From: an uncultured Candidatus Saccharibacteria bacterium | Lineage (GTDB): Bacteria; Patescibacteriota; Minisyncoccia; Phycocordibacterales; PALSA-1337 | NCBI GenBank assembly: GCA_964359745.1 | Contig: CAYHTR010000002.1 | Span: 1 to 38,409, forward strand | Reading direction: 5' to 3' | Length of the DNA: 38,409 nt | Shown here: positions 1 through 38,409 of the stretch, one piece after another | Numbering within the stretch: the first letter of the stretch is position 1 | How the letters are laid out: the number at the start of each line of letters is the position of its first letter | Position numbers and translations under genes: made by a program | Notes under the pieces: model-generated | The model's database searches: none | The model's input: only the letters and a program-made list of their open reading frames with translations | Told to the model about the DNA's origin: nothing

Positions 1-62
1 CATGACACATGTATCTTAATACAAAGTGTTGCAATTGATTATTGAACTCGGGATACATTAGA

Positions 63-90
63 TTGCAATTTATTGTAATTGTAGTATGGT
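63..90 (+). promoter_or_regulatory. candidate sigma70-type promoter (TTGCAA, 16-nt spacer, TATGGT) ending about 8 nt before the ATG at 99
   Basis: Read directly from the sequence. No Shine-Dalgarno motif lies between it and the start codon. Only a consensus-like match, no other support. Confidence 0.25.
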
Positions 91-98
91 ATTTCCAG

Positions 99-1079
99 AT
101 GAAAACGCACATTGAACCAGTTCAGATTGGGACGAAGCTGGTCGGCCCAGGCCAACCAACTTACATTGTTGCCGAAATCGGCATCAATCACAACGGCTAT
201 CTTCGGATAACAAAGGACCTCATTGATGTCGCCGTCAAAGCCGGCGCCGATGCGGTTAAGTTTCAAACGAGGAATGTTGATGTGGTATTCACGGAAGAAG
301 AGCTTTCTCGACTCCGTCCAGTACCCAGAAACATTCTTGAAAACGCAATTGCACGCGAGGTTTTGTCGGGAGACGCAGTAGACAGGCTCTTGAGGTCTGA
401 CCTCCAACAGAGCACCAACGGCGACCTAAAGAGATTGCTTGAATTCACCGATACGGAGTACGCGGAAATTGACGCGTACTGCAAACAACGAGGAATTGAA
501 TGGTTCACTTCCTGCTGGGACGCCGGGTCGATTGACCGGATGGAAAAATTCAATCCTCCCTGTCACAAAATCGCTTCGGCCTGCAACGAAGATGATGAGC
601 TCATGCTTCGAGCGCGTGCCACAGGCAAGCCAATCATCCTTTCAACGGGAATGACTGACATGGAGGGTGTGATGAAAGCAGTCGATATCCTTGGGGCGGG
701 AAATTTAGTCATTCTCCATTGCACGAGCGTCTATCCAAAAGGTGCTGAGTCAAATTTGGATATTCTTAAGCTCATTAACCTCCGTGGAATTGATACCCTT
801 CAAGAGGAGTTCGAGGTACCTGTTGGTTTTTCGAGCCACGACAGTGGCATTCAACCAACCTACGCCGCCGTTGCTCGTGGAGCAGTGATGGTGGAAAAGC
901 ACATCACGCTTGAACGCGGGATGTGGGGTTCGGACCAGGGTTCATCAGTTGAACCAAGCGGTTTCATTCATCTCTGTGGGATGATACGCCAGCTTCCATC
1001 TGTACTTGGTGACGGCAAAATCACCATTTATCCTGCAGAGGAGGAAGTGGCAAAAAAACTCCGACGAGTTCGGCGATAG
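99..1079 (+). CDS. NeuB-family ulosonic acid synthase (N-acetylneuraminate/pseudaminate/legionaminate synthase family), apparently lacking the C-terminal SAF domain
   Basis: ORF 42-1079, with the first ATG at 99 (MKTHIEPV). NeuB-family motifs are present: VAEIGINHNG, KPIILSTGM, LHCTSVYP, GFSSHD, VEKHITL. The protein ends at GDGKITIYPAEEEVAKKLRRVRR*, the linker region that normally precedes the SAF domain. Sample line is about 53% GC against about 27% in the next gene. Confidence 0.8.
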   Translation: MKTHIEPVQIGTKLVGPGQPTYIVAEIGINHNGYLRITKDLIDVAVKAGADAVKFQTRNVDVVFTEEELSRLRPVPRNILENAIAREVLSGDAVDRLLRSDLQQSTNGDLKRLLEFTDTEYAEIDAYCKQRGIEWFTSCWDAGSIDRMEKFNPPCHKIASACNEDDELMLRARATGKPIILSTGMTDMEGVMKAVDILGAGNLVILHCTSVYPKGAESNLDILKLINLRGIDTLQEEFEVPVGFSSHDSGIQPTYAAVARGAVMVEKHITLERGMWGSDQGSSVEPSGFIHLCGMIRQLPSVLGDGKITIYPAEEEVAKKLRRVRR

Positions 1080-1098
1080 GCGATAAAAGTAATCACAG

Positions 1099-1125
1099 CT
1101 AGTGGGCATTCCCACTAGTTTTTTT
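1099..1125 (+). terminator. rho-independent terminator after the NeuB-family gene
   Basis: Perfect 8-bp stem CTAGTGGG / CCCACTAG with a 4-nt loop (CATT), followed by a run of 7 T. Confidence 0.7.
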
Positions 1126-1147
1126 ATATGCTATATTGTGTCCAATT

Positions 1148-1894
1148 ATGAAATATGTTCCAAAAATTGTTGCTATTATTCCTGCGCGGGGTGGTTCAAA
1201 GGGTGTGCCAAAAAAGAATATAAAAAAAGTGGGTGGTTTTCCTTTAATTGCCTATGCTATTGCTGTGGCAAAACTTTCAAAATATATTGATAGAATTATT
1301 GTAAGTACTGATAATGAAGAAATAGCAAAAGTGGCAAAAAAATACAGAGCTGAGGTGCCTTTTCTACGTCCTGCCGAAATTGCCAAGGATTCTTCTACCG
1401 ATAGAGAATTTATATTGCACGCCTTAAATTGGCTTAATGAAAATGAAGGTGAAGTGCCAGAATACCTTGTGCAAATAAGAGCAACAACTCCCCTTCGCGA
1501 ATCAAAACTTATAGATAAAGCCATTGAAAAAATAAAGAAAAATAAAAATGCCACCTCGCTTCGTTCTGGTTATGAAATACGCGAATCGCCATACAAACTT
1601 TTTAGCATAGAAAATGAATTTTTTACAGGATTATTTCCTAACGACCCGCGACCGGAATATTATAATCTGCCCCGCCAAAACTTCCCTTCTGTTTATCAAC
1701 CAGACGGTTATGTTGATGTGATAGTTTCAAAACACGCCCTCAATTCTTCGAATTTACACGGATCAAAAATTCTTTCTTTCATAACGCCAAACACTGGTGA
1801 AATTGATAAACTTGAAGATTTCAAATTTCTAGAGTTTAATCTAAAAAAACAAAAGTGGGCTATTCACGAGTACTTAAAAAAACATTTTAAATAA
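1148..1894 (+). CDS. acylneuraminate (CMP-ulosonic acid) cytidylyltransferase family protein
   Basis: ORF 1136-1894, likely ATG at 1148 (MKYVPKIVAIIPARGGSKGVPKKNIK). The IIPARGGSKG..KKN signature is typical of NeuA/KdsB-like CTP_transf_3 enzymes. A TATATT box lies about 10 nt upstream and there is no SD. Confidence 0.85.
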   Translation: MKYVPKIVAIIPARGGSKGVPKKNIKKVGGFPLIAYAIAVAKLSKYIDRIIVSTDNEEIAKVAKKYRAEVPFLRPAEIAKDSSTDREFILHALNWLNENEGEVPEYLVQIRATTPLRESKLIDKAIEKIKKNKNATSLRSGYEIRESPYKLFSIENEFFTGLFPNDPRPEYYNLPRQNFPSVYQPDGYVDVIVSKHALNSSNLHGSKILSFITPNTGEIDKLEDFKFLEFNLKKQKWAIHEYLKKHFK

Positions 1895-3143
1895 TTTCAA
1901 GCGCATTTCTTATAACTTGAAAAGCTTCTTTAAGCGCCTCCACAGAAATTGTTAACGGTGGCGCGATTTTAATTGAATTTTTATTTGTGCATACCGGCAA
2001 GACCCCATTATAAATACATTCTTTCACCACTTTCAACGCATTTTCGCTTTTTTCAAAAATAATAGCCCCCATCATTCCACGAACATTAATATGGGTAACA
2101 AACGGACAAGATTTTAATGAACGCATTTCTTCTTCAAAAACTTTCATTGTCTTTTCTCTTAGTTTAATTTGTGTAGGACTTGAAAGAAAATCAAGATTAG
2201 CTAATGCTGCTGCACAAACCAATGCGCTACCAGAATGAGTGCCGTGCAAATCCGCCTTTTCATCTATATCTACAATATCTTTTCGACTTAAAACCGCGCC
2301 CATAGGCATAGATGAAGAAATTCCTTTTCCCAAACCAATAATATCCGGCTTAATTTCTTTTCCATAAGTCATATATCCATAAACAGGACCGAGTCGATAA
2401 AAACCCGCCTGCAATTCGTCAAAAGATACAAGCGCACCAGCTTTTTTGGCAAATTGGTATAAATCTTTAATATATTTCTGCGGATAAAACCATTCTCCCC
2501 AACCTTGAAATGTTTCTATAACAAAGCCGGCAATTTCTTCCGCTGGAGGCAATTTTTTGGAATCAAAAACATCTTTTTCATTATACGGAAAATCTAGAAA
2601 ACAAACTGAATCATCAGAAACTCCAGACCATTTTGCTTTTTCAACACTTCCTGAAAACAAATCATTGCTCAAACCACGACCGTGGTAATTGCCTTTGAAA
2701 GTAATAATGTATTTTTTATTATTTTTTTTACCGTAGAATTTTATAAGTTTATATACAATATCCATCGCCTCAGAACCAGAATTAAGAAGAATTACTCTAT
2801 CAAAATAAGATGGCGAAATAGAAAGAAGTTTTGAAAGAAATTTGTGTTTTATTTTGGTGGGATAGTTATAAGCAAAGAGCATATCTGAATCAAGTTGGTC
2901 CTTGATGGCTTTTTTTATTTTAGGATTGGAATGGCCAGCATTGGCAACAAAAATACCTGATGTTAGATCAATCCATTTATTGCCTTTATCATCCCAGACC
3001 GAAAAATCAATAGCTTTGTGCCATGTAAGTGGTATAGTATTCGCCACAGCTTTGGGCTCTAGTTTTGCTATAGCATTAAATAACGGGTTTTTATTGAGTG
3101 AAAAATCTTCTCTGATTTCGCGATATTTGGTTTTTATTTTCAT
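1887..3143 (-). CDS. class III PLP-dependent aminotransferase
   Basis: 418-aa ORF starting at an ATG. Motifs: NSGSEAMD, FDELQAGFYRLG (DExQTGFGRTG-like) and GLGKGISSSMPMGA (PLP-lysine region). Its 3' end overlaps the convergent cytidylyltransferase gene by 8 nt. Confidence 0.85.
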   Translation of the reverse strand: MKIKTKYREIREDFSLNKNPLFNAIAKLEPKAVANTIPLTWHKAIDFSVWDDKGNKWIDLTSGIFVANAGHSNPKIKKAIKDQLDSDMLFAYNYPTKIKHKFLSKLLSISPSYFDRVILLNSGSEAMDIVYKLIKFYGKKNNKKYIITFKGNYHGRGLSNDLFSGSVEKAKWSGVSDDSVCFLDFPYNEKDVFDSKKLPPAEEIAGFVIETFQGWGEWFYPQKYIKDLYQFAKKAGALVSFDELQAGFYRLGPVYGYMTYGKEIKPDIIGLGKGISSSMPMGAVLSRKDIVDIDEKADLHGTHSGSALVCAAALANLDFLSSPTQIKLREKTMKVFEEEMRSLKSCPFVTHINVRGMMGAIIFEKSENALKVVKECIYNGVLPVCTNKNSIKIAPPLTISVEALKEAFQVIRNALEII

Positions 3144-3165
3144 CGGATTATGATAGCATAGCGAT

Positions 3166-4101
3166 ATGATTTATTCCACATTAGGAAAAACTGGACTAAA
3201 AGTATCGCGACTAGGATTTGGAACTGCCGAAATAGGCTTTGAATATGGAATTGGCAATAGACCACTTCCAACAGAAAATGAAGCCATTGATTTATTAAAA
3301 AAAGCGGTGGATTTTGGAATTACTTTTTTTGACACAGCAAATTATTATGGATTATCTGAAGAAAGAATTGGGAAATCTAGCATTCTTAAAAATCCTAATG
3401 TTATTATTGAAACAAAATGCGCTCAATTTCTTGAAAAAGGAGAATATTTTCCACGAGCGGAACTTGAACAAAAAATCAGAATTCAAGTGGAAGATAGTTT
3501 AAAAAAAATGAAAATAGATGCTTTGCCTATCCTTATGATTCACGGACCAAACAAAGAACAGATTGAAAAAGGCGAACTCATTGAAATTCTAAAAAAATTT
3601 AAAAAAGAGGGGTTAATTCGCTTTACTGGTGTTTCAACTCGTGGCGAAGAAGCTCCGCTTTCAGCTATATCTTCTGATTTTTTTGATATCATTCAAGTCG
3701 CTTACAGCATATTGGACCAAAGAATGTCGCCACGAGTTTTAACTGAAGCAAATAAAAATAATATTGGCGTGATAAATCGCTCGGTATTATTAAAAGGAAC
3801 TTTGACTCCCCTGCGAGAAAAATTACCAAAAGGTCTTGAACTTTTAAAATCAAATGCTGATAAAGCAAATAAAATTGCTGTTTCTTTAGGGGTTGATTTG
3901 CCAACATTAGCAATTCGTTTTGCATTAAGCAATAAAAATATTTCCACTTCGCTTATTGGCACAAATAAAATAGAAAATTTAAAAAAAGCAGTTAATGCTG
4001 TAGAATCTGGTCCATTACCAAAAGAAATAATAATTAAACTTGAAAAATTAGCAATTGATAACCCAAAGCAAGTTGACCCAGCACAATGGCCAAAATTATA
4101 A
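3166..4101 (+). CDS. aldo/keto reductase family oxidoreductase
   Basis: 311 aa. The N-terminus LGKTGLKVSRLGFGT...FFDTANYYG..SEERIGK is the classic AKR pattern. It is only 22 nt from the divergent aminotransferase start. Confidence 0.85.
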   Translation: MIYSTLGKTGLKVSRLGFGTAEIGFEYGIGNRPLPTENEAIDLLKKAVDFGITFFDTANYYGLSEERIGKSSILKNPNVIIETKCAQFLEKGEYFPRAELEQKIRIQVEDSLKKMKIDALPILMIHGPNKEQIEKGELIEILKKFKKEGLIRFTGVSTRGEEAPLSAISSDFFDIIQVAYSILDQRMSPRVLTEANKNNIGVINRSVLLKGTLTPLREKLPKGLELLKSNADKANKIAVSLGVDLPTLAIRFALSNKNISTSLIGTNKIENLKKAVNAVESGPLPKEIIIKLEKLAIDNPKQVDPAQWPKL

Positions 4102-4943
4102 AAAATATGAAAAATAAAAAAGAAAATTTTGCTTACGAAACATATAAAAGTGTTGAATCATCAACAAATTTTTCCAGTGCAAAAGAATTACAGGAATACC
4201 GCTCATTACTTATGGATAGAGTATATAAAAAAGAAATACCATTTTTCAAAAAAAAATTTCCAAAAGGACTGGGCTCTACGCTAGAAGTCGGTTCTGGAAA
4301 CAGCCGGATTTTATACGCTCTTGAAAAAGAAAATCTTATAACAAAAGCTATCGGATTGGAAATATCTCCCTCTCGTTCAACATTTGCAAAAGAATGGAAA
4401 AAAGATTTAAAATCAAAAATTGTGGAAAATATTTGCGGAGATATTTTCTCTATGGATATTAAAGAGAAATTTGATACTGTTCTTTGCCTTACCAGTATAT
4501 TTCCCTTTTTTGATATGTTGGAGAAAGATGGTCTTAATAAGTTTATAAAAAAAGCTAACCAGTTACTTAAACCCAACGGCATTATTATATTAGAATCGGT
4601 CACCTTCAAACAAGAAATTGAATGTGCTCTTTCCTATGAAGGCAAAGTTAATCTTTGGGCAGAATTTAAAAAAACCGACCCATTTCAATTTAATCTCGTT
4701 GAATATGTATGGAATGAAAAAAAACGAGAGCTCGTGGCAACCACATATAACACTATGCGACACAAACTTTTTATTGACGGCCCAACAACAAAAAAATGGC
4801 ATATGGAGGAAAGTAAAACTATTGAAAAAAAGCTCTCAAAAAACAGCTTTCAAATACAATCTGTGTATGGTGGATATAATGGAAACACATATAAATCTAA
4901 TTCTTTGGAATACATTTTTATTGCAAAAAAGATAAAAAAGTAG
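4086..4943 (+). CDS. class I SAM-dependent methyltransferase
   Basis: 285 aa. Motif I-like LEVGSGNSRIL and a post-motif region NGIIILES. The start could be the ATG at 4086 (16-nt overlap with the AKR gene) or the ATG at 4107. Confidence 0.7.
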   Translation: MAKIIKNMKNKKENFAYETYKSVESSTNFSSAKELQEYRSLLMDRVYKKEIPFFKKKFPKGLGSTLEVGSGNSRILYALEKENLITKAIGLEISPSRSTFAKEWKKDLKSKIVENICGDIFSMDIKEKFDTVLCLTSIFPFFDMLEKDGLNKFIKKANQLLKPNGIIILESVTFKQEIECALSYEGKVNLWAEFKKTDPFQFNLVEYVWNEKKRELVATTYNTMRHKLFIDGPTTKKWHMEESKTIEKKLSKNSFQIQSVYGGYNGNTYKSNSLEYIFIAKKIKK

Positions 4944-4956
4944 TAGCTTATGCATT

Positions 4957-5901
4957 ATGAAATGCGTTATATGTAATAAAACCGTATCGATAATAATAGC
5001 CAAAGAATTGCGCAAGGGTGAAAAGAGAAATGTTTACCTGTGTAAAAACTGCGAACTGGGCATATTGGATTCAAAATTAAGTGCTGAAGAATTAAAAAAA
5101 TTTTATTCCGAAGAATATAGAAAAGTGGGCACGCCAAATATTTCACATAGTTCAAATCCGGAAGAACTTTTTGACACTTACTCAAGATTTCAAAATGATC
5201 GTCTTAAACTTCTCACGCCATATCTCAATAAAAAAACCAAATTACTAGAAATTGGATGTTCCGCCGGAATGTTTCTTTATAAAGTGAAAAATATGGTTGG
5301 AGAAATCGCCGGCATTGACTTTGATAAAACTTCAGCAGAATATGCGTCAAAAAAATGTAATTGTAAAGTTTACACAACCGATATTAAAGAAACGCCTTTT
5401 CCCAAAAAACACTTTGACATGATTCTGGCCTTTCAAACACTGGAACACGTTAAAAATCCTTATAGTTTTATAAATGATTTGAAAGAATATCTCGTTCCGG
5501 GCGGAATCATTGTTATGGAAGTGCCAAATCTTTATGACGCATTGGCTTACTTATATGAACTTCCTCAACATTATCGTTTTTATTATCATTCATCTCATCT
5601 TTGGTATTTCACTGAAAAAAGTTTGAATTTGCTTATGAACAAAACTGGATTCAAAGGAAAAGTTTATCATACTCAGGACTACAATATCTTAAATCATTTT
5701 CATTGGATTGACACCGACAAATCGGATCCAGATTGTAATAAGGGACTAAGTCAGCCTGTTCTACCTATGCGTAAAGAAAGATCTAAAGAAGTTAAAAAAG
5801 CTATGAGTGATTTTATACTTTCAATCGATAAGAATTACAAAAAATTGCTAGTTAAACATAAAATAACTTCCAATATAATTTATATCGGAAAAATGAAATA
5901 A
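4957..5901 (+). CDS. class I SAM-dependent methyltransferase with N-terminal CxxC...CxxC zinc ribbon
   Basis: 314 aa. MKCVICN...LCKNCELG zinc-ribbon pattern, LLEIGCSAGMF motif I, and FQTLEHVKNP..GGIIVMEVPN. Same architecture as the ORF at 27922-28776. Confidence 0.75.
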   Translation: MKCVICNKTVSIIIAKELRKGEKRNVYLCKNCELGILDSKLSAEELKKFYSEEYRKVGTPNISHSSNPEELFDTYSRFQNDRLKLLTPYLNKKTKLLEIGCSAGMFLYKVKNMVGEIAGIDFDKTSAEYASKKCNCKVYTTDIKETPFPKKHFDMILAFQTLEHVKNPYSFINDLKEYLVPGGIIVMEVPNLYDALAYLYELPQHYRFYYHSSHLWYFTEKSLNLLMNKTGFKGKVYHTQDYNILNHFHWIDTDKSDPDCNKGLSQPVLPMRKERSKEVKKAMSDFILSIDKNYKKLLVKHKITSNIIYIGKMK

Positions 5902-5902
5902 T

Positions 5903-6745
5903 ATGAATAAAATTGGCATTATGCAAGGCAGATTAACACCTTCGCAAGGACGGGGGATACAATTTTTCCCCTTTGGGCCTGGTGAATGGCAAGAAGAGTT
6001 TGTAAAAGCAAAAAAATTAGGACTTTATGATATTGACTTTGATTTTGACTTGGAATGCTACGAAGAAAATCCTCTTTGGACTAAAAAAGGTAGAAAAGAG
6101 ATAAAAGAAATTATAAAAAAAACCGGTGTAAAAGTAGAGCATATTACTGCCGATTTTTTTATGCGTCGTCCATTTTTTCGTGTTGATAAAAAAACACAAA
6201 AGAAAAATGAAGATATTTTTATAAAACTGATGAAATATGCAGATGAGATTGGTATTCATAACATAGAAATGCCTATTTTAGATAATTCTTCAATTAAAAC
6301 AAAAGATGAACAAAAAACATTTGTTGAATCCATGTTGCATTGTTTGGCAAAAGCACCTAAAAATATGACAATCAGTTTAGAAGGAGACCTCTCTCCAGAT
6401 AGTTTTTTAAAACTTCTTAAAGAAATAAATAATTCTGCAGTAAAAATTGTTTATGACATTGGAAATAGAGTTGGGCTTGGATATAGTCCAGAAAACGAAA
6501 TTCTGCTATTATACAAACACATAACCCATATACATATAAAAGATAAAAAATTTCAAGGAACAACCGTCCCGCTTGGAACTGGCTCTGCTAACTTTGATAA
6601 AATATTCTCCACTCTTGCTTCAATTAATTTCAAAGGGAATTTTATCTTACAGGTGGCACGAGGTGAAGATGGGAATGAAGAAAAAAAGATTTCAAAAGAT
6701 ATAAAGTTTGTAAATAATTATATAGAAAAATATTTAAAAAAATGA
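5903..6745 (+). CDS. sugar phosphate isomerase/epimerase (xylose isomerase-like TIM barrel, UlaE/SgbU-like)
   Basis: 280 aa. The N-terminus IGIMQGRL....IQFFP...W.EEF..AKKLG resembles hexulose-6-phosphate isomerase / L-ribulose-5-P 3-epimerase-like proteins. Starts 1 nt after the preceding stop. Confidence 0.65.
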
Positions 6746-7545
6746 AAAAAACATTAAAAAACTTTCAACTTGATGGTGCATTAGCTGTTATTACCGGTGG
6801 TGCAGGTCTTTTAGGTCAAAGTCACGCAGAAGCTCTTCTTGATGGCGGAGGCAAAATCATACTCTTAGATATAAATAAAGAAATGCTTGATAAAAAAGTA
6901 ACTCTGCTAAAAAAAACATATGGAGAAAATGTTTGGGGATTTGTTTGTGATATAACAAAAGAATCAGAGATTGAAAAAACAATAAAAGAAATTGAAAAAG
7001 AAATTGGAACCATAGGAATTCTTATAAATAACGCCGCAAATAATCCAAAAATGGAAAAAGGAGGAATAGGATTTTCTCGTCTTGAAAATTTTCCCATAAA
7101 AATGTGGGAACAAGATATCGCTGTTGGTCTAACTGGCGCTTATCTTATGAGTAAAATTATTGGCTCAAGAATGGCGAAAAATGGAAAAGGAGTTATTTTA
7201 AATATTGCTTCGGACTTGGGAATTATCGCTCCGGACCAAAGATTATATGGAGATGCAGTAAAACCAGTTACTTATTCTGTCGTTAAACATGGTCTTATTG
7301 GACTTTCAAAATATCTAGCGACATATTGGCCAGATAAAGGAGTTCGTTCAAACGCTGTGGCATTTGGTGGTGTTTACAATAATCAACCGGATGAATTTGT
7401 GGCAAAACTTTCCAAACTCATTCCTCTTGGTAGAATGGCAACCGTTGATGAATACAAAAGTATCGTCTTATTTATGTGCTCCGACGCCTCTTCCTATATG
7501 ACCGGTTCAACAGTAATCATCGATGGTGGTAGAACCTGCTGGTAA
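6742..7545 (+). CDS. short-chain dehydrogenase/reductase (SDR) family oxidoreductase
   Basis: 267 aa. ITGGAGLLG cofactor motif, NNAA, and YSVVK (YxxxK). Joined to the upstream gene by an ATGA overlap. Confidence 0.85.
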
Positions 7546-7548
7546 TTC

Positions 7549-7569
7549 TGTAGACATCAGGTGTCTACA
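7549..7569. terminator. hairpin between convergent genes (possible bidirectional terminator)
   Basis: 8-bp perfect stem TGTAGACA / TGTCTACA with a 5-nt loop, overlapping the stop codon of the ABC gene. There is no long T-run on either side. Confidence 0.45.
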
Positions 7570-9304
7570 AGTTATACATACGATAAAAATAAGAATTTTC
7601 GTCTTTGAGAAGCAGTTCAGGAGTGCCTTCTTCAATTATTTTTCCTCCGTCAAGAGCGATGATTTTATCAGTATTCATAATAGTTGATAAACGGTGAGCT
7701 ATAACAATCACAGTCAATTTACCTTTCAAATCCTCAATAACTTTTTGAATTTTCGTTTCGGATTCATTATCAAGAGCACTTGTCGCTTCATCTAGAACAA
7801 GAATTGTCGGCTTGCGCGCCAGTATTCTAGCAATAATAATTCTCTGTCTTTGTCCTTGTGAAAGAGTAACTCCTCGCTCGCCTACTACTGTTTCGTATCC
7901 TTCTGGCAATTCTGAAATAAAATCATCAATATATGCCTGTTTTGACGCTTTCACAATATCTTCTTGAGTAATACTTCCATCATAAAAAGAAATATTATTA
8001 GCAATAGTATCATTTATAATAAAAATATCTTGAGGCACATAACCAATATTTTTTCGCCATTGAATCAAGTCAATATTATTAGAATTTTTTCCATCAATAG
8101 TAATTAATCCACTAGTTGGAATAAAAAGACGCAAAAGCAAATCAACAATAGTGGTTTTTCCCGAACCAGACGGACCAATTAAGCCAACCATTTCACCTCT
8201 CTTAATTGTAAAATTAACATCTTCCAAAACCGAAGAGGATTCGTTATATCCAAATTTTATATTTTCAAACTTAAGCTCTTTTTTAAAAACAAAGTCTTCA
8301 CCAGCATTAACATATTCATGCATCTTTTTAGAATCATCAGTAAAAGCCTGAACCGCTTTAAAATAAGGAAACGAATCGTTTATCACATGTAAATATCGTT
8401 GAAGATTTTGAACATAAATAAAAATTTGTTGAATAAGATAAACCACCACAGCCAAAGCAGCAATATTAAAACCTGGCGTTTTATAAGTAAAACCAAAAAT
8501 TGTCAGCACAAACATAAGCCCTAGCGGTTGCATCAAAGAAGGTGGTATTAATTTGAAAAAAGCCGCTTTAATTCTGTATATTTTCATCGTTGCAAAATAA
8601 ACAAAACCTTTTTTAATTACTTCTTCATCAACTGCCATCGCTTTTACCGTCTTCATACCAAGAAGATTTTCATTTATATGATGCGCAACATCTCTATTAA
8701 CCCCCTCAGATTGTCTTGCAATTCTACGGGTCCGCAATAAAAGTGGTCGAGACGACGCAATAAAAATAAATCCCACAGCAATTGTAAGAATAGTAATCGG
8801 CAAAGATATATTAATTGCCACCAAACTATACATAATCAAACTAGCCACAGAAACAATAAGCCCTCCAAAATTATTTAAAAGCTGTTCACAATAATCAACA
8901 TTTGTAAGAATAGCTGTATTTAAATGTCCAAGTTGTTGTTTCAAAAGATATGGCCAGTTTGCTTCAACTGTATGTTTAAATACTTTTCTGCGAGTTTTTT
9001 CGGTATAATCCGCAGTAATTTTAATTGAAAGATAATCGCCAATAATAACAGCAATGGTTTTAAATATAAATAATCCGATTACCAAAAAAAGAAGATATTT
9101 CAATCTAAACTCTATATGAAAATAACTAAAAGCTTTAGCAATAGTTCTTGAAATTGAATCGTCTCCCAAATTTCCATTTCCAGTCACAAGAGCAAAAATA
9201 GGAATAAAAGCGTTAATACCAACTCCTTCTAAAAGTGCGCTTAAAAAGCCGGTTGTTGCCAACGCTATGATTTTTAACTTATATTCCCTAAAGACAAGCA
9301 ACAT
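7565..9304 (-). CDS. ABC transporter, fused permease/ATPase (MsbA/PglK-like lipid-linked glycan exporter type)
   Basis: 579 aa. N-terminal half with six predicted TM helices. Walker A GPSGSGKTT, signature LSQGQRQR, Walker B ILVLDEATSALD. Confidence 0.9.
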   Translation of the reverse strand: MLLVFREYKLKIIALATTGFLSALLEGVGINAFIPIFALVTGNGNLGDDSISRTIAKAFSYFHIEFRLKYLLFLVIGLFIFKTIAVIIGDYLSIKITADYTEKTRRKVFKHTVEANWPYLLKQQLGHLNTAILTNVDYCEQLLNNFGGLIVSVASLIMYSLVAINISLPITILTIAVGFIFIASSRPLLLRTRRIARQSEGVNRDVAHHINENLLGMKTVKAMAVDEEVIKKGFVYFATMKIYRIKAAFFKLIPPSLMQPLGLMFVLTIFGFTYKTPGFNIAALAVVVYLIQQIFIYVQNLQRYLHVINDSFPYFKAVQAFTDDSKKMHEYVNAGEDFVFKKELKFENIKFGYNESSSVLEDVNFTIKRGEMVGLIGPSGSGKTTIVDLLLRLFIPTSGLITIDGKNSNNIDLIQWRKNIGYVPQDIFIINDTIANNISFYDGSITQEDIVKASKQAYIDDFISELPEGYETVVGERGVTLSQGQRQRIIIARILARKPTILVLDEATSALDNESETKIQKVIEDLKGKLTVIVIAHRLSTIMNTDKIIALDGGKIIEEGTPELLLKDENSYFYRMYNL

Positions 9305-9320
9305 ATAGCCATAATTGTAG

Positions 9321-9326
9321 TATAAT
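9321..9326 (+). promoter_or_regulatory. TATAAT -10 box 7 nt upstream of the ATG at 9334 (possible leaderless or very short-leader transcript)
   Basis: Exact TATAAT in the 29-nt divergent intergenic region. No SD precedes the ATG. Confidence 0.35.
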
Positions 9327-9333
9327 ACTGCTT

Positions 9334-10008
9334 ATGACGCAAATAAAACGATTAATTGAGCTTATAGTCAATTTTTACGCTAAGTTAAATAATTTTAGTT
9401 TTCCAAATAAATTTACTTGGAAATGGAAGCTAGAAATGCTTTTTCATAATTACGAAAAAGAAACTACAGAATTATTTAAAAAAATCATAAAACCAGGAAT
9501 GACAGTTATTGATATTGGCGCACACATTGGATATTTTACTCGCCTATTTTCCAAACTTGTTGGTGAAAAAGGCAAAGTGTTTGCTTTTGAAGCTGACCCT
9601 ATTAATTTTAGTTTTTTAAAAAGAAATACTTTTCATTTGACTAATACCATTATCATAAATAAAGCTGTGTCAGAACAAAATGGAGAAATTAGTTTTTATC
9701 ATATTCCAGACAGCACTGGTTGTCATAGCGTCATAAAACCAAATAGACCAGCGGAAAAAATAACCATTCCAGCTGTAACTGTTGATTCAATAATAACAGA
9801 ATATAATCTAATCAAAATAGATGTAATAAAAATGGATATAGAAGGGGGAGAATTGCTAGCACTCGCTGGGATGCAAAATCTTCTTAATAAAAGCTCTGGA
9901 ATAACAATAATAACAGAATATAATTCTCTAGCATTAGATAAACTTGAAGCATGTTGTTTTAAGCTTTCCAAAATACCGAATAGTATAAATGTATTAGCAA
10001 AAAAATGA
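9334..10008 (+). CDS. FkbM family methyltransferase
   Basis: 224 aa. VIDIGAHIGYFT, FAFEADP and IKMDIEGGE are characteristic of the FkbM/Methyltransf_21 family. Confidence 0.7.
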   Translation: MTQIKRLIELIVNFYAKLNNFSFPNKFTWKWKLEMLFHNYEKETTELFKKIIKPGMTVIDIGAHIGYFTRLFSKLVGEKGKVFAFEADPINFSFLKRNTFHLTNTIIINKAVSEQNGEISFYHIPDSTGCHSVIKPNRPAEKITIPAVTVDSIITEYNLIKIDVIKMDIEGGELLALAGMQNLLNKSSGITIITEYNSLALDKLEACCFKLSKIPNSINVLAKK

Positions 10009-10009
10009 A

Positions 10010-11227
10010 ATGACCAACAATAAACGCATCTTAATCGTGGCTCCATACGGTTTTAATGACAGAATGACAAATTATATAGAATTCGTCAGTGGTCGACTTT
10101 TAGCTAAAAATGGCTGGTCTGTAATAGCAATTACTAGAGCCGAAAATAATAAAAACTCCATAAATAATACTTGTGGAATAAATGTCTATCGTTATAAAAA
10201 TATCTTATTTGGAATAATAGATTTATTAAATATTCTTCTCCTTTTTAGGCCCAAAATAATTCATATTCATAATTTAAGAAATAATCGACTTGGTATTATT
10301 ACAGCTATTTTTGCTCGCATTTTTTTTATTCATTATGTATTTACCGAATATGGCCTTTTGCACGACCATTATCTTACTGATGACAGAGAAGATCCTTTAA
10401 ATAATACAATTCATACCGAACGAGTTATTTGCAACATAACTCAACTTATTAAAAAAATAATAAAGAAACCAAAAATTTTTAAGTATTATATATCAAGCTA
10501 TATATTTCACTGGCCAATTACTCATGCAAATTCAATAGTTTTCGTATCAAAACATAATATTCTAATCGCAAAAGAATTAAAATTGCCACCCAGTATTTAT
10601 TTGCCTTATATAATTGATAATTACAGATGGACAGCAATTGATTCATCTGGAAAAGAAATTCTAGAAAAAATAAAAAACTTAACTGGCGTTAATGTATTGT
10701 TTATCGGCCAAATGAAATTAAGAAAAGGCTGGGATATACTTTTGAAAGCGATACCTTCTATACCAGTTGATGTTATAGAAAAATTTATTATAAAAACTTC
10801 AACAACGGGCAATGAAAGCGATGAATATAGTAATGTAGTGGATTCTTTGGGGATTAGGGAAAGAATAGTTTATTTAGATAAATTTTTCAGCAATGATATA
10901 CTAAAAAAAGTATACGAAGTTAGTACATTTGTGGTAGTACCATCTCGTTATGAAGGTTTTGGATTAGTGCCTCTTGAAGCATTTGAAATGAATAAACCAG
11001 TTATCGCAAGTCGAGTTAATGCACTTACTGATTTTCTCACTGATAATGAAAATTGCCTTTTAGTTCCATCAAAAGATCCCCAAAAACTAGCTGAAACAAT
11101 TATAAAAATAGCAAAAGATATGGAATTGCAAAAAAAGCTTATAAAAGGAGGAAATGATACACTTAATAGATTAAAATCAAAAGAATATGAACAAAAATGG
11201 TTGGAATATTATAATCAAAAAGTTTAA
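10010..11227 (+). CDS. glycosyltransferase family 4 (GT-B fold)
   Basis: 405 aa. The C-terminal domain has PSRYEGFGLVPLEAFEMNKPVIAS (the E-x7-E motif of GT4). Confidence 0.85.
   Translation: MTNNKRILIVAPYGFNDRMTNYIEFVSGRLLAKNGWSVIAITRAENNKNSINNTCGINVYRYKNILFGIIDLLNILLLFRPKIIHIHNLRNNRLGIITAIFARIFFIHYVFTEYGLLHDHYLTDDREDPLNNTIHTERVICNITQLIKKIIKKPKIFKYYISSYIFHWPITHANSIVFVSKHNILIAKELKLPPSIYLPYIIDNYRWTAIDSSGKEILEKIKNLTGVNVLFIGQMKLRKGWDILLKAIPSIPVDVIEKFIIKTSTTGNESDEYSNVVDSLGIRERIVYLDKFFSNDILKKVYEVSTFVVVPSRYEGFGLVPLEAFEMNKPVIASRVNALTDFLTDNENCLLVPSKDPQKLAETIIKIAKDMELQKKLIKGGNDTLNRLKSKEYEQKWLEYYNQKV
11170..11215 (+). repeat. 46-nt direct repeat, copy 1 (3' end of the GT4 gene)
   Basis: ATTAAAATCAAAAGAATATGAACAAAAATGGTTGGAATATTATAAT, identical to the copy at about 11986-12031. 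Contains the ATG at 11187. Confidence 0.9.
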
Positions 11228-11234
11228 AACCCTA

Positions 11235-11990
11235 ATGTCTTTTGATCTTGTATGGGCATTTATATACTATAAAAAGAAAATAAAACTATACAGCCATTAT
11301 TTCATTTCAAAAATAGTTCAAAGAAAATTTTGGGTGGCTGATATTAGGGGATTAAAAATAAAACTTGGTTTTAATAATTATTACCAACACCATATTGCAA
11401 GAAATATCGCTCATAATGGAAACGAAACAGAAATGTTAAACATTTGGCGAGAAGCTTCAAGAAATAAACATATAGTGGTTGATTTGGGTGGATATAATGG
11501 AATTTTTGGTATTATTTCCGCCTTAGCTAATTCAGAATCAAAAGTATATATTTTTGAACCAGATTCGATAAATTGCGAACAAATAAGAAAAAATATATCT
11601 CTAAACAAATTATCAAATGTTGAACTAGTTGAATCTGCTGTAGCTGATAAAAACGGCACTGTATATTTTGATAGACATATCGGTGGTACTGGAGGAAAAA
11701 TCTCAAAAGAAGGATTTGAAGTTCCTTGTATTACTTTAGATACATTTTTTAAAAACAAAAATAATCCTACATTAATGAAGGTAGACATTGAAGGTGCAGA
11801 ACAAAGAATGTTTGAAGGTGCAGAACAAATTATTAAATCAAAACCTGAAATATTGCTTGAGGCACACTGGGCATTTTTAGCACGCTATGGAGACGATATT
11901 AAGAGTCTACTTGGTATAATTAAAGAATTCGGTTACAAAACACTCTGGTTAGATGAAACGAATGTGGCAAATCATTATTGGTTAAATTAA
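11235..11990 (+). CDS. FkbM family methyltransferase (second paralog)
   Basis: ORF 11187-11990. The conserved body starts around the ATG at 11235 (MSFDL...). Motifs: VVDLGGYNGIFG, IFEPD, MKVDIEGAE. The upstream in-frame ATG at 11187 lies in the duplicated segment and would add MNKNGWNIIIKKFKTL. Confidence 0.7.
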   Translation: MSFDLVWAFIYYKKKIKLYSHYFISKIVQRKFWVADIRGLKIKLGFNNYYQHHIARNIAHNGNETEMLNIWREASRNKHIVVDLGGYNGIFGIISALANSESKVYIFEPDSINCEQIRKNISLNKLSNVELVESAVADKNGTVYFDRHIGGTGGKISKEGFEVPCITLDTFFKNKNNPTLMKVDIEGAEQRMFEGAEQIIKSKPEILLEAHWAFLARYGDDIKSLLGIIKEFGYKTLWLDETNVANHYWLN

Positions 11991-12031
11991 AATCAAAAGA
12001 ATATGAACAAAAATGGTTGGAATATTATAAT
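11986..12031 (+). repeat. 46-nt direct repeat, copy 2 (spans the FkbM stop and the start of the polytopic gene)
   Basis: Identical to the copy at 11170-11215. Contains the ATG at 12003. Confidence 0.9.
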
Positions 12032-13748
12032 TCTCTCACTAGCGATACTTGTCGGTAGCATAAGTGTCGCGCCACATCTTTTAGCGGTACAAAGTGTTGG
12101 TACCGAATACAAAGAAATCCCCTTTCTTTATTTAAATAATGAATTCGGCTATGTAGCGCGAATTCAAGAAATTTCTGATGGGCATGGTCTTATCGGGTCA
12201 GCCAATTTTTTTGAATATAAAAATATTATTCCGATTGTGCCTCCTTTTGGCGAATATGCTTATTATATATTACATATATTAACTGGATTATCAGTACTAA
12301 ATACTGTTATATTGGCAAAATTTCTTTTTCCAGCAATACTTTTTATTCTAGTTTATTTATTTGTTTCAAAATTATTAAAAACCACGCTGGATTATGTAAA
12401 AAAAATAAGTGCCATCACGGCTGGAATATTTATTACGCTAGGGTATGACTTGATAGATTTTAGAACTGTATTATCGCGTTTCATGACTGACGACTATAAT
12501 ACATATTTATCTCTCTGGACCAGACCAGTAAACCCTATAATCGGCGGACTTTTTTTATTTTCCTTTCTTATTTTAGTATTAAATATAATTGAAAATAAAA
12601 ATCGCAAAATAAGTGCTATATTTGCCGGTTTAATACTTGCTTTAACTGCCAGTTATTTTTTTTCTTTTGCTTTGGCTTGGATTATTCTTTTTTTACTCGT
12701 ATTAAGATATTTATGGAAACGTGATTATTTTGTAGTTAAAGCGTTTTCAATATCGGCTCTTATCGCCATAATAATAGATTCTTTTTATTGGCTAAACTCA
12801 TTAAAAAGTGTAGTTGGAGATGCAATAGATGTGGCCAATCGCAGTGGGCTTCTTCATTTTCACACCCCAATTTTGAACAAAGTTTTAATCATGGCAACTT
12901 TAATTTTCATCGCACTAGTGTGGAAAAATATCAGAAATAATAAAAATGAAACAATGTGGTTTTGCGGAATTATGCTTGCATCTGGATTTATTGCCTTTAA
13001 TCAACAAATTATTACTGGCGTGACTATCTGGCCATATCATTTTGTTCAATATACAATCCCTTTTTCGATAATCGCCATTATAGTAATGTGTGGAAATATT
13101 TTTGGTCAAAAGTATCAAAAAGTTTATAAAATATCTTGTATCAGCACTACACTATTCATAATAATATTCGCTTTATGGAATATATCTTCTTATAAAAACT
13201 CATTGGAAGATTTCCGAAATAGACAACCAATCGATCAACTATTTTCTTGGCTTAATAATAATGCCGAAAAAGATTGTGTGGTGCTTGTAGACGAAAAAAA
13301 TGAAGTCATAAATGAAATGATACCCGCTACGACACACTGCAATGTTTATCGTTCGCTTGATGTTAATAGTGGAGTGCCAGAAGAAAGAACTATGTGGAGC
13401 TATCTAATAAAGCTCAAACTGGGACAAAGTTTAACCTTGTCTGAAATTGATTCATATCTTAACTTACATAAAACCGAGGTTACTTCATATTTTTTTACTG
13501 ATTGGGATAATGCTTTTGGTAAAAAAACCAACCCTGAGCTTGAAAATATTATCAAAAAAATATCCGAGCAATATAAATTATTTATAAAAAAAGATTTCGC
13601 CACAGGATTATCACAATATAAATTGGATTATATAATCACAACAAATCCTAATTCGCAAATAATAAAAGAATTAACTCCACATCTTGAATTTATTTTGCAA
13701 TCTCATAATAATAAAGAGACTTTCTCACTATATAGATTTAAAAAATAA
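12003..13748 (+). CDS. large polytopic membrane protein with C-terminal soluble domain (uncharacterised, GT-C-like topology)
   Basis: 581 aa. About 11 hydrophobic segments in the first ~400 residues. The first loop motif EFGYVARIQEISDGHGLIG is shared with the ORF at 26189-27925. Confidence 0.6.
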   Translation: MNKNGWNIIILSLAILVGSISVAPHLLAVQSVGTEYKEIPFLYLNNEFGYVARIQEISDGHGLIGSANFFEYKNIIPIVPPFGEYAYYILHILTGLSVLNTVILAKFLFPAILFILVYLFVSKLLKTTLDYVKKISAITAGIFITLGYDLIDFRTVLSRFMTDDYNTYLSLWTRPVNPIIGGLFLFSFLILVLNIIENKNRKISAIFAGLILALTASYFFSFALAWIILFLLVLRYLWKRDYFVVKAFSISALIAIIIDSFYWLNSLKSVVGDAIDVANRSGLLHFHTPILNKVLIMATLIFIALVWKNIRNNKNETMWFCGIMLASGFIAFNQQIITGVTIWPYHFVQYTIPFSIIAIIVMCGNIFGQKYQKVYKISCISTTLFIIIFALWNISSYKNSLEDFRNRQPIDQLFSWLNNNAEKDCVVLVDEKNEVINEMIPATTHCNVYRSLDVNSGVPEERTMWSYLIKLKLGQSLTLSEIDSYLNLHKTEVTSYFFTDWDNAFGKKTNPELENIIKKISEQYKLFIKKDFATGLSQYKLDYIITTNPNSQIIKELTPHLEFILQSHNNKETFSLYRFKK

Positions 13749-13753
13749 AAAGA

Positions 13754-13780
13754 AAAACCAAACACTCGGTGTTTGGTTTT
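13754..13780. terminator. hairpin terminator between convergent genes
   Basis: 11-bp stem AAAACCAAACA / TGTTTGGTTTT with a short loop (CTCGG). Flanked by an A-run on the left, and the right arm ends in a T-run, so it could work in both directions. Confidence 0.65.
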
Positions 13781-13799
13781 GAGATTTGTGTGTTCTAAT

Positions 13800-14366
13800 T
13801 CAGTTTTTTCCCAATGCTAGAAAAAGAATACGACAGAGCAATTCCCGTAAGAGCATAAAGCACATATGGATATTTCCTCCACGACATACCCAATGCACCA
13901 GTTTAGAATGTTCATATCCTTTCTGTGGAACCCAAGCTGGCATCGCATCAAGACCTAAGCGTTGATAGGTCCAAACAGCCCGCCCCATATGGTATGGATA
14001 TGCAACCACAATGACTCGCTTCCATCCCTTCTTTCTGCAAAAAAGTGCTTGCTCTTTTGCAACAGAATAAGTGTTTACTGTAGCACTTGACCGACCATCA
14101 GAAGAACTTTTGACTATCAAATCACAATGCAATTCAGGCAATGCGATTGATATTTCTTCCTGTACTAAAAGTGGTAGAGATAATCTTTTCTGAAGTGTCT
14201 CTGCCACTCGCGCCAAAATTTCATTTCCAGGCCCAGCACCACCATCAGACAGACGACTGAAAGCTTGAGTTGCAATGCAATCAGCAGTATTGAGTTCATT
14301 CTCTGTGGCTGGTAAGACGTGCCACGAGAAAAAACAGTTAAATAACCGTCTTAGAAAAAGGCACAT
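13800..14366 (-). CDS. DUF218 (YdcF/SanA/ElyC-like) domain protein, tentative
   Basis: 188 aa. The segment SSATVNTYSVAKEQALFCRKKGWKRVIVVAYPYHMGRAVWTYQRLGL resembles the DUF218 core (nT.eN...ilVT..yHm.Ra). A strong SD (AAGGAGG) lies 5 nt upstream of the ATG. Sample line is about 48% GC. Confidence 0.5.
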   Translation of the reverse strand: MCLFLRRLFNCFFSWHVLPATENELNTADCIATQAFSRLSDGGAGPGNEILARVAETLQKRLSLPLLVQEEISIALPELHCDLIVKSSSDGRSSATVNTYSVAKEQALFCRKKGWKRVIVVAYPYHMGRAVWTYQRLGLDAMPAWVPQKGYEHSKLVHWVCRGGNIHMCFMLLRELLCRILFLALGKN

Positions 14367-14484
14367 TTGGCCTCCTTTTTTTTAATTGTTTACAAACAAC
14401 TCCACAACTAACCCGAATTACAATATACTATTATATTTAATCTTAGTCAATAGTTGTGTACATTACGGTCTTATTCTTTCAATA

Positions 14485-15555
14485 CTATTTTTTTGTTTCT
14501 CCACTTACCGAATATGTTTTTGCAGAAAAAATATACTGTTCAATAAATATTTTTTTAAATGGAATAATAGAATTTAATTCATAGAATGCCAAAATCGCTT
14601 CTCTATAGCTATTTTCATCGACACTTCTGTATGAAAGAGGTGCGTATTCATATGCAAGTAATATAGCATTAGCTATCAAGCGAGATGTTCTTTTGTTTCC
14701 ATCTTCAAATGGTTGAATATAACTAATACCTAATAGAGCAATCATAGCTTTTACATAAGGTGAAGTAATCATATTAACAACATCACACAAGGATATAGTA
14801 GCTTCTTTTATTTGATGAATATTATCAAGTGGTCTATATGACGAACCTGTAACTCCTACAGCTTTTTCACGCAAACCATAATTAATGTTGAAATCCTTAA
14901 TCAAAATTTTATGAACTTTTTCAAGATTAGCAAGATTTAATTCTTTAAATAAATTGAAATTTTCTCGTATAAATTTAAAGGCCTCCTTGTGATTCAATAT
15001 CATTTTTGCTTCATTTATATCATGTCCCACGGCTTCAATACCCCTACTTATAAGTTTTTCTGTATCAAGTAAAGTATATGTATTCCCTTCAATTTTTGAG
15101 GACTTCCATGATAATTCAATTATAAATCTTTCTAATTCTTTTTCTTCAAGAGTTTTTGAAATTAAATGTATATTTTTCTTATATACCTCTGTAACTTCAT
15201 CGAGTTCTTGAATTTCAGAATCTGAAAATAGCTCATTGGAAATAGAATTAAATAATTCAAAATTAAAACTTTTTAGACCATATCGCTTATCGGGATCGAT
15301 AGTGGAATACTCCTTTGCGTTAATATCTACAAACAAGCGTCCATATGAACTTACTGAATATTTTACTGAACGACCAGCGCCTAAAATTTTTAATAGACCT
15401 AAGTTTTTCAGCTCTCCTAATTCACGTTTGACAGTAATAAGAGAAACATCATTACCAAGTTTTGATAATTCATCATGAATTTCGGAAGAAGCGAGATTTT
15501 CATTTTTTAAGAAAATATTTAATATAATCTGTTGATTTTGAGCAATTTTTATCAT
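14485..15555 (-). CDS. Fic/Fido domain protein with N-terminal winged-helix DNA-binding domain and a non-canonical active-site motif
   Basis: ORF 14485-15588 opens with TTG; the first ATG is at 15555 (MIKIAQNQ). HTH-like LASSEIHDELSKLGNDVSLITVKRELGELKNLGLL. Alpha-inh-like motif SSKIEGN. The Fic motif reads IQPFEDGNKRTSR (codon CAA checked in the DNA) where HPFxDGNGRxxR is expected. Confidence 0.8.
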   Translation of the reverse strand: MIKIAQNQQIILNIFLKNENLASSEIHDELSKLGNDVSLITVKRELGELKNLGLLKILGAGRSVKYSVSSYGRLFVDINAKEYSTIDPDKRYGLKSFNFELFNSISNELFSDSEIQELDEVTEVYKKNIHLISKTLEEKELERFIIELSWKSSKIEGNTYTLLDTEKLISRGIEAVGHDINEAKMILNHKEAFKFIRENFNLFKELNLANLEKVHKILIKDFNINYGLREKAVGVTGSSYRPLDNIHQIKEATISLCDVVNMITSPYVKAMIALLGISYIQPFEDGNKRTSRLIANAILLAYEYAPLSYRSVDENSYREAILAFYELNSIIPFKKIFIEQYIFSAKTYSVSGETKK

Positions 15556-15600
15556 AATCGTATCATTTAATATACCTAATCGTATCAAAATGATACGATT
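15556..15600 (-). promoter_or_regulatory. three copies of a 10-nt half-site (TGATACGATT / AATCGTATCA): one perfect palindrome plus one direct copy abutting the Fic start codon; candidate operator
   Basis: On the plus strand, AATCGTATCA sits at 15556-15565 and 15578-15587, and its reverse complement TGATACGATT at 15591-15600 (3-nt spacer). The two same-orientation copies are 22 nt apart. Confidence 0.5.
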
Positions 15601-15611
15601 ATTGCAATCAA

Positions 15612-16283
15612 TTATTTTTGCCAGGCGCTGAAATCTTTAAAAAATTGCTCAACCGCTTCGGTGGTTTTGAAATGCTCAACCATTGATAGAAAAAACTTTG
15701 GCGGAACAGTTACAATGTGTCCACCTGCATTAAACGCATCTCTAATATCGTCTACACCTCTTATAGAACCAACAATAATCTCTGCTTTTGATTTTCCTTC
15801 ATTTAAAAGTTTGCGAGTCATTGAAACCACATCTTGTGGATTATCAATAGCACCATCTCTGATTCTACACCAAAATAAACTGACATATTTTGCACCAGCA
15901 TTAGCTGCTAAAAGTGCTTGAGTAACATTCATACAAGCTGTACAATTAACTGAAATGCCCGCTTTTGACAATTTACTTATTGCCTCAAGCTCATTCCAGC
16001 CAATTTGAACCTTAATGCTAAGATTTTTATACTTAAAAATCTTTTTGAAATGCTTTGCTTGTTCAATAATTTCTTTAGCATCACGAGAAAAAACCTCAAC
16101 ACTCAAACTTTTATTCCCGCCGTATTTATTAAGCAAAGCCACAATTTTTTTTATATGTTTTTCAAATCCACTTTTTGGTTCTTTTGCCAAAAGTGAAGGA
16201 TTCGTTGTTACACCAGAAATAAAACCCCTTTTTAGGGCGTTTTCTATTTCTGTTAAATTAGCGCTATCTATAAATATTTTCAT
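15612..16283 (-). CDS. tal: transaldolase / fructose-6-phosphate aldolase family (short, subfamily 3B type)
   Basis: 223 aa. MKIFIDSANLTEIE...GVTTNPSLL, Schiff-base lysine region LSIKVQ, and AGAKYVSLFWCRIRD. Confidence 0.85.
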   Translation of the reverse strand: MKIFIDSANLTEIENALKRGFISGVTTNPSLLAKEPKSGFEKHIKKIVALLNKYGGNKSLSVEVFSRDAKEIIEQAKHFKKIFKYKNLSIKVQIGWNELEAISKLSKAGISVNCTACMNVTQALLAANAGAKYVSLFWCRIRDGAIDNPQDVVSMTRKLLNEGKSKAEIIVGSIRGVDDIRDAFNAGGHIVTVPPKFFLSMVEHFKTTEAVEQFFKDFSAWQK

Positions 16284-16897
16284 TTTTTACTCGCTTTAGC
16301 TATTTTTTCTTTTAAACAAAAAGTAATGAGGTGAAATAACACAACATGAAATGATTCCACAAGGGGTGTTGAATCCACCGGCACAACAACGGAAACATTA
16401 GACATCTTTTTCATCGCCCCACCATCAAAACCAGAAATTCCTATGGCTGTCCCACCATTATCTTTTGCAAATTGCAACGCTTTCAAAAGATTCTGCGACC
16501 ATGCTCCCGCTTTATCTTTACCGGCTCCTCCGTGAACACTAAAAGCGATTACTACACTTCCTTTGCTCCAGTAAGTATTAAGTATGCCAGTATAGGCCTC
16601 ATGCCAACCCCAATCATTGGTAGCAGCACTTATCATTGGAATATTATCAGCCAACGCAATAGCACGGATACCTCTTTCATGAGGGTGTTCAATTGTGGTT
16701 TTTATTAAATCTCCTACAAAATGGGTAGCTGTTCCTGCTGAACCGCCATTACCAACGACAAAAACCCATTTGCCTTTTTTCCATGCGTCAAAGAGTGTGT
16801 CCACCACCTTAATAATCGCCTTTTCCTGCAATTTAAGTTTACCTATTACAACTTGAGAGTCCTTCCAGTATTTGTTCACGAATTTTTTTTCAAACAT
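16280..16897 (-). CDS. gmhA: D-sedoheptulose-7-phosphate isomerase (SIS domain, GmhA-like)
   Basis: ORF 16280-17029. The likely start is the ATG at 16897 (MFEKKF), because the longer form overlaps the upstream Nudix gene. SIS motif VVGNGGSAGTATHFVGDL. ATGA overlap with tal. Confidence 0.8.
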   Translation of the reverse strand: MFEKKFVNKYWKDSQVVIGKLKLQEKAIIKVVDTLFDAWKKGKWVFVVGNGGSAGTATHFVGDLIKTTIEHPHERGIRAIALADNIPMISAATNDWGWHEAYTGILNTYWSKGSVVIAFSVHGGAGKDKAGAWSQNLLKALQFAKDNGGTAIGISGFDGGAMKKMSNVSVVVPVDSTPLVESFHVVLFHLITFCLKEKIAKASKK

Positions 16898-16949
16898 CAA
16901 AATATTGTATACCTTTAATAACCAGTATGCAAACAATAAAAAAACCGCC

Positions 16950-17531
16950 CTAAAAAAGAGCGGGTGATACTTCGTAAGTAAAATGAGCAAAGATTCCAGC
17001 GAGTGTTGCAATATCTTTAATTTCTCCATTTTTTATTTTTTGAAGAACTTCCTGTGGAGTAAGAATAATGACATCAACTCCTTGTTTTTCGTCTTGTTTT
17101 CTGATTTCAGATGTAGGCACACAATCAAAAGCTAAGAATAAATGACATCTGTTTTCGATGCGGTCATTTTGAGTGAAAAAACCAAATTTATTAATACGAA
17201 TTAATCGTCCAGGTTTATATCCAGTTTCTGCAATCATTTCTTCTAATACCTGTTCTTCTGGTATTATTCCATCAGGACATCCGCCCGCGATTAATTCTAT
17301 ACTCATCTCAGATACAGGCCGACATTGACGCACAAAAAGAAATCTACCATTGGAAAGTCGGGAACAAACAGCGACATATCCGTTTCCGAAAATCTTAACT
17401 AAAAGAAAATCGGTAATCGTATTACCATTATCGAAATGTACATCAGACAGTGAGACTTTTGCCCATTCGTCTATATGTAACACTTTGGTTTCTTCAATCC
17501 TTCTGGTTAAAGCAACTTTTTTTACTTTCAT
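16950..17531 (-). CDS. Nudix-fold hydrolase with a divergent Nudix box
   Basis: 193 aa. GGCPDGIIPEEQVLEEMIAETGY aligns to GGx..GE.peeaa.RELxEEtG, but Arg and the first Glu of REx2EE are replaced (E and A). A strong SD (AGGAGGAG) lies upstream of the ATG at 17531. Confidence 0.55.
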   Translation of the reverse strand: MKVKKVALTRRIEETKVLHIDEWAKVSLSDVHFDNGNTITDFLLVKIFGNGYVAVCSRLSNGRFLFVRQCRPVSEMSIELIAGGCPDGIIPEEQVLEEMIAETGYKPGRLIRINKFGFFTQNDRIENRCHLFLAFDCVPTSEIRKQDEKQGVDVIILTPQEVLQKIKNGEIKDIATLAGIFAHFTYEVSPALF

Positions 17532-17597
17532 TATTTTTACTCCTCCTGTTTATCAATTTTCATAAATATTACCTTTGTTTAAAGTAACAATTATTTT

Positions 17598-18140
17598 TTA
17601 TTTCGTCAATATGAAAATTAAATCTTCTGTTTTTAAAAAACCATCAATACTAAAATCGCTTTTTAAAGAAGTATTGTAAAACGCTTTCATAAGAATACTT
17701 TTGCAACCAGCGTTTTTTGCCGCTTCGGTATCATTTTCAGTATCGCCAATAAAAAAAGATTGTGAAAGATCAATATTCCATTTTTTTTCTGCATCAATAA
17801 GCATTCCAGGTTTTGGTTTTCTGCAATTACAATTTTCATTCGGATGATGAAAACATATAAAAATATCATCAAAAGGCAATCTTGCCACCTTATCTTGTAT
17901 ATAATCAAAATCTTCCTGATTTATATTTCCATATTTAATGTCTGGCTGATTAGTCGCAAGAATCGCCAAATATCCAAGTTTTTTTACGGCTTCAATAGCT
18001 TCCTTAATGCCCGGCAAAAAACCACTTTTTTCATCAAATTCTTTTTTGCTATATGGAGGAGTGATTTTACCATTACGAATAATGGTTTTTAAAATAACCC
18101 CATCTCTATCAAAAAACACCGCTTTTTTCTTTATTCTCAT
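17598..18140 (-). CDS. gmhB: D-glycero-D-manno-heptose 1,7-bisphosphate phosphatase (HAD superfamily, GmhB)
   Basis: 180 aa. VFFDRDGVI (DxD nucleophile motif) and CFHHPNENCNCRKPKPGML (the GmhB/HisB-N zinc-finger insert). Confidence 0.9.
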   Translation of the reverse strand: MRIKKKAVFFDRDGVILKTIIRNGKITPPYSKKEFDEKSGFLPGIKEAIEAVKKLGYLAILATNQPDIKYGNINQEDFDYIQDKVARLPFDDIFICFHHPNENCNCRKPKPGMLIDAEKKWNIDLSQSFFIGDTENDTEAAKNAGCKSILMKAFYNTSLKSDFSIDGFLKTEDLIFILTK

Positions 18141-18313
18141 ATTCGTTTTTCAAACGCGAGAAAATCTCCACCACTTGCCCTATCCCATAACAATAATTCT
18201 TCGCGAAGTGTAACTGAGGTTGAATTAAACAATGCTTGTTCTTTTGAAACACCGAGTTTTTTTACAACATTTGAAAGTGCTTTTTCTGCTTTTATTTTAG
18301 ATATCATTTTCAT
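18137..18313 (-). CDS. small hypothetical protein (58 aa) translationally coupled to gmhB
   Basis: ORF 18137-18367, probable ATG at 18313 (MKMISKIKAEK). ATGA overlap with the gmhB start. No family recognised, so it could be a relic. Confidence 0.3.
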   Translation of the reverse strand: MKMISKIKAEKALSNVVKKLGVSKEQALFNSTSVTLREELLLWDRASGGDFLAFEKRI

Positions 18314-18499
18314 ACTTACATTATTACAGAAAAAAAGAAAATTAAATACTTGACTATTTATAAACAATATGCTAGATTACTTCTCAGATAGAGAAGCCAC
18401 CCTATCTCGATTGCAATGAAAAACTTTGTAGCTCGTTTGAAACGAAGCTAGAGATGAGCATGAAGCTCCGTTGGTCGAAAAAGGCATTAGTTCGTTGAT

Positions 18500-19102
18500 A
18501 TGAAATCTATTAAAACCCAAACTGATGTACGCCTCGTTGAAGCGTATATTCTCACCAAAATAGAAAAACACGACTATCAAGGAAACCCAGACCCACTAAA
18601 ACAAGCAATTCTTAATCAACCTTTGTATGTGTACGAAAATCGAAGAAAGTTTTTCTTGGTTCTTAGTATCATTATCCAAATAATCATACCCTTTTTTTGT
18701 TACTGGGCATCGTGGTCATTAACATTAAAAGGATCAGACTGTGTATCTTTTACCGCAATAATGTGGCTCACGTTTGGAGGCCTCGCCCTACTTCTAAGCG
18801 TCATAATGTCATTTCATTTCGGTCCCAGTGAATTAGTCTTAGGATGGAAGAGGGACTGCTTGAATTTTGAACAGAAATTCAACACAACCGCACCTGACGA
18901 ATGTACTTTCGATGTGCTTTCCGAAATTGCGGATGATGAGCTAATGAAAAAGGCGGGTGAAGTGCAACACTATGAGAAAGGAAATGACACCAGAAACAAA
19001 TTCATGCATCAGGTGACACGAGATCAGTTTAAAGAAATGTACCACGCAGCATCCAGTCTCGGCCTTCATATCAGAGAGGTAAAAGACTATTTCATGGTCT
19101 AA
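18500..19102 (+). CDS. hypothetical membrane protein (two predicted TM helices), orphan
   Basis: 200 aa. Hydrophobic segments FFLVLSIIIQIIIPFFCYW and AIMWLTFGGLALLLSVIMSF. Sample line is about 43% GC. It is the only plus-strand gene between 13800 and 25356. Confidence 0.5.
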   Translation: MKSIKTQTDVRLVEAYILTKIEKHDYQGNPDPLKQAILNQPLYVYENRRKFFLVLSIIIQIIIPFFCYWASWSLTLKGSDCVSFTAIMWLTFGGLALLLSVIMSFHFGPSELVLGWKRDCLNFEQKFNTTAPDECTFDVLSEIADDELMKKAGEVQHYEKGNDTRNKFMHQVTRDQFKEMYHAASSLGLHIREVKDYFMV

Positions 19103-19125
19103 ATAAAACCTGTAAAATTCAATCG

Positions 19126-19156
19126 TCGCGCGCTCTCGTAGCACGCGATTTTTTAT
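19126..19156 (+). terminator. rho-independent terminator of the orphan membrane gene
   Basis: GC-rich stem TCGCG(C)GCT / AGC(A)CGCGA with one internal mismatch and a 5-nt loop, followed by TTTTTTAT. Confidence 0.65.
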
Positions 19157-19159
19157 TTC

Positions 19160-20143
19160 TTATGGTTTAATTATATGAACTCTGGCGCCTTGGGTATCTA
19201 ATTTAAAATCCATTTCACGCATTTTGAAAGATTCAAGAGCTTTTTGAACTTTAGTTTTTATTTTTTGAGAAGGACAATAAAACATAAAATAACCGCCCCC
19301 GCCTGCGCCCATAATTTTTCCACCAAGAGCACCAGCTTTGCGAGCTTTCTCATATATTTCATTAAAAAGATCACTACTCATTTTATTAGACATAGTTTTT
19401 TTAATCTCCCAATGTTCATTCATAAGTTTTCCAAAACTATCCAAATCTCCTTTGATAAAACATTTCAAAATTTCTTTGCCTATTGTTTTTGTTTTATGTT
19501 TTGATTCCAGTATTTTGGTTTGATTTTGTTCAGCCAAAATATGCTTGCTTTCACGAACCACTCCAGTGTAATAAAACAAACTATTATTAAAAAACTTCGT
19601 CACAGTTTTTTGTTCAATTTTTGGCTTTTTTATTTTTATATCACCATTTTTATCTATTTCCAAAACAACAAAACCACCAAGCGAACAAACATAGGGATCT
19701 TGCACACCGTCAGGTAATTCAAGTGCACGAGTTAATTTAAAAGATTGCTCCGCCGCGCTTTTATTACTCATTTTATTACCTCGAAAAGCTGATAACCCTT
19801 TCATAACCGCAACTGCGCAAGCTCCAGACGAGCCAAGTCCTGTGCCTGCTGGGGTATCAGCTTTAAAAGTTATCGCCACTTTATTTTTTATATCGTGCAT
19901 TATAAGTGCTTGGCGGGCTATTTCGTGACTAATATCTTCCACTCTAGTAACTGATTCAAAATTTTTATAATGAACATGAATAAAATCATCAGATCTCGGC
20001 TCTTTTATAAATACATCCATATAAAGATTTATTGTAACCCCAAATATAAAACCGCCGTGTTTTTCGTAATAAGAAGGTAAATCGGTAGAACCACCACCTA
20101 AAGACAGCCGAAACGGTACACGACTAATAATAATTTTTGACAT
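19160..20143 (-). CDS. hddA: GHMP-family sugar kinase, D-glycero-alpha-D-manno-heptose-7-phosphate kinase (HddA)-like
   Basis: 327 aa. N-terminus RVPFRLSLGGGSTDLPSYY and GHMP motif PAGTGLGSSGACAVAV. Sits in a heptose-pathway gene context. Confidence 0.75.
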   Translation of the reverse strand: MSKIIISRVPFRLSLGGGSTDLPSYYEKHGGFIFGVTINLYMDVFIKEPRSDDFIHVHYKNFESVTRVEDISHEIARQALIMHDIKNKVAITFKADTPAGTGLGSSGACAVAVMKGLSAFRGNKMSNKSAAEQSFKLTRALELPDGVQDPYVCSLGGFVVLEIDKNGDIKIKKPKIEQKTVTKFFNNSLFYYTGVVRESKHILAEQNQTKILESKHKTKTIGKEILKCFIKGDLDSFGKLMNEHWEIKKTMSNKMSSDLFNEIYEKARKAGALGGKIMGAGGGGYFMFYCPSQKIKTKVQKALESFKMREMDFKLDTQGARVHIIKP

Positions 20144-20146
20144 ATT

Positions 20147-22129
20147 TTAAAGTATAAGCTTTTTTAATTTTTTGGCTATAGTAACAGAAGTTATGATTTT
20201 TCCTTCAAGCACAGAAAAACAACCAAATCCGTGCTTGGCAATACTTGTAACCCTATCATCATTTTTTCTGGAAGACATATCTATGGTAAGAGCCACAAAT
20301 ATTGATTTTATATATTTAGCTTGTTTCAAGATAGGCAACCATTTTGAACATCGTTTTAACATTTTTAATATTCTTGGCTTAACATTTTTTTTCCAATTTT
20401 GAAAATCTTTATCAGAATATATTTTTTTTGAAGAATGAACCGAAAGAGGTACATCACCGAATGTATAAAAATCAGTATTGCCAATCGGAACAATTGTGGC
20501 AAAAGGTCCATCAACAATCATAACCGCCTGAGGTTTTGGTCCTTTTATTTGTATTATCGAAAACTCTTTAAATCTAAATTCCAATTCTCTTTTAGCAAAA
20601 CCGAGCATATCAACAATAGTATTATAATTAGCATATGTGGCATTAATTACATAATCAAATACTTCAATTTTATGGCCACCGTTTGAATTAAAAGTCAGCA
20701 TTTTTTTGCCATCTTTTATTATTTTTATTTTTTTTACTTCCGCTCCAAGTTTTAATGATACATTTTTATTTTCAATTCCTTTTTTCATCAATCTTTTTAA
20801 AATATTGTAGTCATAAACTGCTTCATTTGTTTTTATACAAGTACTCACTTCATCTTTATTAAGAAAATCATCATTAGGATATTCTTCTTTATAAACAAGA
20901 TTATTATCTTTGCATACTTGACGAAATTCATCACTGGTAATTTTTGAATCACTTTTAGAAACAGCAATATAACTTGGTATTTTTACAATCGCTTTACCAT
21001 ATATTTTCTCAAAATCAGCCGTTGATTCTTTAATTTGTTTTATTGTCTCTGGACTTCTCGGATAATGATAACCTTGATGGTGACGATATTGATTAGCATA
21101 TGACGCTTCAGTAAGAATATCTTTATGTCTTTCAAAAATAGTTACTTTAAATTTCTCTCCAAGAATAGATGCTGTAGTCATTCCAAAAATACCAGCGCCT
21201 ATAATTGCAATATTGGGTTTTATTTGATGAGCCATAGATTGCTCCGCAATTGAAATAATTCGCACACCGACTTCCCCATCTGGAAAAATCTTTTTTTTAT
21301 TACTTATGACATCAATAAAACATTTAATTTCTTCTTCAAGCGGTTCATTCCCTTCAGCTTTTATTATTTTTTGCTCACCATTACGATAAATAATTTTTAA
21401 TTCCCAATTATCAAAATCAGCTGTAATAAAACTTATATCGCTTTTTTTAAAATAAAATCTTAGTAAACGTTCTTTTTTTTCACTTTCCCAACCAATTTTT
21501 AAAGAAACATTAAGATTTTTTTCATATCTGAGATCAACATTTGTTATTTTTTCAATTTGACGAGACCAAACAACAGACGGGCTTTTTTTATAAAGGGCAT
21601 CAATAATATCAAAAAGATGCAGTAATTCCATAGGTCCAGATAAACCAGTATCAAATTTTATAGGACTTATGAAAAATCCTTCTATTTTTTCTACATTATT
21701 AGATTTTAGTAGATATTCTTTTAATAAAATAAGAAGAGGATGAAAACGAAAAATATGGCCAACCATAAGCTTTTTTTTATGTTTTTTAGCTAAATCGGCA
21801 AGTTTTTTTGCGTCTTTATAATTATCAGCAAGAGGTTTTTCTACAAAAACATCAACGAAAGGCAAACATTTTTTTACTATTTCAAAATGAGTATCCATTG
21901 GCGTGACAATATCTACCGCATCAACTTCTTGCAAAATATTTTCAGTAATCTCTGTAAAAACAGGTACATCAAACTCTTTAATAATTTGTTGTTTGGATTT
22001 TTCTGATTTTACCACAACCCCATATAAAGAAAGCAAATTTTGTTTATCAAGTAATTTAAGTACTCGTAAATGATTTCTACCAAAACGGCCAGCTCCTATC
22101 AAGAGAATTTTTATTTTTCTATTATTCAT
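20147..22129 (-). CDS. two-domain oxidoreductase fusion: N-terminal Gfo/Idh/MocA NAD(P)-binding oxidoreductase and C-terminal FAD-dependent (DAO-like) oxidoreductase
   Basis: 660 aa in a single ORF. First Rossmann motif KILLIGAGRFGRNH with EKPLA further on (residues 1 to ~290). Second dinucleotide motif NIAIIGAGIFGMTTASILGEKFKVTIFER begins near residue 305. Confidence 0.7.
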   Translation of the reverse strand: MNNRKIKILLIGAGRFGRNHLRVLKLLDKQNLLSLYGVVVKSEKSKQQIIKEFDVPVFTEITENILQEVDAVDIVTPMDTHFEIVKKCLPFVDVFVEKPLADNYKDAKKLADLAKKHKKKLMVGHIFRFHPLLILLKEYLLKSNNVEKIEGFFISPIKFDTGLSGPMELLHLFDIIDALYKKSPSVVWSRQIEKITNVDLRYEKNLNVSLKIGWESEKKERLLRFYFKKSDISFITADFDNWELKIIYRNGEQKIIKAEGNEPLEEEIKCFIDVISNKKKIFPDGEVGVRIISIAEQSMAHQIKPNIAIIGAGIFGMTTASILGEKFKVTIFERHKDILTEASYANQYRHHQGYHYPRSPETIKQIKESTADFEKIYGKAIVKIPSYIAVSKSDSKITSDEFRQVCKDNNLVYKEEYPNDDFLNKDEVSTCIKTNEAVYDYNILKRLMKKGIENKNVSLKLGAEVKKIKIIKDGKKMLTFNSNGGHKIEVFDYVINATYANYNTIVDMLGFAKRELEFRFKEFSIIQIKGPKPQAVMIVDGPFATIVPIGNTDFYTFGDVPLSVHSSKKIYSDKDFQNWKKNVKPRILKMLKRCSKWLPILKQAKYIKSIFVALTIDMSSRKNDDRVTSIAKHGFGCFSVLEGKIITSVTIAKKLKKLIL

Positions 22130-23048
22130 TTTTTATAATATCCTTAACCATATACGGGGAACGGTCAGGATTATCATAATAAATACGCAACATCATTTCA
22201 GCTAAAAGTCCTATCATAAAAAGCAAAACACCGAGAATAGCAAAAAGTGTTCCGACAGTTGGAAGTGGTGTTTCGGTAATATTTAAAATATGCATTAATC
22301 TAAGCCAAACAGAAAAACCAAAAGCTATTAAAGCTAAAATCATACAAACTAAACCCCAACCACCAAAAAAACGAAGTGGTTTTGAGAAATATTTAACAAA
22401 AAATGCTACACTTAAAAAATCAAAAACTCCTTTAATCATTTTTGAAATGCGAATTTTTGACACACCCACTTGACGATAATGATATGTGACTGGAACTTCT
22501 GTAATTTTTGCTCCTCTTTCTTTTGCTACCGCAACAAGAAAAACTTGCGATTCGCCTCGCAAACGAAAATCTTTTATAAACTTACTTCTGTACGCTTTGA
22601 GTCCACAGCCAAGGTCGTGAACTGAAATACCTAAAATCAATCTCGCACACCAGTTGGCAAAGGCAGAAAATAACATACGACTAAAAGCATCTTTGCGGTT
22701 TTTTCTTAAACCAATAACAACATCAAATCCTTCTTCCATTTTTTTAAGAAGGGTTATAATTTCAGCCGGGTCATTTTGCAAATCAGCATCAAGCAATACA
22801 ATTATATCGCCCCGCGAAATATATATTCCCATATCGATTGTCGCTGTCTGTCCATAATTGCGTTGAAGAGAAACCAGTTTGAGAGGTTTAAGTTTTGAAG
22901 CAATTTCTTTTGTCTTATCTCTTGAACAATCATTGACAAATATAATCTCATATTGCTCTTTTTGAGACCTCATAACATCAAAAATGCGCCTATAAAGCTC
23001 AACAACAGTCTTTTCTTCGTTAAAAATAGGCACAATAACGGATATCAT
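22122..23048 (-). CDS. glycosyltransferase family 2, polyprenyl-phosphate sugar synthase type (GtrB/ArnC/DPM1-like) with C-terminal TM helices
   Basis: 308 aa. ISVIVPIFNEE, FVNDCSRDKT, LLDADLQNDP, and two C-terminal hydrophobic helices. 8-nt overlap with the downstream fusion gene. Confidence 0.85.
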   Translation of the reverse strand: MISVIVPIFNEEKTVVELYRRIFDVMRSQKEQYEIIFVNDCSRDKTKEIASKLKPLKLVSLQRNYGQTATIDMGIYISRGDIIVLLDADLQNDPAEIITLLKKMEEGFDVVIGLRKNRKDAFSRMLFSAFANWCARLILGISVHDLGCGLKAYRSKFIKDFRLRGESQVFLVAVAKERGAKITEVPVTYHYRQVGVSKIRISKMIKGVFDFLSVAFFVKYFSKPLRFFGGWGLVCMILALIAFGFSVWLRLMHILNITETPLPTVGTLFAILGVLLFMIGLLAEMMLRIYYDNPDRSPYMVKDIIKNE

Positions 23049-23057
23049 AATCGGCTC

Positions 23058-23063
23058 ATTATA
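23058..23063 (-). promoter_or_regulatory. TATAAT -10 box (minus strand) about 9 nt upstream of the GT2 start codon
   Basis: The minus strand reads ...CCCCGTTTTTTTTATATAATGAGCCGATTATG. The box lies directly downstream of the terminator hairpin. Confidence 0.35.
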
Positions 23064-23092
23064 TAAAAAAAACGGGGTTTTATCAACCCCGT
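23064..23092 (-). terminator. rho-independent terminator of the radical SAM gene
   Basis: The minus strand reads ACGGGGTT GATAA AACCCCGT followed by TTTTTTTT: an 8-bp perfect stem starting about 10 nt after the stop codon. Confidence 0.75.
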
Positions 23093-23101
23093 CTGTGTTT
23101 C

Positions 23102-24649
23102 TTAACTTTTTACAGCCAATTCCGCCGCACCGGACTGCCAGCGGTGTCCTGCACTCGCTTCAATCCGCGAACGAATGTACTCTTTTGAATTTGCGTAACC
23201 CCACCCCCAATCCCGAAGTTCGACGATCTTTTCTGGAGCCACAGCGGTGTTTTTCATCACCGCATGCTTCCAATTTAAAAGATCTGAGTCAAAATCACGA
23301 CTGAGATGACCATTGGCAATCGCATATTCAAACAATTTTGAGCCCGGAAATGGAATAGGAATGAAAAATGTGCAATACGGAGCGCCGGCTTCGACGATCT
23401 CTTTGCCCATTTCAATACTATTTCTGATTTCATCTTCCGTTTCGTCCGGAAACCCAATCATCATGTTGATCGGCGAAACAATACCGAGTTCCGCCGCGAT
23501 TTTCACCAAGTCAAAAATATCGAGTCGATCGTGATGCAATTTACCCGTCGCATATTTGTTTAGAATACGCTGATTGGCAGATTCCACCGGAAACACAATT
23601 TGGTCAAAACCAGAATCCCGCAAAAGTGCAAGGTAGTCCTTGTCAATTACGAGACGATTTCCTTCGCGTTTCTGTAGATGGACTAAGTTGACCCCGTTTA
23701 TTGCTCCGATGGTGAATCCCATAGCACGCATTCTAGTGAAAATCTCCACTATGCGTGCTTTGTTTGCGAGAAGCGAATCATCTTCAAAGAAGAGCTTTGT
23801 AACGCCCAACTTTTTCAAACGACTGACTTCTTCCATAACCCTCTCAATTGACTTGAGACGCAAAGAGCCAATACCCCCACTATCTCCTTCTCTTTCTTTT
23901 TCAGTAGAGATATGACAATACCAACACTTGAACGGACATCCTCGTGACGTCGCAATTGGAGCATATCTGCCCGGATTAATGGACAGAACGGCATGGCTTG
24001 AACTGATTCCGTCATAGTGTTTGAACGGCAATTTTTCCCAAGCAGGAAAAGGTAAACCGTCCAAGTCTTGATAGACATCTTCAGGAACAAGCGGTTTACG
24101 GATTATTTTTCCGTCTCGCATTGTTATGACCCCGGAAACTTCCGCAAGGTCTTCTCCCTTAAGCCAAGCATGTATCATATTGACCATTATCCGTTCTCCT
24201 TCTGTCGAACAGATAGCATCAATGTTGCCGTGTTTCAAAAGGCGTTCTGGCATATTTCGAGCATTCACTCCGCCCGAAAGCACCAAAATATCCCGAGAAA
24301 TGGCTTTTACTGTTGCCGCCACTTCAAGGACAATTCTGATTTGCGGGGTAAAGTTTGAGCTTATTCCCACAATGTTATAATTACCATTCGCAACAAAATC
24401 ACGAATACTTTCAATCGTCATACCAATTCGGACCAAGCCATTGGCTTGCATCTCGCTTCGATAAAACGTTTCCTTCAGATTTGAATCTTCAGGACCAACT
24501 GAGGCATCGAGGATATCTGTTTCATATCCCGCCTTTTCTAGAGCTCCAGCCAGATAAATCGGTCCCAAAGAACCGTCTGGCCGAGGCGTCTCGATTGACA
24601 TAAGCTGATTTGGTGGGTATATCAGCAATACTTTTGGTTGTTTCTTCAT
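23102..24649 (-). CDS. B12-binding domain-containing radical SAM enzyme (class B radical SAM family)
   Basis: 515 aa. The N-terminal region has the layout of a cobalamin-binding Rossmann-like domain (VLLIYPP...YLAGALEKAGYETDILD). CxxxCxxC cluster motif SRGCPFKCWYCH. Sample lines are 40-57% GC. Confidence 0.88.
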   Translation of the reverse strand: MKKQPKVLLIYPPNQLMSIETPRPDGSLGPIYLAGALEKAGYETDILDASVGPEDSNLKETFYRSEMQANGLVRIGMTIESIRDFVANGNYNIVGISSNFTPQIRIVLEVAATVKAISRDILVLSGGVNARNMPERLLKHGNIDAICSTEGERIMVNMIHAWLKGEDLAEVSGVITMRDGKIIRKPLVPEDVYQDLDGLPFPAWEKLPFKHYDGISSSHAVLSINPGRYAPIATSRGCPFKCWYCHISTEKEREGDSGGIGSLRLKSIERVMEEVSRLKKLGVTKLFFEDDSLLANKARIVEIFTRMRAMGFTIGAINGVNLVHLQKREGNRLVIDKDYLALLRDSGFDQIVFPVESANQRILNKYATGKLHHDRLDIFDLVKIAAELGIVSPINMMIGFPDETEDEIRNSIEMGKEIVEAGAPYCTFFIPIPFPGSKLFEYAIANGHLSRDFDSDLLNWKHAVMKNTAVAPEKIVELRDWGWGYANSKEYIRSRIEASAGHRWQSGAAELAVKS

Positions 24650-24675
24650 TTAAAGACCTTTCTAAAGCCAGAATA

Positions 24676-25356
24676 TCACAAGATATTAAATTTTGCGACA
24701 TCTTCTGCTGTTGAAAGAGAAACATCTGGAATACCAAGCACTGCATAAACATCATTATCTTTTAAAAATTGTCCCAACATTGAAGTTAAATAATACTCTC
24801 CTTTATTATGAAGCCACGGCTTATATTTAAAAATACTGTCATCTACAAGCATTACACTTCCAGCAGAAATAAATGGAGGTTTAGAACCGCCTCTTTTTTC
24901 CGAAACTTTTATTATTTTACCGGATTTATCAAGTTTAACCACACCAGTAGGAATGGAATAAGTAAAAGAATGACAAACCCAACTATATTCATTTTTTAGA
25001 CAAAGCTTTATTTCCTCTTTTGTTGTAAAAGCGTCGCCGTAAACAACAAAAAATCTCTCTTTATTATTGTTTTTAAAAAGATGTTTAGTCTTGAGAAGAG
25101 CATCTGCTGTGCCTAACGGTTTTTCTTGTTCAACATAAGTAATAGAATGATTGAGATATTTTTTTTTAAGATGATTTTTTATTTGTTCGCCTTTATATCC
25201 AATTACTATAATAAATTCATTTACAATTTTTGGAAAAGAATCAATAATGTGTTCAATAAAAGGTTTTCCACGAACTAAAACAAGTGGTTTTGGAATTTCA
25301 TCGGTAAGTGGAGCCATACGAACACCTTTTCCTGCGGCAAGTATTACAGCTTTCAT
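24676..25356 (-). CDS. hddC: sugar-1-phosphate nucleotidylyltransferase, D-glycero-alpha-D-manno-heptose-1-phosphate guanylyltransferase (HddC)-like
   Basis: 226 aa. MKAVILAAGKGVRMAPLTDEIPKPLV NTP-transferase signature. The size and gene context fit HddC, but nucleotide specificity cannot be read from the sequence. Confidence 0.65.
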   Translation of the reverse strand: MKAVILAAGKGVRMAPLTDEIPKPLVLVRGKPFIEHIIDSFPKIVNEFIIVIGYKGEQIKNHLKKKYLNHSITYVEQEKPLGTADALLKTKHLFKNNNKERFFVVYGDAFTTKEEIKLCLKNEYSWVCHSFTYSIPTGVVKLDKSGKIIKVSEKRGGSKPPFISAGSVMLVDDSIFKYKPWLHNKGEYYLTSMLGQFLKDNDVYAVLGIPDVSLSTAEDVAKFNIL

Positions 25357-25403
25357 ATTCCAATACTACACAAACAATAATAAATATGCAACAATAAAGA
25401 CCT

Positions 25404-26192
25404 ATGCCAATAGGTTCATTTTTATCTCATTTTCATCAAGTAAAATTAAGTACTGCTGATGAAAAAGAATATAATATGGTTATTAATCCAATTGTAAAAA
25501 TTGGGCTTCTAATTATTGGTATTCCTCATATTGGTCTTAGAATGCGTATATTACTTATCAAAAAGATTGCAAAAAAACTGTCAAAAAATACTTTAGTGTT
25601 AGATGCCGGATGCGGTTATGGCGTATTATCCTTTGAATTAGCAAAACTTGGTTTATCAATTGAATCTATTGATTTTGATTCAAATAGAATTAAACAAGTA
25701 ACTGATATGACTAAGGATTTTCCAAAACTTGGCAAATATATAAATCCGCATACAGGATCAGTTTTAGAAATAAATTGTCCAGATAAAAAATTTGACCTAA
25801 CCATATGCTCCGAAGTAATTGAACATTTAAAACAAGATGGCCAAGCGGTAAAAGAATTATCTAGAGTGACAAAATCTGGCGGATTAGTTGTTATTTCTGT
25901 ACCTACCGATTCTCCACGAAATTTTGTAGAATTTCGCAAATTAGGGCACGAACGACCTGGTTATAGTAAAAAAATGCTTGAAGATTTAGCCGATAAAAAT
26001 AATTTAAAATTAATAAAATATATTCCTTACGAATTTACTATAGGTCGCATTTCAGCACGTCTTAATCTTGCATTAAAATATCCTCCCTTAATAGCTCTTT
26101 TATTTTATCCTTTTTATATTATTTCTTTTCTTGATTTTTTAATTCCAATGGGAGAAGCCAATGCTAGTGTCACTATATTCAAAAAAAATTAA
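25404..26192 (+). CDS. class I SAM-dependent methyltransferase with flanking hydrophobic segments
   Basis: 262 aa. VLDAGCGYGVLSFELAKLG motif I and CSEVIEHLK..GGLVVISVP. An alternative ATG lies at 25476. Its stop overlaps the stop of the convergent gene within TTAA at 26189-26192. Confidence 0.75.
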   Translation: MPIGSFLSHFHQVKLSTADEKEYNMVINPIVKIGLLIIGIPHIGLRMRILLIKKIAKKLSKNTLVLDAGCGYGVLSFELAKLGLSIESIDFDSNRIKQVTDMTKDFPKLGKYINPHTGSVLEINCPDKKFDLTICSEVIEHLKQDGQAVKELSRVTKSGGLVVISVPTDSPRNFVEFRKLGHERPGYSKKMLEDLADKNNLKLIKYIPYEFTIGRISARLNLALKYPPLIALLFYPFYIISFLDFLIPMGEANASVTIFKKN

Positions 26193-27925
26193 TTTATTTT
26201 GTATATAGCAAAGTTTTCATCATCATAAACCCGTGTGAAATGCGGAAGTAAATCTGGTCTAAATGCTGATGGATATTTTTTATCTTTTATTGCGTAATTA
26301 ACATTAAACTTTTTTAATTCTGTTTCGATATTTTTCTTTATATCATTACGATATTTATTATATAAATTAACAAAATATTCTTCGCCTTTAAAAGAAACTG
26401 TGTCCTTCAATTCTCCACAATTTACGCCAAAAAAATCAAGTTTAAAAAACTTACATAACGTCACGGCTCGATTATGTGTCTTATATTGGTGAACTGCATT
26501 CCCCACACCAGCAAAATCCCTGTATTGATTTTCTATATCCTTCAAACTTAAATTATTAAAATAACTATAGACTAAATATCTTTCTTCTAACTCTTTATTA
26601 GACAAAAGATGTAAATGGCTGGTACCAGGTGTAAAAAGAAGGTAATGTTTTGTCATAACTGGTATATAACGCACAAGATAATCTGAATCGGTCCAAATAA
26701 CCGACTGCTTTTTTTCATTCATTTCAAGCCATTTCAACGGCGGAGCATATTTTTGAAGATATAAACTCTGTGATTTTAACTCATCTACTACTGAAAAATA
26801 AATACTGTATTCACTAAAATACTTTAACACTCCAAACAACGATATAAAAGAAATTATTATCAAAACAATTTTATATTTCTTTGATAAATTATAAAAATCA
26901 CTTTTGTGTTTATATATAAAAAATAATACCGCTCCAAAAGCGCAGACAAGCCATACAATAATAAATCGTTCTATATGTTGAGAGTTTTCTAATTCTTTGC
27001 CAGTTATAATATTACTTGTTGAAGCAATAATCATTGCAAAACCTGAAAAAACAAATAGTAAATAAGCATTATTAGTCCAACGTTTTGTTATATACAACAA
27101 AAATAACATTGCAAAAACCCAAAAACCAGAATAAAAGACGTTTGAAGCAAGTAAATGAGTATTTACCAATCCAATGCGTTGCATAGATTCCCAATAAAAA
27201 GGATGGTTAACTTGTTTTATACTATAAATAAATAATGGCAAAGCTAATAATAGTGAGAAAAAAATAACAAAACAAATGCGTTTAGCTTTTATTTTGTCAT
27301 GCATAATGAAAAAAGTAATCATACTAATAAACATGGTCACAAAAGTAATCTGCCAAAGGTATGTATAAATATAAAAAGAAAAAGTAGTTGCTAAAATTAA
27401 AACAAAAGTATTTTTTTTGTTTTCGGGATTTTTTAACCAATTAGCAAAAGCAAAAAGAAAAAAAGAAAAAAATGGAAAAACAATTTGCATTGATACAGCT
27501 CGCATCATAAGAGAATAAACGCATAAATATGCAAATACTGCGATTACGCTACTCACTTCTTTTGATATATCTAATCGTTTAAGAAAAAGAAATAAAAAAA
27601 AGACAAATATAATAGACCAAAAAATCGTATCAAAAATGATAGTCGAGGTAAATGATAATCCAAAAAATAAAGGTACGGCTGCCACCCAATCAGAAACAAA
27701 AAATGCTGGTGCTATTTCTTTGTTATGTTCAAGTAAAAAGGGGTTACCGATAAATGGATTACCATCTTTAACTTCGTGCGTTCTAGCATAATAATAGACA
27801 CTATCGTTATATCCAGGTGTCACATCTTGCCACACTGTATTAACAGTCAAATATACCTCTAGAAGAGGAAATAATAACACTACAAAGAATATAGTTAAAG
27901 AAATATATGGAATTATTTTTTTCAT
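26189..27925 (-). CDS. large polytopic membrane protein with C-terminal soluble domain (paralog of 12003-13748)
   Basis: 578 aa with many hydrophobic helices. The first-loop motif DSVYYYARTHEVKDGNPFIG aligns without gaps to EFGYVARIQEISDGHGLIG of the other protein. Confidence 0.6.
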   Translation of the reverse strand: MKKIIPYISLTIFFVVLLFPLLEVYLTVNTVWQDVTPGYNDSVYYYARTHEVKDGNPFIGNPFLLEHNKEIAPAFFVSDWVAAVPLFFGLSFTSTIIFDTIFWSIIFVFFLFLFLKRLDISKEVSSVIAVFAYLCVYSLMMRAVSMQIVFPFFSFFLFAFANWLKNPENKKNTFVLILATTFSFYIYTYLWQITFVTMFISMITFFIMHDKIKAKRICFVIFFSLLLALPLFIYSIKQVNHPFYWESMQRIGLVNTHLLASNVFYSGFWVFAMLFLLYITKRWTNNAYLLFVFSGFAMIIASTSNIITGKELENSQHIERFIIVWLVCAFGAVLFFIYKHKSDFYNLSKKYKIVLIIISFISLFGVLKYFSEYSIYFSVVDELKSQSLYLQKYAPPLKWLEMNEKKQSVIWTDSDYLVRYIPVMTKHYLLFTPGTSHLHLLSNKELEERYLVYSYFNNLSLKDIENQYRDFAGVGNAVHQYKTHNRAVTLCKFFKLDFFGVNCGELKDTVSFKGEEYFVNLYNKYRNDIKKNIETELKKFNVNYAIKDKKYPSAFRPDLLPHFTRVYDDENFAIYKIN

Positions 27926-28776
27926 TTTTTTACAGCAATAATAAAAATATTATCACGAGTATTAATAGGAAGTGAAATATTAGAAAATATCTTTTTACTA
28001 AAAAAATTAGAAAGTTTTTTCCAAAATGACAACTTTTGCCACATATATAGCATTTTAAAAATATATTGAAGTGTGAAATGTTTGCCGACTTTCATTTTTT
28101 TAATAACTTTAAAACCATTTTTTTCAAGTAAAGTGGTGAGATTAATAGAATTAAAATAATAAAGATGTTCAGGAGGAACAATGAGATGCCATTTTTTGCC
28201 AAAAATTTTAGCAATAATACTTCCTGTATCTGGAGTATTTATTACAATAATACCACCCTTTTTTAAAATTTTTGAAGCAGTTTTTATTTCTACAAGTGGA
28301 TTGGGGAAATGTTCAATTACATCAAATATAGTAATCACATCATATGATTCTGGTAAAAAATCACCGGAAGAAAGTGTGCCTGTTTTTACATCAAAACCTT
28401 TAGCTCTTGCGCTAGATGCAGCAAAATCAGATAATTCTATTCCTGTCGCATTCCAATCTCTTTTTTTGGCAATATTAATAAAAAAACCTGTTGCTGCACC
28501 CACATCAAGTAATTTTCCTCTATTTGGAATAATTTTTTCAATAATTTCTAAATACTTTATGAAAGTGGGAACCATTGGTTCCTTATCAGAATCATAATCT
28601 ATGTAACCAAAAGTTTTCTTAGCTCCACAAAAATAATCATCAGAATAAATTGTGGCTGTATCTGTTTTCATTGGATACACAAATAAAAGTTTGCAATTAT
28701 TACAACAAAAAATATCGCAATTATTTTTGCGTATAAAAAAAGAAATTTTATCAGAATTACAAATTATACAATTCAT
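27922..28776 (-). CDS. class I SAM-dependent methyltransferase with N-terminal zinc ribbon
   Basis: 284 aa. MNCIICN...CCNNCKLLF, LLDVGAATGFF, and FDVIEHFPNP..GGIIVINTPD. ATGA overlap with the downstream gene. Confidence 0.75.
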   Translation of the reverse strand: MNCIICNSDKISFFIRKNNCDIFCCNNCKLLFVYPMKTDTATIYSDDYFCGAKKTFGYIDYDSDKEPMVPTFIKYLEIIEKIIPNRGKLLDVGAATGFFINIAKKRDWNATGIELSDFAASSARAKGFDVKTGTLSSGDFLPESYDVITIFDVIEHFPNPLVEIKTASKILKKGGIIVINTPDTGSIIAKIFGKKWHLIVPPEHLYYFNSINLTTLLEKNGFKVIKKMKVGKHFTLQYIFKMLYMWQKLSFWKKLSNFFSKKIFSNISLPINTRDNIFIIAVKK

Positions 28777-28777
28777 A

Positions 28778-29485
28778 TCATTTTTTAAATCTCATTTTCC
28801 ATGGTGCAATAATACCCTCAGCAATAATATGGCTTGATAATTTTGATTCGCCCTGTCGTCTATTTTTAAATATAATAGGCACTTCTTTAAATCTAGCCCC
28901 TTTTTTCCATAAAATATATTTTAATTCCATCATGAAAGCATACCCTGACACATCAAAATCTTTAATATTTATTTGATCAAGTAATCCTTTACGAATGAGC
29001 ATAAAACCGGCAGTAGAATCTCTGGCAGACATACCCGTAATTATTCTGCAATAAAAATTACCCATTTTACTTAAAACTCTTCTCCAAAGTTCCCATCCTT
29101 CTGTACCTGAATCTTTTCCACCTATATAACGCGAACCAACAACCACATCATAATTAGGTGCAATTTCAAACATTTTTGGTAAATATTTCGGATCGTGAGA
29201 AAAATCAGCATCCATTATCACCACATATTCAATACTAGAATCATTTGCTAATTCGCTAAAAGCATTCAAATATGCCTTACCTAAACCCTCTTTTCTAGCA
29301 CGCGAAAGAAGCGAAACATTTTTATGTTCAATCATAATATTTTTAACTTCGTTTGCAGTACCATCTGGAGAATTATCATCTACTACCAAAATACTAACAT
29401 TTGGCATATATTTAAAAATCTCTTTTATAAGAGGTCTTATATTTTCTTTTTCATTGTAAGTGGGAACAATGATCACATTCTTCAT
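28778..29485 (-). CDS. polyprenol/dolichol-phosphate mannosyltransferase-like GT2 (Dpm1/Ppm1 type, soluble)
   Basis: ORF 28778-29527 opens with a non-ATG codon. The ATG giving MKNVIIVPTYNEKENI is placed at 29485 by the ORF frame. Motifs: VVDDNSPDGT, IMDADFSHDP. Confidence 0.85.
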   Translation of the reverse strand: MKNVIIVPTYNEKENIRPLIKEIFKYMPNVSILVVDDNSPDGTANEVKNIMIEHKNVSLLSRARKEGLGKAYLNAFSELANDSSIEYVVIMDADFSHDPKYLPKMFEIAPNYDVVVGSRYIGGKDSGTEGWELWRRVLSKMGNFYCRIITGMSARDSTAGFMLIRKGLLDQINIKDFDVSGYAFMMELKYILWKKGARFKEVPIIFKNRRQGESKLSSHIIAEGIIAPWKMRFKK

Positions 29486-30564
29486 AATTTTATAAAATTT
29501 AAAATATTTTTCGCTCTTTTTCCCCAAGTATACTCTTTAACATCTTCAAGTGCCTGTTTAGCAATTGTATCAGAAAGTGATAGATTGTTAAAAAGAACTT
29601 TTATTGCTTCAGTAAAAGCTGAACTTGTATTAGATTTTACAAATAAACAATTTTTTTCTGAAAGCACCTCTCGAAAAGATGGCATATCAGATGCAATAAT
29701 AGGCCTACCACTAGCCATATATTCAAACATTTTAAGTGGTGACGTGTAATGTCTAGAAATATCTTCATTTGAATTTCCCGTAAGAATCAAAACATCTGCT
29801 GATTTTAACCATAGAGGAATTTTGGTGTATGGCTGAAAACCAGGAAAAAATTCTTTATCATTATTTTCTCCTTTTATATTACCAACAAAAACAACAAGAT
29901 AATCATTAGATAATTCCTTACTTACATTATCCAACACTGACAATCCTTTCCAGTGAATATCCGAGCCGGTATACATAATAATTTTCTTATTTGGCAAATT
30001 AAGCTTTTTTCTTGCCTCTTCTTTTGTTATCTGAATATTAAAATCTTCAAAAGGAACACCGTCTGGCGCAACAAAAATTTTTTCTTTTGAAATACCAACT
30101 TCAATCAGTTTGTTTTTTATAGCATTTGTAATAACTACTAAACATTTAGCTTTTCGCCAAATTATAATATATTTTCTTTTAATAATTTTAGGTAGGTTGT
30201 GAAGTTCAAGTATAAATGAATTAAAAAAAAGATATGTAAGTGGTTCGCGTGTATATAGTAAATCCGTATGTTTGAAAAAAAGATAAAATCTCGCCAAAAT
30301 AAAAAAACTAATTAATCTTAACCAATAAACAATAGCTTTATCACTACCTTTTCCAATATCAATACAAGGTATTTTCGTTATTTTAAAATTTTTCTGAACA
30401 CCGTAATAAACATACGGATTATCATTAATTCCGGTATAACGATTCGGCACAACAAGTTCAACATCAAAACCAGAAAAGGCAAACGCTTCACACATTTTCA
30501 TTACCTGAATAGAATGCGCCCAATCAATTGGAATGCCAATGTTTGCTAAATAAACAAGTTTCAT
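29482..30564 (-). CDS. glycosyltransferase, GT-B fold (GT4/GT1 type)
   Basis: 360 aa. C-terminal SPLKMFEYMASGRPIIASDMPSFREV motif. Confidence 0.8.
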   Translation of the reverse strand: MKLVYLANIGIPIDWAHSIQVMKMCEAFAFSGFDVELVVPNRYTGINDNPYVYYGVQKNFKITKIPCIDIGKGSDKAIVYWLRLISFFILARFYLFFKHTDLLYTREPLTYLFFNSFILELHNLPKIIKRKYIIIWRKAKCLVVITNAIKNKLIEVGISKEKIFVAPDGVPFEDFNIQITKEEARKKLNLPNKKIIMYTGSDIHWKGLSVLDNVSKELSNDYLVVFVGNIKGENNDKEFFPGFQPYTKIPLWLKSADVLILTGNSNEDISRHYTSPLKMFEYMASGRPIIASDMPSFREVLSEKNCLFVKSNTSSAFTEAIKVLFNNLSLSDTIAKQALEDVKEYTWGKRAKNILNFIKL

Positions 30565-30573
30565 ATATTAATA

Positions 30574-31392
30574 TTATTTTTTATATATTTTTTCAACCAT
30601 ATCTAATCCCTTTTCTTCTTCGGCAATATTACTTTTCTCGGTTTTAAAAATATACCCCCTCTCTCCTTCGAGACAATATTTACTCATACGATAAAAAGGT
30701 GACAAAGATTTTACTTTATTCAAAAGATTATTTTTTATAATTAAATCTCGAAGAGGTTTGTCGTTTTGATTCCAATCACCTAATTCCGTCATATCCATTG
30801 TTGTGGTAAATTGACCTTCACGCGTAAGAATTGTTCGAGATAAATCAAACGAACCGCCAAGTTTATCCATCATCTCTCTAGTAAAAAATTCAAATGAACC
30901 GCGAAGACCAAATGGTTTTGGAAGCATCAACCATTGACGCAATCGTCTTTGAGCATTACCTGTTGAGTTTGTTAAAATAAGCCAATCTTCTTGAGGCAAA
31001 ATATCTTCAAACATTTTATCAGTCAAAATAAAATTGTCGTCGTGAGTTATGAGTAGTTTATCGTATTGTTTATAATCATTTTTTTCTAACCATTGATTTG
31101 TATTGCCAAAATCTCCCATAGTATTCGGCTCTAATGAATATTTCCATCCCAATGCTTCTATTTCTGTAACAGTAGCGACTTTACGATACATAATGCGGTC
31201 ATATAGCTCTCGTCGCATATATCCTAAATTAGCCAGTGTTTCCTTTTTTTCTTCAATAGCATAAGAAGGGTCTCTATGCGAAACCACAAACATATCAACT
31301 TCCCAACCATTAGGTTTTTTTTGCTTAGCTATTTGTTCAAAAAAATGTATGGGAAAGTGCCACCCTCCCGCTATGACTGCCAATTTTTTCAT
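30574..31392 (-). CDS. hypothetical protein, no family recognised
   Basis: 272 aa, soluble. ATGA-coupled to the upstream DegT gene and 9 nt from the downstream GT4. Contains LLITHDDNF (a possible DxD-like motif). Coding status is supported by operon packing. Confidence 0.6.
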   Translation of the reverse strand: MKKLAVIAGGWHFPIHFFEQIAKQKKPNGWEVDMFVVSHRDPSYAIEEKKETLANLGYMRRELYDRIMYRKVATVTEIEALGWKYSLEPNTMGDFGNTNQWLEKNDYKQYDKLLITHDDNFILTDKMFEDILPQEDWLILTNSTGNAQRRLRQWLMLPKPFGLRGSFEFFTREMMDKLGGSFDLSRTILTREGQFTTTMDMTELGDWNQNDKPLRDLIIKNNLLNKVKSLSPFYRMSKYCLEGERGYIFKTEKSNIAEEEKGLDMVEKIYKK

Positions 31393-32426
31393 ATCTTTTC
31401 GTATTGTTTAATTAAATCACAGATTTTTTCAGCGTCAGCCAAACTAACCTTATGATGCATCGGCAAAAGCATATAATGATTTTCTATTTCGTCCATTTTT
31501 TTTAATTTTTGTCTTCCACCAAAAAGTGTATATTGGTCATTTCTATAATGATGAACTCCTGTATCAATACCTTTATCTTTTAAAAACTTCATAAGTCCTT
31601 TTCTGTCTTTAACCAAAACCGAACAAAACCAAATACCAGTAATGGCGTTATGTTTTTTATAAACTTCCATTAATTTTTTTCTATGAGCAATTATCTTATC
31701 AACCACCGCAAGGTTTCCCCGACCAATGGCTGCGCTCACATCATTCATATGGTATTTATAGCCTGCTTCTAAAAGGTCCGTATCGCCAAGCTTTTGTTTC
31801 TGTTCCCTATCATATCCAAACCAACGCAATCTTTTGCCTTTATTATGGAATTCTTCGTTTTTGCAAATAAGCATTCCACCATCACCACTAGTCAAAGTTT
31901 TAATAGCTTGAAGCGACACACAAGTAAAATCTGCTTTACCCCAATAATCAGAACCAACAACTTGCGCCGCATCTTCTATTAAAATAATATTTTTTGATTT
32001 TGCTATTTCAAGTAATTCTTTCAAACCGCGATTATTTCCTCCAAAATGAACAAAAACAATAGCTTTTGTATTTGGTGTAATTTTTCTTTTTACATCTTCA
32101 ATATCAACATTTAAATCATAATCCGTATCAGCAAAAATAATTTTTGCTTTGCGACGAAAAAGTGGAATATTTGTGGCAGTGCAAGTAAGTACAGGGGTAA
32201 TCACTTCATCTCCTTCTTTTATACCAGCTAGTTCATAAGCCAATTCAAGAGCACTGGTGCCAGAATTAACCGCCAATACTCGCTCAAATCCAAATTTTTT
32301 TGCAAATTCCTGTTCAAATTTTTTAACTTCCGGACCTTCAGCAATTTGTCCGCTACGAAGCACACGAACAGTATTAAATATCGCTTGCCAACTAACATAG
32401 GGTGTAAATAATTTTATTTTTCGCAT
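31389..32426 (-). CDS. DegT/DnrJ/EryC1/StrS family sugar aminotransferase
   Basis: ORF 31389-32471, likely ATG at 32426 (MRKIKLFTPYV). Motifs: AVNSGTSALELA, and SLQAIKTLTSGDGG with the PLP lysine. Confidence 0.88.
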   Translation of the reverse strand: MRKIKLFTPYVSWQAIFNTVRVLRSGQIAEGPEVKKFEQEFAKKFGFERVLAVNSGTSALELAYELAGIKEGDEVITPVLTCTATNIPLFRRKAKIIFADTDYDLNVDIEDVKRKITPNTKAIVFVHFGGNNRGLKELLEIAKSKNIILIEDAAQVVGSDYWGKADFTCVSLQAIKTLTSGDGGMLICKNEEFHNKGKRLRWFGYDREQKQKLGDTDLLEAGYKYHMNDVSAAIGRGNLAVVDKIIAHRKKLMEVYKKHNAITGIWFCSVLVKDRKGLMKFLKDKGIDTGVHHYRNDQYTLFGGRQKLKKMDEIENHYMLLPMHHKVSLADAEKICDLIKQYEKI

Positions 32427-33322
32427 AAATATTCTTTTAGTCCTTCTTCGAACGTGTAAAGTGGTTTCCAACCAAGTTCCATAATTCTACCATTATCCAT
32501 TTGATATTTCATATCCATACCCGGACGATTATTTGGATGAGTAATTACTTTTTTTCCAGTCACCATTTCCGCTTTTTCAATTAACTGACGCACTGTCAAA
32601 CCATCGTTCAAAGTAACATTATAGGTTTGATTACCTTTTTCCAAAATCAAATCAATTGCTGGCGGAATATTTTTCACATAAATATACTCTCTGTATCCAG
32701 TTCCTTCGTTATGAAGTGGAATTGAGTAACCATTTTCAATTGATTCTTTTATAGCCGGCATAATTTTTCTCTTGTCTTGTCTTGGTCCAAATACATTACA
32801 AAATCTAGTTTCAGCAGTTTTATTTTTCAATTGCTCATATGTATTTTCATAAGTAATTCTCAATAATGAACCAACTGCTTTTGAACAAGAATAAGGATTC
32901 TTGGGGAAAATCATATCATCTTCTTTCTTTCTATTTTCACATTCTCCATAAACTTCATCTGTTGAAACATAAATAAATTTTTTAAGATTAGGCAAATGTC
33001 TGCACGCTTCAAACATATGAATATTCCCCATAATATTTTTCTTAAGAGTTCGATAAGATTCGCGTATAGAATAATCCACATCGCTCATTGCTGCTGCGTG
33101 AATTACATAATCTGGATTTTCATCCATAACCACATCGATAATTTCTGGATCAGCTATATGTATATCAATATATTTAAAAGAATCATCTATAATTTCAGGA
33201 TGACTGCCTGTAGATTTATTATCCATCACAACTACTTCATATCCTTTTTTAACAAAATATTCAGTAACGTGAGAAAAAATAAATCCCAACCCGCCAGTAA
33301 TAAGAATTTTGCCTTTTTTCAT
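32414..33322 (-). CDS. NAD-dependent NDP-sugar epimerase/dehydratase (extended SDR, RmlB-like 4,6-dehydratase type)
   Basis: 302 aa. ILITGGLGFIFSH, STDEVYG, and PYSCSKA (YxxxK). Confidence 0.8.
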   Translation of the reverse strand: MKKGKILITGGLGFIFSHVTEYFVKKGYEVVVMDNKSTGSHPEIIDDSFKYIDIHIADPEIIDVVMDENPDYVIHAAAMSDVDYSIRESYRTLKKNIMGNIHMFEACRHLPNLKKFIYVSTDEVYGECENRKKEDDMIFPKNPYSCSKAVGSLLRITYENTYEQLKNKTAETRFCNVFGPRQDKRKIMPAIKESIENGYSIPLHNEGTGYREYIYVKNIPPAIDLILEKGNQTYNVTLNDGLTVRQLIEKAEMVTGKKVITHPNNRPGMDMKYQMDNGRIMELGWKPLYTFEEGLKEYLCEK

Positions 33323-33333
33323 AATTAAGACCT

Positions 33334-33342
33334 ATTATAGCA
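33334..33342 (-). promoter_or_regulatory. extended -10 element TGCTATAAT (minus strand) about 11 nt upstream of the dehydratase ATG
   Basis: The minus strand reads AAAAATGCTATAATAGGTCTTAATTATG in the 24-nt intergenic gap. Confidence 0.35.
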
Positions 33343-33346
33343 TTTT

Positions 33347-34024
33347 TTAGAATTTCAGCATTTCGTCCTTCTTAATTGTTTCTTTGCGTATAAAAGCGAT
33401 ACTATCAGCTATATAAATAGCCCGAACATTATCATATCGAGAAGATTTGATCTCTAATGTTTTTATTTTGTTTTTAATGCGATTAAATAATGATGCACGC
33501 GGACTTTGAATCGCCCAATAATGCATACCGTCAATAATCTTTTTGATGAGACTAATTGCTGTATAAACACGTCCTTTTTTACCTCCAAATTCATACCAGT
33601 AAGAAGTGTGTAAATCTTCTATGACATATATTCCACTTTCTTTAAGTAAAGGAAAAAGAGTATTAAATGTAATAATCTGCTGTTTCATTGTATGTCCTCC
33701 GTCGTCAATAACGATATCAAAAGGACCTTCTTTATTTTCAACTGATCTCAAAAAATTACTATCTTCCTGACTTCCAATATATATTTTTATATTTTCGCCT
33801 TCATATTTTTGACAAGATTCATCAATATCAATACCGATAATTTTAACTTGCGGAAAAAATTCTTTCCAGGTATATAATGATCCGCCTCCCTGCACTCCTA
33901 TTTCGAGCAAGCGTATCGGTTTGTCTTTATAACCTGCAAACATAAAATCATATTCAGCATAATAATTTGCTAATTTTCGAATTGTACCTCTCTTTTTTTG
34001 TCGAGCTGCTTCAATTAGTTTCAT
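33347..34024 (-). CDS. class I SAM-dependent methyltransferase (CmcI/sugar O-methyltransferase-like, tentative)
   Basis: 225 aa. LLEIGVQGGGSL, IIGIDID, and IVIDDGGHTMKQQI. Confidence 0.6.
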   Translation of the reverse strand: MKLIEAARQKKRGTIRKLANYYAEYDFMFAGYKDKPIRLLEIGVQGGGSLYTWKEFFPQVKIIGIDIDESCQKYEGENIKIYIGSQEDSNFLRSVENKEGPFDIVIDDGGHTMKQQIITFNTLFPLLKESGIYVIEDLHTSYWYEFGGKKGRVYTAISLIKKIIDGMHYWAIQSPRASLFNRIKNKIKTLEIKSSRYDNVRAIYIADSIAFIRKETIKKDEMLKF

Positions 34025-35351
34025 ATATACGATTAATTATACGCCAAAATCCTGTGGAAAAAAGAAGTAAAATAAATGGAAAAGCTTGAATTGCATAACG
34101 AGCGTTTCCAGCCGGACCAGCAAGAAACATTAAATAAATCGGGATAAATAACAATATCCAAACATATAAATTTCTTTTTTCTTTCCAAAATCCATATAAT
34201 ACGATTATATACATAAAAATCATAACTATTCTTTCAATCATTTTCCACCAATCTTTAGTAATACTATAAAAAAATAATTTCCATTCTTTATTCATCAAAT
34301 AATATATAGCTCCTGGTTCAAAAGAAGTGCGTATATTCATAGACGAACGATATGTGTTTAAAACCTCTTGTATAGGAGAGGAAAATAAAAAAGGAATAGA
34401 TGATTCTATGTGATATATTGAATATGAAAATGGAGATGATAATATAATTTTTTCCGCAACACCTGAAACCTGTTCTGAATATTTTAAATATTTCCATTCA
34501 TCTTGTGGTATTCCTATCTTTTTTTCCAAAATAATTCTTTCTTCAATAATACTAGTATGGTTAATATGAGATAAAAATGAAGGAACTGCATAATAAGCAA
34601 GATTAATAGCTTTAAAAGAGGAAAAATCCGCAACACCAGTCAATCTATAATTTCTTATAATCCAAGGCAAAACTGCAAGAAAAATTATGCTAACCATTAT
34701 GATAACTGATTTTAATTTATCTCTAAAAGAAATTTTTGAAATGAAAAATGGTGCAATAAAAATAGGTAAAGCGAATATTCCCATTGGTCTAACATAAATA
34801 GCAATACCAAACAATAATGATGCTAATATAATCTTATATATATTTTCTTTGTTTGAAGAAACAACCAGATATAAACCTAATAAAAATAAAAATAAAAAAA
34901 GAATATCTGTAAGGATAACAAGCGATAAATATAAAGTAACTGGATTAAGCAAAAAAATTATAGATGACATTTCCCCCACTTTTCTTGAAAAAAATAATAT
35001 ACCTATTTTCCTTATTAAAATAGAAATCAAAAACACCAGAATAATTTGAATAAAAGTAACGGTAAAATACCCACCAAATGACTTAAAAATGGCCACAAAT
35101 GCTGGGTATCCAGGAGCTCTTAATGTTTCGGCTTTCTCGTTAAGAACAAAACCATTACCTGAAATTATTGATTCTGACAAATTAGCGTATTCCTGACTAT
35201 CTTCTCGTAAAACAGGCAATGTGGGGCTAATTCCTTGTGTTTTCTGTATATTTGAGAGATGAATAGTAAATAACCATAGTAAAAAATATATAATAAAAAT
35301 AGAGAAAAATAATATTTTAAATAATTTAGACCAATCTCTAATTTCTTTCAT
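34011..35351 (-). CDS. polytopic GT-C-type glycosyltransferase (ArnT/PMT_2-like)
   Basis: 446 aa with about 10 or more TM helices. The first extracytoplasmic loop, REDSQEYANLSESIISGNGF, resembles the acidic D/E..Y loop of GT39/GT83-type enzymes. Confidence 0.65.
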   Translation of the reverse strand: MKEIRDWSKLFKILFFSIFIIYFLLWLFTIHLSNIQKTQGISPTLPVLREDSQEYANLSESIISGNGFVLNEKAETLRAPGYPAFVAIFKSFGGYFTVTFIQIILVFLISILIRKIGILFFSRKVGEMSSIIFLLNPVTLYLSLVILTDILFLFLFLLGLYLVVSSNKENIYKIILASLLFGIAIYVRPMGIFALPIFIAPFFISKISFRDKLKSVIIMVSIIFLAVLPWIIRNYRLTGVADFSSFKAINLAYYAVPSFLSHINHTSIIEERIILEKKIGIPQDEWKYLKYSEQVSGVAEKIILSSPFSYSIYHIESSIPFLFSSPIQEVLNTYRSSMNIRTSFEPGAIYYLMNKEWKLFFYSITKDWWKMIERIVMIFMYIIVLYGFWKEKRNLYVWILLFIPIYLMFLAGPAGNARYAIQAFPFILLLFSTGFWRIINRIYETN

Positions 35352-36577
35352 ACAAATTTTATTTTACGAGCGGCAAAAATCGTCATTTTGAGAAGGAGCC
35401 AACCATGTTTCCATCTACTTATATTTGTCACACCATATTTTCTTTCTTTGTAATGTATAGGCATATCAATAATTTTCAAATTAAGCTTCACTGCTCCAAA
35501 AAGCAAATCAAAATCTCCAAATGGATCAAAGTCACCAAAAAATGACCTATTTTTCTTAATATTTTCATAATCTCTTTTCCATAAAACTTTAGTCCCGCAA
35601 AGCGTATCTTTTATAGGCTGACCTAATATTGAACTAAAAGAAAATGAAAAAAATTTATTTCCAAAAATATTTAAAATCCTCATTGACTCTTTTTCCATCG
35701 GATATATCAATCTGGAACCATTTATAAAATCGCCTTTATTTGTAGTTATAGCTTCATAAAACTTATATATTTCATCAGCAGGCACAGTCATATCTGCGTC
35801 ATAAATTGCCAAAATATCCCCTTTTGCCATATCAAAACCCTTACGAACAGCATCACCTTTGCCCTTTCCATCTTGAATTGCGTATCTTATATTTTTATTA
35901 TTGGAATATTTTTTTATTTCTTCCAAAGTATTATCGGAAGAATGACCTTCTATGAATATAATTTCGGTAAATGAACCGAGTTTTGGTAATTCTTTTATTA
36001 TTTTTGCTATAGTTCCAGCTTCATTTCTAGCAGGAACAATAACAGACAGTGAATATAACTTAGTGCGTGATGAATGTATTTTTTTTCTAAACACTAAATA
36101 ATGAAAAATACCTAATCTTGAAAATGGAAAAACATTTGAAACAAATTTATTAAAAAAAGCGGATATTAAAGGAATATATTTAGGCATTATCATTTTTGTG
36201 CCAGATTTTACTGTTTCTAATCCAGCTAAATGAGCAAAATTTATAATATCCAATTTTGAAAGCCAATTTTGTTTCGTCATTGGTTTCCTTAACCCTAGTT
36301 TTGAAGCTAAAACCAAAATCGGCTCCCATAAAACATTATATTGAGTAATTATAATGCGTCCGTCATTATTAGTGAGAGTTGAAACATCTTTCAAGAATTT
36401 TTCCACATCAAAAACATATCCCAAAATATCAGAAGCAATTATATAATCATAATTTTTATCTGTATTAGAAAAATCAAGCTTGTTATATTCAATATCAAAA
36501 ACCTTTTTATTAGAAGGAACTAGAAAATTTATAAAAGACCTGACATATTTGTGATAATAACCATTTTTATTATTCAT
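35348..36577 (-). CDS. GT2 glycosyltransferase fused to a vestigial N-terminal class I methyltransferase-like domain
   Basis: 409 aa. The C-terminal half has SVIVPARNEAGTI, IEGHSSDNT, IYDADMTVP. The N-terminal half keeps the distal methyltransferase region (YDYIIASDILGYV..DGRIIITQYNVLWEP), but VFDIEYN stands where VLDIGCG is expected and the following segment is short. Confidence 0.78.
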   Translation of the reverse strand: MNNKNGYYHKYVRSFINFLVPSNKKVFDIEYNKLDFSNTDKNYDYIIASDILGYVFDVEKFLKDVSTLTNNDGRIIITQYNVLWEPILVLASKLGLRKPMTKQNWLSKLDIINFAHLAGLETVKSGTKMIMPKYIPLISAFFNKFVSNVFPFSRLGIFHYLVFRKKIHSSRTKLYSLSVIVPARNEAGTIAKIIKELPKLGSFTEIIFIEGHSSDNTLEEIKKYSNNKNIRYAIQDGKGKGDAVRKGFDMAKGDILAIYDADMTVPADEIYKFYEAITTNKGDFINGSRLIYPMEKESMRILNIFGNKFFSFSFSSILGQPIKDTLCGTKVLWKRDYENIKKNRSFFGDFDPFGDFDLLFGAVKLNLKIIDMPIHYKERKYGVTNISRWKHGWLLLKMTIFAARKIKFV

Positions 36578-36580
36578 AAT

Positions 36581-38275
36581 TTAATTAAATAATTTTCTAT
36601 TACCATTTTTACAATCAAAGATATAGCCATTTATATTTTTATCCTGTGTTTCAAATACCGTTCTGCATGATTGCAAATATTTCCAATAAATAGAATTGGG
36701 GTCAATTAGCGGAAAATCCACAACAGAATAATAGCCCTTATATTCGCTGAATTTTCCAATATTGCTTTGTGCGAACATTGGTGCCACATAGAATCTTCTA
36801 GCATATTTTTTAGAATCATTTAATTCATATCCGGCAATATCGTAATATGTAATAACTTTGTCAATTTTAGGATTATTAATAACTTCATTTGTTACCGCAT
36901 ACGCCACTTTATTGACACTACCATATATTTTTCCAAACAAATATTCTTCATTCAGTGTTAAATTATATGCGAGAGCAGAAAATATAAAAACAGCTAGAGC
37001 AATTTTTTTGTGAGATTCTTGCTTCATTAATCTATATATCACAACACTTCCTATTGAAATCATAAACCCAATAACAACATATGATACCAATACATAAAAT
37101 CCGATTGGTCCTGAACCACCTGTAATCGGAATAAGAAAATTCAAATCAAACGATTTAAGTTTGTCTATATAAACATTTTTTGGATAAAGTGGTAATATCG
37201 CATAGTTATAAAAAAAGGGAATAAAAGTAATCACTACAAAAAAAGTTACTATTCCATAAAATCTGACTGACATATCTTTTATTTTTAATCTCCATTTATC
37301 GGCAAGAATGGAGCCTGTAATTATAGATGACGGAATAATAAGAAACATCATATACCGTTCAATTGTTCTATTTGTGAAATCAAACACCACGAAATAAAAA
37401 AGTATATTATATAAGAGAAGAATAAGCCAAAAACGATAGCGACGAATATATTCACTAGATGAGAAAACAAGAATATAAAGTCCTAGCAAAATTGGTGAAG
37501 CAAGCACTAGAGATTTTGTCCCCAAAAAAAGCACTTGGAAATAATCTCTAGAAGCAAAATTTAAAAAGCCGAATTTTGTAACATTTTGCAAAAAACGAGT
37601 GGCATGTTCAATATTTAAAACATATTTCATTATCAATACCATAATTGCCAATATAGCAGTGATACCCATAAAAATACCCACAGAAACCAATACTAATTTT
37701 TTACTTGGTTTTCTACGAATACAGTATTCGGTAATGAGAGCGCCAAGCACAAGCGCAAACGAAAGTTTAATAAGAAAACCAAAAATAATTGAAATTATAA
37801 ACGCTGTAATCCATAACCTTTGTTTTTTATTTCTGATATTAGAAAAATCTATTCTATAAAAACAATAAATAGCAATAATACTTGCTAGAGGTAAAAGCGC
37901 ACCATCAATATCAACTTGAGTGCTAGCGACAAAATTATAAACACTTATAAATAAAATACCCACCGTCCACCAAGCTGCTTTTCTGCTATAAAGTTTAGAT
38001 GTAAGAAAAAATATACCAAGCAATAACAATGAGCTAATAATTATTGGTAAAAGTCGCAAATGATCATAACCAAAAACCACACCTATAATATGATATAAAA
38101 AACCAACAAGTGGGGGGTGATCACTTTCATAATTCAAACCATAAGACGGATCAACAATCATCACCCATTTATATTCATCTTGATGATACATTTGACCAAA
38201 AGCCAAAAAACGAGATAGAAAAAATATCAAGACAATTGCAATAATAAGCCAATTTTTCTTCAATTTTTCTTTCAT
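36581..38275 (-). CDS. polytopic GT-C-type glycosyltransferase (ArnT/PMT_2-like) with C-terminal soluble domain
   Basis: 564 aa. First loop YHQDEYKW...SDHPPLVG, then about 12 hydrophobic helices. It is the first gene of the long minus-strand operon. Confidence 0.7.
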   Translation of the reverse strand: MKEKLKKNWLIIAIVLIFFLSRFLAFGQMYHQDEYKWVMIVDPSYGLNYESDHPPLVGFLYHIIGVVFGYDHLRLLPIIISSLLLLGIFFLTSKLYSRKAAWWTVGILFISVYNFVASTQVDIDGALLPLASIIAIYCFYRIDFSNIRNKKQRLWITAFIISIIFGFLIKLSFALVLGALITEYCIRRKPSKKLVLVSVGIFMGITAILAIMVLIMKYVLNIEHATRFLQNVTKFGFLNFASRDYFQVLFLGTKSLVLASPILLGLYILVFSSSEYIRRYRFWLILLLYNILFYFVVFDFTNRTIERYMMFLIIPSSIITGSILADKWRLKIKDMSVRFYGIVTFFVVITFIPFFYNYAILPLYPKNVYIDKLKSFDLNFLIPITGGSGPIGFYVLVSYVVIGFMISIGSVVIYRLMKQESHKKIALAVFIFSALAYNLTLNEEYLFGKIYGSVNKVAYAVTNEVINNPKIDKVITYYDIAGYELNDSKKYARRFYVAPMFAQSNIGKFSEYKGYYSVVDFPLIDPNSIYWKYLQSCRTVFETQDKNINGYIFDCKNGNRKLFN

Positions 38276-38409
38276 TAATGTAATTCTATCAATTTTCTTC
38301 GCATTTTGTAAATATTTTTAAGATTTCGCAAAACTTCTGACCAAACAGAGACCTTGCTGGCGCGCAGTTAGTGCCCGACGTAGCGCCCAGGTTGTGGGCC
38401 CCGCAGCCC

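Follow-up and report, generated by a model that had tools for sequence, protein, structure and literature searches.

A SAF-less NeuB-family synthase heads a probable Kdn-type sugar module in an uncultured patescibacterium

An eight-gene module headed by NeuB′

We report a conserved set of eight genes whose products probably synthesise a modified surface sugar resembling sialic acid (Kdn-type) and activate it with CMP. The set is carried by an uncultured Patescibacteria bacterium with a tiny genome (assembly of 447,854 bp, 83.7% complete) and is headed by a NeuB-family synthase, here NeuB′, that natively ends without a SAF domain. The branch to which NeuB′ belongs is very large, has been noticed in print already and is biochemically unstudied; we found no assay of any enzyme of this clade, defined below by its K-L-R-R tail, in the literature. 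Taken as a whole, the explanation that we favour, on balance, is an active SAF-less NeuB that uses a sugar-phosphate acceptor and feeds a pathway to a CMP-linked aminated/methylated Kdn-type sugar. The stretch of DNA analysed, referred to as the window, is 38,409 nucleotides long (contig C2, positions 1–38409), and its relevant features are as follows.

62..94, + strand: upstream region shared with the related locus L001, candidate NeuB′ promoter (from the L001 comparison)
99..1079, + strand: NeuB′, SAF-less NeuB-family PEP-condensing synthase, 326 aa (PF03102)
NeuB′ aa 77–99: two-helix insertion in the β2–α2 loop
1097..1127, + strand: intrinsic terminator after NeuB′, 10-bp stem and T-run
1148..1894, + strand: NeuA/PseF-type CMP-ulosonate cytidylyltransferase (PF02348 CTP_transf_3)
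1887..3143, − strand: class III (omega-type) aminotransferase (PF00202 Aminotran_3)
3166..4101, + strand: aldo/keto reductase, AKR (PF00248 Aldo_ket_red)
4086..4943, + strand: SAM-dependent methyltransferase 1 (PF13847/PF08241)
4957..5901, + strand: SAM-dependent methyltransferase 2, N-terminal Cys4 motif (PF13489)
5903..6745, + strand: UlaE-like xylose-isomerase-fold TIM barrel, candidate keto-sugar epimerase/isomerase (PF01261 AP_endonuc_2)
6742..7545, + strand: PtmA-like classical SDR (PF13561)
16280..17029, − strand: GmhA-like SIS isomerase, possible supplier of a manno-configured sugar phosphate (TIGR00441)

The remainder of the window probably builds a surface glycan.

NeuB′ is complete without a SAF domain

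The NeuB′ reading frame opens with an ATG at position 99 and ends in ...GDGKITIYPAEEEVAKKLRRVRR directly before the stop codon. The original prediction held that the SAF domain is missing, and profile searches bear this out: PF03102 NeuB is the only Pfam match (212 bits), no SAF domain is found in NeuB′ by Pfam at E ≤ 0.01, and a six-frame search of the entire 447,854-bp genome (83.7% complete) with PF08666 SAF finds none. NeuB′ is also the single NeuB of the whole genome by six-frame search. The fold is complete and confident (AF2 model pLDDT 95.8), and the best Foldseek matches of the model are 6ncs and 1xuu. Metal and catalytic residues are kept at E26, K54, Q56, K157, S160, S182, Y212, S245, H247, E266, H268 and D279, the NmeNeuB counterparts being, in the same order, E25, K53, Q55, K129, S132, S154, Y186, S213, H215, E234, H236 and D247. 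Opposite NmeNeuB E134 the alignment has a gap, with an invariant D165 3–4 residues further on, which counts against the reading that we favour. In the D165 loop the subclade of the window has C-N-E for the S-L-T of the family consensus, as well as S246 for G, and its acceptor may therefore differ from that of the actinomycete relatives described below.

The strong terminator expected shortly after the NeuB′ stop is indeed there: a hairpin at 1097–1120 (10 pairs) followed by a T-run lies 17 nt past the stop, with an energy of −15 kcal/mol (z −5.6 versus shuffles), and is conserved in L001, where the stem carries changes. Truncation at a contig edge had been dismissed, which is correct for the 3′ end, internal to the contig, but just 98 bp separate the gene from the beginning of the contig, and so sequence further upstream is not in the assembly. 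The same 33-nt AT-rich stretch precedes NeuB′ in the window and in L001.

A native C-terminal tail shared by a large clade

The stop point, just past a conserved E-x5-K-L-R-R motif, is common to over 170 relatives spread across many phyla, with E314, L321 and R322 at least 95% conserved (n = 170 sequences), and cross-phylum relatives end no more than 14 residues after KLRR in 83 cases out of 83. The SAF-less end of NeuB′ is native, not a truncation. Whether SAF-less members form a clade had been raised as a question, and a clade is recovered, a branch with 98% support separating the KLRR clade from SAF-bearing paralogues. The notion that SAF absence is unusual, on the other hand, has to be given up, as about 30% of 13,941 UniProt NeuB sequences are SAF-less (PMC8208679) and 6ncs is a solved case.

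Homodimer prediction for NeuB′ gave 0.74, as compared to 0.00 for the best of three controls. Among proteins of known structure, the same mark is reached by 20 of 30 that were solved as pairs of one chain and by 1 of 23 single-chain ones, benchmark counts that apply only roughly to NeuB′, which was predicted from an alignment of our own. The runs have at least 93% of contacts in common, with partner pLDDT of at least 91, and residues 313–326 of one copy contact residues 160–168, 183–188 and 209–212 of the other. The tail is thus predicted to lie on the active-site loops of the partner, the site of the SAF arginine in canonical enzymes. Solved NeuB dimers exist and the homodimer result may be the model's memory of them, which weighs against our preferred reading. 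NeuB′ would act as a dimer, in which the C-terminal helix and K-L-R-R tail would reach the partner's active-site loops and an arginine provided in trans would replace the SAF domain.

The module recurs across Patescibacteria

Pfam and profile matches agree with the neighbouring genes originally listed. The cytidylyltransferase scores 137.7 bits with the PseF model (cut-off of 205.7 not reached), the nearest solved structures of the aminotransferase are acetylornithine, ornithine and GABA aminotransferases, and the only PDB relative of the UlaE-like barrel is UlaE 3cqh (2.6e-11). The reported lack of NeuC and of PseB/C and LegB/C sets extends beyond the module: PF02350 (NeuC/LegG/PseG type) is not found in the whole genome, and the only DegT/dehydratase pair, at 31389–33322, scores far under the PseB/C and LegB/C cut-offs.

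That NeuB′ heads a non-canonical CMP-ulosonic-acid module is borne out by eight other Patescibacteria loci that share the gene set (L001, L002, L003, L016, L028, L087, L088 and L090), with the order kept in L001, L002, L003, L087, L088 and L090; the module is therefore real, and it is uncharacterised. In L001 and L088 a transferase of PF05159 (KpsC/KpsS family) borders the module, which we also count in favour of our preferred reading. The aminotransferase and the AKR occur together in the window and four related loci, and the AKR recurs in L001, L002, L016, L028, L087 and L088. Methyltransferase 1 has an ortholog in L001, and methyltransferase 2 recurs in 15 of 83 loci. The barrel adjoins the SDR in the window, L001, L002, L003, L016, L028, L087 and L090, and lies one gene apart from it in L088; SDR orthologs (50–57% identity) stand beside NeuB′ in other phyla. 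L088 carries a canonical NeuB+SAF/cytidylyltransferase pair directly beside the NeuB′/cytidylyltransferase pair, and the two systems are therefore distinct.

Phosphatase neighbours point to a sugar-phosphate acceptor

The commonest neighbour of the clade is a KdsC/KDN-9-P-type HAD phosphatase, which adjoins NeuB′ in 40 of 83 loci, lies next to it in 62 of 79 actinomycete loci as part of a compact cytidylyltransferase–phosphatase–synthase triad, and is found inside the Patescibacteria modules L002, L028 and L087. The L087 phosphatase exceeds the YrbI-family cut-off, and the best model for that of L004 is KDN-9-P phosphatase. Given this neighbourhood and the actinomycete triads, we read NeuB′ as a sugar-phosphate-using, KDN-9-P-type synthase; a different acceptor, as originally suggested, is likely because the clade's phosphatases are of this type. 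Two results count against this picture: no KdsC-type phosphatase is found in the window or the rest of the 84%-complete genome, whose assembled part thus does not encode the phosphate step, and neither PGI nor PMI is detected in the genome, so that Man-6-P has no evident source there.

Since the cytidylyltransferase resembles NeuA/PseF rather than KdsB (PDB matches of 1e-32 for NeuA-type versus 1e-6 for KdsB), its sequence makes a C9 Kdn-type product more likely than a Kdo-type one. As for the Kdo8N precedent that had been invoked, an amination of that kind is plausible because the aminotransferase and AKR travel as a pair.

We propose that NeuB′, as judged by its family, is an active SAF-less member that would condense PEP with a manno-configured aldose to yield a 3-deoxy-2-ulosonic acid. 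The acceptor would most likely be a sugar 6-phosphate, giving a phosphorylated nonulosonate; conversion of Man-6-P to Kdn-9-P is known from Bacteroides and Prymnesium (PMC6200933). Dephosphorylation would follow, with activation by the adjacent NeuA-type cytidylyltransferase. The PtmA-like SDR and UlaE-like barrel may oxidise and epimerise the sugar via a keto intermediate; amination may fall to the class III aminotransferase and AKR, and methylation to the two methyltransferases. The pathway would end in a Kdn-type sugar, aminated, methylated and linked to CMP, that is destined for the surface glycan of the rest of the window.

Alternative explanations

The acceptor could instead be D-glycero-D-manno-heptose 7-phosphate from the GmhA-like isomerase (TIGR00441 85 bits, under cut-off; sole SIS match in the genome), yielding a ten-carbon 3-deoxy-ulosonic acid phosphate that is then dephosphorylated, tailored and CMP-activated, which we consider unlikely. 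GmhA-like SIS genes, whose best models are phosphoheptose isomerases although none reaches its cut-off, are found no more than 4 kb from NeuB′ at 18 of 83 loci; they often sit directly beside it, with the phosphatase on the opposite side. A complete set of heptose genes (transaldolase, GmhA-like, HAD, GHMP kinase, nucleotidyltransferase) is present in the window, 8 kb from the module, and in L003, next to the module. The genome, moreover, has a GmhA-like gene yet no detected PGI/PMI, and CMP-activated C10 ulosonic acids of unexplained origin are reported from Magnetospirillum (bioRxiv 10.64898/2026.04.20.719630). These acids, however, are diacetamido sugars; the presence of heptose genes in this glycan island may mean no more than that a glycan is shared; and a GmhA paralogue could equally convert Fru-6-P to Man-6-P. 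No SIS or heptose genes lie near the actinomycete triads (79 loci), and a central metabolite such as Man-6-P therefore fits better. It is quite improbable, too, that NeuB′ stands in for Kdo-8-P synthase, using PEP and arabinose 5-phosphate in a module leading to a CMP-activated Kdo8N-like octulosonic acid. While the genome has no DAHP_synth_1/KdsA-family gene, the associated phosphatases are of the KdsC/YrbI family, the aminotransferase/reductase pair resembles KdnA/KdnB, and the transferases of PF05159, which includes the KpsC/KpsS beta-Kdo transferases, adjoin the module in L001 and L088, a true KdsA scores above cut-off in 5/5 LPS-bearing genomes with the NeuB′–phosphatase pair; in those genomes, then, the clade does not replace KdsA. 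The cytidylyltransferase and L004 phosphatase matches given above also oppose it.

NeuB′ might also be a Neu/Leg/Pse-type synthase of the ordinary kind, different only in having no SAF, whose substrate is an unphosphorylated sugar (ManNAc-type or 6-deoxy-diamino) produced elsewhere. In favour of this, NeuB and PseI are the best profile matches of NeuB′, the window contains a DegT aminotransferase and a 4,6-dehydratase-like SDR, and the genome, as assembled, encodes no phosphatase. We think it a poor candidate: NeuB′ scores far under the equivalog cut-offs (213.7 versus 399.65 and 171.7 versus 340.25), as does the DegT/dehydratase pair under its own, PF02350 is missing, the module has no N-acetyltransferase, and L088 retains its canonical system alongside NeuB′. 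Finally, a truncated, inactive remnant or assembly artefact is scarcely credible. The composition is foreign (GC3 of 0.51 versus 0.18–0.27 for the neighbours) and the contig edge is near, but the same high-GC gene lies in the same place with conserved flanks within the 181-kb L001 contig, which comes from another assembly, NeuB′ keeps all residues invariant in a 120-sequence alignment of its closest relatives, and none of its 7 departures at positions at least 95% conserved in the 170-sequence family is at a mapped catalytic residue. The L001 copy, the kept residues and the shared end point already contradict this reading.

Comparison with known systems

NeuB′ resembles NmeNeuB in its TIM-barrel fold (Foldseek E 3.5e-23), in its metal ligands (identical) and catalytic residues (mostly so), and in forming a dimer, predicted for NeuB′, whose C-terminal element covers the other subunit's active site. 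It differs in having an 11-residue KLRR tail in place of SAF and its in-domain Arg314, the 30-residue two-helix β2–α2 insertion, W for F112, S for N184 and an unaligned E134, at ~27% identity. The best match by both sequence and fold is 6ncs, a Leptospira borgpetersenii 'N-acetylneuraminic acid synthetase' of 290 aa, which is likewise SAF-less and stops at the equivalent point with ...SLRRK, but has neither the helical insertion nor the conserved loop motif TNGDLK (~27% identity); the entry title gives no substrate and we found no paper on it.

Legionaminic acid clusters of Campylobacter encode the SDR PtmA and the oxidoreductase PtmF, and the model that fits the window SDR best is that of PtmA (NF006619), although under cut-off (160.9 versus 255 bits). 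E. coli YcjQ/R/S oxidise a sugar, epimerise the keto-sugar with an AP_endonuc_2 enzyme and reduce it; NeuB′ relatives L003 and L038 share this logic, with TIM barrel, GFO/IDH/MocA and SDR genes side by side, whereas the window module lacks the GFO gene. Shewanella makes Kdo8N with the dehydrogenase KdnB and the aminotransferase KdnA; the window, too, encodes a redox enzyme and an aminotransferase beside ulosonic acid genes, a likeness of roles, and its sugar is probably C9.

The CMP-Kdn pathway of B. thetaiotaomicron comprises the phosphatase BT1713, the Kdn-9-P synthase BT1714 and a CMP-Kdn synthetase, and Prymnesium parvum has a Kdn-9-P synthetase (PMC6200933). The window differs from it in the extra aminotransferase, AKR, SDR, UlaE-like barrel and two methyltransferases, and in lacking the phosphatase. 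Kdn is chemically proven for B. thetaiotaomicron (BT1714) and Streptomyces, to which the NeuB′ clade may be linked. In gene content the clade follows the logic of the Bacteroides pathway, with NeuB-family synthase, C0-type HAD phosphatase and cytidylyltransferase, and its phosphatases match BT1713 no worse than KdsC.

SAF-less C-terminus as a trait of the KLRR-tail clade

In canonical NeuB, PseI and LegI synthases the C-terminal SAF (antifreeze-like) domain bears the substrate-binding Arg314. As the original prediction had proposed, the NeuB-family ORF of the window – which begins with an ATG at 99 and encodes a 326-aa product, here called NeuB', as are the other members of its clade – lacks this domain: Pfam finds PF03102 (NeuB) alone (212.2 bits vs a cut-off of 22.1, split into two stretches), and PF08666 (SAF) is absent both from the protein and from all six frames of the 84%-complete genome. 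With none encoded in the assembled frames, provision of SAF in trans by another gene was rejected. The chain ends 11 residues past position 283, the last aligned position of the SAF-bearing reference NmeNeuB, and it scores below the NCBIfam equivalog cut-offs for both NeuB (TIGR03569, 213.7 vs 399.65) and PseI (TIGR03586, 171.7 vs 340.25).

Features of the window
99-1079 (+): NeuB', SAF-less NeuB-family synthase
582-590 and 834-836 (approximate): NeuB' codons 162-164 and 246
1097-1120: hairpin followed by a T-run, 3' of the NeuB' stop
1148-1894: NeuA-type cytidylyltransferase gene, adjoining NeuB'
99-7545: module (NeuB', cytidylyltransferase, class III aminotransferase, aldo/keto reductase (AKR), methyltransferases MT1 and MT2, UlaE-like TIM barrel, PtmA-like SDR)
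15612-25356: GDP-heptose-type gene set
31389-33322: DegT/dehydratase pair

Close protein relatives carry a Patescibacteria label, and the top 120 relatives from the database search measure 290-360 aa, with PF03102 as their sole domain. A scan of species-representative genomes yielded 596 relatives. At each of the 83 loci kept from it (the cross-phylum set), the frame stops no more than 14 residues past a ...E-x-P-x-x-x-K-L-R-R(V) motif. E314, L321, R322, R58, R73, W140, D165, R273 and R297 are at least 95% conserved in the 170-sequence family alignment, and the window protein belongs to this KLRR-tail clade by its E-x5-K-L-R-R end and its conserved R58, R73, W140 and D165. The clade as defined also includes the best PDB match, 6ncs (Leptospira borgpetersenii, 290 aa, 2018 release), whose C-terminus (...SLRRK) stops at the same point. 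In a quick maximum-likelihood tree, with three outgroup rows that are long branches, the branch separating the clade from SAF-bearing paralogues has 98% SH-aLRT support, and the window protein falls inside an eight-member Patescibacteria subclade (99% support). The longest branch of the tree is a second, very divergent SAF-less NeuB of 281 aa (L087, 2113-2958, minus strand), which adjoins a NeuC-type Epimerase_2 gene and shares its contig with a full NeuB' module.

SAF-lessness as such is not new, since a 2021 survey reported that ~30% of 13,941 UniProt NulO synthases are without SAF and that such proteins make up whole branches of environmental organisms (PMC8208679). The original prediction is confirmed in what it observed and supported in part in its interpretation; the missing domain is an ordinary feature in about a third of the NeuB family. 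Our literature search found no substrate assignment for SAF-less NulO synthases. In the ESM Atlas, the commonest labelled taxon in a cluster of ~290-aa NeuB-only proteins near NeuB' is Uroviricota, and phages may carry SAF-less NeuB genes.

Active site and predicted dimer

NeuB' residues E26, K54, K157, H247, E266, H268 and D279 align with the metal-binding and catalytic residues E25, K53, K129, H215, E234, H236 and D247 of NmeNeuB and are invariant in the 170 relatives, as are the positions aligned with NmeNeuB Q55, S132, S154, Y186 and S213. NmeNeuB E134 falls in a one-residue alignment gap, and an invariant D165 of the NeuB' family lies 3-4 residues later. The AF2 model (pLDDT 95.8) matches 6ncs and 1xuu in Foldseek; KdsA and DAHPS structures match as distant barrels only (10-14% identity). 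It places a C-terminal helix at 312-321 and folds a 30-residue insertion in the beta2-alpha2 loop into two helices (77-86 and 91-99).

The homodimer prediction scored 0.74, as compared to 0.00 for the best of three controls. Among proteins of solved structure, 20 of 30 one-chain pairs and 1 of 23 single chains attained this score, counts that are only rough because our own alignment was supplied to the prediction. At least 93% of contacts agree between runs, with a partner pLDDT of at least 91. In the dimer model, residues 313-326 of one copy contact residues 160-168, 183-188 and 209-212 of the other, and these loops hold the equivalents of NmeNeuB K129/S132, S154 and Y186. The predicted arrangement lends support to a mechanism in which the KLRR tail would reach across to the partner, as Arg314 of SAF does; the dimer pass may itself come from the model's memory, NeuB dimers having been solved already. 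Replacement of SAF across the dimer by the helical insertion found no support: the interface residues placed with confidence do not include 74-103, although going unnamed in that listing is not evidence of no contact. The insertion is missing in about one fifth of NeuB' relatives.

At residues 162-164 and 246 the window protein has C-N-E and S, where the rest of the family has S-L-T and G, and this variant is common to the window's subclade (relatives of at least 58% identity). Since C-N-E lies in the active-site loop touched by the partner tail in the dimer model, the acceptor of the subclade may be a different one.

Setting and composition of the NeuB' gene

The genome carrying the window (447,854 bp, 83.7% complete; the window spans the initial 38,409 bases of its contig) has one NeuB gene. 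A terminator had been predicted after it, and with it the claim that the missing domain is no contig-edge artefact. The hairpin and T-run are indeed there (-15 kcal/mol, z -5.6) and speak for the 3' side, but the gene itself begins only 98 bp from the contig start.

The coding sequence is compositionally foreign, both here and at L001, the locus of another genome (10001-10975): GC is 50% and GC3 0.51 (0.48 in L001), vs a GC3 of 0.13-0.27 for every neighbour in the module. Both genomes keep the AT-rich putative promoter region and the terminator. We rejected an assembly chimera as the source of the high GC, as L001 has the same gene, composition and flanks within a 181-kb contig. It seems that this one gene was replaced by a copy from a donor of higher GC before the window and L001 lineages split, and that the copy has not yet been ameliorated.

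The module in Patescibacteria

Pfam and NCBIfam confirmed the predicted families for all seven neighbours of NeuB'. Comparison with other loci shows a core of NeuB', cytidylyltransferase, UlaE-like barrel and PtmA-like SDR; the aminotransferase and AKR go together, and the methyltransferases differ from locus to locus.

The module at other Patescibacteria loci
L001: order identical throughout; PF05159 KpsC/KpsS-family transferase and Wzy genes upstream
L002: module plus Hydrolase_3 phosphatase
L087: module plus Hydrolase_3 phosphatase
L088: canonical NeuB+SAF/cytidylyltransferase pair adjoins NeuB'/cytidylyltransferase; PF05159-like gene at the end
L003: no aminotransferase/AKR pair; extra GFO/IDH/MocA gene
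L090: no aminotransferase/AKR pair; extra class IV aminotransferase and SIS genes
L016: MT2, cytidylyltransferase, AKR, TIM barrel, SDR, NeuB'
L028: cytidylyltransferase, AKR, KdsC-type HAD, TIM barrel, SDR, NeuB'
L089: partial (NeuB', cytidylyltransferase, GFO/IDH/MocA, SDR); TIM barrel absent

The window cytidylyltransferase is much closer to NeuA and PseF than to KdsB, which points to a C9-type acid as the module product. Systems of dehydrogenase, AP_endonuc_2 epimerase and reductase are a model for chemistry via a keto intermediate. By analogy, the SDR and the UlaE-like barrel probably work via such an intermediate, which could also serve the aminotransferase, an enzyme that resembles omega-aminotransferases acting on aldehydes and ketones.

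The predicted absence of NeuC, PseB/C and LegB/C sets was borne out. The 84%-complete genome has no NeuC-type PF02350 gene, and the window's sole DegT/dehydratase pair is generic by profile score: the DegT reaches 179 vs a PseC cut-off of 423, and the dehydratase 33 vs 408 for PseB and 94 vs 475 for LegB. Searches of the 84%-complete genome also came up empty for phosphoglucose isomerase (PGI), for phosphomannose isomerase (PMI) of either type (I or II) and for the KdsA-family domain PF00793 (DAHP_synth_1). With the PGI, PMI, KdsA- and NeuC-family genes absent, the usual Man-6-P or ManNAc routes are not visible. A C0-type HAD phosphatase (KdsC/KDN-9-P-type) was likewise found neither in the window nor elsewhere in this 84%-complete genome; it does occur in the modules of the relatives L002, L028 and L087.

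The GDP-heptose-type set, at a distance of 8 kb from the module, comprises genes for a transaldolase/FSA, a GmhA-like SIS, a Nudix protein, a GmhB-like HAD, a GHMP kinase and a nucleotidyltransferase, accompanied by a B12-radical SAM enzyme and a GFO-DAO fusion. Its GmhA-like gene, downstream of the module, is the genome's sole SIS gene. At L003, heptose genes lie directly beside the NeuB' module.

Gene neighbours across the clade

Crude gene clustering over the 83 cross-phylum loci gave the neighbour counts below.

Genes near NeuB' in the cross-phylum set
HAD phosphatase (~164 aa), mostly directly downstream: 40/83
Cytidylyltransferase: 36/83
SDR (50-57% identity across phyla): 30/83
GmhA-like SIS: 23/83
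UlaE-like barrel: 17/83

By sequence comparison, the NeuB'-associated phosphatase is of the KdsC/KDN-9-P family: that of L004 matches B. thetaiotaomicron KDN-9-P phosphatase structures at 7e-20 (KdsC at 1e-16 or weaker) and has KDN-9-P phosphatase as its top NCBIfam model, and that of L087 exceeds the YrbI-family cut-off. In actinomycetes (79 loci from cultured genera), NeuB' forms a compact triad with the cytidylyltransferase (70/79 loci) and the phosphatase (62/79), and the other module genes are absent. Streptomyces members were sought through the Sphaerisporangium homologue; the best 80 loci came from other actinomycetes. The characterised CMP-Kdn pathway shows the same gene logic as the triad (PMC6200933), and Kdn teichulosonic acid is present in streptomycete walls (PMC11481543). 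We infer a sugar phosphate as the acceptor of the KLRR-tail clade and a phosphorylated ulosonate as its product, the simplest candidate being Kdn-9-P.

NeuB' also occurs in other settings. Acidobacteriota, Planctomycetota, Verrucomicrobiota and others (L011, L017, L031, L042, L047, L054, L061, L079 and L083) hold NeuB' and the phosphatase within another conserved group of genes: nucleotidyltransferase, NDP-sugar dehydratases, DegT, (GmhA-like SIS), NeuB' and HAD, then a ~600-aa thiamine-diphosphate enzyme, an FkbM methyltransferase and a GT2. A cytidylyltransferase is absent from this group, where the keto acid may be decarboxylated instead of CMP-activated. The Gastranaerophilales/Melainabacteria loci (L004-L007, L009, L012-L015, L025, L027, L030, L033, L039, L044, L056 and L059) have a pair of NeuB' and KdsC-like phosphatase amid housekeeping genes (for chorismate mutase, aspartate kinase and a histidine kinase), and the vicinity lacks a cytidylyltransferase; a true KdsA is present in all three of these genomes that were checked (L013, L015 and L059). 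Replacement of KdsA by NeuB' in LPS-bearing lineages was rejected, since 5/5 LPS-bearing genomes with the NeuB'-phosphatase pair have a true KdsA. Finally, the Chloroflexota loci L022, L038, L055 and L062 have two cytidylyltransferases each, one of which is fused with a HAD phosphatase domain in L038 (8592-9890). Two KLRR-tail NeuB' paralogues are found in each of L022, L055 and L062, and L022 and L038 have consecutive genes for a TIM barrel, GFO/IDH/MocA, SDR and GmhA-like SIS, an arrangement partly seen in L055.

Alternative products

The missing precursor genes, and the retention of both systems side by side in L088, make it unlikely that NeuB' is an ordinary Neu/Leg/Pse synthase. A Kdo-like product fits in part: it agrees with the phosphatase family and with the PF05159 transferases, but disagrees with the cytidylyltransferase.

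GmhA-like isomerases flank NeuB' across many phyla, and C10 CMP-ulosonic acids have been reported lately (bioRxiv 10.64898/2026.04.20.719630). Both would suit a reaction in which KLRR-tail NeuBs beside such isomerases, the window's included, condense PEP with D-glycero-D-manno-heptose 7-phosphate towards a CMP-activated ten-carbon ulosonic acid. We regard this as improbable, as the actinomycete triads lack the SIS gene and favour a central hexose phosphate. If true, it would provide a source for a class of sugars known to date just from mass-spectrometry signals that lack an explanation.

Discussion

Nonulosonic acids are major bacterial surface determinants. The ultra-small Patescibacteria, poor in metabolism of their own, retain an eight-gene tailored version of the pathway, and its gene content hints at an aminated, methylated Kdn-like sugar on their surface, which could matter in host-cell attachment. 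A literature search for Patescibacteria together with nonulosonic acids turned up no paper; the Patescibacteria module and the likely sugar-phosphate chemistry of the clade are hitherto undescribed.

To our knowledge, all textbook nonulosonic acid routes use a SAF-bearing synthase. The SAF-less branch now has a sequence definition of its own (the KLRR tail and the conserved arginines), a model-based idea of how SAF might be replaced (the tail in trans) and a testable chemical assignment, a Kdn-9-P-type sugar-phosphate acceptor.

Follow-up and report, generated by a model that had tools for sequence, protein, structure and literature searches.

A methyltransferase gene in the window, by which we mean the whole 38,409-nt stretch of uncultured Patescibacteria DNA analysed, lies between two copies of a 46-nt direct repeat. 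The best explanation of the whole, and in our judgement a probable one, is that the gene entered by short-homology (illegitimate) recombination into a junction at which two genes overlapped, possibly in two steps, and that selection followed. Because the site is found both empty and filled, the locus shows a compacted genome gaining a gene inside an overlapping pair with the neighbours undamaged; the route of this gain is duplication of the overlap, with the incoming reading frame borrowing its neighbour's start codon. Essentially, this is the ordinary turnover, by gain and loss, of a gene in a surface-sugar locus that varies, revealing no new class of mobile element and having no direct practical consequence. 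It shows that the gene content of Patescibacteria glycan loci varies within populations and provides a natural counterpart of the 'refactoring' of overlapping genes in synthetic biology. The features of the locus are these:

9256..9285, + strand: promoter-like site between the divergent ABC(-) and FkbM1(+) genes, a consensus match only
9334..10008, + strand: FkbM1, FkbM-family methyltransferase (PF05050 and TIGR01444 matches)
10010..11227, + strand: GT4 glycosyltransferase (PF00534, Glycos_transf_1, 90.5 bits)
11167..11215, + strand: repeat copy 1 (exact over 46 nt at 11170-11215; 49 nt with one mismatch)
11187..11990, + strand: FkbM2, the inserted FkbM-family methyltransferase, 267 aa (PF05050, TIGR01444)
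11216..11982, + strand: inserted, non-duplicated DNA, FkbM2 coding body only
11983..11990, + strand: putative right-junction microhomology, TAAATTAA, FkbM2's own last codons and stop, matching TAGATTAA of GT4
11983..12031, + strand: repeat copy 2 (FkbM2 stop, 12-nt leader, GT-C start and first 10 codons)
12003..13748, + strand: polytopic gene for a predicted GT-C-fold membrane glycosyltransferase, 581 aa (AlphaFold model and Foldseek)
13754..13780, - strand: terminator-like hairpin directly after the GT-C stop

All open reading frames of the locus are intact and in frame. The identities GT4 and FkbM, proposed in a preliminary description made from the letters alone, hold by the matches to PF00534 and to PF05050 and TIGR01444; against the latter two FkbM2 scores 56.8 bits (cut-off 22.7) and 84.4 bits (cut-off 37.7), respectively, and its family has 27 invariant columns among 19 homologues. 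FkbM1 is the first gene of an FkbM1-GT4 module that is conserved in other Patescibacteria, where the two are sometimes fused (fusion proteins P0246 and P0256). The polytopic protein has no Pfam match, and a profile search of PDB sequences with its family found none. Its AlphaFold model (pLDDT 88, pTM 0.90) predicts a GT-C glycosyltransferase fold: the top 16 Foldseek matches in the PDB are all GT-C enzymes (E 1.7e-7 to 6e-4, TM-scores 0.37-0.53), the enzymes matched being PglB, AftA, DPY19, AglB, ArnT, AftD and ALG9. Residues E47, E56 and E71 of this protein are invariant or nearly so, and are at most candidate counterparts of the catalytic acidic residues that GT-C enzymes, which use a lipid-linked sugar donor, have in their first extracytoplasmic loop.

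The repeat was reproduced as first described, around exactly one methyltransferase gene. The exact 46-mer occurs in only two copies, both on the + strand (11170-11215 and 11986-12031), and in none of 100 dinucleotide-preserving shuffles; allowing one mismatch (TAG vs TAA) extends it to 49 nt (11167-11215 and 11983-12031). It is the sole long repeat of the 38-kb window, and its copies are spaced 816 nt, or 272 codons, apart. Their placement and coding content are likewise as proposed. Copy 1 is dual-coding: in one frame it encodes the GT4 C-terminus ...LNRLKSKEYEQKWLEYYN, followed by a new tail, QKV*, that derives from insert DNA, and in another frame the FkbM2 start region and first 10 codons. 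Copy 2 contains the FkbM2 stop (TAA, 11988-11990) and, after a spacer of 12 nt, the polytopic start, so that both the frame at 11187 and that at 12003 begin with MNKNGWNIII. The spacer (AATCAAAAGAAT) is a relic of GT4 coding sequence, now a leader. Between lineages the repeat is identical at 45 of 46 positions, against a pS of 0.4-0.6 elsewhere, and the near-perfect identity of the copies may be explained by constraint on the dual coding and the initiation region. Consistent with such constraint on GT4, its C-terminal helix encoded by copy 1 is conserved in the family (…LKSxExxxxWLxFY…), W397 and Y401 do not vary among 22 homologues, and the end of copy 1 comes right behind these two residues. 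Folded as RNA, copy 1 showed no structure above shuffled controls (z = 0.12), and an Rfam search gave no credible match. Looked for by exact pattern in genome and metagenome collections, the repeat core turned up only at loci already known to us; two 24-nt matches, in Dependentiae and Micrarchaeota contigs, were set aside as chance, their flanks showing no homology.

The preliminary description predicted an empty site, with GT4 directly overlapping the polytopic gene, and we found it twice. In contig JANLHG010000019.1 (L001), GT4 (4830-6056) ends in ...KSKEYEQKWLEYYNSLISDTCR* and extends 56 nt into the polytopic gene (ATG at 6001); in BLASTN against the window, the segment that matches the left flank and the one that matches the right share precisely the 49 bases of the repeat. 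A second contig, L173, has the same arrangement in a closer lineage. In both, GT4 ends in ...EYYNSL(I/V)(S/G)DT(C/G)R*, a tail encoded, in the other frame, by the 5' region of GT-C. These empty sites support the core of the earlier reading, an ancestral overlap that was duplicated when the methyltransferase gene was inserted.

The filled arrangement also recurs. Both junctions are reproduced in L003, a contig from the same population that was deposited separately and is identical to the window except for 7 mismatches in its first 81 nt, and in L174, from a lineage about 12% divergent. The window and L174, which share the filled allele, are about 12-14% apart across GT4, FkbM2 and GT-C, so the insertion is old. 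Between L173 and L174 there is full identity across the 322 nt left of the junction; on its right side, identity is 99.7-100% across 560 nt or more. By these two SPAdes contigs, at only 2.5-2.9x coverage, one lineage appears to have both the empty and the filled allele, set in identical flanks.

A further contig, L002, shares the right junction of the window and has a different, shorter left junction (ATGAACAAAAATGATATGATT). In its 5' flank, what resembles a degenerated GT4 tail (shuffle p=0.04 for 17/21 matches) precedes ATGAACAAAAATG (p=0.002). We rejected the idea that the window is a recent recombinant of an L001-like left and an L002-like right part, its flanks being equally distant from L001 (78-82% and 80%). 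The genes upstream in L002 (GT2 and Methyltransf_13-type) are not found elsewhere in the window (tblastn, 0 matches).

Among about 80 GT-C loci, only this one has a duplicated start region. The region directly upstream of GT-C orthologues varies from genome to genome, and in the outgroup contigs L004 and L005 the sequence upstream of the GT-C ATG is unrelated; with neighbours so variable, the adjacency of FkbM2 and GT-C could not be upheld as widely conserved. Only FkbM2 was ever found between the repeats. Used to search for related loci, the FkbM2 family alignment brought up nothing but generic FkbM genes of unrelated phyla. No donor locus was found, the nearest out-of-locus homologues being 61-70% identical.

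The two ends of FkbM2 indicate how it was joined to the site. In its family the native start follows the pattern M-[LI]-K-x-x-x-KK, which in the homologue L091 (MLKIFFKKFKTL) stands directly after the stop of the upstream gene and which is kept in L002. The window has lost this start codon. An in-frame TAA at 11172 rules out an earlier start, and the next in-frame ATG (11235) comes only after the family-conserved KKxxTL motif. Because the family's own start codon is missing, FkbM2 appears bound to initiate at the duplicated GT-C ATG (11187), in agreement with the suggestion that it uses a captured initiation region; copy 1 thereby adds a GT-C-derived extension that is missing from other FkbM2 homologues. 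The stop codon, by comparison, reads as native: its context, HYWLN*, is common to L085, an out-of-context homologue ending CAC TAT TGG CTA AAC TAA. If the stop is native, the first 5-8 nt of copy 2 would be junction microhomology. The earlier claim of a 46-nt duplication thus stands as to the identity and not as to the target: the truly duplicated stretch would be at most 41 nt, since TGGTTAAATTAA belongs to FkbM2's own 3' end, and the identity may have been reached in two steps.

We propose the following course of events. In the ancestral state, which the empty sites show, the 3' end of GT4 lay over the 5' end of GT-C by 56 nt. Two observations argue for this polarity from overlap to filled site: the 12 GT4-derived nt of copy 2 are non-coding there, while L004 and L005 are unrelated upstream of the GT-C ATG, and copy 1 adds to FkbM2 its GT-C-derived extension. 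Into the overlap an FkbM sugar methyltransferase frame, whose presence is the observed outcome, would have been inserted at short sequence similarities and without element-encoded machinery. The right junction would have formed at TA(A/G)ATTAA, which the GT4 tail has in common with the stop region native to FkbM2; the identity there (ATTAA, or 7/8 nt) is taken from L085 and not from the true donor. The left junction would lie where FkbM2 and GT-C resemble each other at their 5' ends (ATGAACAAAAATG...ATTAT), its identity (ATGAACAAAAATG and/or TTAT.AT) coming from L002 and L091, again not the true donor. On the target, counted from the GT-C ATG, the right-junction site would be about 20 nt upstream and the left-junction site 13-29 nt downstream, so that the stretch between them would be duplicated, one copy on each side of the insert. 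The product would un-overlap the genes, copy 1 saving the GT4 C-terminal helix and copy 2 the GT-C translation-initiation region, and selection would then have kept it. FkbM2, its own ATG lost, would be translated from the duplicated GT-C start, hence its N-terminal MNKNGWNIII. The insert matches a reading frame more precisely than random illegitimate recombination would lead one to expect; selection or later trimming is needed for such precision.

Within this explanation we favour two steps, at roughly even chances. Since the left junction of L002 is different and shorter, the 46-nt identity may not be primary. A first junction at +13, as preserved in L002, would have clipped GT4 to ...EYEQK*, and a second recombination, its partner being copy 2 or an empty allele, would then have extended copy 1 to +29, restoring WLEYYN. 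Less probable, yet the strongest competitor, is a single illegitimate event (replication template switch or staggered-break repair) that inserted FkbM2 while duplicating 41-46 nt, the 5' end of L002 being due to later decay or replacement. It needs the fewest events, it agrees with the window and L174 having exactly the same junctions, and the L002 patch, differing at about 29% of sites, is inside the neutral divergence here (pS 0.38-0.42); against it, the native start M-I-K, correctly spaced from KK, would need to have arisen anew in the patch by chance. The choice between one step and two rests on L002, a single contig and itself mosaic.

Either allele could spread by ordinary homologous recombination, and the gene could be lost by recombination between the repeats. 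As filled and empty alleles have identical flanks, the repeats probably permit scarless loss of FkbM2. A bolder view, which we consider unlikely, is that the 46-nt segment is a recombinase-independent 'adapter', combining a GT4 coding end, a portable initiation region and a recombination substrate, by which single glycan genes are plugged in and out scarlessly between GT4 and GT-C. Were it true, streamlined Patescibacteria would gain a reversible population-level switch of surface-glycan methylation, held by selection rather than a frozen accident.

The reverse polarity, with the filled state ancestral and the overlapped junctions of L001 and L173 all secondary deletions, is quite improbable. 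Direct repeats of 46 nt do delete easily, and L173, with flanks identical to those of L174, is probably such a deletion; however, the repeats consist of a GT4 tail and a GT-C start, each half native to its own family, and both the GT4 relic upstream of GT-C and the GT-C-derived extension of FkbM2 require a prior overlap.

We give slightly less weight still to an att-like role of the 46-mer, in which a recombinase encoded elsewhere would move single glycan genes through the GT4/GT-C junction. The presence/absence alleles with identical flanks, the precision and conservation of the repeats in two lineages and the differing sequences just upstream of GT-C orthologues would suit it. Yet neither a tyrosine or serine recombinase in or beside the insert (Pfam/NCBIfam annotations) nor any integrase or transposase near the locus was seen; the annotated frames of the window are glycan-biosynthesis, ABC-transporter, Fic and similar genes. 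No IntI integrase or attI was found among those frames of the window that were annotated with Pfam/NCBIfam. The inverted-repeat search found no terminal inverted repeats at the insert ends, and 11216-11982 is entirely FkbM2, with no transposase, no flanking non-coding sequence such as a cassette end and a GC content of 30%, equal to that of the flanks. An attC, a structured element of about 57-141 nt, is absent 3' of FkbM2, whose stop lies inside the repeat, 12 nt from the next ATG, with no significant fold and no Rfam match. Moreover, FkbM2 alone occurs between the repeats, other GT-C loci are without them, and GT4 and GT-C coding sequence accounts for the repeat fully. These searches uphold the initial remark that inverted repeats and a recombinase gene are absent. 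Of the 'methyltransferase cassette' then envisaged, the insertion with duplication stands and the mobile cassette does not: to judge by its bare reading frame, lacking recombination sites or a recombinase, the insert is not one.

That the repeat is an assembly artefact (a chimeric join or mis-traversed repeat node) has next to no chance, even with metagenomic contigs and low-coverage relatives, given both junctions again in L003 and in the divergent L174, the right junction also in L002, and intact frames throughout.

Our preferred reading, short-homology insertion into the overlap, has likenesses in several known systems. Target-site duplications of IS elements and transposons, typically 2-14 bp and of fixed length, also flank an inserted segment as direct repeats; here the repeat, at 41-49 nt, is outside that range, as had been suspected, and the insert is a bare frame with neither transposase nor terminal inverted repeats. 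Integrative elements that enter tRNA or protein genes at the 3' end duplicate att sites of tens of nt that rebuild the gene end and keep the target functional, whereas here a 770-nt single-gene insert has no integrase and the repeat also gives it its start codon. Homology-facilitated illegitimate recombination was reportedly described in transformable bacteria by de Vries and Wackernagel in 2002. In such events, as in microhomology-mediated templated insertion by MMBIR or template switching (PMC8421209), both junctions lie at short identities, the insert is copied from elsewhere and target duplication is possible; in the present case the mechanism is only inferred and the insert boundaries nearly match a reading frame exactly.

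O-antigen, capsule and glycosylation loci are polymorphic in gene content, a variation maintained by homologous recombination. Like them, this locus has a variable glycan-modifying gene in a conserved setting, mosaic sequences and presence/absence alleles in one population; unlike them, gene loss here would restore a functional overlapping junction scarlessly. The closest parallels are engineered. Overlapping genes were decompressed by overlap duplication in Syn57 E. coli (doi 10.1101/2025.05.02.651837) and in phiX174 (doi 10.1101/2020.06.10.143693). There, too, an overlapped pair is split by duplicating the shared bases, which leaves each gene its end and its initiation region complete; the present case differs in being natural, in being coupled to the entry of a gene between the copies and in having an upstream copy that is still dual-coding. 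In a limited literature search, un-overlapping by duplication was found only as engineered, with no natural precedent.

At the borders of the locus, the promoter-like site upstream of FkbM1 is likely, by its match to the consensus, the operon promoter, and the hairpin after GT-C lies within DNA of a second insertion.

The 46-nt direct repeat noted in the preliminary description (ATTAAAATCAAAAGAATATGAACAAAAATGGTTGGAATATTATAAT) is real. It occurs exactly twice in the window, at 11170-11215 (copy 1) and 11986-12031 (copy 2), and was absent from 100 of 100 shuffles. Starting from 11167 and 11983, the repeat extends to 49 nt with one mismatch (TAG versus TAA); the window contains no other long repeat. 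The copies are spaced by 816 nt, or 272 codons, and FkbM2, the methyltransferase ORF between them, is therefore in one frame with the downstream polytopic ORF. The ORF map agreed with the gene layout first proposed, and both FkbM genes and GT4 were verified by Pfam and NCBIfam.

Genes flanking and separating the repeat copies (window coordinates)
9334-10008, FkbM1, methyltransferase; FkbM confirmed by Pfam and NCBIfam
10010-11227, GT4, glycosyltransferase ending in LNRLKSKEYEQKWLEYYNQKV and a stop; confirmed by Pfam and NCBIfam
11187-11990, FkbM2, methyltransferase beginning MNKNGWNIIIKKFKTL; FkbM confirmed by Pfam and NCBIfam
12003-13748, polytopic ORF beginning MNKNGWNIIILSLAIL

The polytopic protein had no sequence match in Pfam or PDB. 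An AlphaFold model built from 32 homologues (pLDDT 88, pTM 0.90) returned only GT-C glycosyltransferases among its top 16 Foldseek hits (PglB, AftA, DPY19, AglB, ArnT, AftD, ALG9). The protein is thus predicted to adopt the GT-C fold, and the operon would read FkbM1-GT4-FkbM2-GT-C. FkbM1-GT4 is a conserved module, fused in some relatives; proteins P0246 and P0256 from some Patescibacteria unite an FkbM1-type methyltransferase and GT4 in about 690 amino acids, which supports a functional pair. The whole window, part of a Patescibacteria (CPR) genome, is a single long glycan-biosynthesis island with NeuB-like and PseF-like genes, an aminotransferase, several methyltransferases, an ABC exporter, GT2 and GT4 genes, a PMT_2 protein and a radical SAM enzyme. 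Two GC-rich islands at 1-1000 (48%) and 23000-24650 (44%, against a background of about 30%) span genes for a NeuB-like synthase and for a B12-binding radical SAM protein, and may have been acquired horizontally.

The empty site that had been predicted, with GT4 directly overlapping the polytopic gene, was found in two relatives. In L001 (JANLHG010000019.1), whose GT-C protein is 77% identical, FkbM2 is absent, and a GT4 of 408 aa terminating in KSKEYEQKWLEYYNSLISDTCR overlaps the GT-C ATG by 56 nt. In L001, the BLASTN segments matching the left and right window flanks share precisely the 49 bases of the repeat, which is the signature of target duplication. The second empty site, L173, was located via the 90%-identity cluster of the window GT4; its 410-aa GT4 ends in EYYNSLVGDTGR and likewise overlaps GT-C by 56 nt.

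Three lines of evidence show the overlapped junction to be the ancestral state and the repeat pair derived. First, the C-terminal helix of GT4 is native to its family: W397 and Y401 do not vary among 22 homologues, and copy 1 stops just past both. Second, the N-terminus of GT-C is likewise native to its family, as a Taylorbacteria outgroup protein begins MSKSRWSVVALL; the DNA upstream of the outgroup ATG is unrelated, so that AATCAAAAGAAT in copy 2, upstream of GT-C, is a non-coding relic of GT4. Third, the MNKNGW extension is missing from FkbM2 homologues found in other contexts. Together with the empty sites, these lines support the proposal that an ancestral overlap was duplicated upon FkbM insertion. 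Just 3' of copy 2, at 12041-12070, lies an RNA hairpin (z = -2.4 versus shuffles), whose loop contains the TAG that terminates GT4 in empty alleles. The hairpin is kept in L001 and to a lesser degree in L002, and it may contribute to translational coupling.

The insert consists of the FkbM2 coding sequence and nothing else. As the preliminary description had stated, it contains neither inverted repeats nor a recombinase gene, and no structured 3' element was found in it either. Proteins of the FkbM2 family end in HYW[LV]x(0-8)-stop, and L085, the nearest homologue outside the locus, ends CAC TAT TGG CTA AAC TAA; TGGTTAAATTAA (11979-11990) therefore belongs to FkbM2 itself as its 3' end. Copy 2 opens with 5-8 nt that are probably junction microhomology with GT4 TAGATTAA, and no more than 41 nt of target were truly duplicated. 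At the other end, the native start of the subfamily, M-[LI]-K-x-x-x-KK-x-K-TL, is represented by MLKIFFKKFKTL in L091, where the ATG immediately follows the upstream gene's stop. This native ATG is missing in the window, where the next in-frame Met (11235) comes only after the conserved KKFKTL; a start before ATG 11187 is precluded by a TAA in frame just 5' of it, at 11172. From the reading frame, then, FkbM2 must be predicted to initiate at the duplicated GT-C ATG (11187), as the idea of a captured start had it. The L091 homologue (about 1783-2574, some 70% identical) carries an in-frame TGA exactly at the family-invariant Trp (MDHA-stop-AFKYY), which could reflect a pseudogene, a sequencing error or a TGA-recoding organism.

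Filled and empty alleles coexist in lineage B, three contigs from sibling assemblies whose GT-C 5' regions share 99.7-100% identity and are about 86% identical to the window (dS about 0.55). L173 has the empty site; L174 has the filled one, its junctions exactly as in the window; L002 lacks GT4 and has the order GT2 (minus strand), FkbM2, copy 2, GT-C. Divergence between L174 and the window amounts to 12-14% across GT4, GT-C and most of FkbM2, which makes the filled allele old. L173 matches L174 at every base for 322 nt left of the junction and at least 560 nt right of it, which points to recent precise loss by crossover between repeats, or to recent allelic replacement. A 193-nt tract spanning the left junction (11126-11318) has a single mismatch between the window and L174, and none in 103 positions of the FkbM2 5' region, indicating recent recombinational exchange between both lineages. 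Mosaic patches also occur at 11474-11609 and 10583-10658. The 46-mer itself is 45/46 identical between lineages, the sole variable base lying 2 nt before the ATG. Its near-frozen state in all contexts fits dual-coding and initiation-region constraint, and the same derived A at this variable base in both window copies hints at gene conversion between them.

In L002, FkbM2 retains its native start, preceded by just the initial 13 nt of the GT-C start (ATGAACAAAAATG|AT|ATGATTAAAGTTATTATTAAAAAA, MNKND-MIKVIIKK; 13-mer identity, p=0.002). The upstream spacer aligns with the GT4 tail at 17 of 21 positions (shuffle p=0.04), and the 5' block, as far as about position 11318 of the window, diverges by 21-26% from its counterpart in the window and L174. 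On the simplest reading, L002 would preserve an older left junction at +13 relative to the GT-C start. GT4 would have been cut back to EYEQK and a stop by such a junction, without the invariant W397 and Y401, and would subsequently have been lost in the L002 lineage. The window/L174 lineage would owe its restored WLEYYN to a second recombination, with copy 2 or an empty allele, that moved the end of copy 1 to +29. We give this two-step history about even credence; duplication of 41-46 nt in one step is less likely. Under both histories, the events are most probably recombinations at short homologies whose products passed through selection, and not the action of a cassette system; none of the defining features tested for IS elements, integron cassettes or integrase-mediated elements was found.

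The closest analogue in logic is the engineered refactoring of overlapping genes, in which the overlap is duplicated, and the closest in mechanism are microhomology-mediated templated insertion and homology-facilitated illegitimate recombination; att-site duplications that keep the target gene intact have a similar outcome. The original observation and its interpretation hold, and the feature is a well-documented, essentially ordinary gene-gain/gene-loss polymorphism of a variable glycan locus. What makes it noteworthy is the natural un-overlapping of two genes with capture of a neighbour's start codon. Among about 80 loci with GT-C orthologues, neighbour genes are highly variable and the duplicated start region occurs only here; the mechanism is not recurrent in available data. 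The repeat core (AACAAAAATGGTTGGAATATTAT plus one base) is also matched exactly over 24 nt in one contig each of Dependentiae (L171, 928-951) and Micrarchaeota (L172, 2216-2239); neither match has flanking homology, and both are probably due to chance in AT-rich DNA.

A second insertion lies at the 3' end of GT-C (window 13749-15611). In L001 and L004 this end and a convergent transaldolase-like gene overlap by 20 nt; the window and L002 have extra DNA placed exactly at TTTA|. It carries a DUF218-like gene (13800-14366, minus strand; GC 42.5%, background about 30%), joined in the window by a Fic gene (14485-15588, minus strand). Unlike at the 5' junction of GT-C, nothing was duplicated: the transaldolase-like ORF is whole and GT-C has lost its last five codons (SAKR to KK). 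In L087 (Komeilibacteria, 5674-6852), an FkbM2 homologue sharing a glycan cluster with a GT-C orthologue lies directly 3' of an IS110-family transposase, another sign that these clusters are frequently rearranged.

What the first reader, a model, noticed from the sequence alone, without database searches (positions are those of the whole stretch)
19160..25356. Heptose-nucleotide genes interleaved with a B12-radical SAM enzyme, a polyprenyl-phosphate GT2 and a fused oxidoreductase: candidate undescribed heptose-tailoring and carrier-loading pathway
The minus-strand run is hddC-like nucleotidyltransferase (24676-25356), B12-radical SAM (23102-24649), GtrB/ArnC-type GT2 (22122-23048), Gfo/Idh/MocA-FAD fusion (20147-22129), then hddA-like kinase (19160-20143). 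The two enzymes specific to the GDP-D-glycero-alpha-D-manno-heptose route (kinase and nucleotidyltransferase) bracket three enzymes with no role in the textbook GmhA-HddA-GmhB-HddC pathway.

The characterised heptose tailoring of Campylobacter capsules uses SDR-type C4 dehydrogenases/reductases and cupin epimerases. None of those lie in this run.

Inference: the activated heptose is oxidised and/or modified by radical chemistry (class B radical SAM enzymes are mostly C- or P-methylases). It would then be transferred to a polyprenyl phosphate for use by the GT-C-type enzymes elsewhere in the window. I am not aware of a described pathway with this enzyme combination.
Basis: partly seen in the sequence, partly recalled or inferred. 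Interest (0 to 1): 0.78.

Follow-up and report, generated by a model that had tools for sequence, protein, structure and literature searches.

The report
Conserved heptose operon with B12-radical-SAM enzyme
A candidate-phyla-radiation bacterium carries a widely shared but undescribed operon that appears to build a seven-carbon sugar, alter it with a vitamin-B12-dependent radical enzyme and load it onto a membrane lipid carrier for surface decoration; the gene linkage is real and strongly conserved, but the chemistry is still only inferred.

Summary

**The run is part of a longer operon.** The GmhB-like phosphatase, a NUDIX, the GmhA-like isomerase and a transaldolase/FSA follow on the same strand (17598-15612). 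A Pfam-invisible GT-C transferase lies just upstream (26189-27925).

**The linkage is not chance.**
- In 33 loci of >=16 kb that encode this rSAM family, from CPR, DPANN archaea, Proteobacteria and Nitrospirae, 32 carry a heptose kinase within 10 kb.
- 27 loci have the GHMP/HddA type. Four have the non-homologous PfkB/HldC ADP-heptose set with a GT9 heptosyltransferase. One has both.
- In the ADP-type loci the kinase, NTase and GT2 are swapped for PfkB, HldC and GT9, while the rSAM and a TAL_FSA gene remain.

**What each enzyme looks like.**
- The rSAM is therefore a heptose-pathway enzyme, with no named or solved close relative.
- The Gfo-DAO fusion is accessory: it occurs in about half of the loci and also in non-heptose clusters. 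It is a GnnA-like sugar 3-dehydrogenase fused to a glycine-oxidase-fold flavoenzyme.
- The GT2 is ArnC/GtrB-like.
- The nucleotidyltransferase is not specifically HddC-like.

Gentamicin tailoring already combines these enzyme classes, so I rate this a new variant of a known kind, interest about 0.65.

The parts
24676..25356 (-). Sugar-1-phosphate nucleotidyltransferase (226 aa). Inferred heptose-1-P NTase; nucleotide specificity undetermined.
   Evidence: Pfam NTP_transferase 74 bits. NCBIfam best is Arch_glmU N-domain at 140 bits, with HddC only 80 against a cut-off of 300. PDB best is GlmU-N 2v0h at E 1.6e-19; HddC-type 5xhw/6jq8 reach E 1.5e-11 over about half the length. It lies immediately upstream of the rSAM in 14 of 33 loci. 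It is absent from all four ADP-route loci, where an HldC-like gene is present instead.
23102..24649 (-). Cobalamin-binding (class B) radical SAM enzyme (515 aa) of an unnamed, strongly conserved family. It is the constant partner of heptose biosynthesis genes.
   Evidence: Pfam B12-binding 52.8 bits plus Radical_SAM 66.3 bits. It carries CPFKCWYC, i.e. C238/C242/C245. Best NCBIfam model is Sden_1168 at 157 against a cut-off of 575. Best PDB profile hit is OxsB at E 2e-9. More than 120 clusters at 54-83% identity. 32 of 33 loci carry a heptose kinase within 10 kb. GC3 is 0.42 against 0.14-0.24 in neighbours.
23058..23094 (-). Terminator-like hairpin directly after the rSAM stop, overlapping the best promoter-like match upstream of the GT2.
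   Evidence: 10-bp stem, 5 G-C pairs, T-run (23094-23070). TTGATA-17-TATAAT matches 11 of 12 (23086-23058). These are pattern matches only; total counts in the region are not above shuffles.
22122..23048 (-). Polyprenyl-phosphate glycosyltransferase of the ArnC/GtrB/DPMS type (GT2, 308 aa, two C-terminal TM helices).
   Evidence: Pfam Glycos_transf_2 99.4 bits. PDB ArnC 9bhc/8vxh at E 3e-40 over residues 2-306, GtrB 5ekp at 7e-23, DPMS 5mlz at 5.5e-20. TM segments at 233-251 and 265-283. Present in 30 of 33 loci. 18 of 20 orthologs keep the TM pair. GT9 takes the slot right after the rSAM in three of the four ADP-route loci.
20147..22129 (-). Two-domain oxidoreductase (660 aa). The N-half (about 1-300) is a Gfo/Idh/MocA NAD(P) sugar C3-dehydrogenase/ketoreductase type. 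The C-half (about 301-660) is a DAO-family FAD enzyme. It is an accessory tailoring module.
   Evidence: Pfam GFO_IDH_MocA 92.1 bits and DAO 42.3 bits. AF2 pLDDT 93.3. Foldseek: GnnA 7bvj at E 8e-23, TM 0.87, rmsd 2.2 A, plus KijD10 and GenD2; the C-half matches glycine oxidase 4ysh (TM 0.73) and D-arginine dehydrogenase 6p9d (TM 0.71). State in 33 loci: fused 8, separate adjacent 3, DAO only 4, Gfo only 1, neither 17. Also found without heptose or rSAM genes.
19160..20143 (-). GHMP kinase of the D-glycero-D-manno-heptose-7-phosphate kinase (HddA/WcbL) clade (327 aa).
   Evidence: NCBIfam best is HddA at 140 bits (cut-off 600), next is fucokinase at 102. PDB 3k85 at E 7e-39, 4usm at 1e-33, WcbL 4usk at 2e-33, 4n3o at 1e-31. 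Present in 28 of 33 loci.
18500..19102 (+). Opposite-strand ORF (200 aa, 2 TM-like segments, no family) interrupting the kinase|phosphatase junction. Probably a lineage-specific insertion and not part of the pathway.
   Evidence: No Pfam or NCBIfam hit. No tblastn match in any of the 50 loci, including the 78%-identity sibling L044, where kinase and HAD are adjacent. GC3 is 0.41.
17598..18140 (-). HAD-IIIA phosphatase, GmhB-like (heptose-1,7-bisphosphate 7-phosphatase candidate).
   Evidence: NCBIfam best is GmhB PRK08942 at 110 bits (cut-off 178). It passes the HAD-IIIA (85.5 vs 44.6) and histidinol-phosphatase-domain (102.6 vs 84.15) models. Present in 21-22 of 33 loci.
16950..17531 (-). NUDIX hydrolase, weakly NDP-sugar pyrophosphatase-like. 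Occasional operon member.
   Evidence: Pfam NUDIX 25.7 bits. Weak YffH/NudK matches. Present in 5 of 33 loci, directly after the rSAM in 3.
16280..17029 (-). SIS-domain sedoheptulose-7-P isomerase (GmhA-like). The true start is probably M45 (16897).
   Evidence: Pfam SIS_2 37 bits. NCBIfam best is gmhA TIGR00441 at 85 bits (cut-off 209). Present in 26 of 33 loci. Homologs are 205 aa. The alternative start removes an 80-bp overlap with the NUDIX gene.
15612..16283 (-). Transaldolase / fructose-6-P aldolase family enzyme. Inferred supplier of sedoheptulose-7-P (alternative: octulose-8-P, LmbR-like).
   Evidence: Pfam TAL_FSA 141.8 bits. NCBIfam fsa_talC_mipB 154 bits (cut-off 246). Present in 27-28 of 33 loci. 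A second TAL subtype accompanies the rSAM in the ADP-route loci.
26189..27925 (-). Pfam-less polytopic membrane protein with a GT-C glycosyltransferase fold. Candidate user of the polyprenyl-P-sugar.
   Evidence: No Pfam or NCBIfam hit. About 85 homolog clusters, all 'hypothetical'. 12 TM-like segments. AF2 pLDDT 95.3. The top 19 Foldseek hits are all GT-C (PglB, STT3, AglB, AftA, ArnT, ALG12, PimE, AftB, AftD). A homolog at 32% identity occurs in ADP-route locus L060.
12003..13748 (+). Second Pfam-less polytopic protein, a distant paralog of 26189-27925 and so a probable GT-C. It frequently co-occurs with the operon.
   Evidence: No Pfam or NCBIfam hit. 9 TM-like segments. 22% identity over the full length to unk578, E 5e-6. 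Present in 15 of 33 loci.
34011..35351 (-). PMT_2-like (GT-C, ArnT/PMT family) membrane protein.
   Evidence: Pfam PMT_2 25.5 bits, just below the 26.1 cut-off. 8 TM-like segments.
36581..38275 (-). PMT_2 family GT-C membrane glycosyltransferase.
   Evidence: Pfam PMT_2 32.9 bits, above the 26.1 cut-off. 10 TM-like segments.
31389..32471 (-). DegT/DnrJ/EryC1 sugar aminotransferase. Possible partner of the oxidoreductase.
   Evidence: Pfam DegT_DnrJ_EryC1 249.9 bits. Present in 12 of 33 loci, adjacent to the NTase in the loci that have only the DAO or only the Gfo half (L009, L016, L029, L052).

Best explanation
The finding is the central part of a conserved, horizontally mobile operon for a modified, lipid-carrier-linked heptose used in cell-surface glycosylation. 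The steps below are marked as shown or inferred.

1. **Sugar-phosphate supply.** A transaldolase/FSA supplies sedoheptulose-7-P. A GmhA-like isomerase, an HddA-like GHMP kinase and a GmhB-like phosphatase convert it to heptose-1-P. Family-level assignment plus synteny are shown; the product is inferred.
2. **Activation.** The NTase activates heptose-1-P to an NDP-heptose. This is inferred from complementary distribution with HldC. The nucleotide is unknown.
3. **Radical step.** The B12-binding radical SAM enzyme performs a radical modification of the heptose skeleton. The most likely reaction is C-methylation at an unactivated carbon, as GenK and GenD1 do on aminoglycoside sugars. The enzyme is retained, without extra divergence, when the kinase, NTase and transferase are all replaced by the ADP-heptose set. 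Its substrate is therefore probably nucleotide-independent. Sedoheptulose-7-P and heptose-7-P are the only intermediates common to both routes; a heptose residue after transfer is the other option. This is inference.
4. **Optional redox tailoring.** In about half of the lineages, a GnnA/GenD2-like NAD(P) domain and a DAO-fold FAD domain, fused here, add redox tailoring. This could be keto-sugar formation for the DegT aminotransferase, or an oxidise/re-reduce epimerisation. This is inference.
5. **Carrier loading and use.** The ArnC/GtrB-like GT2 transfers the sugar to polyprenyl phosphate. After flipping, GT-C enzymes of the window attach it to an unknown surface acceptor. The candidates are the two Pfam-less proteins and the PMT_2 proteins. 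Architecture and fold are shown; the donor and acceptor are inferred.
For: - ORFs and domains are confirmed.
- Downstream, on the same strand, lie HAD-IIIA/GmhB-like, SIS/GmhA-like and TAL_FSA genes.
- The kinase's best PDB relatives are all heptose-7-P kinases.
- The rSAM family has more than 120 clusters at 54-83% identity.
- Synteny NTase-rSAM-GT2-Gfo-DAO-kinase/HAD-SIS-TAL recurs in many CPR lineages. Partly rearranged versions of the same gene set occur in Deltaproteobacteria, Woesearchaeota, Nitrospirae, Pelagibacteraceae and Dehalococcoidales contigs.
- Counts in 33 loci of >=16 kb: GT2 30, kinase 28, TAL 27-28, SIS 26, HAD 21-22, NTase 19-26.
- Four loci, forming one clade in the rSAM tree, carry PfkB + HldC-like + GT9 heptosyltransferase + TAL in place of GHMP + NTase, and in three of them GT9 occupies the GT2 slot right after the rSAM. 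One further locus has both sets, so 32 of 33 loci have a heptose kinase within 10 kb.
- The GT2 aligns with ArnC at E 3e-40 over its full length and has two C-terminal TM helices.
- The fusion's N-half matches GnnA at TM 0.87, and its C-half matches glycine oxidase and D-arginine dehydrogenase at TM about 0.72, from a model with pLDDT 93.
- In 3 loci the two halves are separate adjacent genes.
- unk578 has a GT-C fold.
- There is precedent for B12-rSAM sugar C-methylases working beside Gfo-fold and FAD dehydrogenases and aminotransferases (PMC4340712, PMC4039129).
Against: - No protein reaches an equivalog cut-off, for example HddA 140 vs 600, GmhA 85 vs 209, HddC 80 vs 300. Substrate identity therefore rests on family-level similarity plus context.
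- The NTase resembles the GlmU N-domain and archaeal NTases more than HddC.
- The rSAM has no characterised close relative. Its nearest solved relatives include non-methylating enzymes (OxsB, AprD4) and its next NCBIfam hits are HpnJ and BchE, so methylation is only the most common outcome for class B enzymes.
- The fusion also occurs in clusters without heptose genes, so its substrate here could be a different sugar.
- A dedicated transaldolase is the hallmark of the lincomycin octose route (PMC4351081).
- A terminator-like hairpin separates the rSAM from the GT2, so the run may be two transcription units.
- A polyprenyl-phosphate-heptose donor has, to my knowledge and in my searches, not been described.
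Confidence: 0.6

Rival explanations
1. The pathway makes a nucleotide-activated octose rather than a heptose, by the lincomycin logic. The transaldolase (LmbR-like) would condense a C3 unit with ribose-5-P to give octulose-8-P. A GmhA-like isomerase (LmbN), kinase (LmbP), phosphatase (LmbK) and NTase (LmbO) would follow. Gfo-type oxidoreductase (LmbZ-like) and aminotransferase (LmbS-like) tailoring would come last.
For: The same five enzyme classes, including a dedicated transaldolase, define the lincomycin C8 route (PMC4351081 Table 2; PMC12945683). TAL_FSA is retained in 27-28 of 33 loci, including contigs labelled Nitrospirae and Pelagibacteraceae; from general knowledge, not checked here, such organisms should already make sedoheptulose-7-P. 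One Giovannonibacteria locus also carries SDR epimerase, Gfo, UDPG_MGDP_dh-like and DegT genes, matching the LmbM/Z/L/S classes.
Against: In four loci the rSAM and TAL sit with a PfkB kinase, an HldC-like adenylyltransferase and a GT9 heptosyltransferase, which is the ADP-heptose machinery. The Deltaproteobacteria locus lacks TAL and SIS within 10 kb but lies beside LPS heptose genes (HldE, GT9). This fits use of host-made heptose-7-P. The kinase's best relatives are heptose-7-P kinases. Orthology to the Lmb proteins could not be tested because no Lmb sequences were available in the tools.
Confidence: 0.12
2. The rSAM is not a methyltransferase. It would catalyse another radical transformation of the heptose, such as epimerisation, dehydration/deoxygenation or a ring rearrangement, with cobalamin in a non-methyl-transfer role.
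For: The nearest solved relatives by profile are OxsB (ring contraction) and AprD4 (diol dehydratase). NCBIfam hits after Sden_1168 are HpnJ and BchE, neither an established methylase. A non-B12 rSAM, AbmJ, epimerises a heptofuranose C3 (PMC9978623).
Against: All these similarities are weak (E about 1e-9; 95-157 bits against cut-offs of about 480-580). From general knowledge, most characterised class B enzymes are methylases, and the sugar-acting ones GenK and GenD1 are C-methylases. No sequence test available here separates the two options.
Confidence: 0.3
3. The run is a mosaic of two pathways. The kinase-phosphatase-isomerase-TAL genes (with the rSAM) would make a heptose. The GT2 and the Gfo-DAO fusion would handle a different sugar, for example a UDP-HexNAc oxidised at C3, and would merely be co-located in a large glycan island.
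For: The fusion's N-half is closest to UDP-GlcNAc 3-dehydrogenases. The fusion occurs next to other GTs in clusters without heptose or rSAM genes and is missing from 17 of 33 rSAM loci. A hairpin and promoter-like site separate the rSAM from the GT2.
Against: The GT2 co-occurs with the rSAM in 30 of 33 loci and starts within 400 bp of its stop in 11. In three of the four ADP-route loci a heptosyltransferase (GT9) takes that position, which argues that the GT2 is the heptosyl-transferring step. The GT2 and fusion genes overlap by 8 bp, and the fusion is 3 bp from the kinase gene. The compact 8-gene operons (L007, L008, L012, L048) contain no second NTase or sugar pathway.
Confidence: 0.15

Closest known systems
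GDP-D-glycero-alpha-D-manno-heptose pathway (GmhA-HddA-GmhB-HddC) of S-layer and capsule biosynthesis
   Same: It uses the same four enzyme classes in one operon. The kinase's closest solved relatives are the heptose-7-P kinases 3k85, 4usm, WcbL 4usk and 4n3o. The HAD and SIS proteins hit GmhB and GmhA models best.
   Different: All scores are far below the equivalog cut-offs. The NTase is not HddC-like by sequence. A dedicated transaldolase, a B12-rSAM and a polyprenyl-P GT2 are integral parts here. From my own knowledge, they are not part of the textbook route.
Gentamicin sugar tailoring (GenD2/GenS2/GenN/GenD1 and GenK/GenQ/GenB1)
   Same: It combines a Gfo-fold NAD sugar 3''-dehydrogenase, cobalamin-dependent rSAM C-methylases acting on unactivated sugar carbons, an FAD dehydrogenase, PLP aminotransferases and SAM methyltransferases (PMC4340712, PMC4039129). 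The GenD2 structure 6nor is among the fold matches of the fusion's N-half.
   Different: The gentamicin enzymes act on a pseudo-oligosaccharide antibiotic in actinomycetes, not on a heptose precursor. GenK and GenD1 do not appear among the rSAM's family hits. The Gfo and FAD enzymes are not fused there. No polyprenyl-phosphate step is involved.
ArnC/ArnT, GtrB/GtrA/GtrC and PgfS-type three-component glycosylation (polyprenyl-P GT2 + flippase + GT-C)
   Same: The GT2 aligns over its full length with ArnC and GtrB, and has the two C-terminal TM helices. PMT_2/ArnT-like and other GT-C proteins are encoded nearby.
   Different: The donor sugar would be a heptose derivative, not Ara4FN, Glc or GlcNAc. 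ArnC scores 164 against a cut-off of 529, so this is not an ArnC ortholog. No GtrA-type flippase was identified in the window, although one is present in the related locus L005. Two of the GT-C candidates belong to a family without any Pfam model.
Lincomycin/celesticetin octose route (LmbR, LmbN, LmbP, LmbK, LmbO; then LmbM/L/Z/S)
   Same: It has a dedicated transaldolase plus isomerase, kinase, phosphatase and NTase, followed by oxidoreductase and aminotransferase tailoring (PMC4351081, PMC12945683).
   Different: It is a secondary-metabolite pathway to a C8 thio-sugar, with no rSAM and no lipid carrier step. Here, association with GT9 and HldC-type ADP-heptose genes points to C7.
DprE1/DprE2 epimerisation of decaprenyl-phosphoryl-ribose (analogy from my own knowledge, not tested)
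   Same: A flavin oxidase plus an NAD(P)H reductase act in tandem next to a polyprenyl-phosphate sugar-forming step.
   Different: DprE1 has a FAD_binding_4 (VAO) fold and DprE2 is an SDR, so they are not homologous to the DAO and Gfo domains here. The resemblance is in logic only.

Membership tests
GDP-D-glycero-alpha-D-manno-heptose pathway | GHMP kinase orthologous to HddA (heptose-7-P 1-kinase) | tested here: inconclusive
   HddA is the best NCBIfam model but scores 140 bits against a cut-off of 600. The top four PDB hits are heptose-7-P kinases at E 7e-39 to 1e-31. Clade membership is likely; equivalog status is not met.
GDP-D-glycero-alpha-D-manno-heptose pathway | HddC-type heptose-1-P guanylyltransferase | tested here: not met
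   HddC model 80 bits against a cut-off of 300. Arch_glmU (140), AglF (104) and MurU (85) score higher. HddC structures 5xhw/6jq8 reach only E 1.5e-11 over residues 3-113. The role is inferred from synteny and from replacement by HldC in ADP-route loci.
GDP-D-glycero-alpha-D-manno-heptose pathway | GmhA isomerase and GmhB phosphatase encoded with the kinase | tested here: inconclusive
   The SIS protein's best model is gmhA at 85 against 209. The HAD protein's best model is GmhB at 110 against 178, and it passes the HAD-IIIA subfamily cut-off. Both co-occur with the kinase in most loci.
GDP-D-glycero-alpha-D-manno-heptose pathway | Product is GDP-D-glycero-alpha-D-manno-heptose | not testable with these tools
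   Needs enzyme assays with LC-MS or NMR.
Class B (cobalamin-dependent) radical SAM enzymes | N-terminal B12-binding domain plus radical SAM core with a CX3CX2C cluster motif | tested here: met
   PF02310 52.8 bits (cut-off 32.1) at residues 29-156. PF04055 66.3 bits (cut-off 29.5) at residues 234-413. C238, C242 and C245 are invariant in 13 family members.
Class B (cobalamin-dependent) radical SAM enzymes | Membership of a named subfamily (Sden_1168, PhpK, HpnJ, HpnR, BchE, AprD4, TsrM and others) | tested here: not met
   Best is Sden_1168 at 157 bits against a cut-off of 575; all others are lower. The best PDB profile hit is OxsB at E 2e-9. The nearest paralogous tier is also unnamed.
Class B (cobalamin-dependent) radical SAM enzymes | Methyl transfer via methylcobalamin | not testable with these tools
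   No sequence criterion available here separates methylases from OxsB- or BchE-type enzymes.
Polyprenyl-phosphate GT2 (ArnC/GtrB/DPMS type) | GT-A GT2 catalytic domain followed by a C-terminal pair of TM helices, homologous over the full length to ArnC/GtrB | tested here: met
   PF00535 99.4 bits. ArnC 9bhc at E 2.7e-40 over residues 2-306; GtrB 5ekp at 6.7e-23. TM segments 233-251 and 265-283. The pair is conserved in 18 of 20 orthologs.
Polyprenyl-phosphate GT2 (ArnC/GtrB/DPMS type) | ArnC orthology (Ara4FN donor) | tested here: not met
   PRK10714 scores 164 bits against a cut-off of 529.
Nucleotide-sugar C3 dehydrogenases/ketoreductases of the Gfo/Idh/MocA family (GnnA, WlbA, GenD2, KijD10) | Gfo/Idh/MocA Rossmann domain plus C-terminal alpha/beta domain with a fold match to GnnA-type enzymes | tested here: met
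   PF01408 92.1 bits. Foldseek 7bvj at E 7.6e-23, TM 0.87, rmsd 2.2 A, 23% identity; KijD10 and GenD2 are also matched.
Nucleotide-sugar C3 dehydrogenases/ketoreductases of the Gfo/Idh/MocA family (GnnA, WlbA, GenD2, KijD10) | Equivalog of UDP-GlcNAc 3-dehydrogenase; C3 regiochemistry | tested here: not met
   NF040723 scores 117 bits against a cut-off of 450. Regiochemistry is not testable here.
DAO-family (glycine oxidase / D-amino-acid dehydrogenase fold) flavoenzymes | PF01266 domain with N-terminal dinucleotide-binding GxGxxG and a matching two-domain fold | tested here: met
   PF01266 42.3 bits (cut-off 27.9). G311, G313 and G316 are invariant in 41 sequences. Foldseek 4ysh at TM 0.73 and 6p9d at TM 0.71. 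The substrate class (amine or alcohol) is undetermined.
GT-C glycosyltransferases | Polytopic N-terminal module with the GT-C fold, plus conserved acidic residues in the first external loop | tested here: met
   unk578: AF2 pLDDT 95.3. The top 19 Foldseek hits are all GT-C enzymes; the first 15 have prob 1.00 and E 4e-6 to 2e-3, at TM 0.40-0.48. E66 is invariant and D79 nearly invariant after the first TM helix. There is no Pfam model. The catalytic role of these residues is not tested.
Lincosamide octose pathway (LmbR/N/P/K/O) | Orthology of the transaldolase, kinase and other enzymes to Lmb proteins, and a C8 product | not tested
   Lmb sequences could not be obtained with the tools, and the two primary papers are not held. 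Only the enzyme-class match could be established. The GT9/HldC-linked loci argue for C7.

The most novel reading that the evidence does not exclude
The B12-radical SAM enzyme acts on a sugar phosphate, either sedoheptulose-7-P or D-glycero-D-manno-heptose-7-P, before anomeric activation. It would create a C-methyl-branched or chain-extended higher-carbon sugar that then flows through either the GDP- or the ADP-type activation route. In the GHMP-type operon the product would be delivered as a polyprenyl-phosphate-heptose. That would be a previously undescribed lipid-linked heptose donor for a new, Pfam-less family of GT-C transferases. The system would be a widespread, B12-requiring surface-glycan trait of CPR bacteria and DPANN archaea.
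Probability: 0.25. Interest if true: 0.82.

Novelty: new variant of a known kind. Interest (0 to 1): 0.65.

Why it matters
If correct, this defines a new function for a large, tightly conserved family of cobalamin-dependent radical SAM enzymes: modification of a heptose. It also defines a new kind of lipid-linked sugar donor, polyprenyl-P-heptose.

The system is concentrated in CPR bacteria and DPANN archaea. From general knowledge, their cell surfaces are essentially uncharacterised and mediate their episymbiotic lifestyle.

It would also imply that these reduced-genome organisms need cobalamin for surface-glycan synthesis.

Three unannotated families become assignable:
- the rSAM;
- the Gfo-DAO fusion, with more than 120 clusters;
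- a Pfam-less GT-C family.

All steps are directly testable with recombinant enzymes.

Tried and rejected
- **Archaeal origin.** Several best NCBIfam hits were archaeal models. This was rejected: the 100%-identical and closest proteins come from Patescibacteria MAGs.
- **Chance juxtaposition.** Rejected by synteny counts in 33 loci.
- **UDP-galactopyranose-mutase-like role for the FAD half.** The idea came from a NAD_binding_8 hit. It is not supported: the C-half fold matches among the 50 listed Foldseek hits are glycine oxidase and D-arginine dehydrogenase, and no mutase appears among them.
- **2-hydroxyglutarate-recycling role for the FAD half.** This would be analogous to the alpha-ketoglutarate-dependent NAD recycling of WbpB/WlbA (from memory). 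Only a very weak LhgO hit supports it (18 bits). It stays as speculation and is not adopted.
- **Domain fusions of the rSAM as a substrate clue.** None exist in the family proper.
- **The ~970-aa fusion variants.** They carry an extra, apparently GT-A-like C-terminal domain (judged by eye from a DDD motif) with no Pfam hit. This was not informative for the substrate.
- **Cobalamin riboswitch or any Rfam element in the window.** None found.
- **Phage carriage of the rSAM.** Only a 21%-identity B12-rSAM in Streptomyces phage SF3.
- **Literature linking a B12-rSAM to heptose, or an undecaprenyl-P-heptose/GT-C system.** Nothing relevant.
- **Primary LmbR/LmbN and LmbK/LmbO papers.** Not held, so the octose rival could not be tested by sequence.
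- **One invalid literature query**.

Full report
**Observation**

Pfam supports each domain assignment above its gathering threshold:
- NTP_transferase (24676-25356).
- B12-binding plus Radical_SAM (23102-24649).
- Glycos_transf_2 (22122-23048).
- GFO_IDH_MocA plus DAO (20147-22129).
- GHMP kinase N and C domains (19160-20143).

Gene spacing is operon-like: 26 bp, 53 bp, an 8-bp overlap and 3 bp. None of the five reaches any NCBIfam equivalog cut-off. They are divergent members of their families, not annotated orthologs.

**Organism and wider context**

Several best hits were archaeal models, but the window belongs to a Patescibacteria (CPR) MAG. The rSAM is 100% identical to an NCBI protein on a 42.6-kb contig. 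Its named close relatives are Patescibacteria/Parcubacteria proteins.

The window is one large glycan island. It holds many SAM methyltransferases, GT4 and GT2 enzymes, a DegT aminotransferase, an extended SDR, an ABC exporter, a NeuB-like/CMP-transferase block and PMT_2 (GT-C) proteins.

On the same strand, after the kinase, come four more genes:
- a HAD-IIIA phosphatase whose best model is GmhB (17598-18140);
- a NUDIX hydrolase (16950-17531);
- a SIS protein whose best model is GmhA (16280-17029);
- a TAL_FSA transaldolase/aldolase (15612-16283).

All enzyme types of the GmhA-HddA-GmhB-NTase route are therefore present, plus a precursor-supplying enzyme.

**Is the interleaving meaningful?**

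I collected 50 loci encoding the rSAM family from species-representative genomes. I then searched them with every protein of the window. Of 33 loci with at least 16 kb of sequence, the counts are:

| Window protein | Loci with it (of 33) |
|---|---|
| GT2_308 | 30 |
| GHMP kinase | 28 |
| TAL_FSA | 27-28 |
| SIS | 26 |
| HAD | 21-22 |
| NTase | 19-26 |

The order NTase-rSAM-GT2-Gfo-DAO-kinase/HAD-SIS-TAL recurs in many CPR lineages. Partly rearranged versions of the same gene set occur in contigs labelled Deltaproteobacteria, Woesearchaeota, Nitrospirae, Pelagibacteraceae and Dehalococcoidales.

**The decisive comparison**

Four loci lack the GHMP kinase and the window-type NTase (L014/L060, L024, L031, L038). 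Their rSAMs form a single clade nested inside the rSAM tree.

Instead, the rSAM sits with five other genes:
- a GT9 heptosyltransferase;
- a PfkB kinase;
- a CTP_transf_like adenylyltransferase;
- a HAD phosphatase;
- a TAL_FSA.

This is the non-homologous HldA/HldC ADP-heptose route. One Deltaproteobacteria locus has both sets. In all, 32 of 33 loci have a heptose kinase of one type or the other within 10 kb of the rSAM.

Two conclusions follow.

First, the rSAM is tied to heptose as such, which favours C7 over the octose alternative.

Second, three nucleotide-dependent enzymes are exchanged:
- GHMP kinase for PfkB;
- NTase for HldC;
- polyprenyl-P GT2 for GT9, which sits right after the rSAM in three of the four loci.

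This supports the view that the window's NTase and GT2 handle the heptose nucleotide, even though the NTase is not HddC-like by sequence.

The rSAM and TAL persist, and the rSAM is no more divergent in these loci (53-58% identity against 52-64%). This suggests that its substrate does not include the nucleotide. Sedoheptulose-7-P and heptose-7-P are the only intermediates the two routes share. This last step is inference.

**The individual enzymes**

- *Kinase.* The best NCBIfam model is HddA, and the four best solved relatives are heptose-7-P kinases.
- *GT2.* It aligns over its full length with ArnC (E 3e-40), then GtrB and DPMS. It has the two C-terminal TM helices of that class, conserved in 18 of 20 orthologs.
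- *rSAM.*
  - It has the canonical CX3CX2C motif and an N-terminal B12-binding domain.
  - It has no close characterised relative. The best NCBIfam model is Sden_1168 at 157 bits against a cut-off of 575, and the best PDB profile hit is OxsB at E 2e-9.
  - An exhaustive profile search found a compact family proper, with no domain fusions. The nearest paralogous tier is itself unnamed.
- *Fusion.*
  - It was modelled at pLDDT 93.3.
  - The N-half superposes on the UDP-GlcNAc 3-dehydrogenase GnnA (TM 0.87, rmsd 2.2 A). It also matches KijD10 and GenD2.
  - The C-half matches glycine oxidase and D-arginine dehydrogenase (TM about 0.72).
  - It is a large unnamed family of more than 120 clusters.
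  - It is accessory to the heptose core. In the 33 loci it is fused in 8, split into adjacent genes in 3, DAO-only in 4, Gfo-only in 1 and absent in 17.
  - It also occurs in glycan clusters without rSAM or heptose genes.

**Downstream users**

The window encodes two PMT_2-type proteins. It also encodes two polytopic proteins with no Pfam or NCBIfam hit.

One of these, 26189-27925, lies just upstream of the operon (separated from it only by an opposite-strand methyltransferase gene) and was modelled at pLDDT 95.3. Its top 19 structural matches are all GT-C glycosyltransferases: PglB, STT3, AglB, AftA, ArnT, ALG12, PimE, AftB and AftD.

The other, 12003-13748, is a distant full-length paralog. 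It co-occurs with the operon in 15 of 33 loci.

It also adds a new, unannotated GT-C family.

**Mechanism proposed**

The steps, with their basis, are:
1. TAL/FSA, then GmhA-like, HddA-like and GmhB-like enzymes, then the NTase give an NDP-heptose (family-level similarity plus context).
2. The rSAM performs a radical modification. C-methylation is the most likely reaction by analogy with GenK and GenD1. It possibly acts at the sugar-phosphate stage (inference).
3. The Gfo and FAD domains add optional redox tailoring. This could feed the DegT aminotransferase or give a net epimerisation (inference).
4. The ArnC-like GT2 transfers the sugar to polyprenyl phosphate, and GT-C enzymes use it outside the membrane (architecture shown, substrates inferred).

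**Comparison with known systems**

Gentamicin biosynthesis uses a comparable enzyme set (PMC4340712, PMC4039129):
- the NAD oxidoreductase GenD2 with aminotransferase GenS2;
- the N-methyltransferase GenN;
- the cobalamin-rSAM C-methylase GenD1;
- separately, the cobalamin-rSAM GenK with the FAD dehydrogenase GenQ and aminotransferase GenB1.

The sugar-phosphate part mirrors both the GDP-heptose route and the lincomycin octose route. The lincomycin route also has a dedicated transaldolase (PMC4351081, PMC12945683).

Four things are new here:
- the heptose context of the rSAM;
- the polyprenyl-phosphate loading of a heptose;
- the Gfo-DAO fusion;
- the spread through CPR and DPANN genomes.

I found no paper describing any of these. 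One ecogenomic survey notes that, among freshwater CPR, heptose-nucleotide synthesis is encoded only in Paceibacteria (PMC9166423).

**Verdict**

The linkage of the rSAM and GT2 to heptose synthesis is robust. The nucleotide, the rSAM reaction and its substrate, and the role of the fusion remain inferred.

I class it as a new variant of a known kind and rate interest at 0.65.

Noticed in passing
window 23102-24649: The rSAM gene is a synonymous-site outlier. Its GC3 is 0.42 against 0.14-0.24 for all operon neighbours. In the sibling contig L044 it is 78% identical to the window, while most of the other operon genes are 79-87% (the Gfo half is 74%). Elsewhere it is usually the best-conserved gene of the operon. 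This suggests recent replacement or transfer of the rSAM allele alone.
   Followed up: partly
window 18141-19159: An opposite-strand ORF (18500-19102, 200 aa, two TM-like segments, no family, GC3 0.41) interrupts the kinase|phosphatase junction. A possible small minus-strand ORF lies in about 18141-18340. Neither is present in the sibling L044, and the ORF has no tblastn match in any of the 50 loci. It is probably a lineage-specific insertion.
   Followed up: partly
window 23058-23094: A strong hairpin plus T-run lies directly after the rSAM stop. It overlaps the region's best sigma-70-like match (TTGATA-17-TATAAT) in front of the GT2. NTase-rSAM and GT2-fusion-kinase may be separate transcription units.
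   Followed up: no
window 16280-17029: The SIS/GmhA-like ORF as listed overlaps the NUDIX gene by 80 bp and begins with a hydrophobic 44-aa extension. Homologs are 205 aa, so the real start is probably M45 at 16897.
   Followed up: partly
window 42-3143: The left end holds a NeuB/PseI-like synthase (42-1079), a CMP-type cytidylyltransferase (1136-1894) and a class-III aminotransferase (1887-3143). The synthase has a TTG start, GC 0.49, GC3 0.51, and model matches only from residue 123. Together they suggest a nonulosonic-acid-like pathway in the same island.
   Followed up: no
L003/L011 2130-4742: In the Deltaproteobacteria contig, a second and different B12-binding rSAM (575 aa) lies directly after a GT9 heptosyltransferase, about 5 kb upstream of the main rSAM. 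This is another rSAM-heptosyltransferase pairing.
   Followed up: no
P0169, P0213, P0215 (homologs of window 20147-22129): Some Gfo-DAO fusion proteins are about 970 aa. They carry an extra C-terminal domain of about 300 aa that looks GT-A-like by eye (DDD motif) and has no Pfam hit.
   Followed up: partly
L057 17415-21938: A Gammaproteobacteria contig carries the fusion without heptose genes. It also encodes a FAD_binding_4 protein, an SDR and a UbiA prenyltransferase in a row. From memory, this arrangement resembles DprE1/DprE2/UbiA arabinofuranose-type chemistry.
   Followed up: no
window 14485-15588: A Fic-domain protein with an N-terminal winged-helix-like region (weak FUR and Arg-repressor hits) lies directly after the transaldolase on the same strand. 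It has no tblastn match in any of the 50 loci.
   Followed up: no
L001/L023 (Niyogibacteria) 8064-9916: In Niyogibacteria, two extended SDRs (GDP_Man_Dehyd/Epimerase type) sit between the GT2 and the rSAM, where the Gfo-DAO module lies elsewhere. The redox-tailoring module of the operon seems interchangeable.
   Followed up: no
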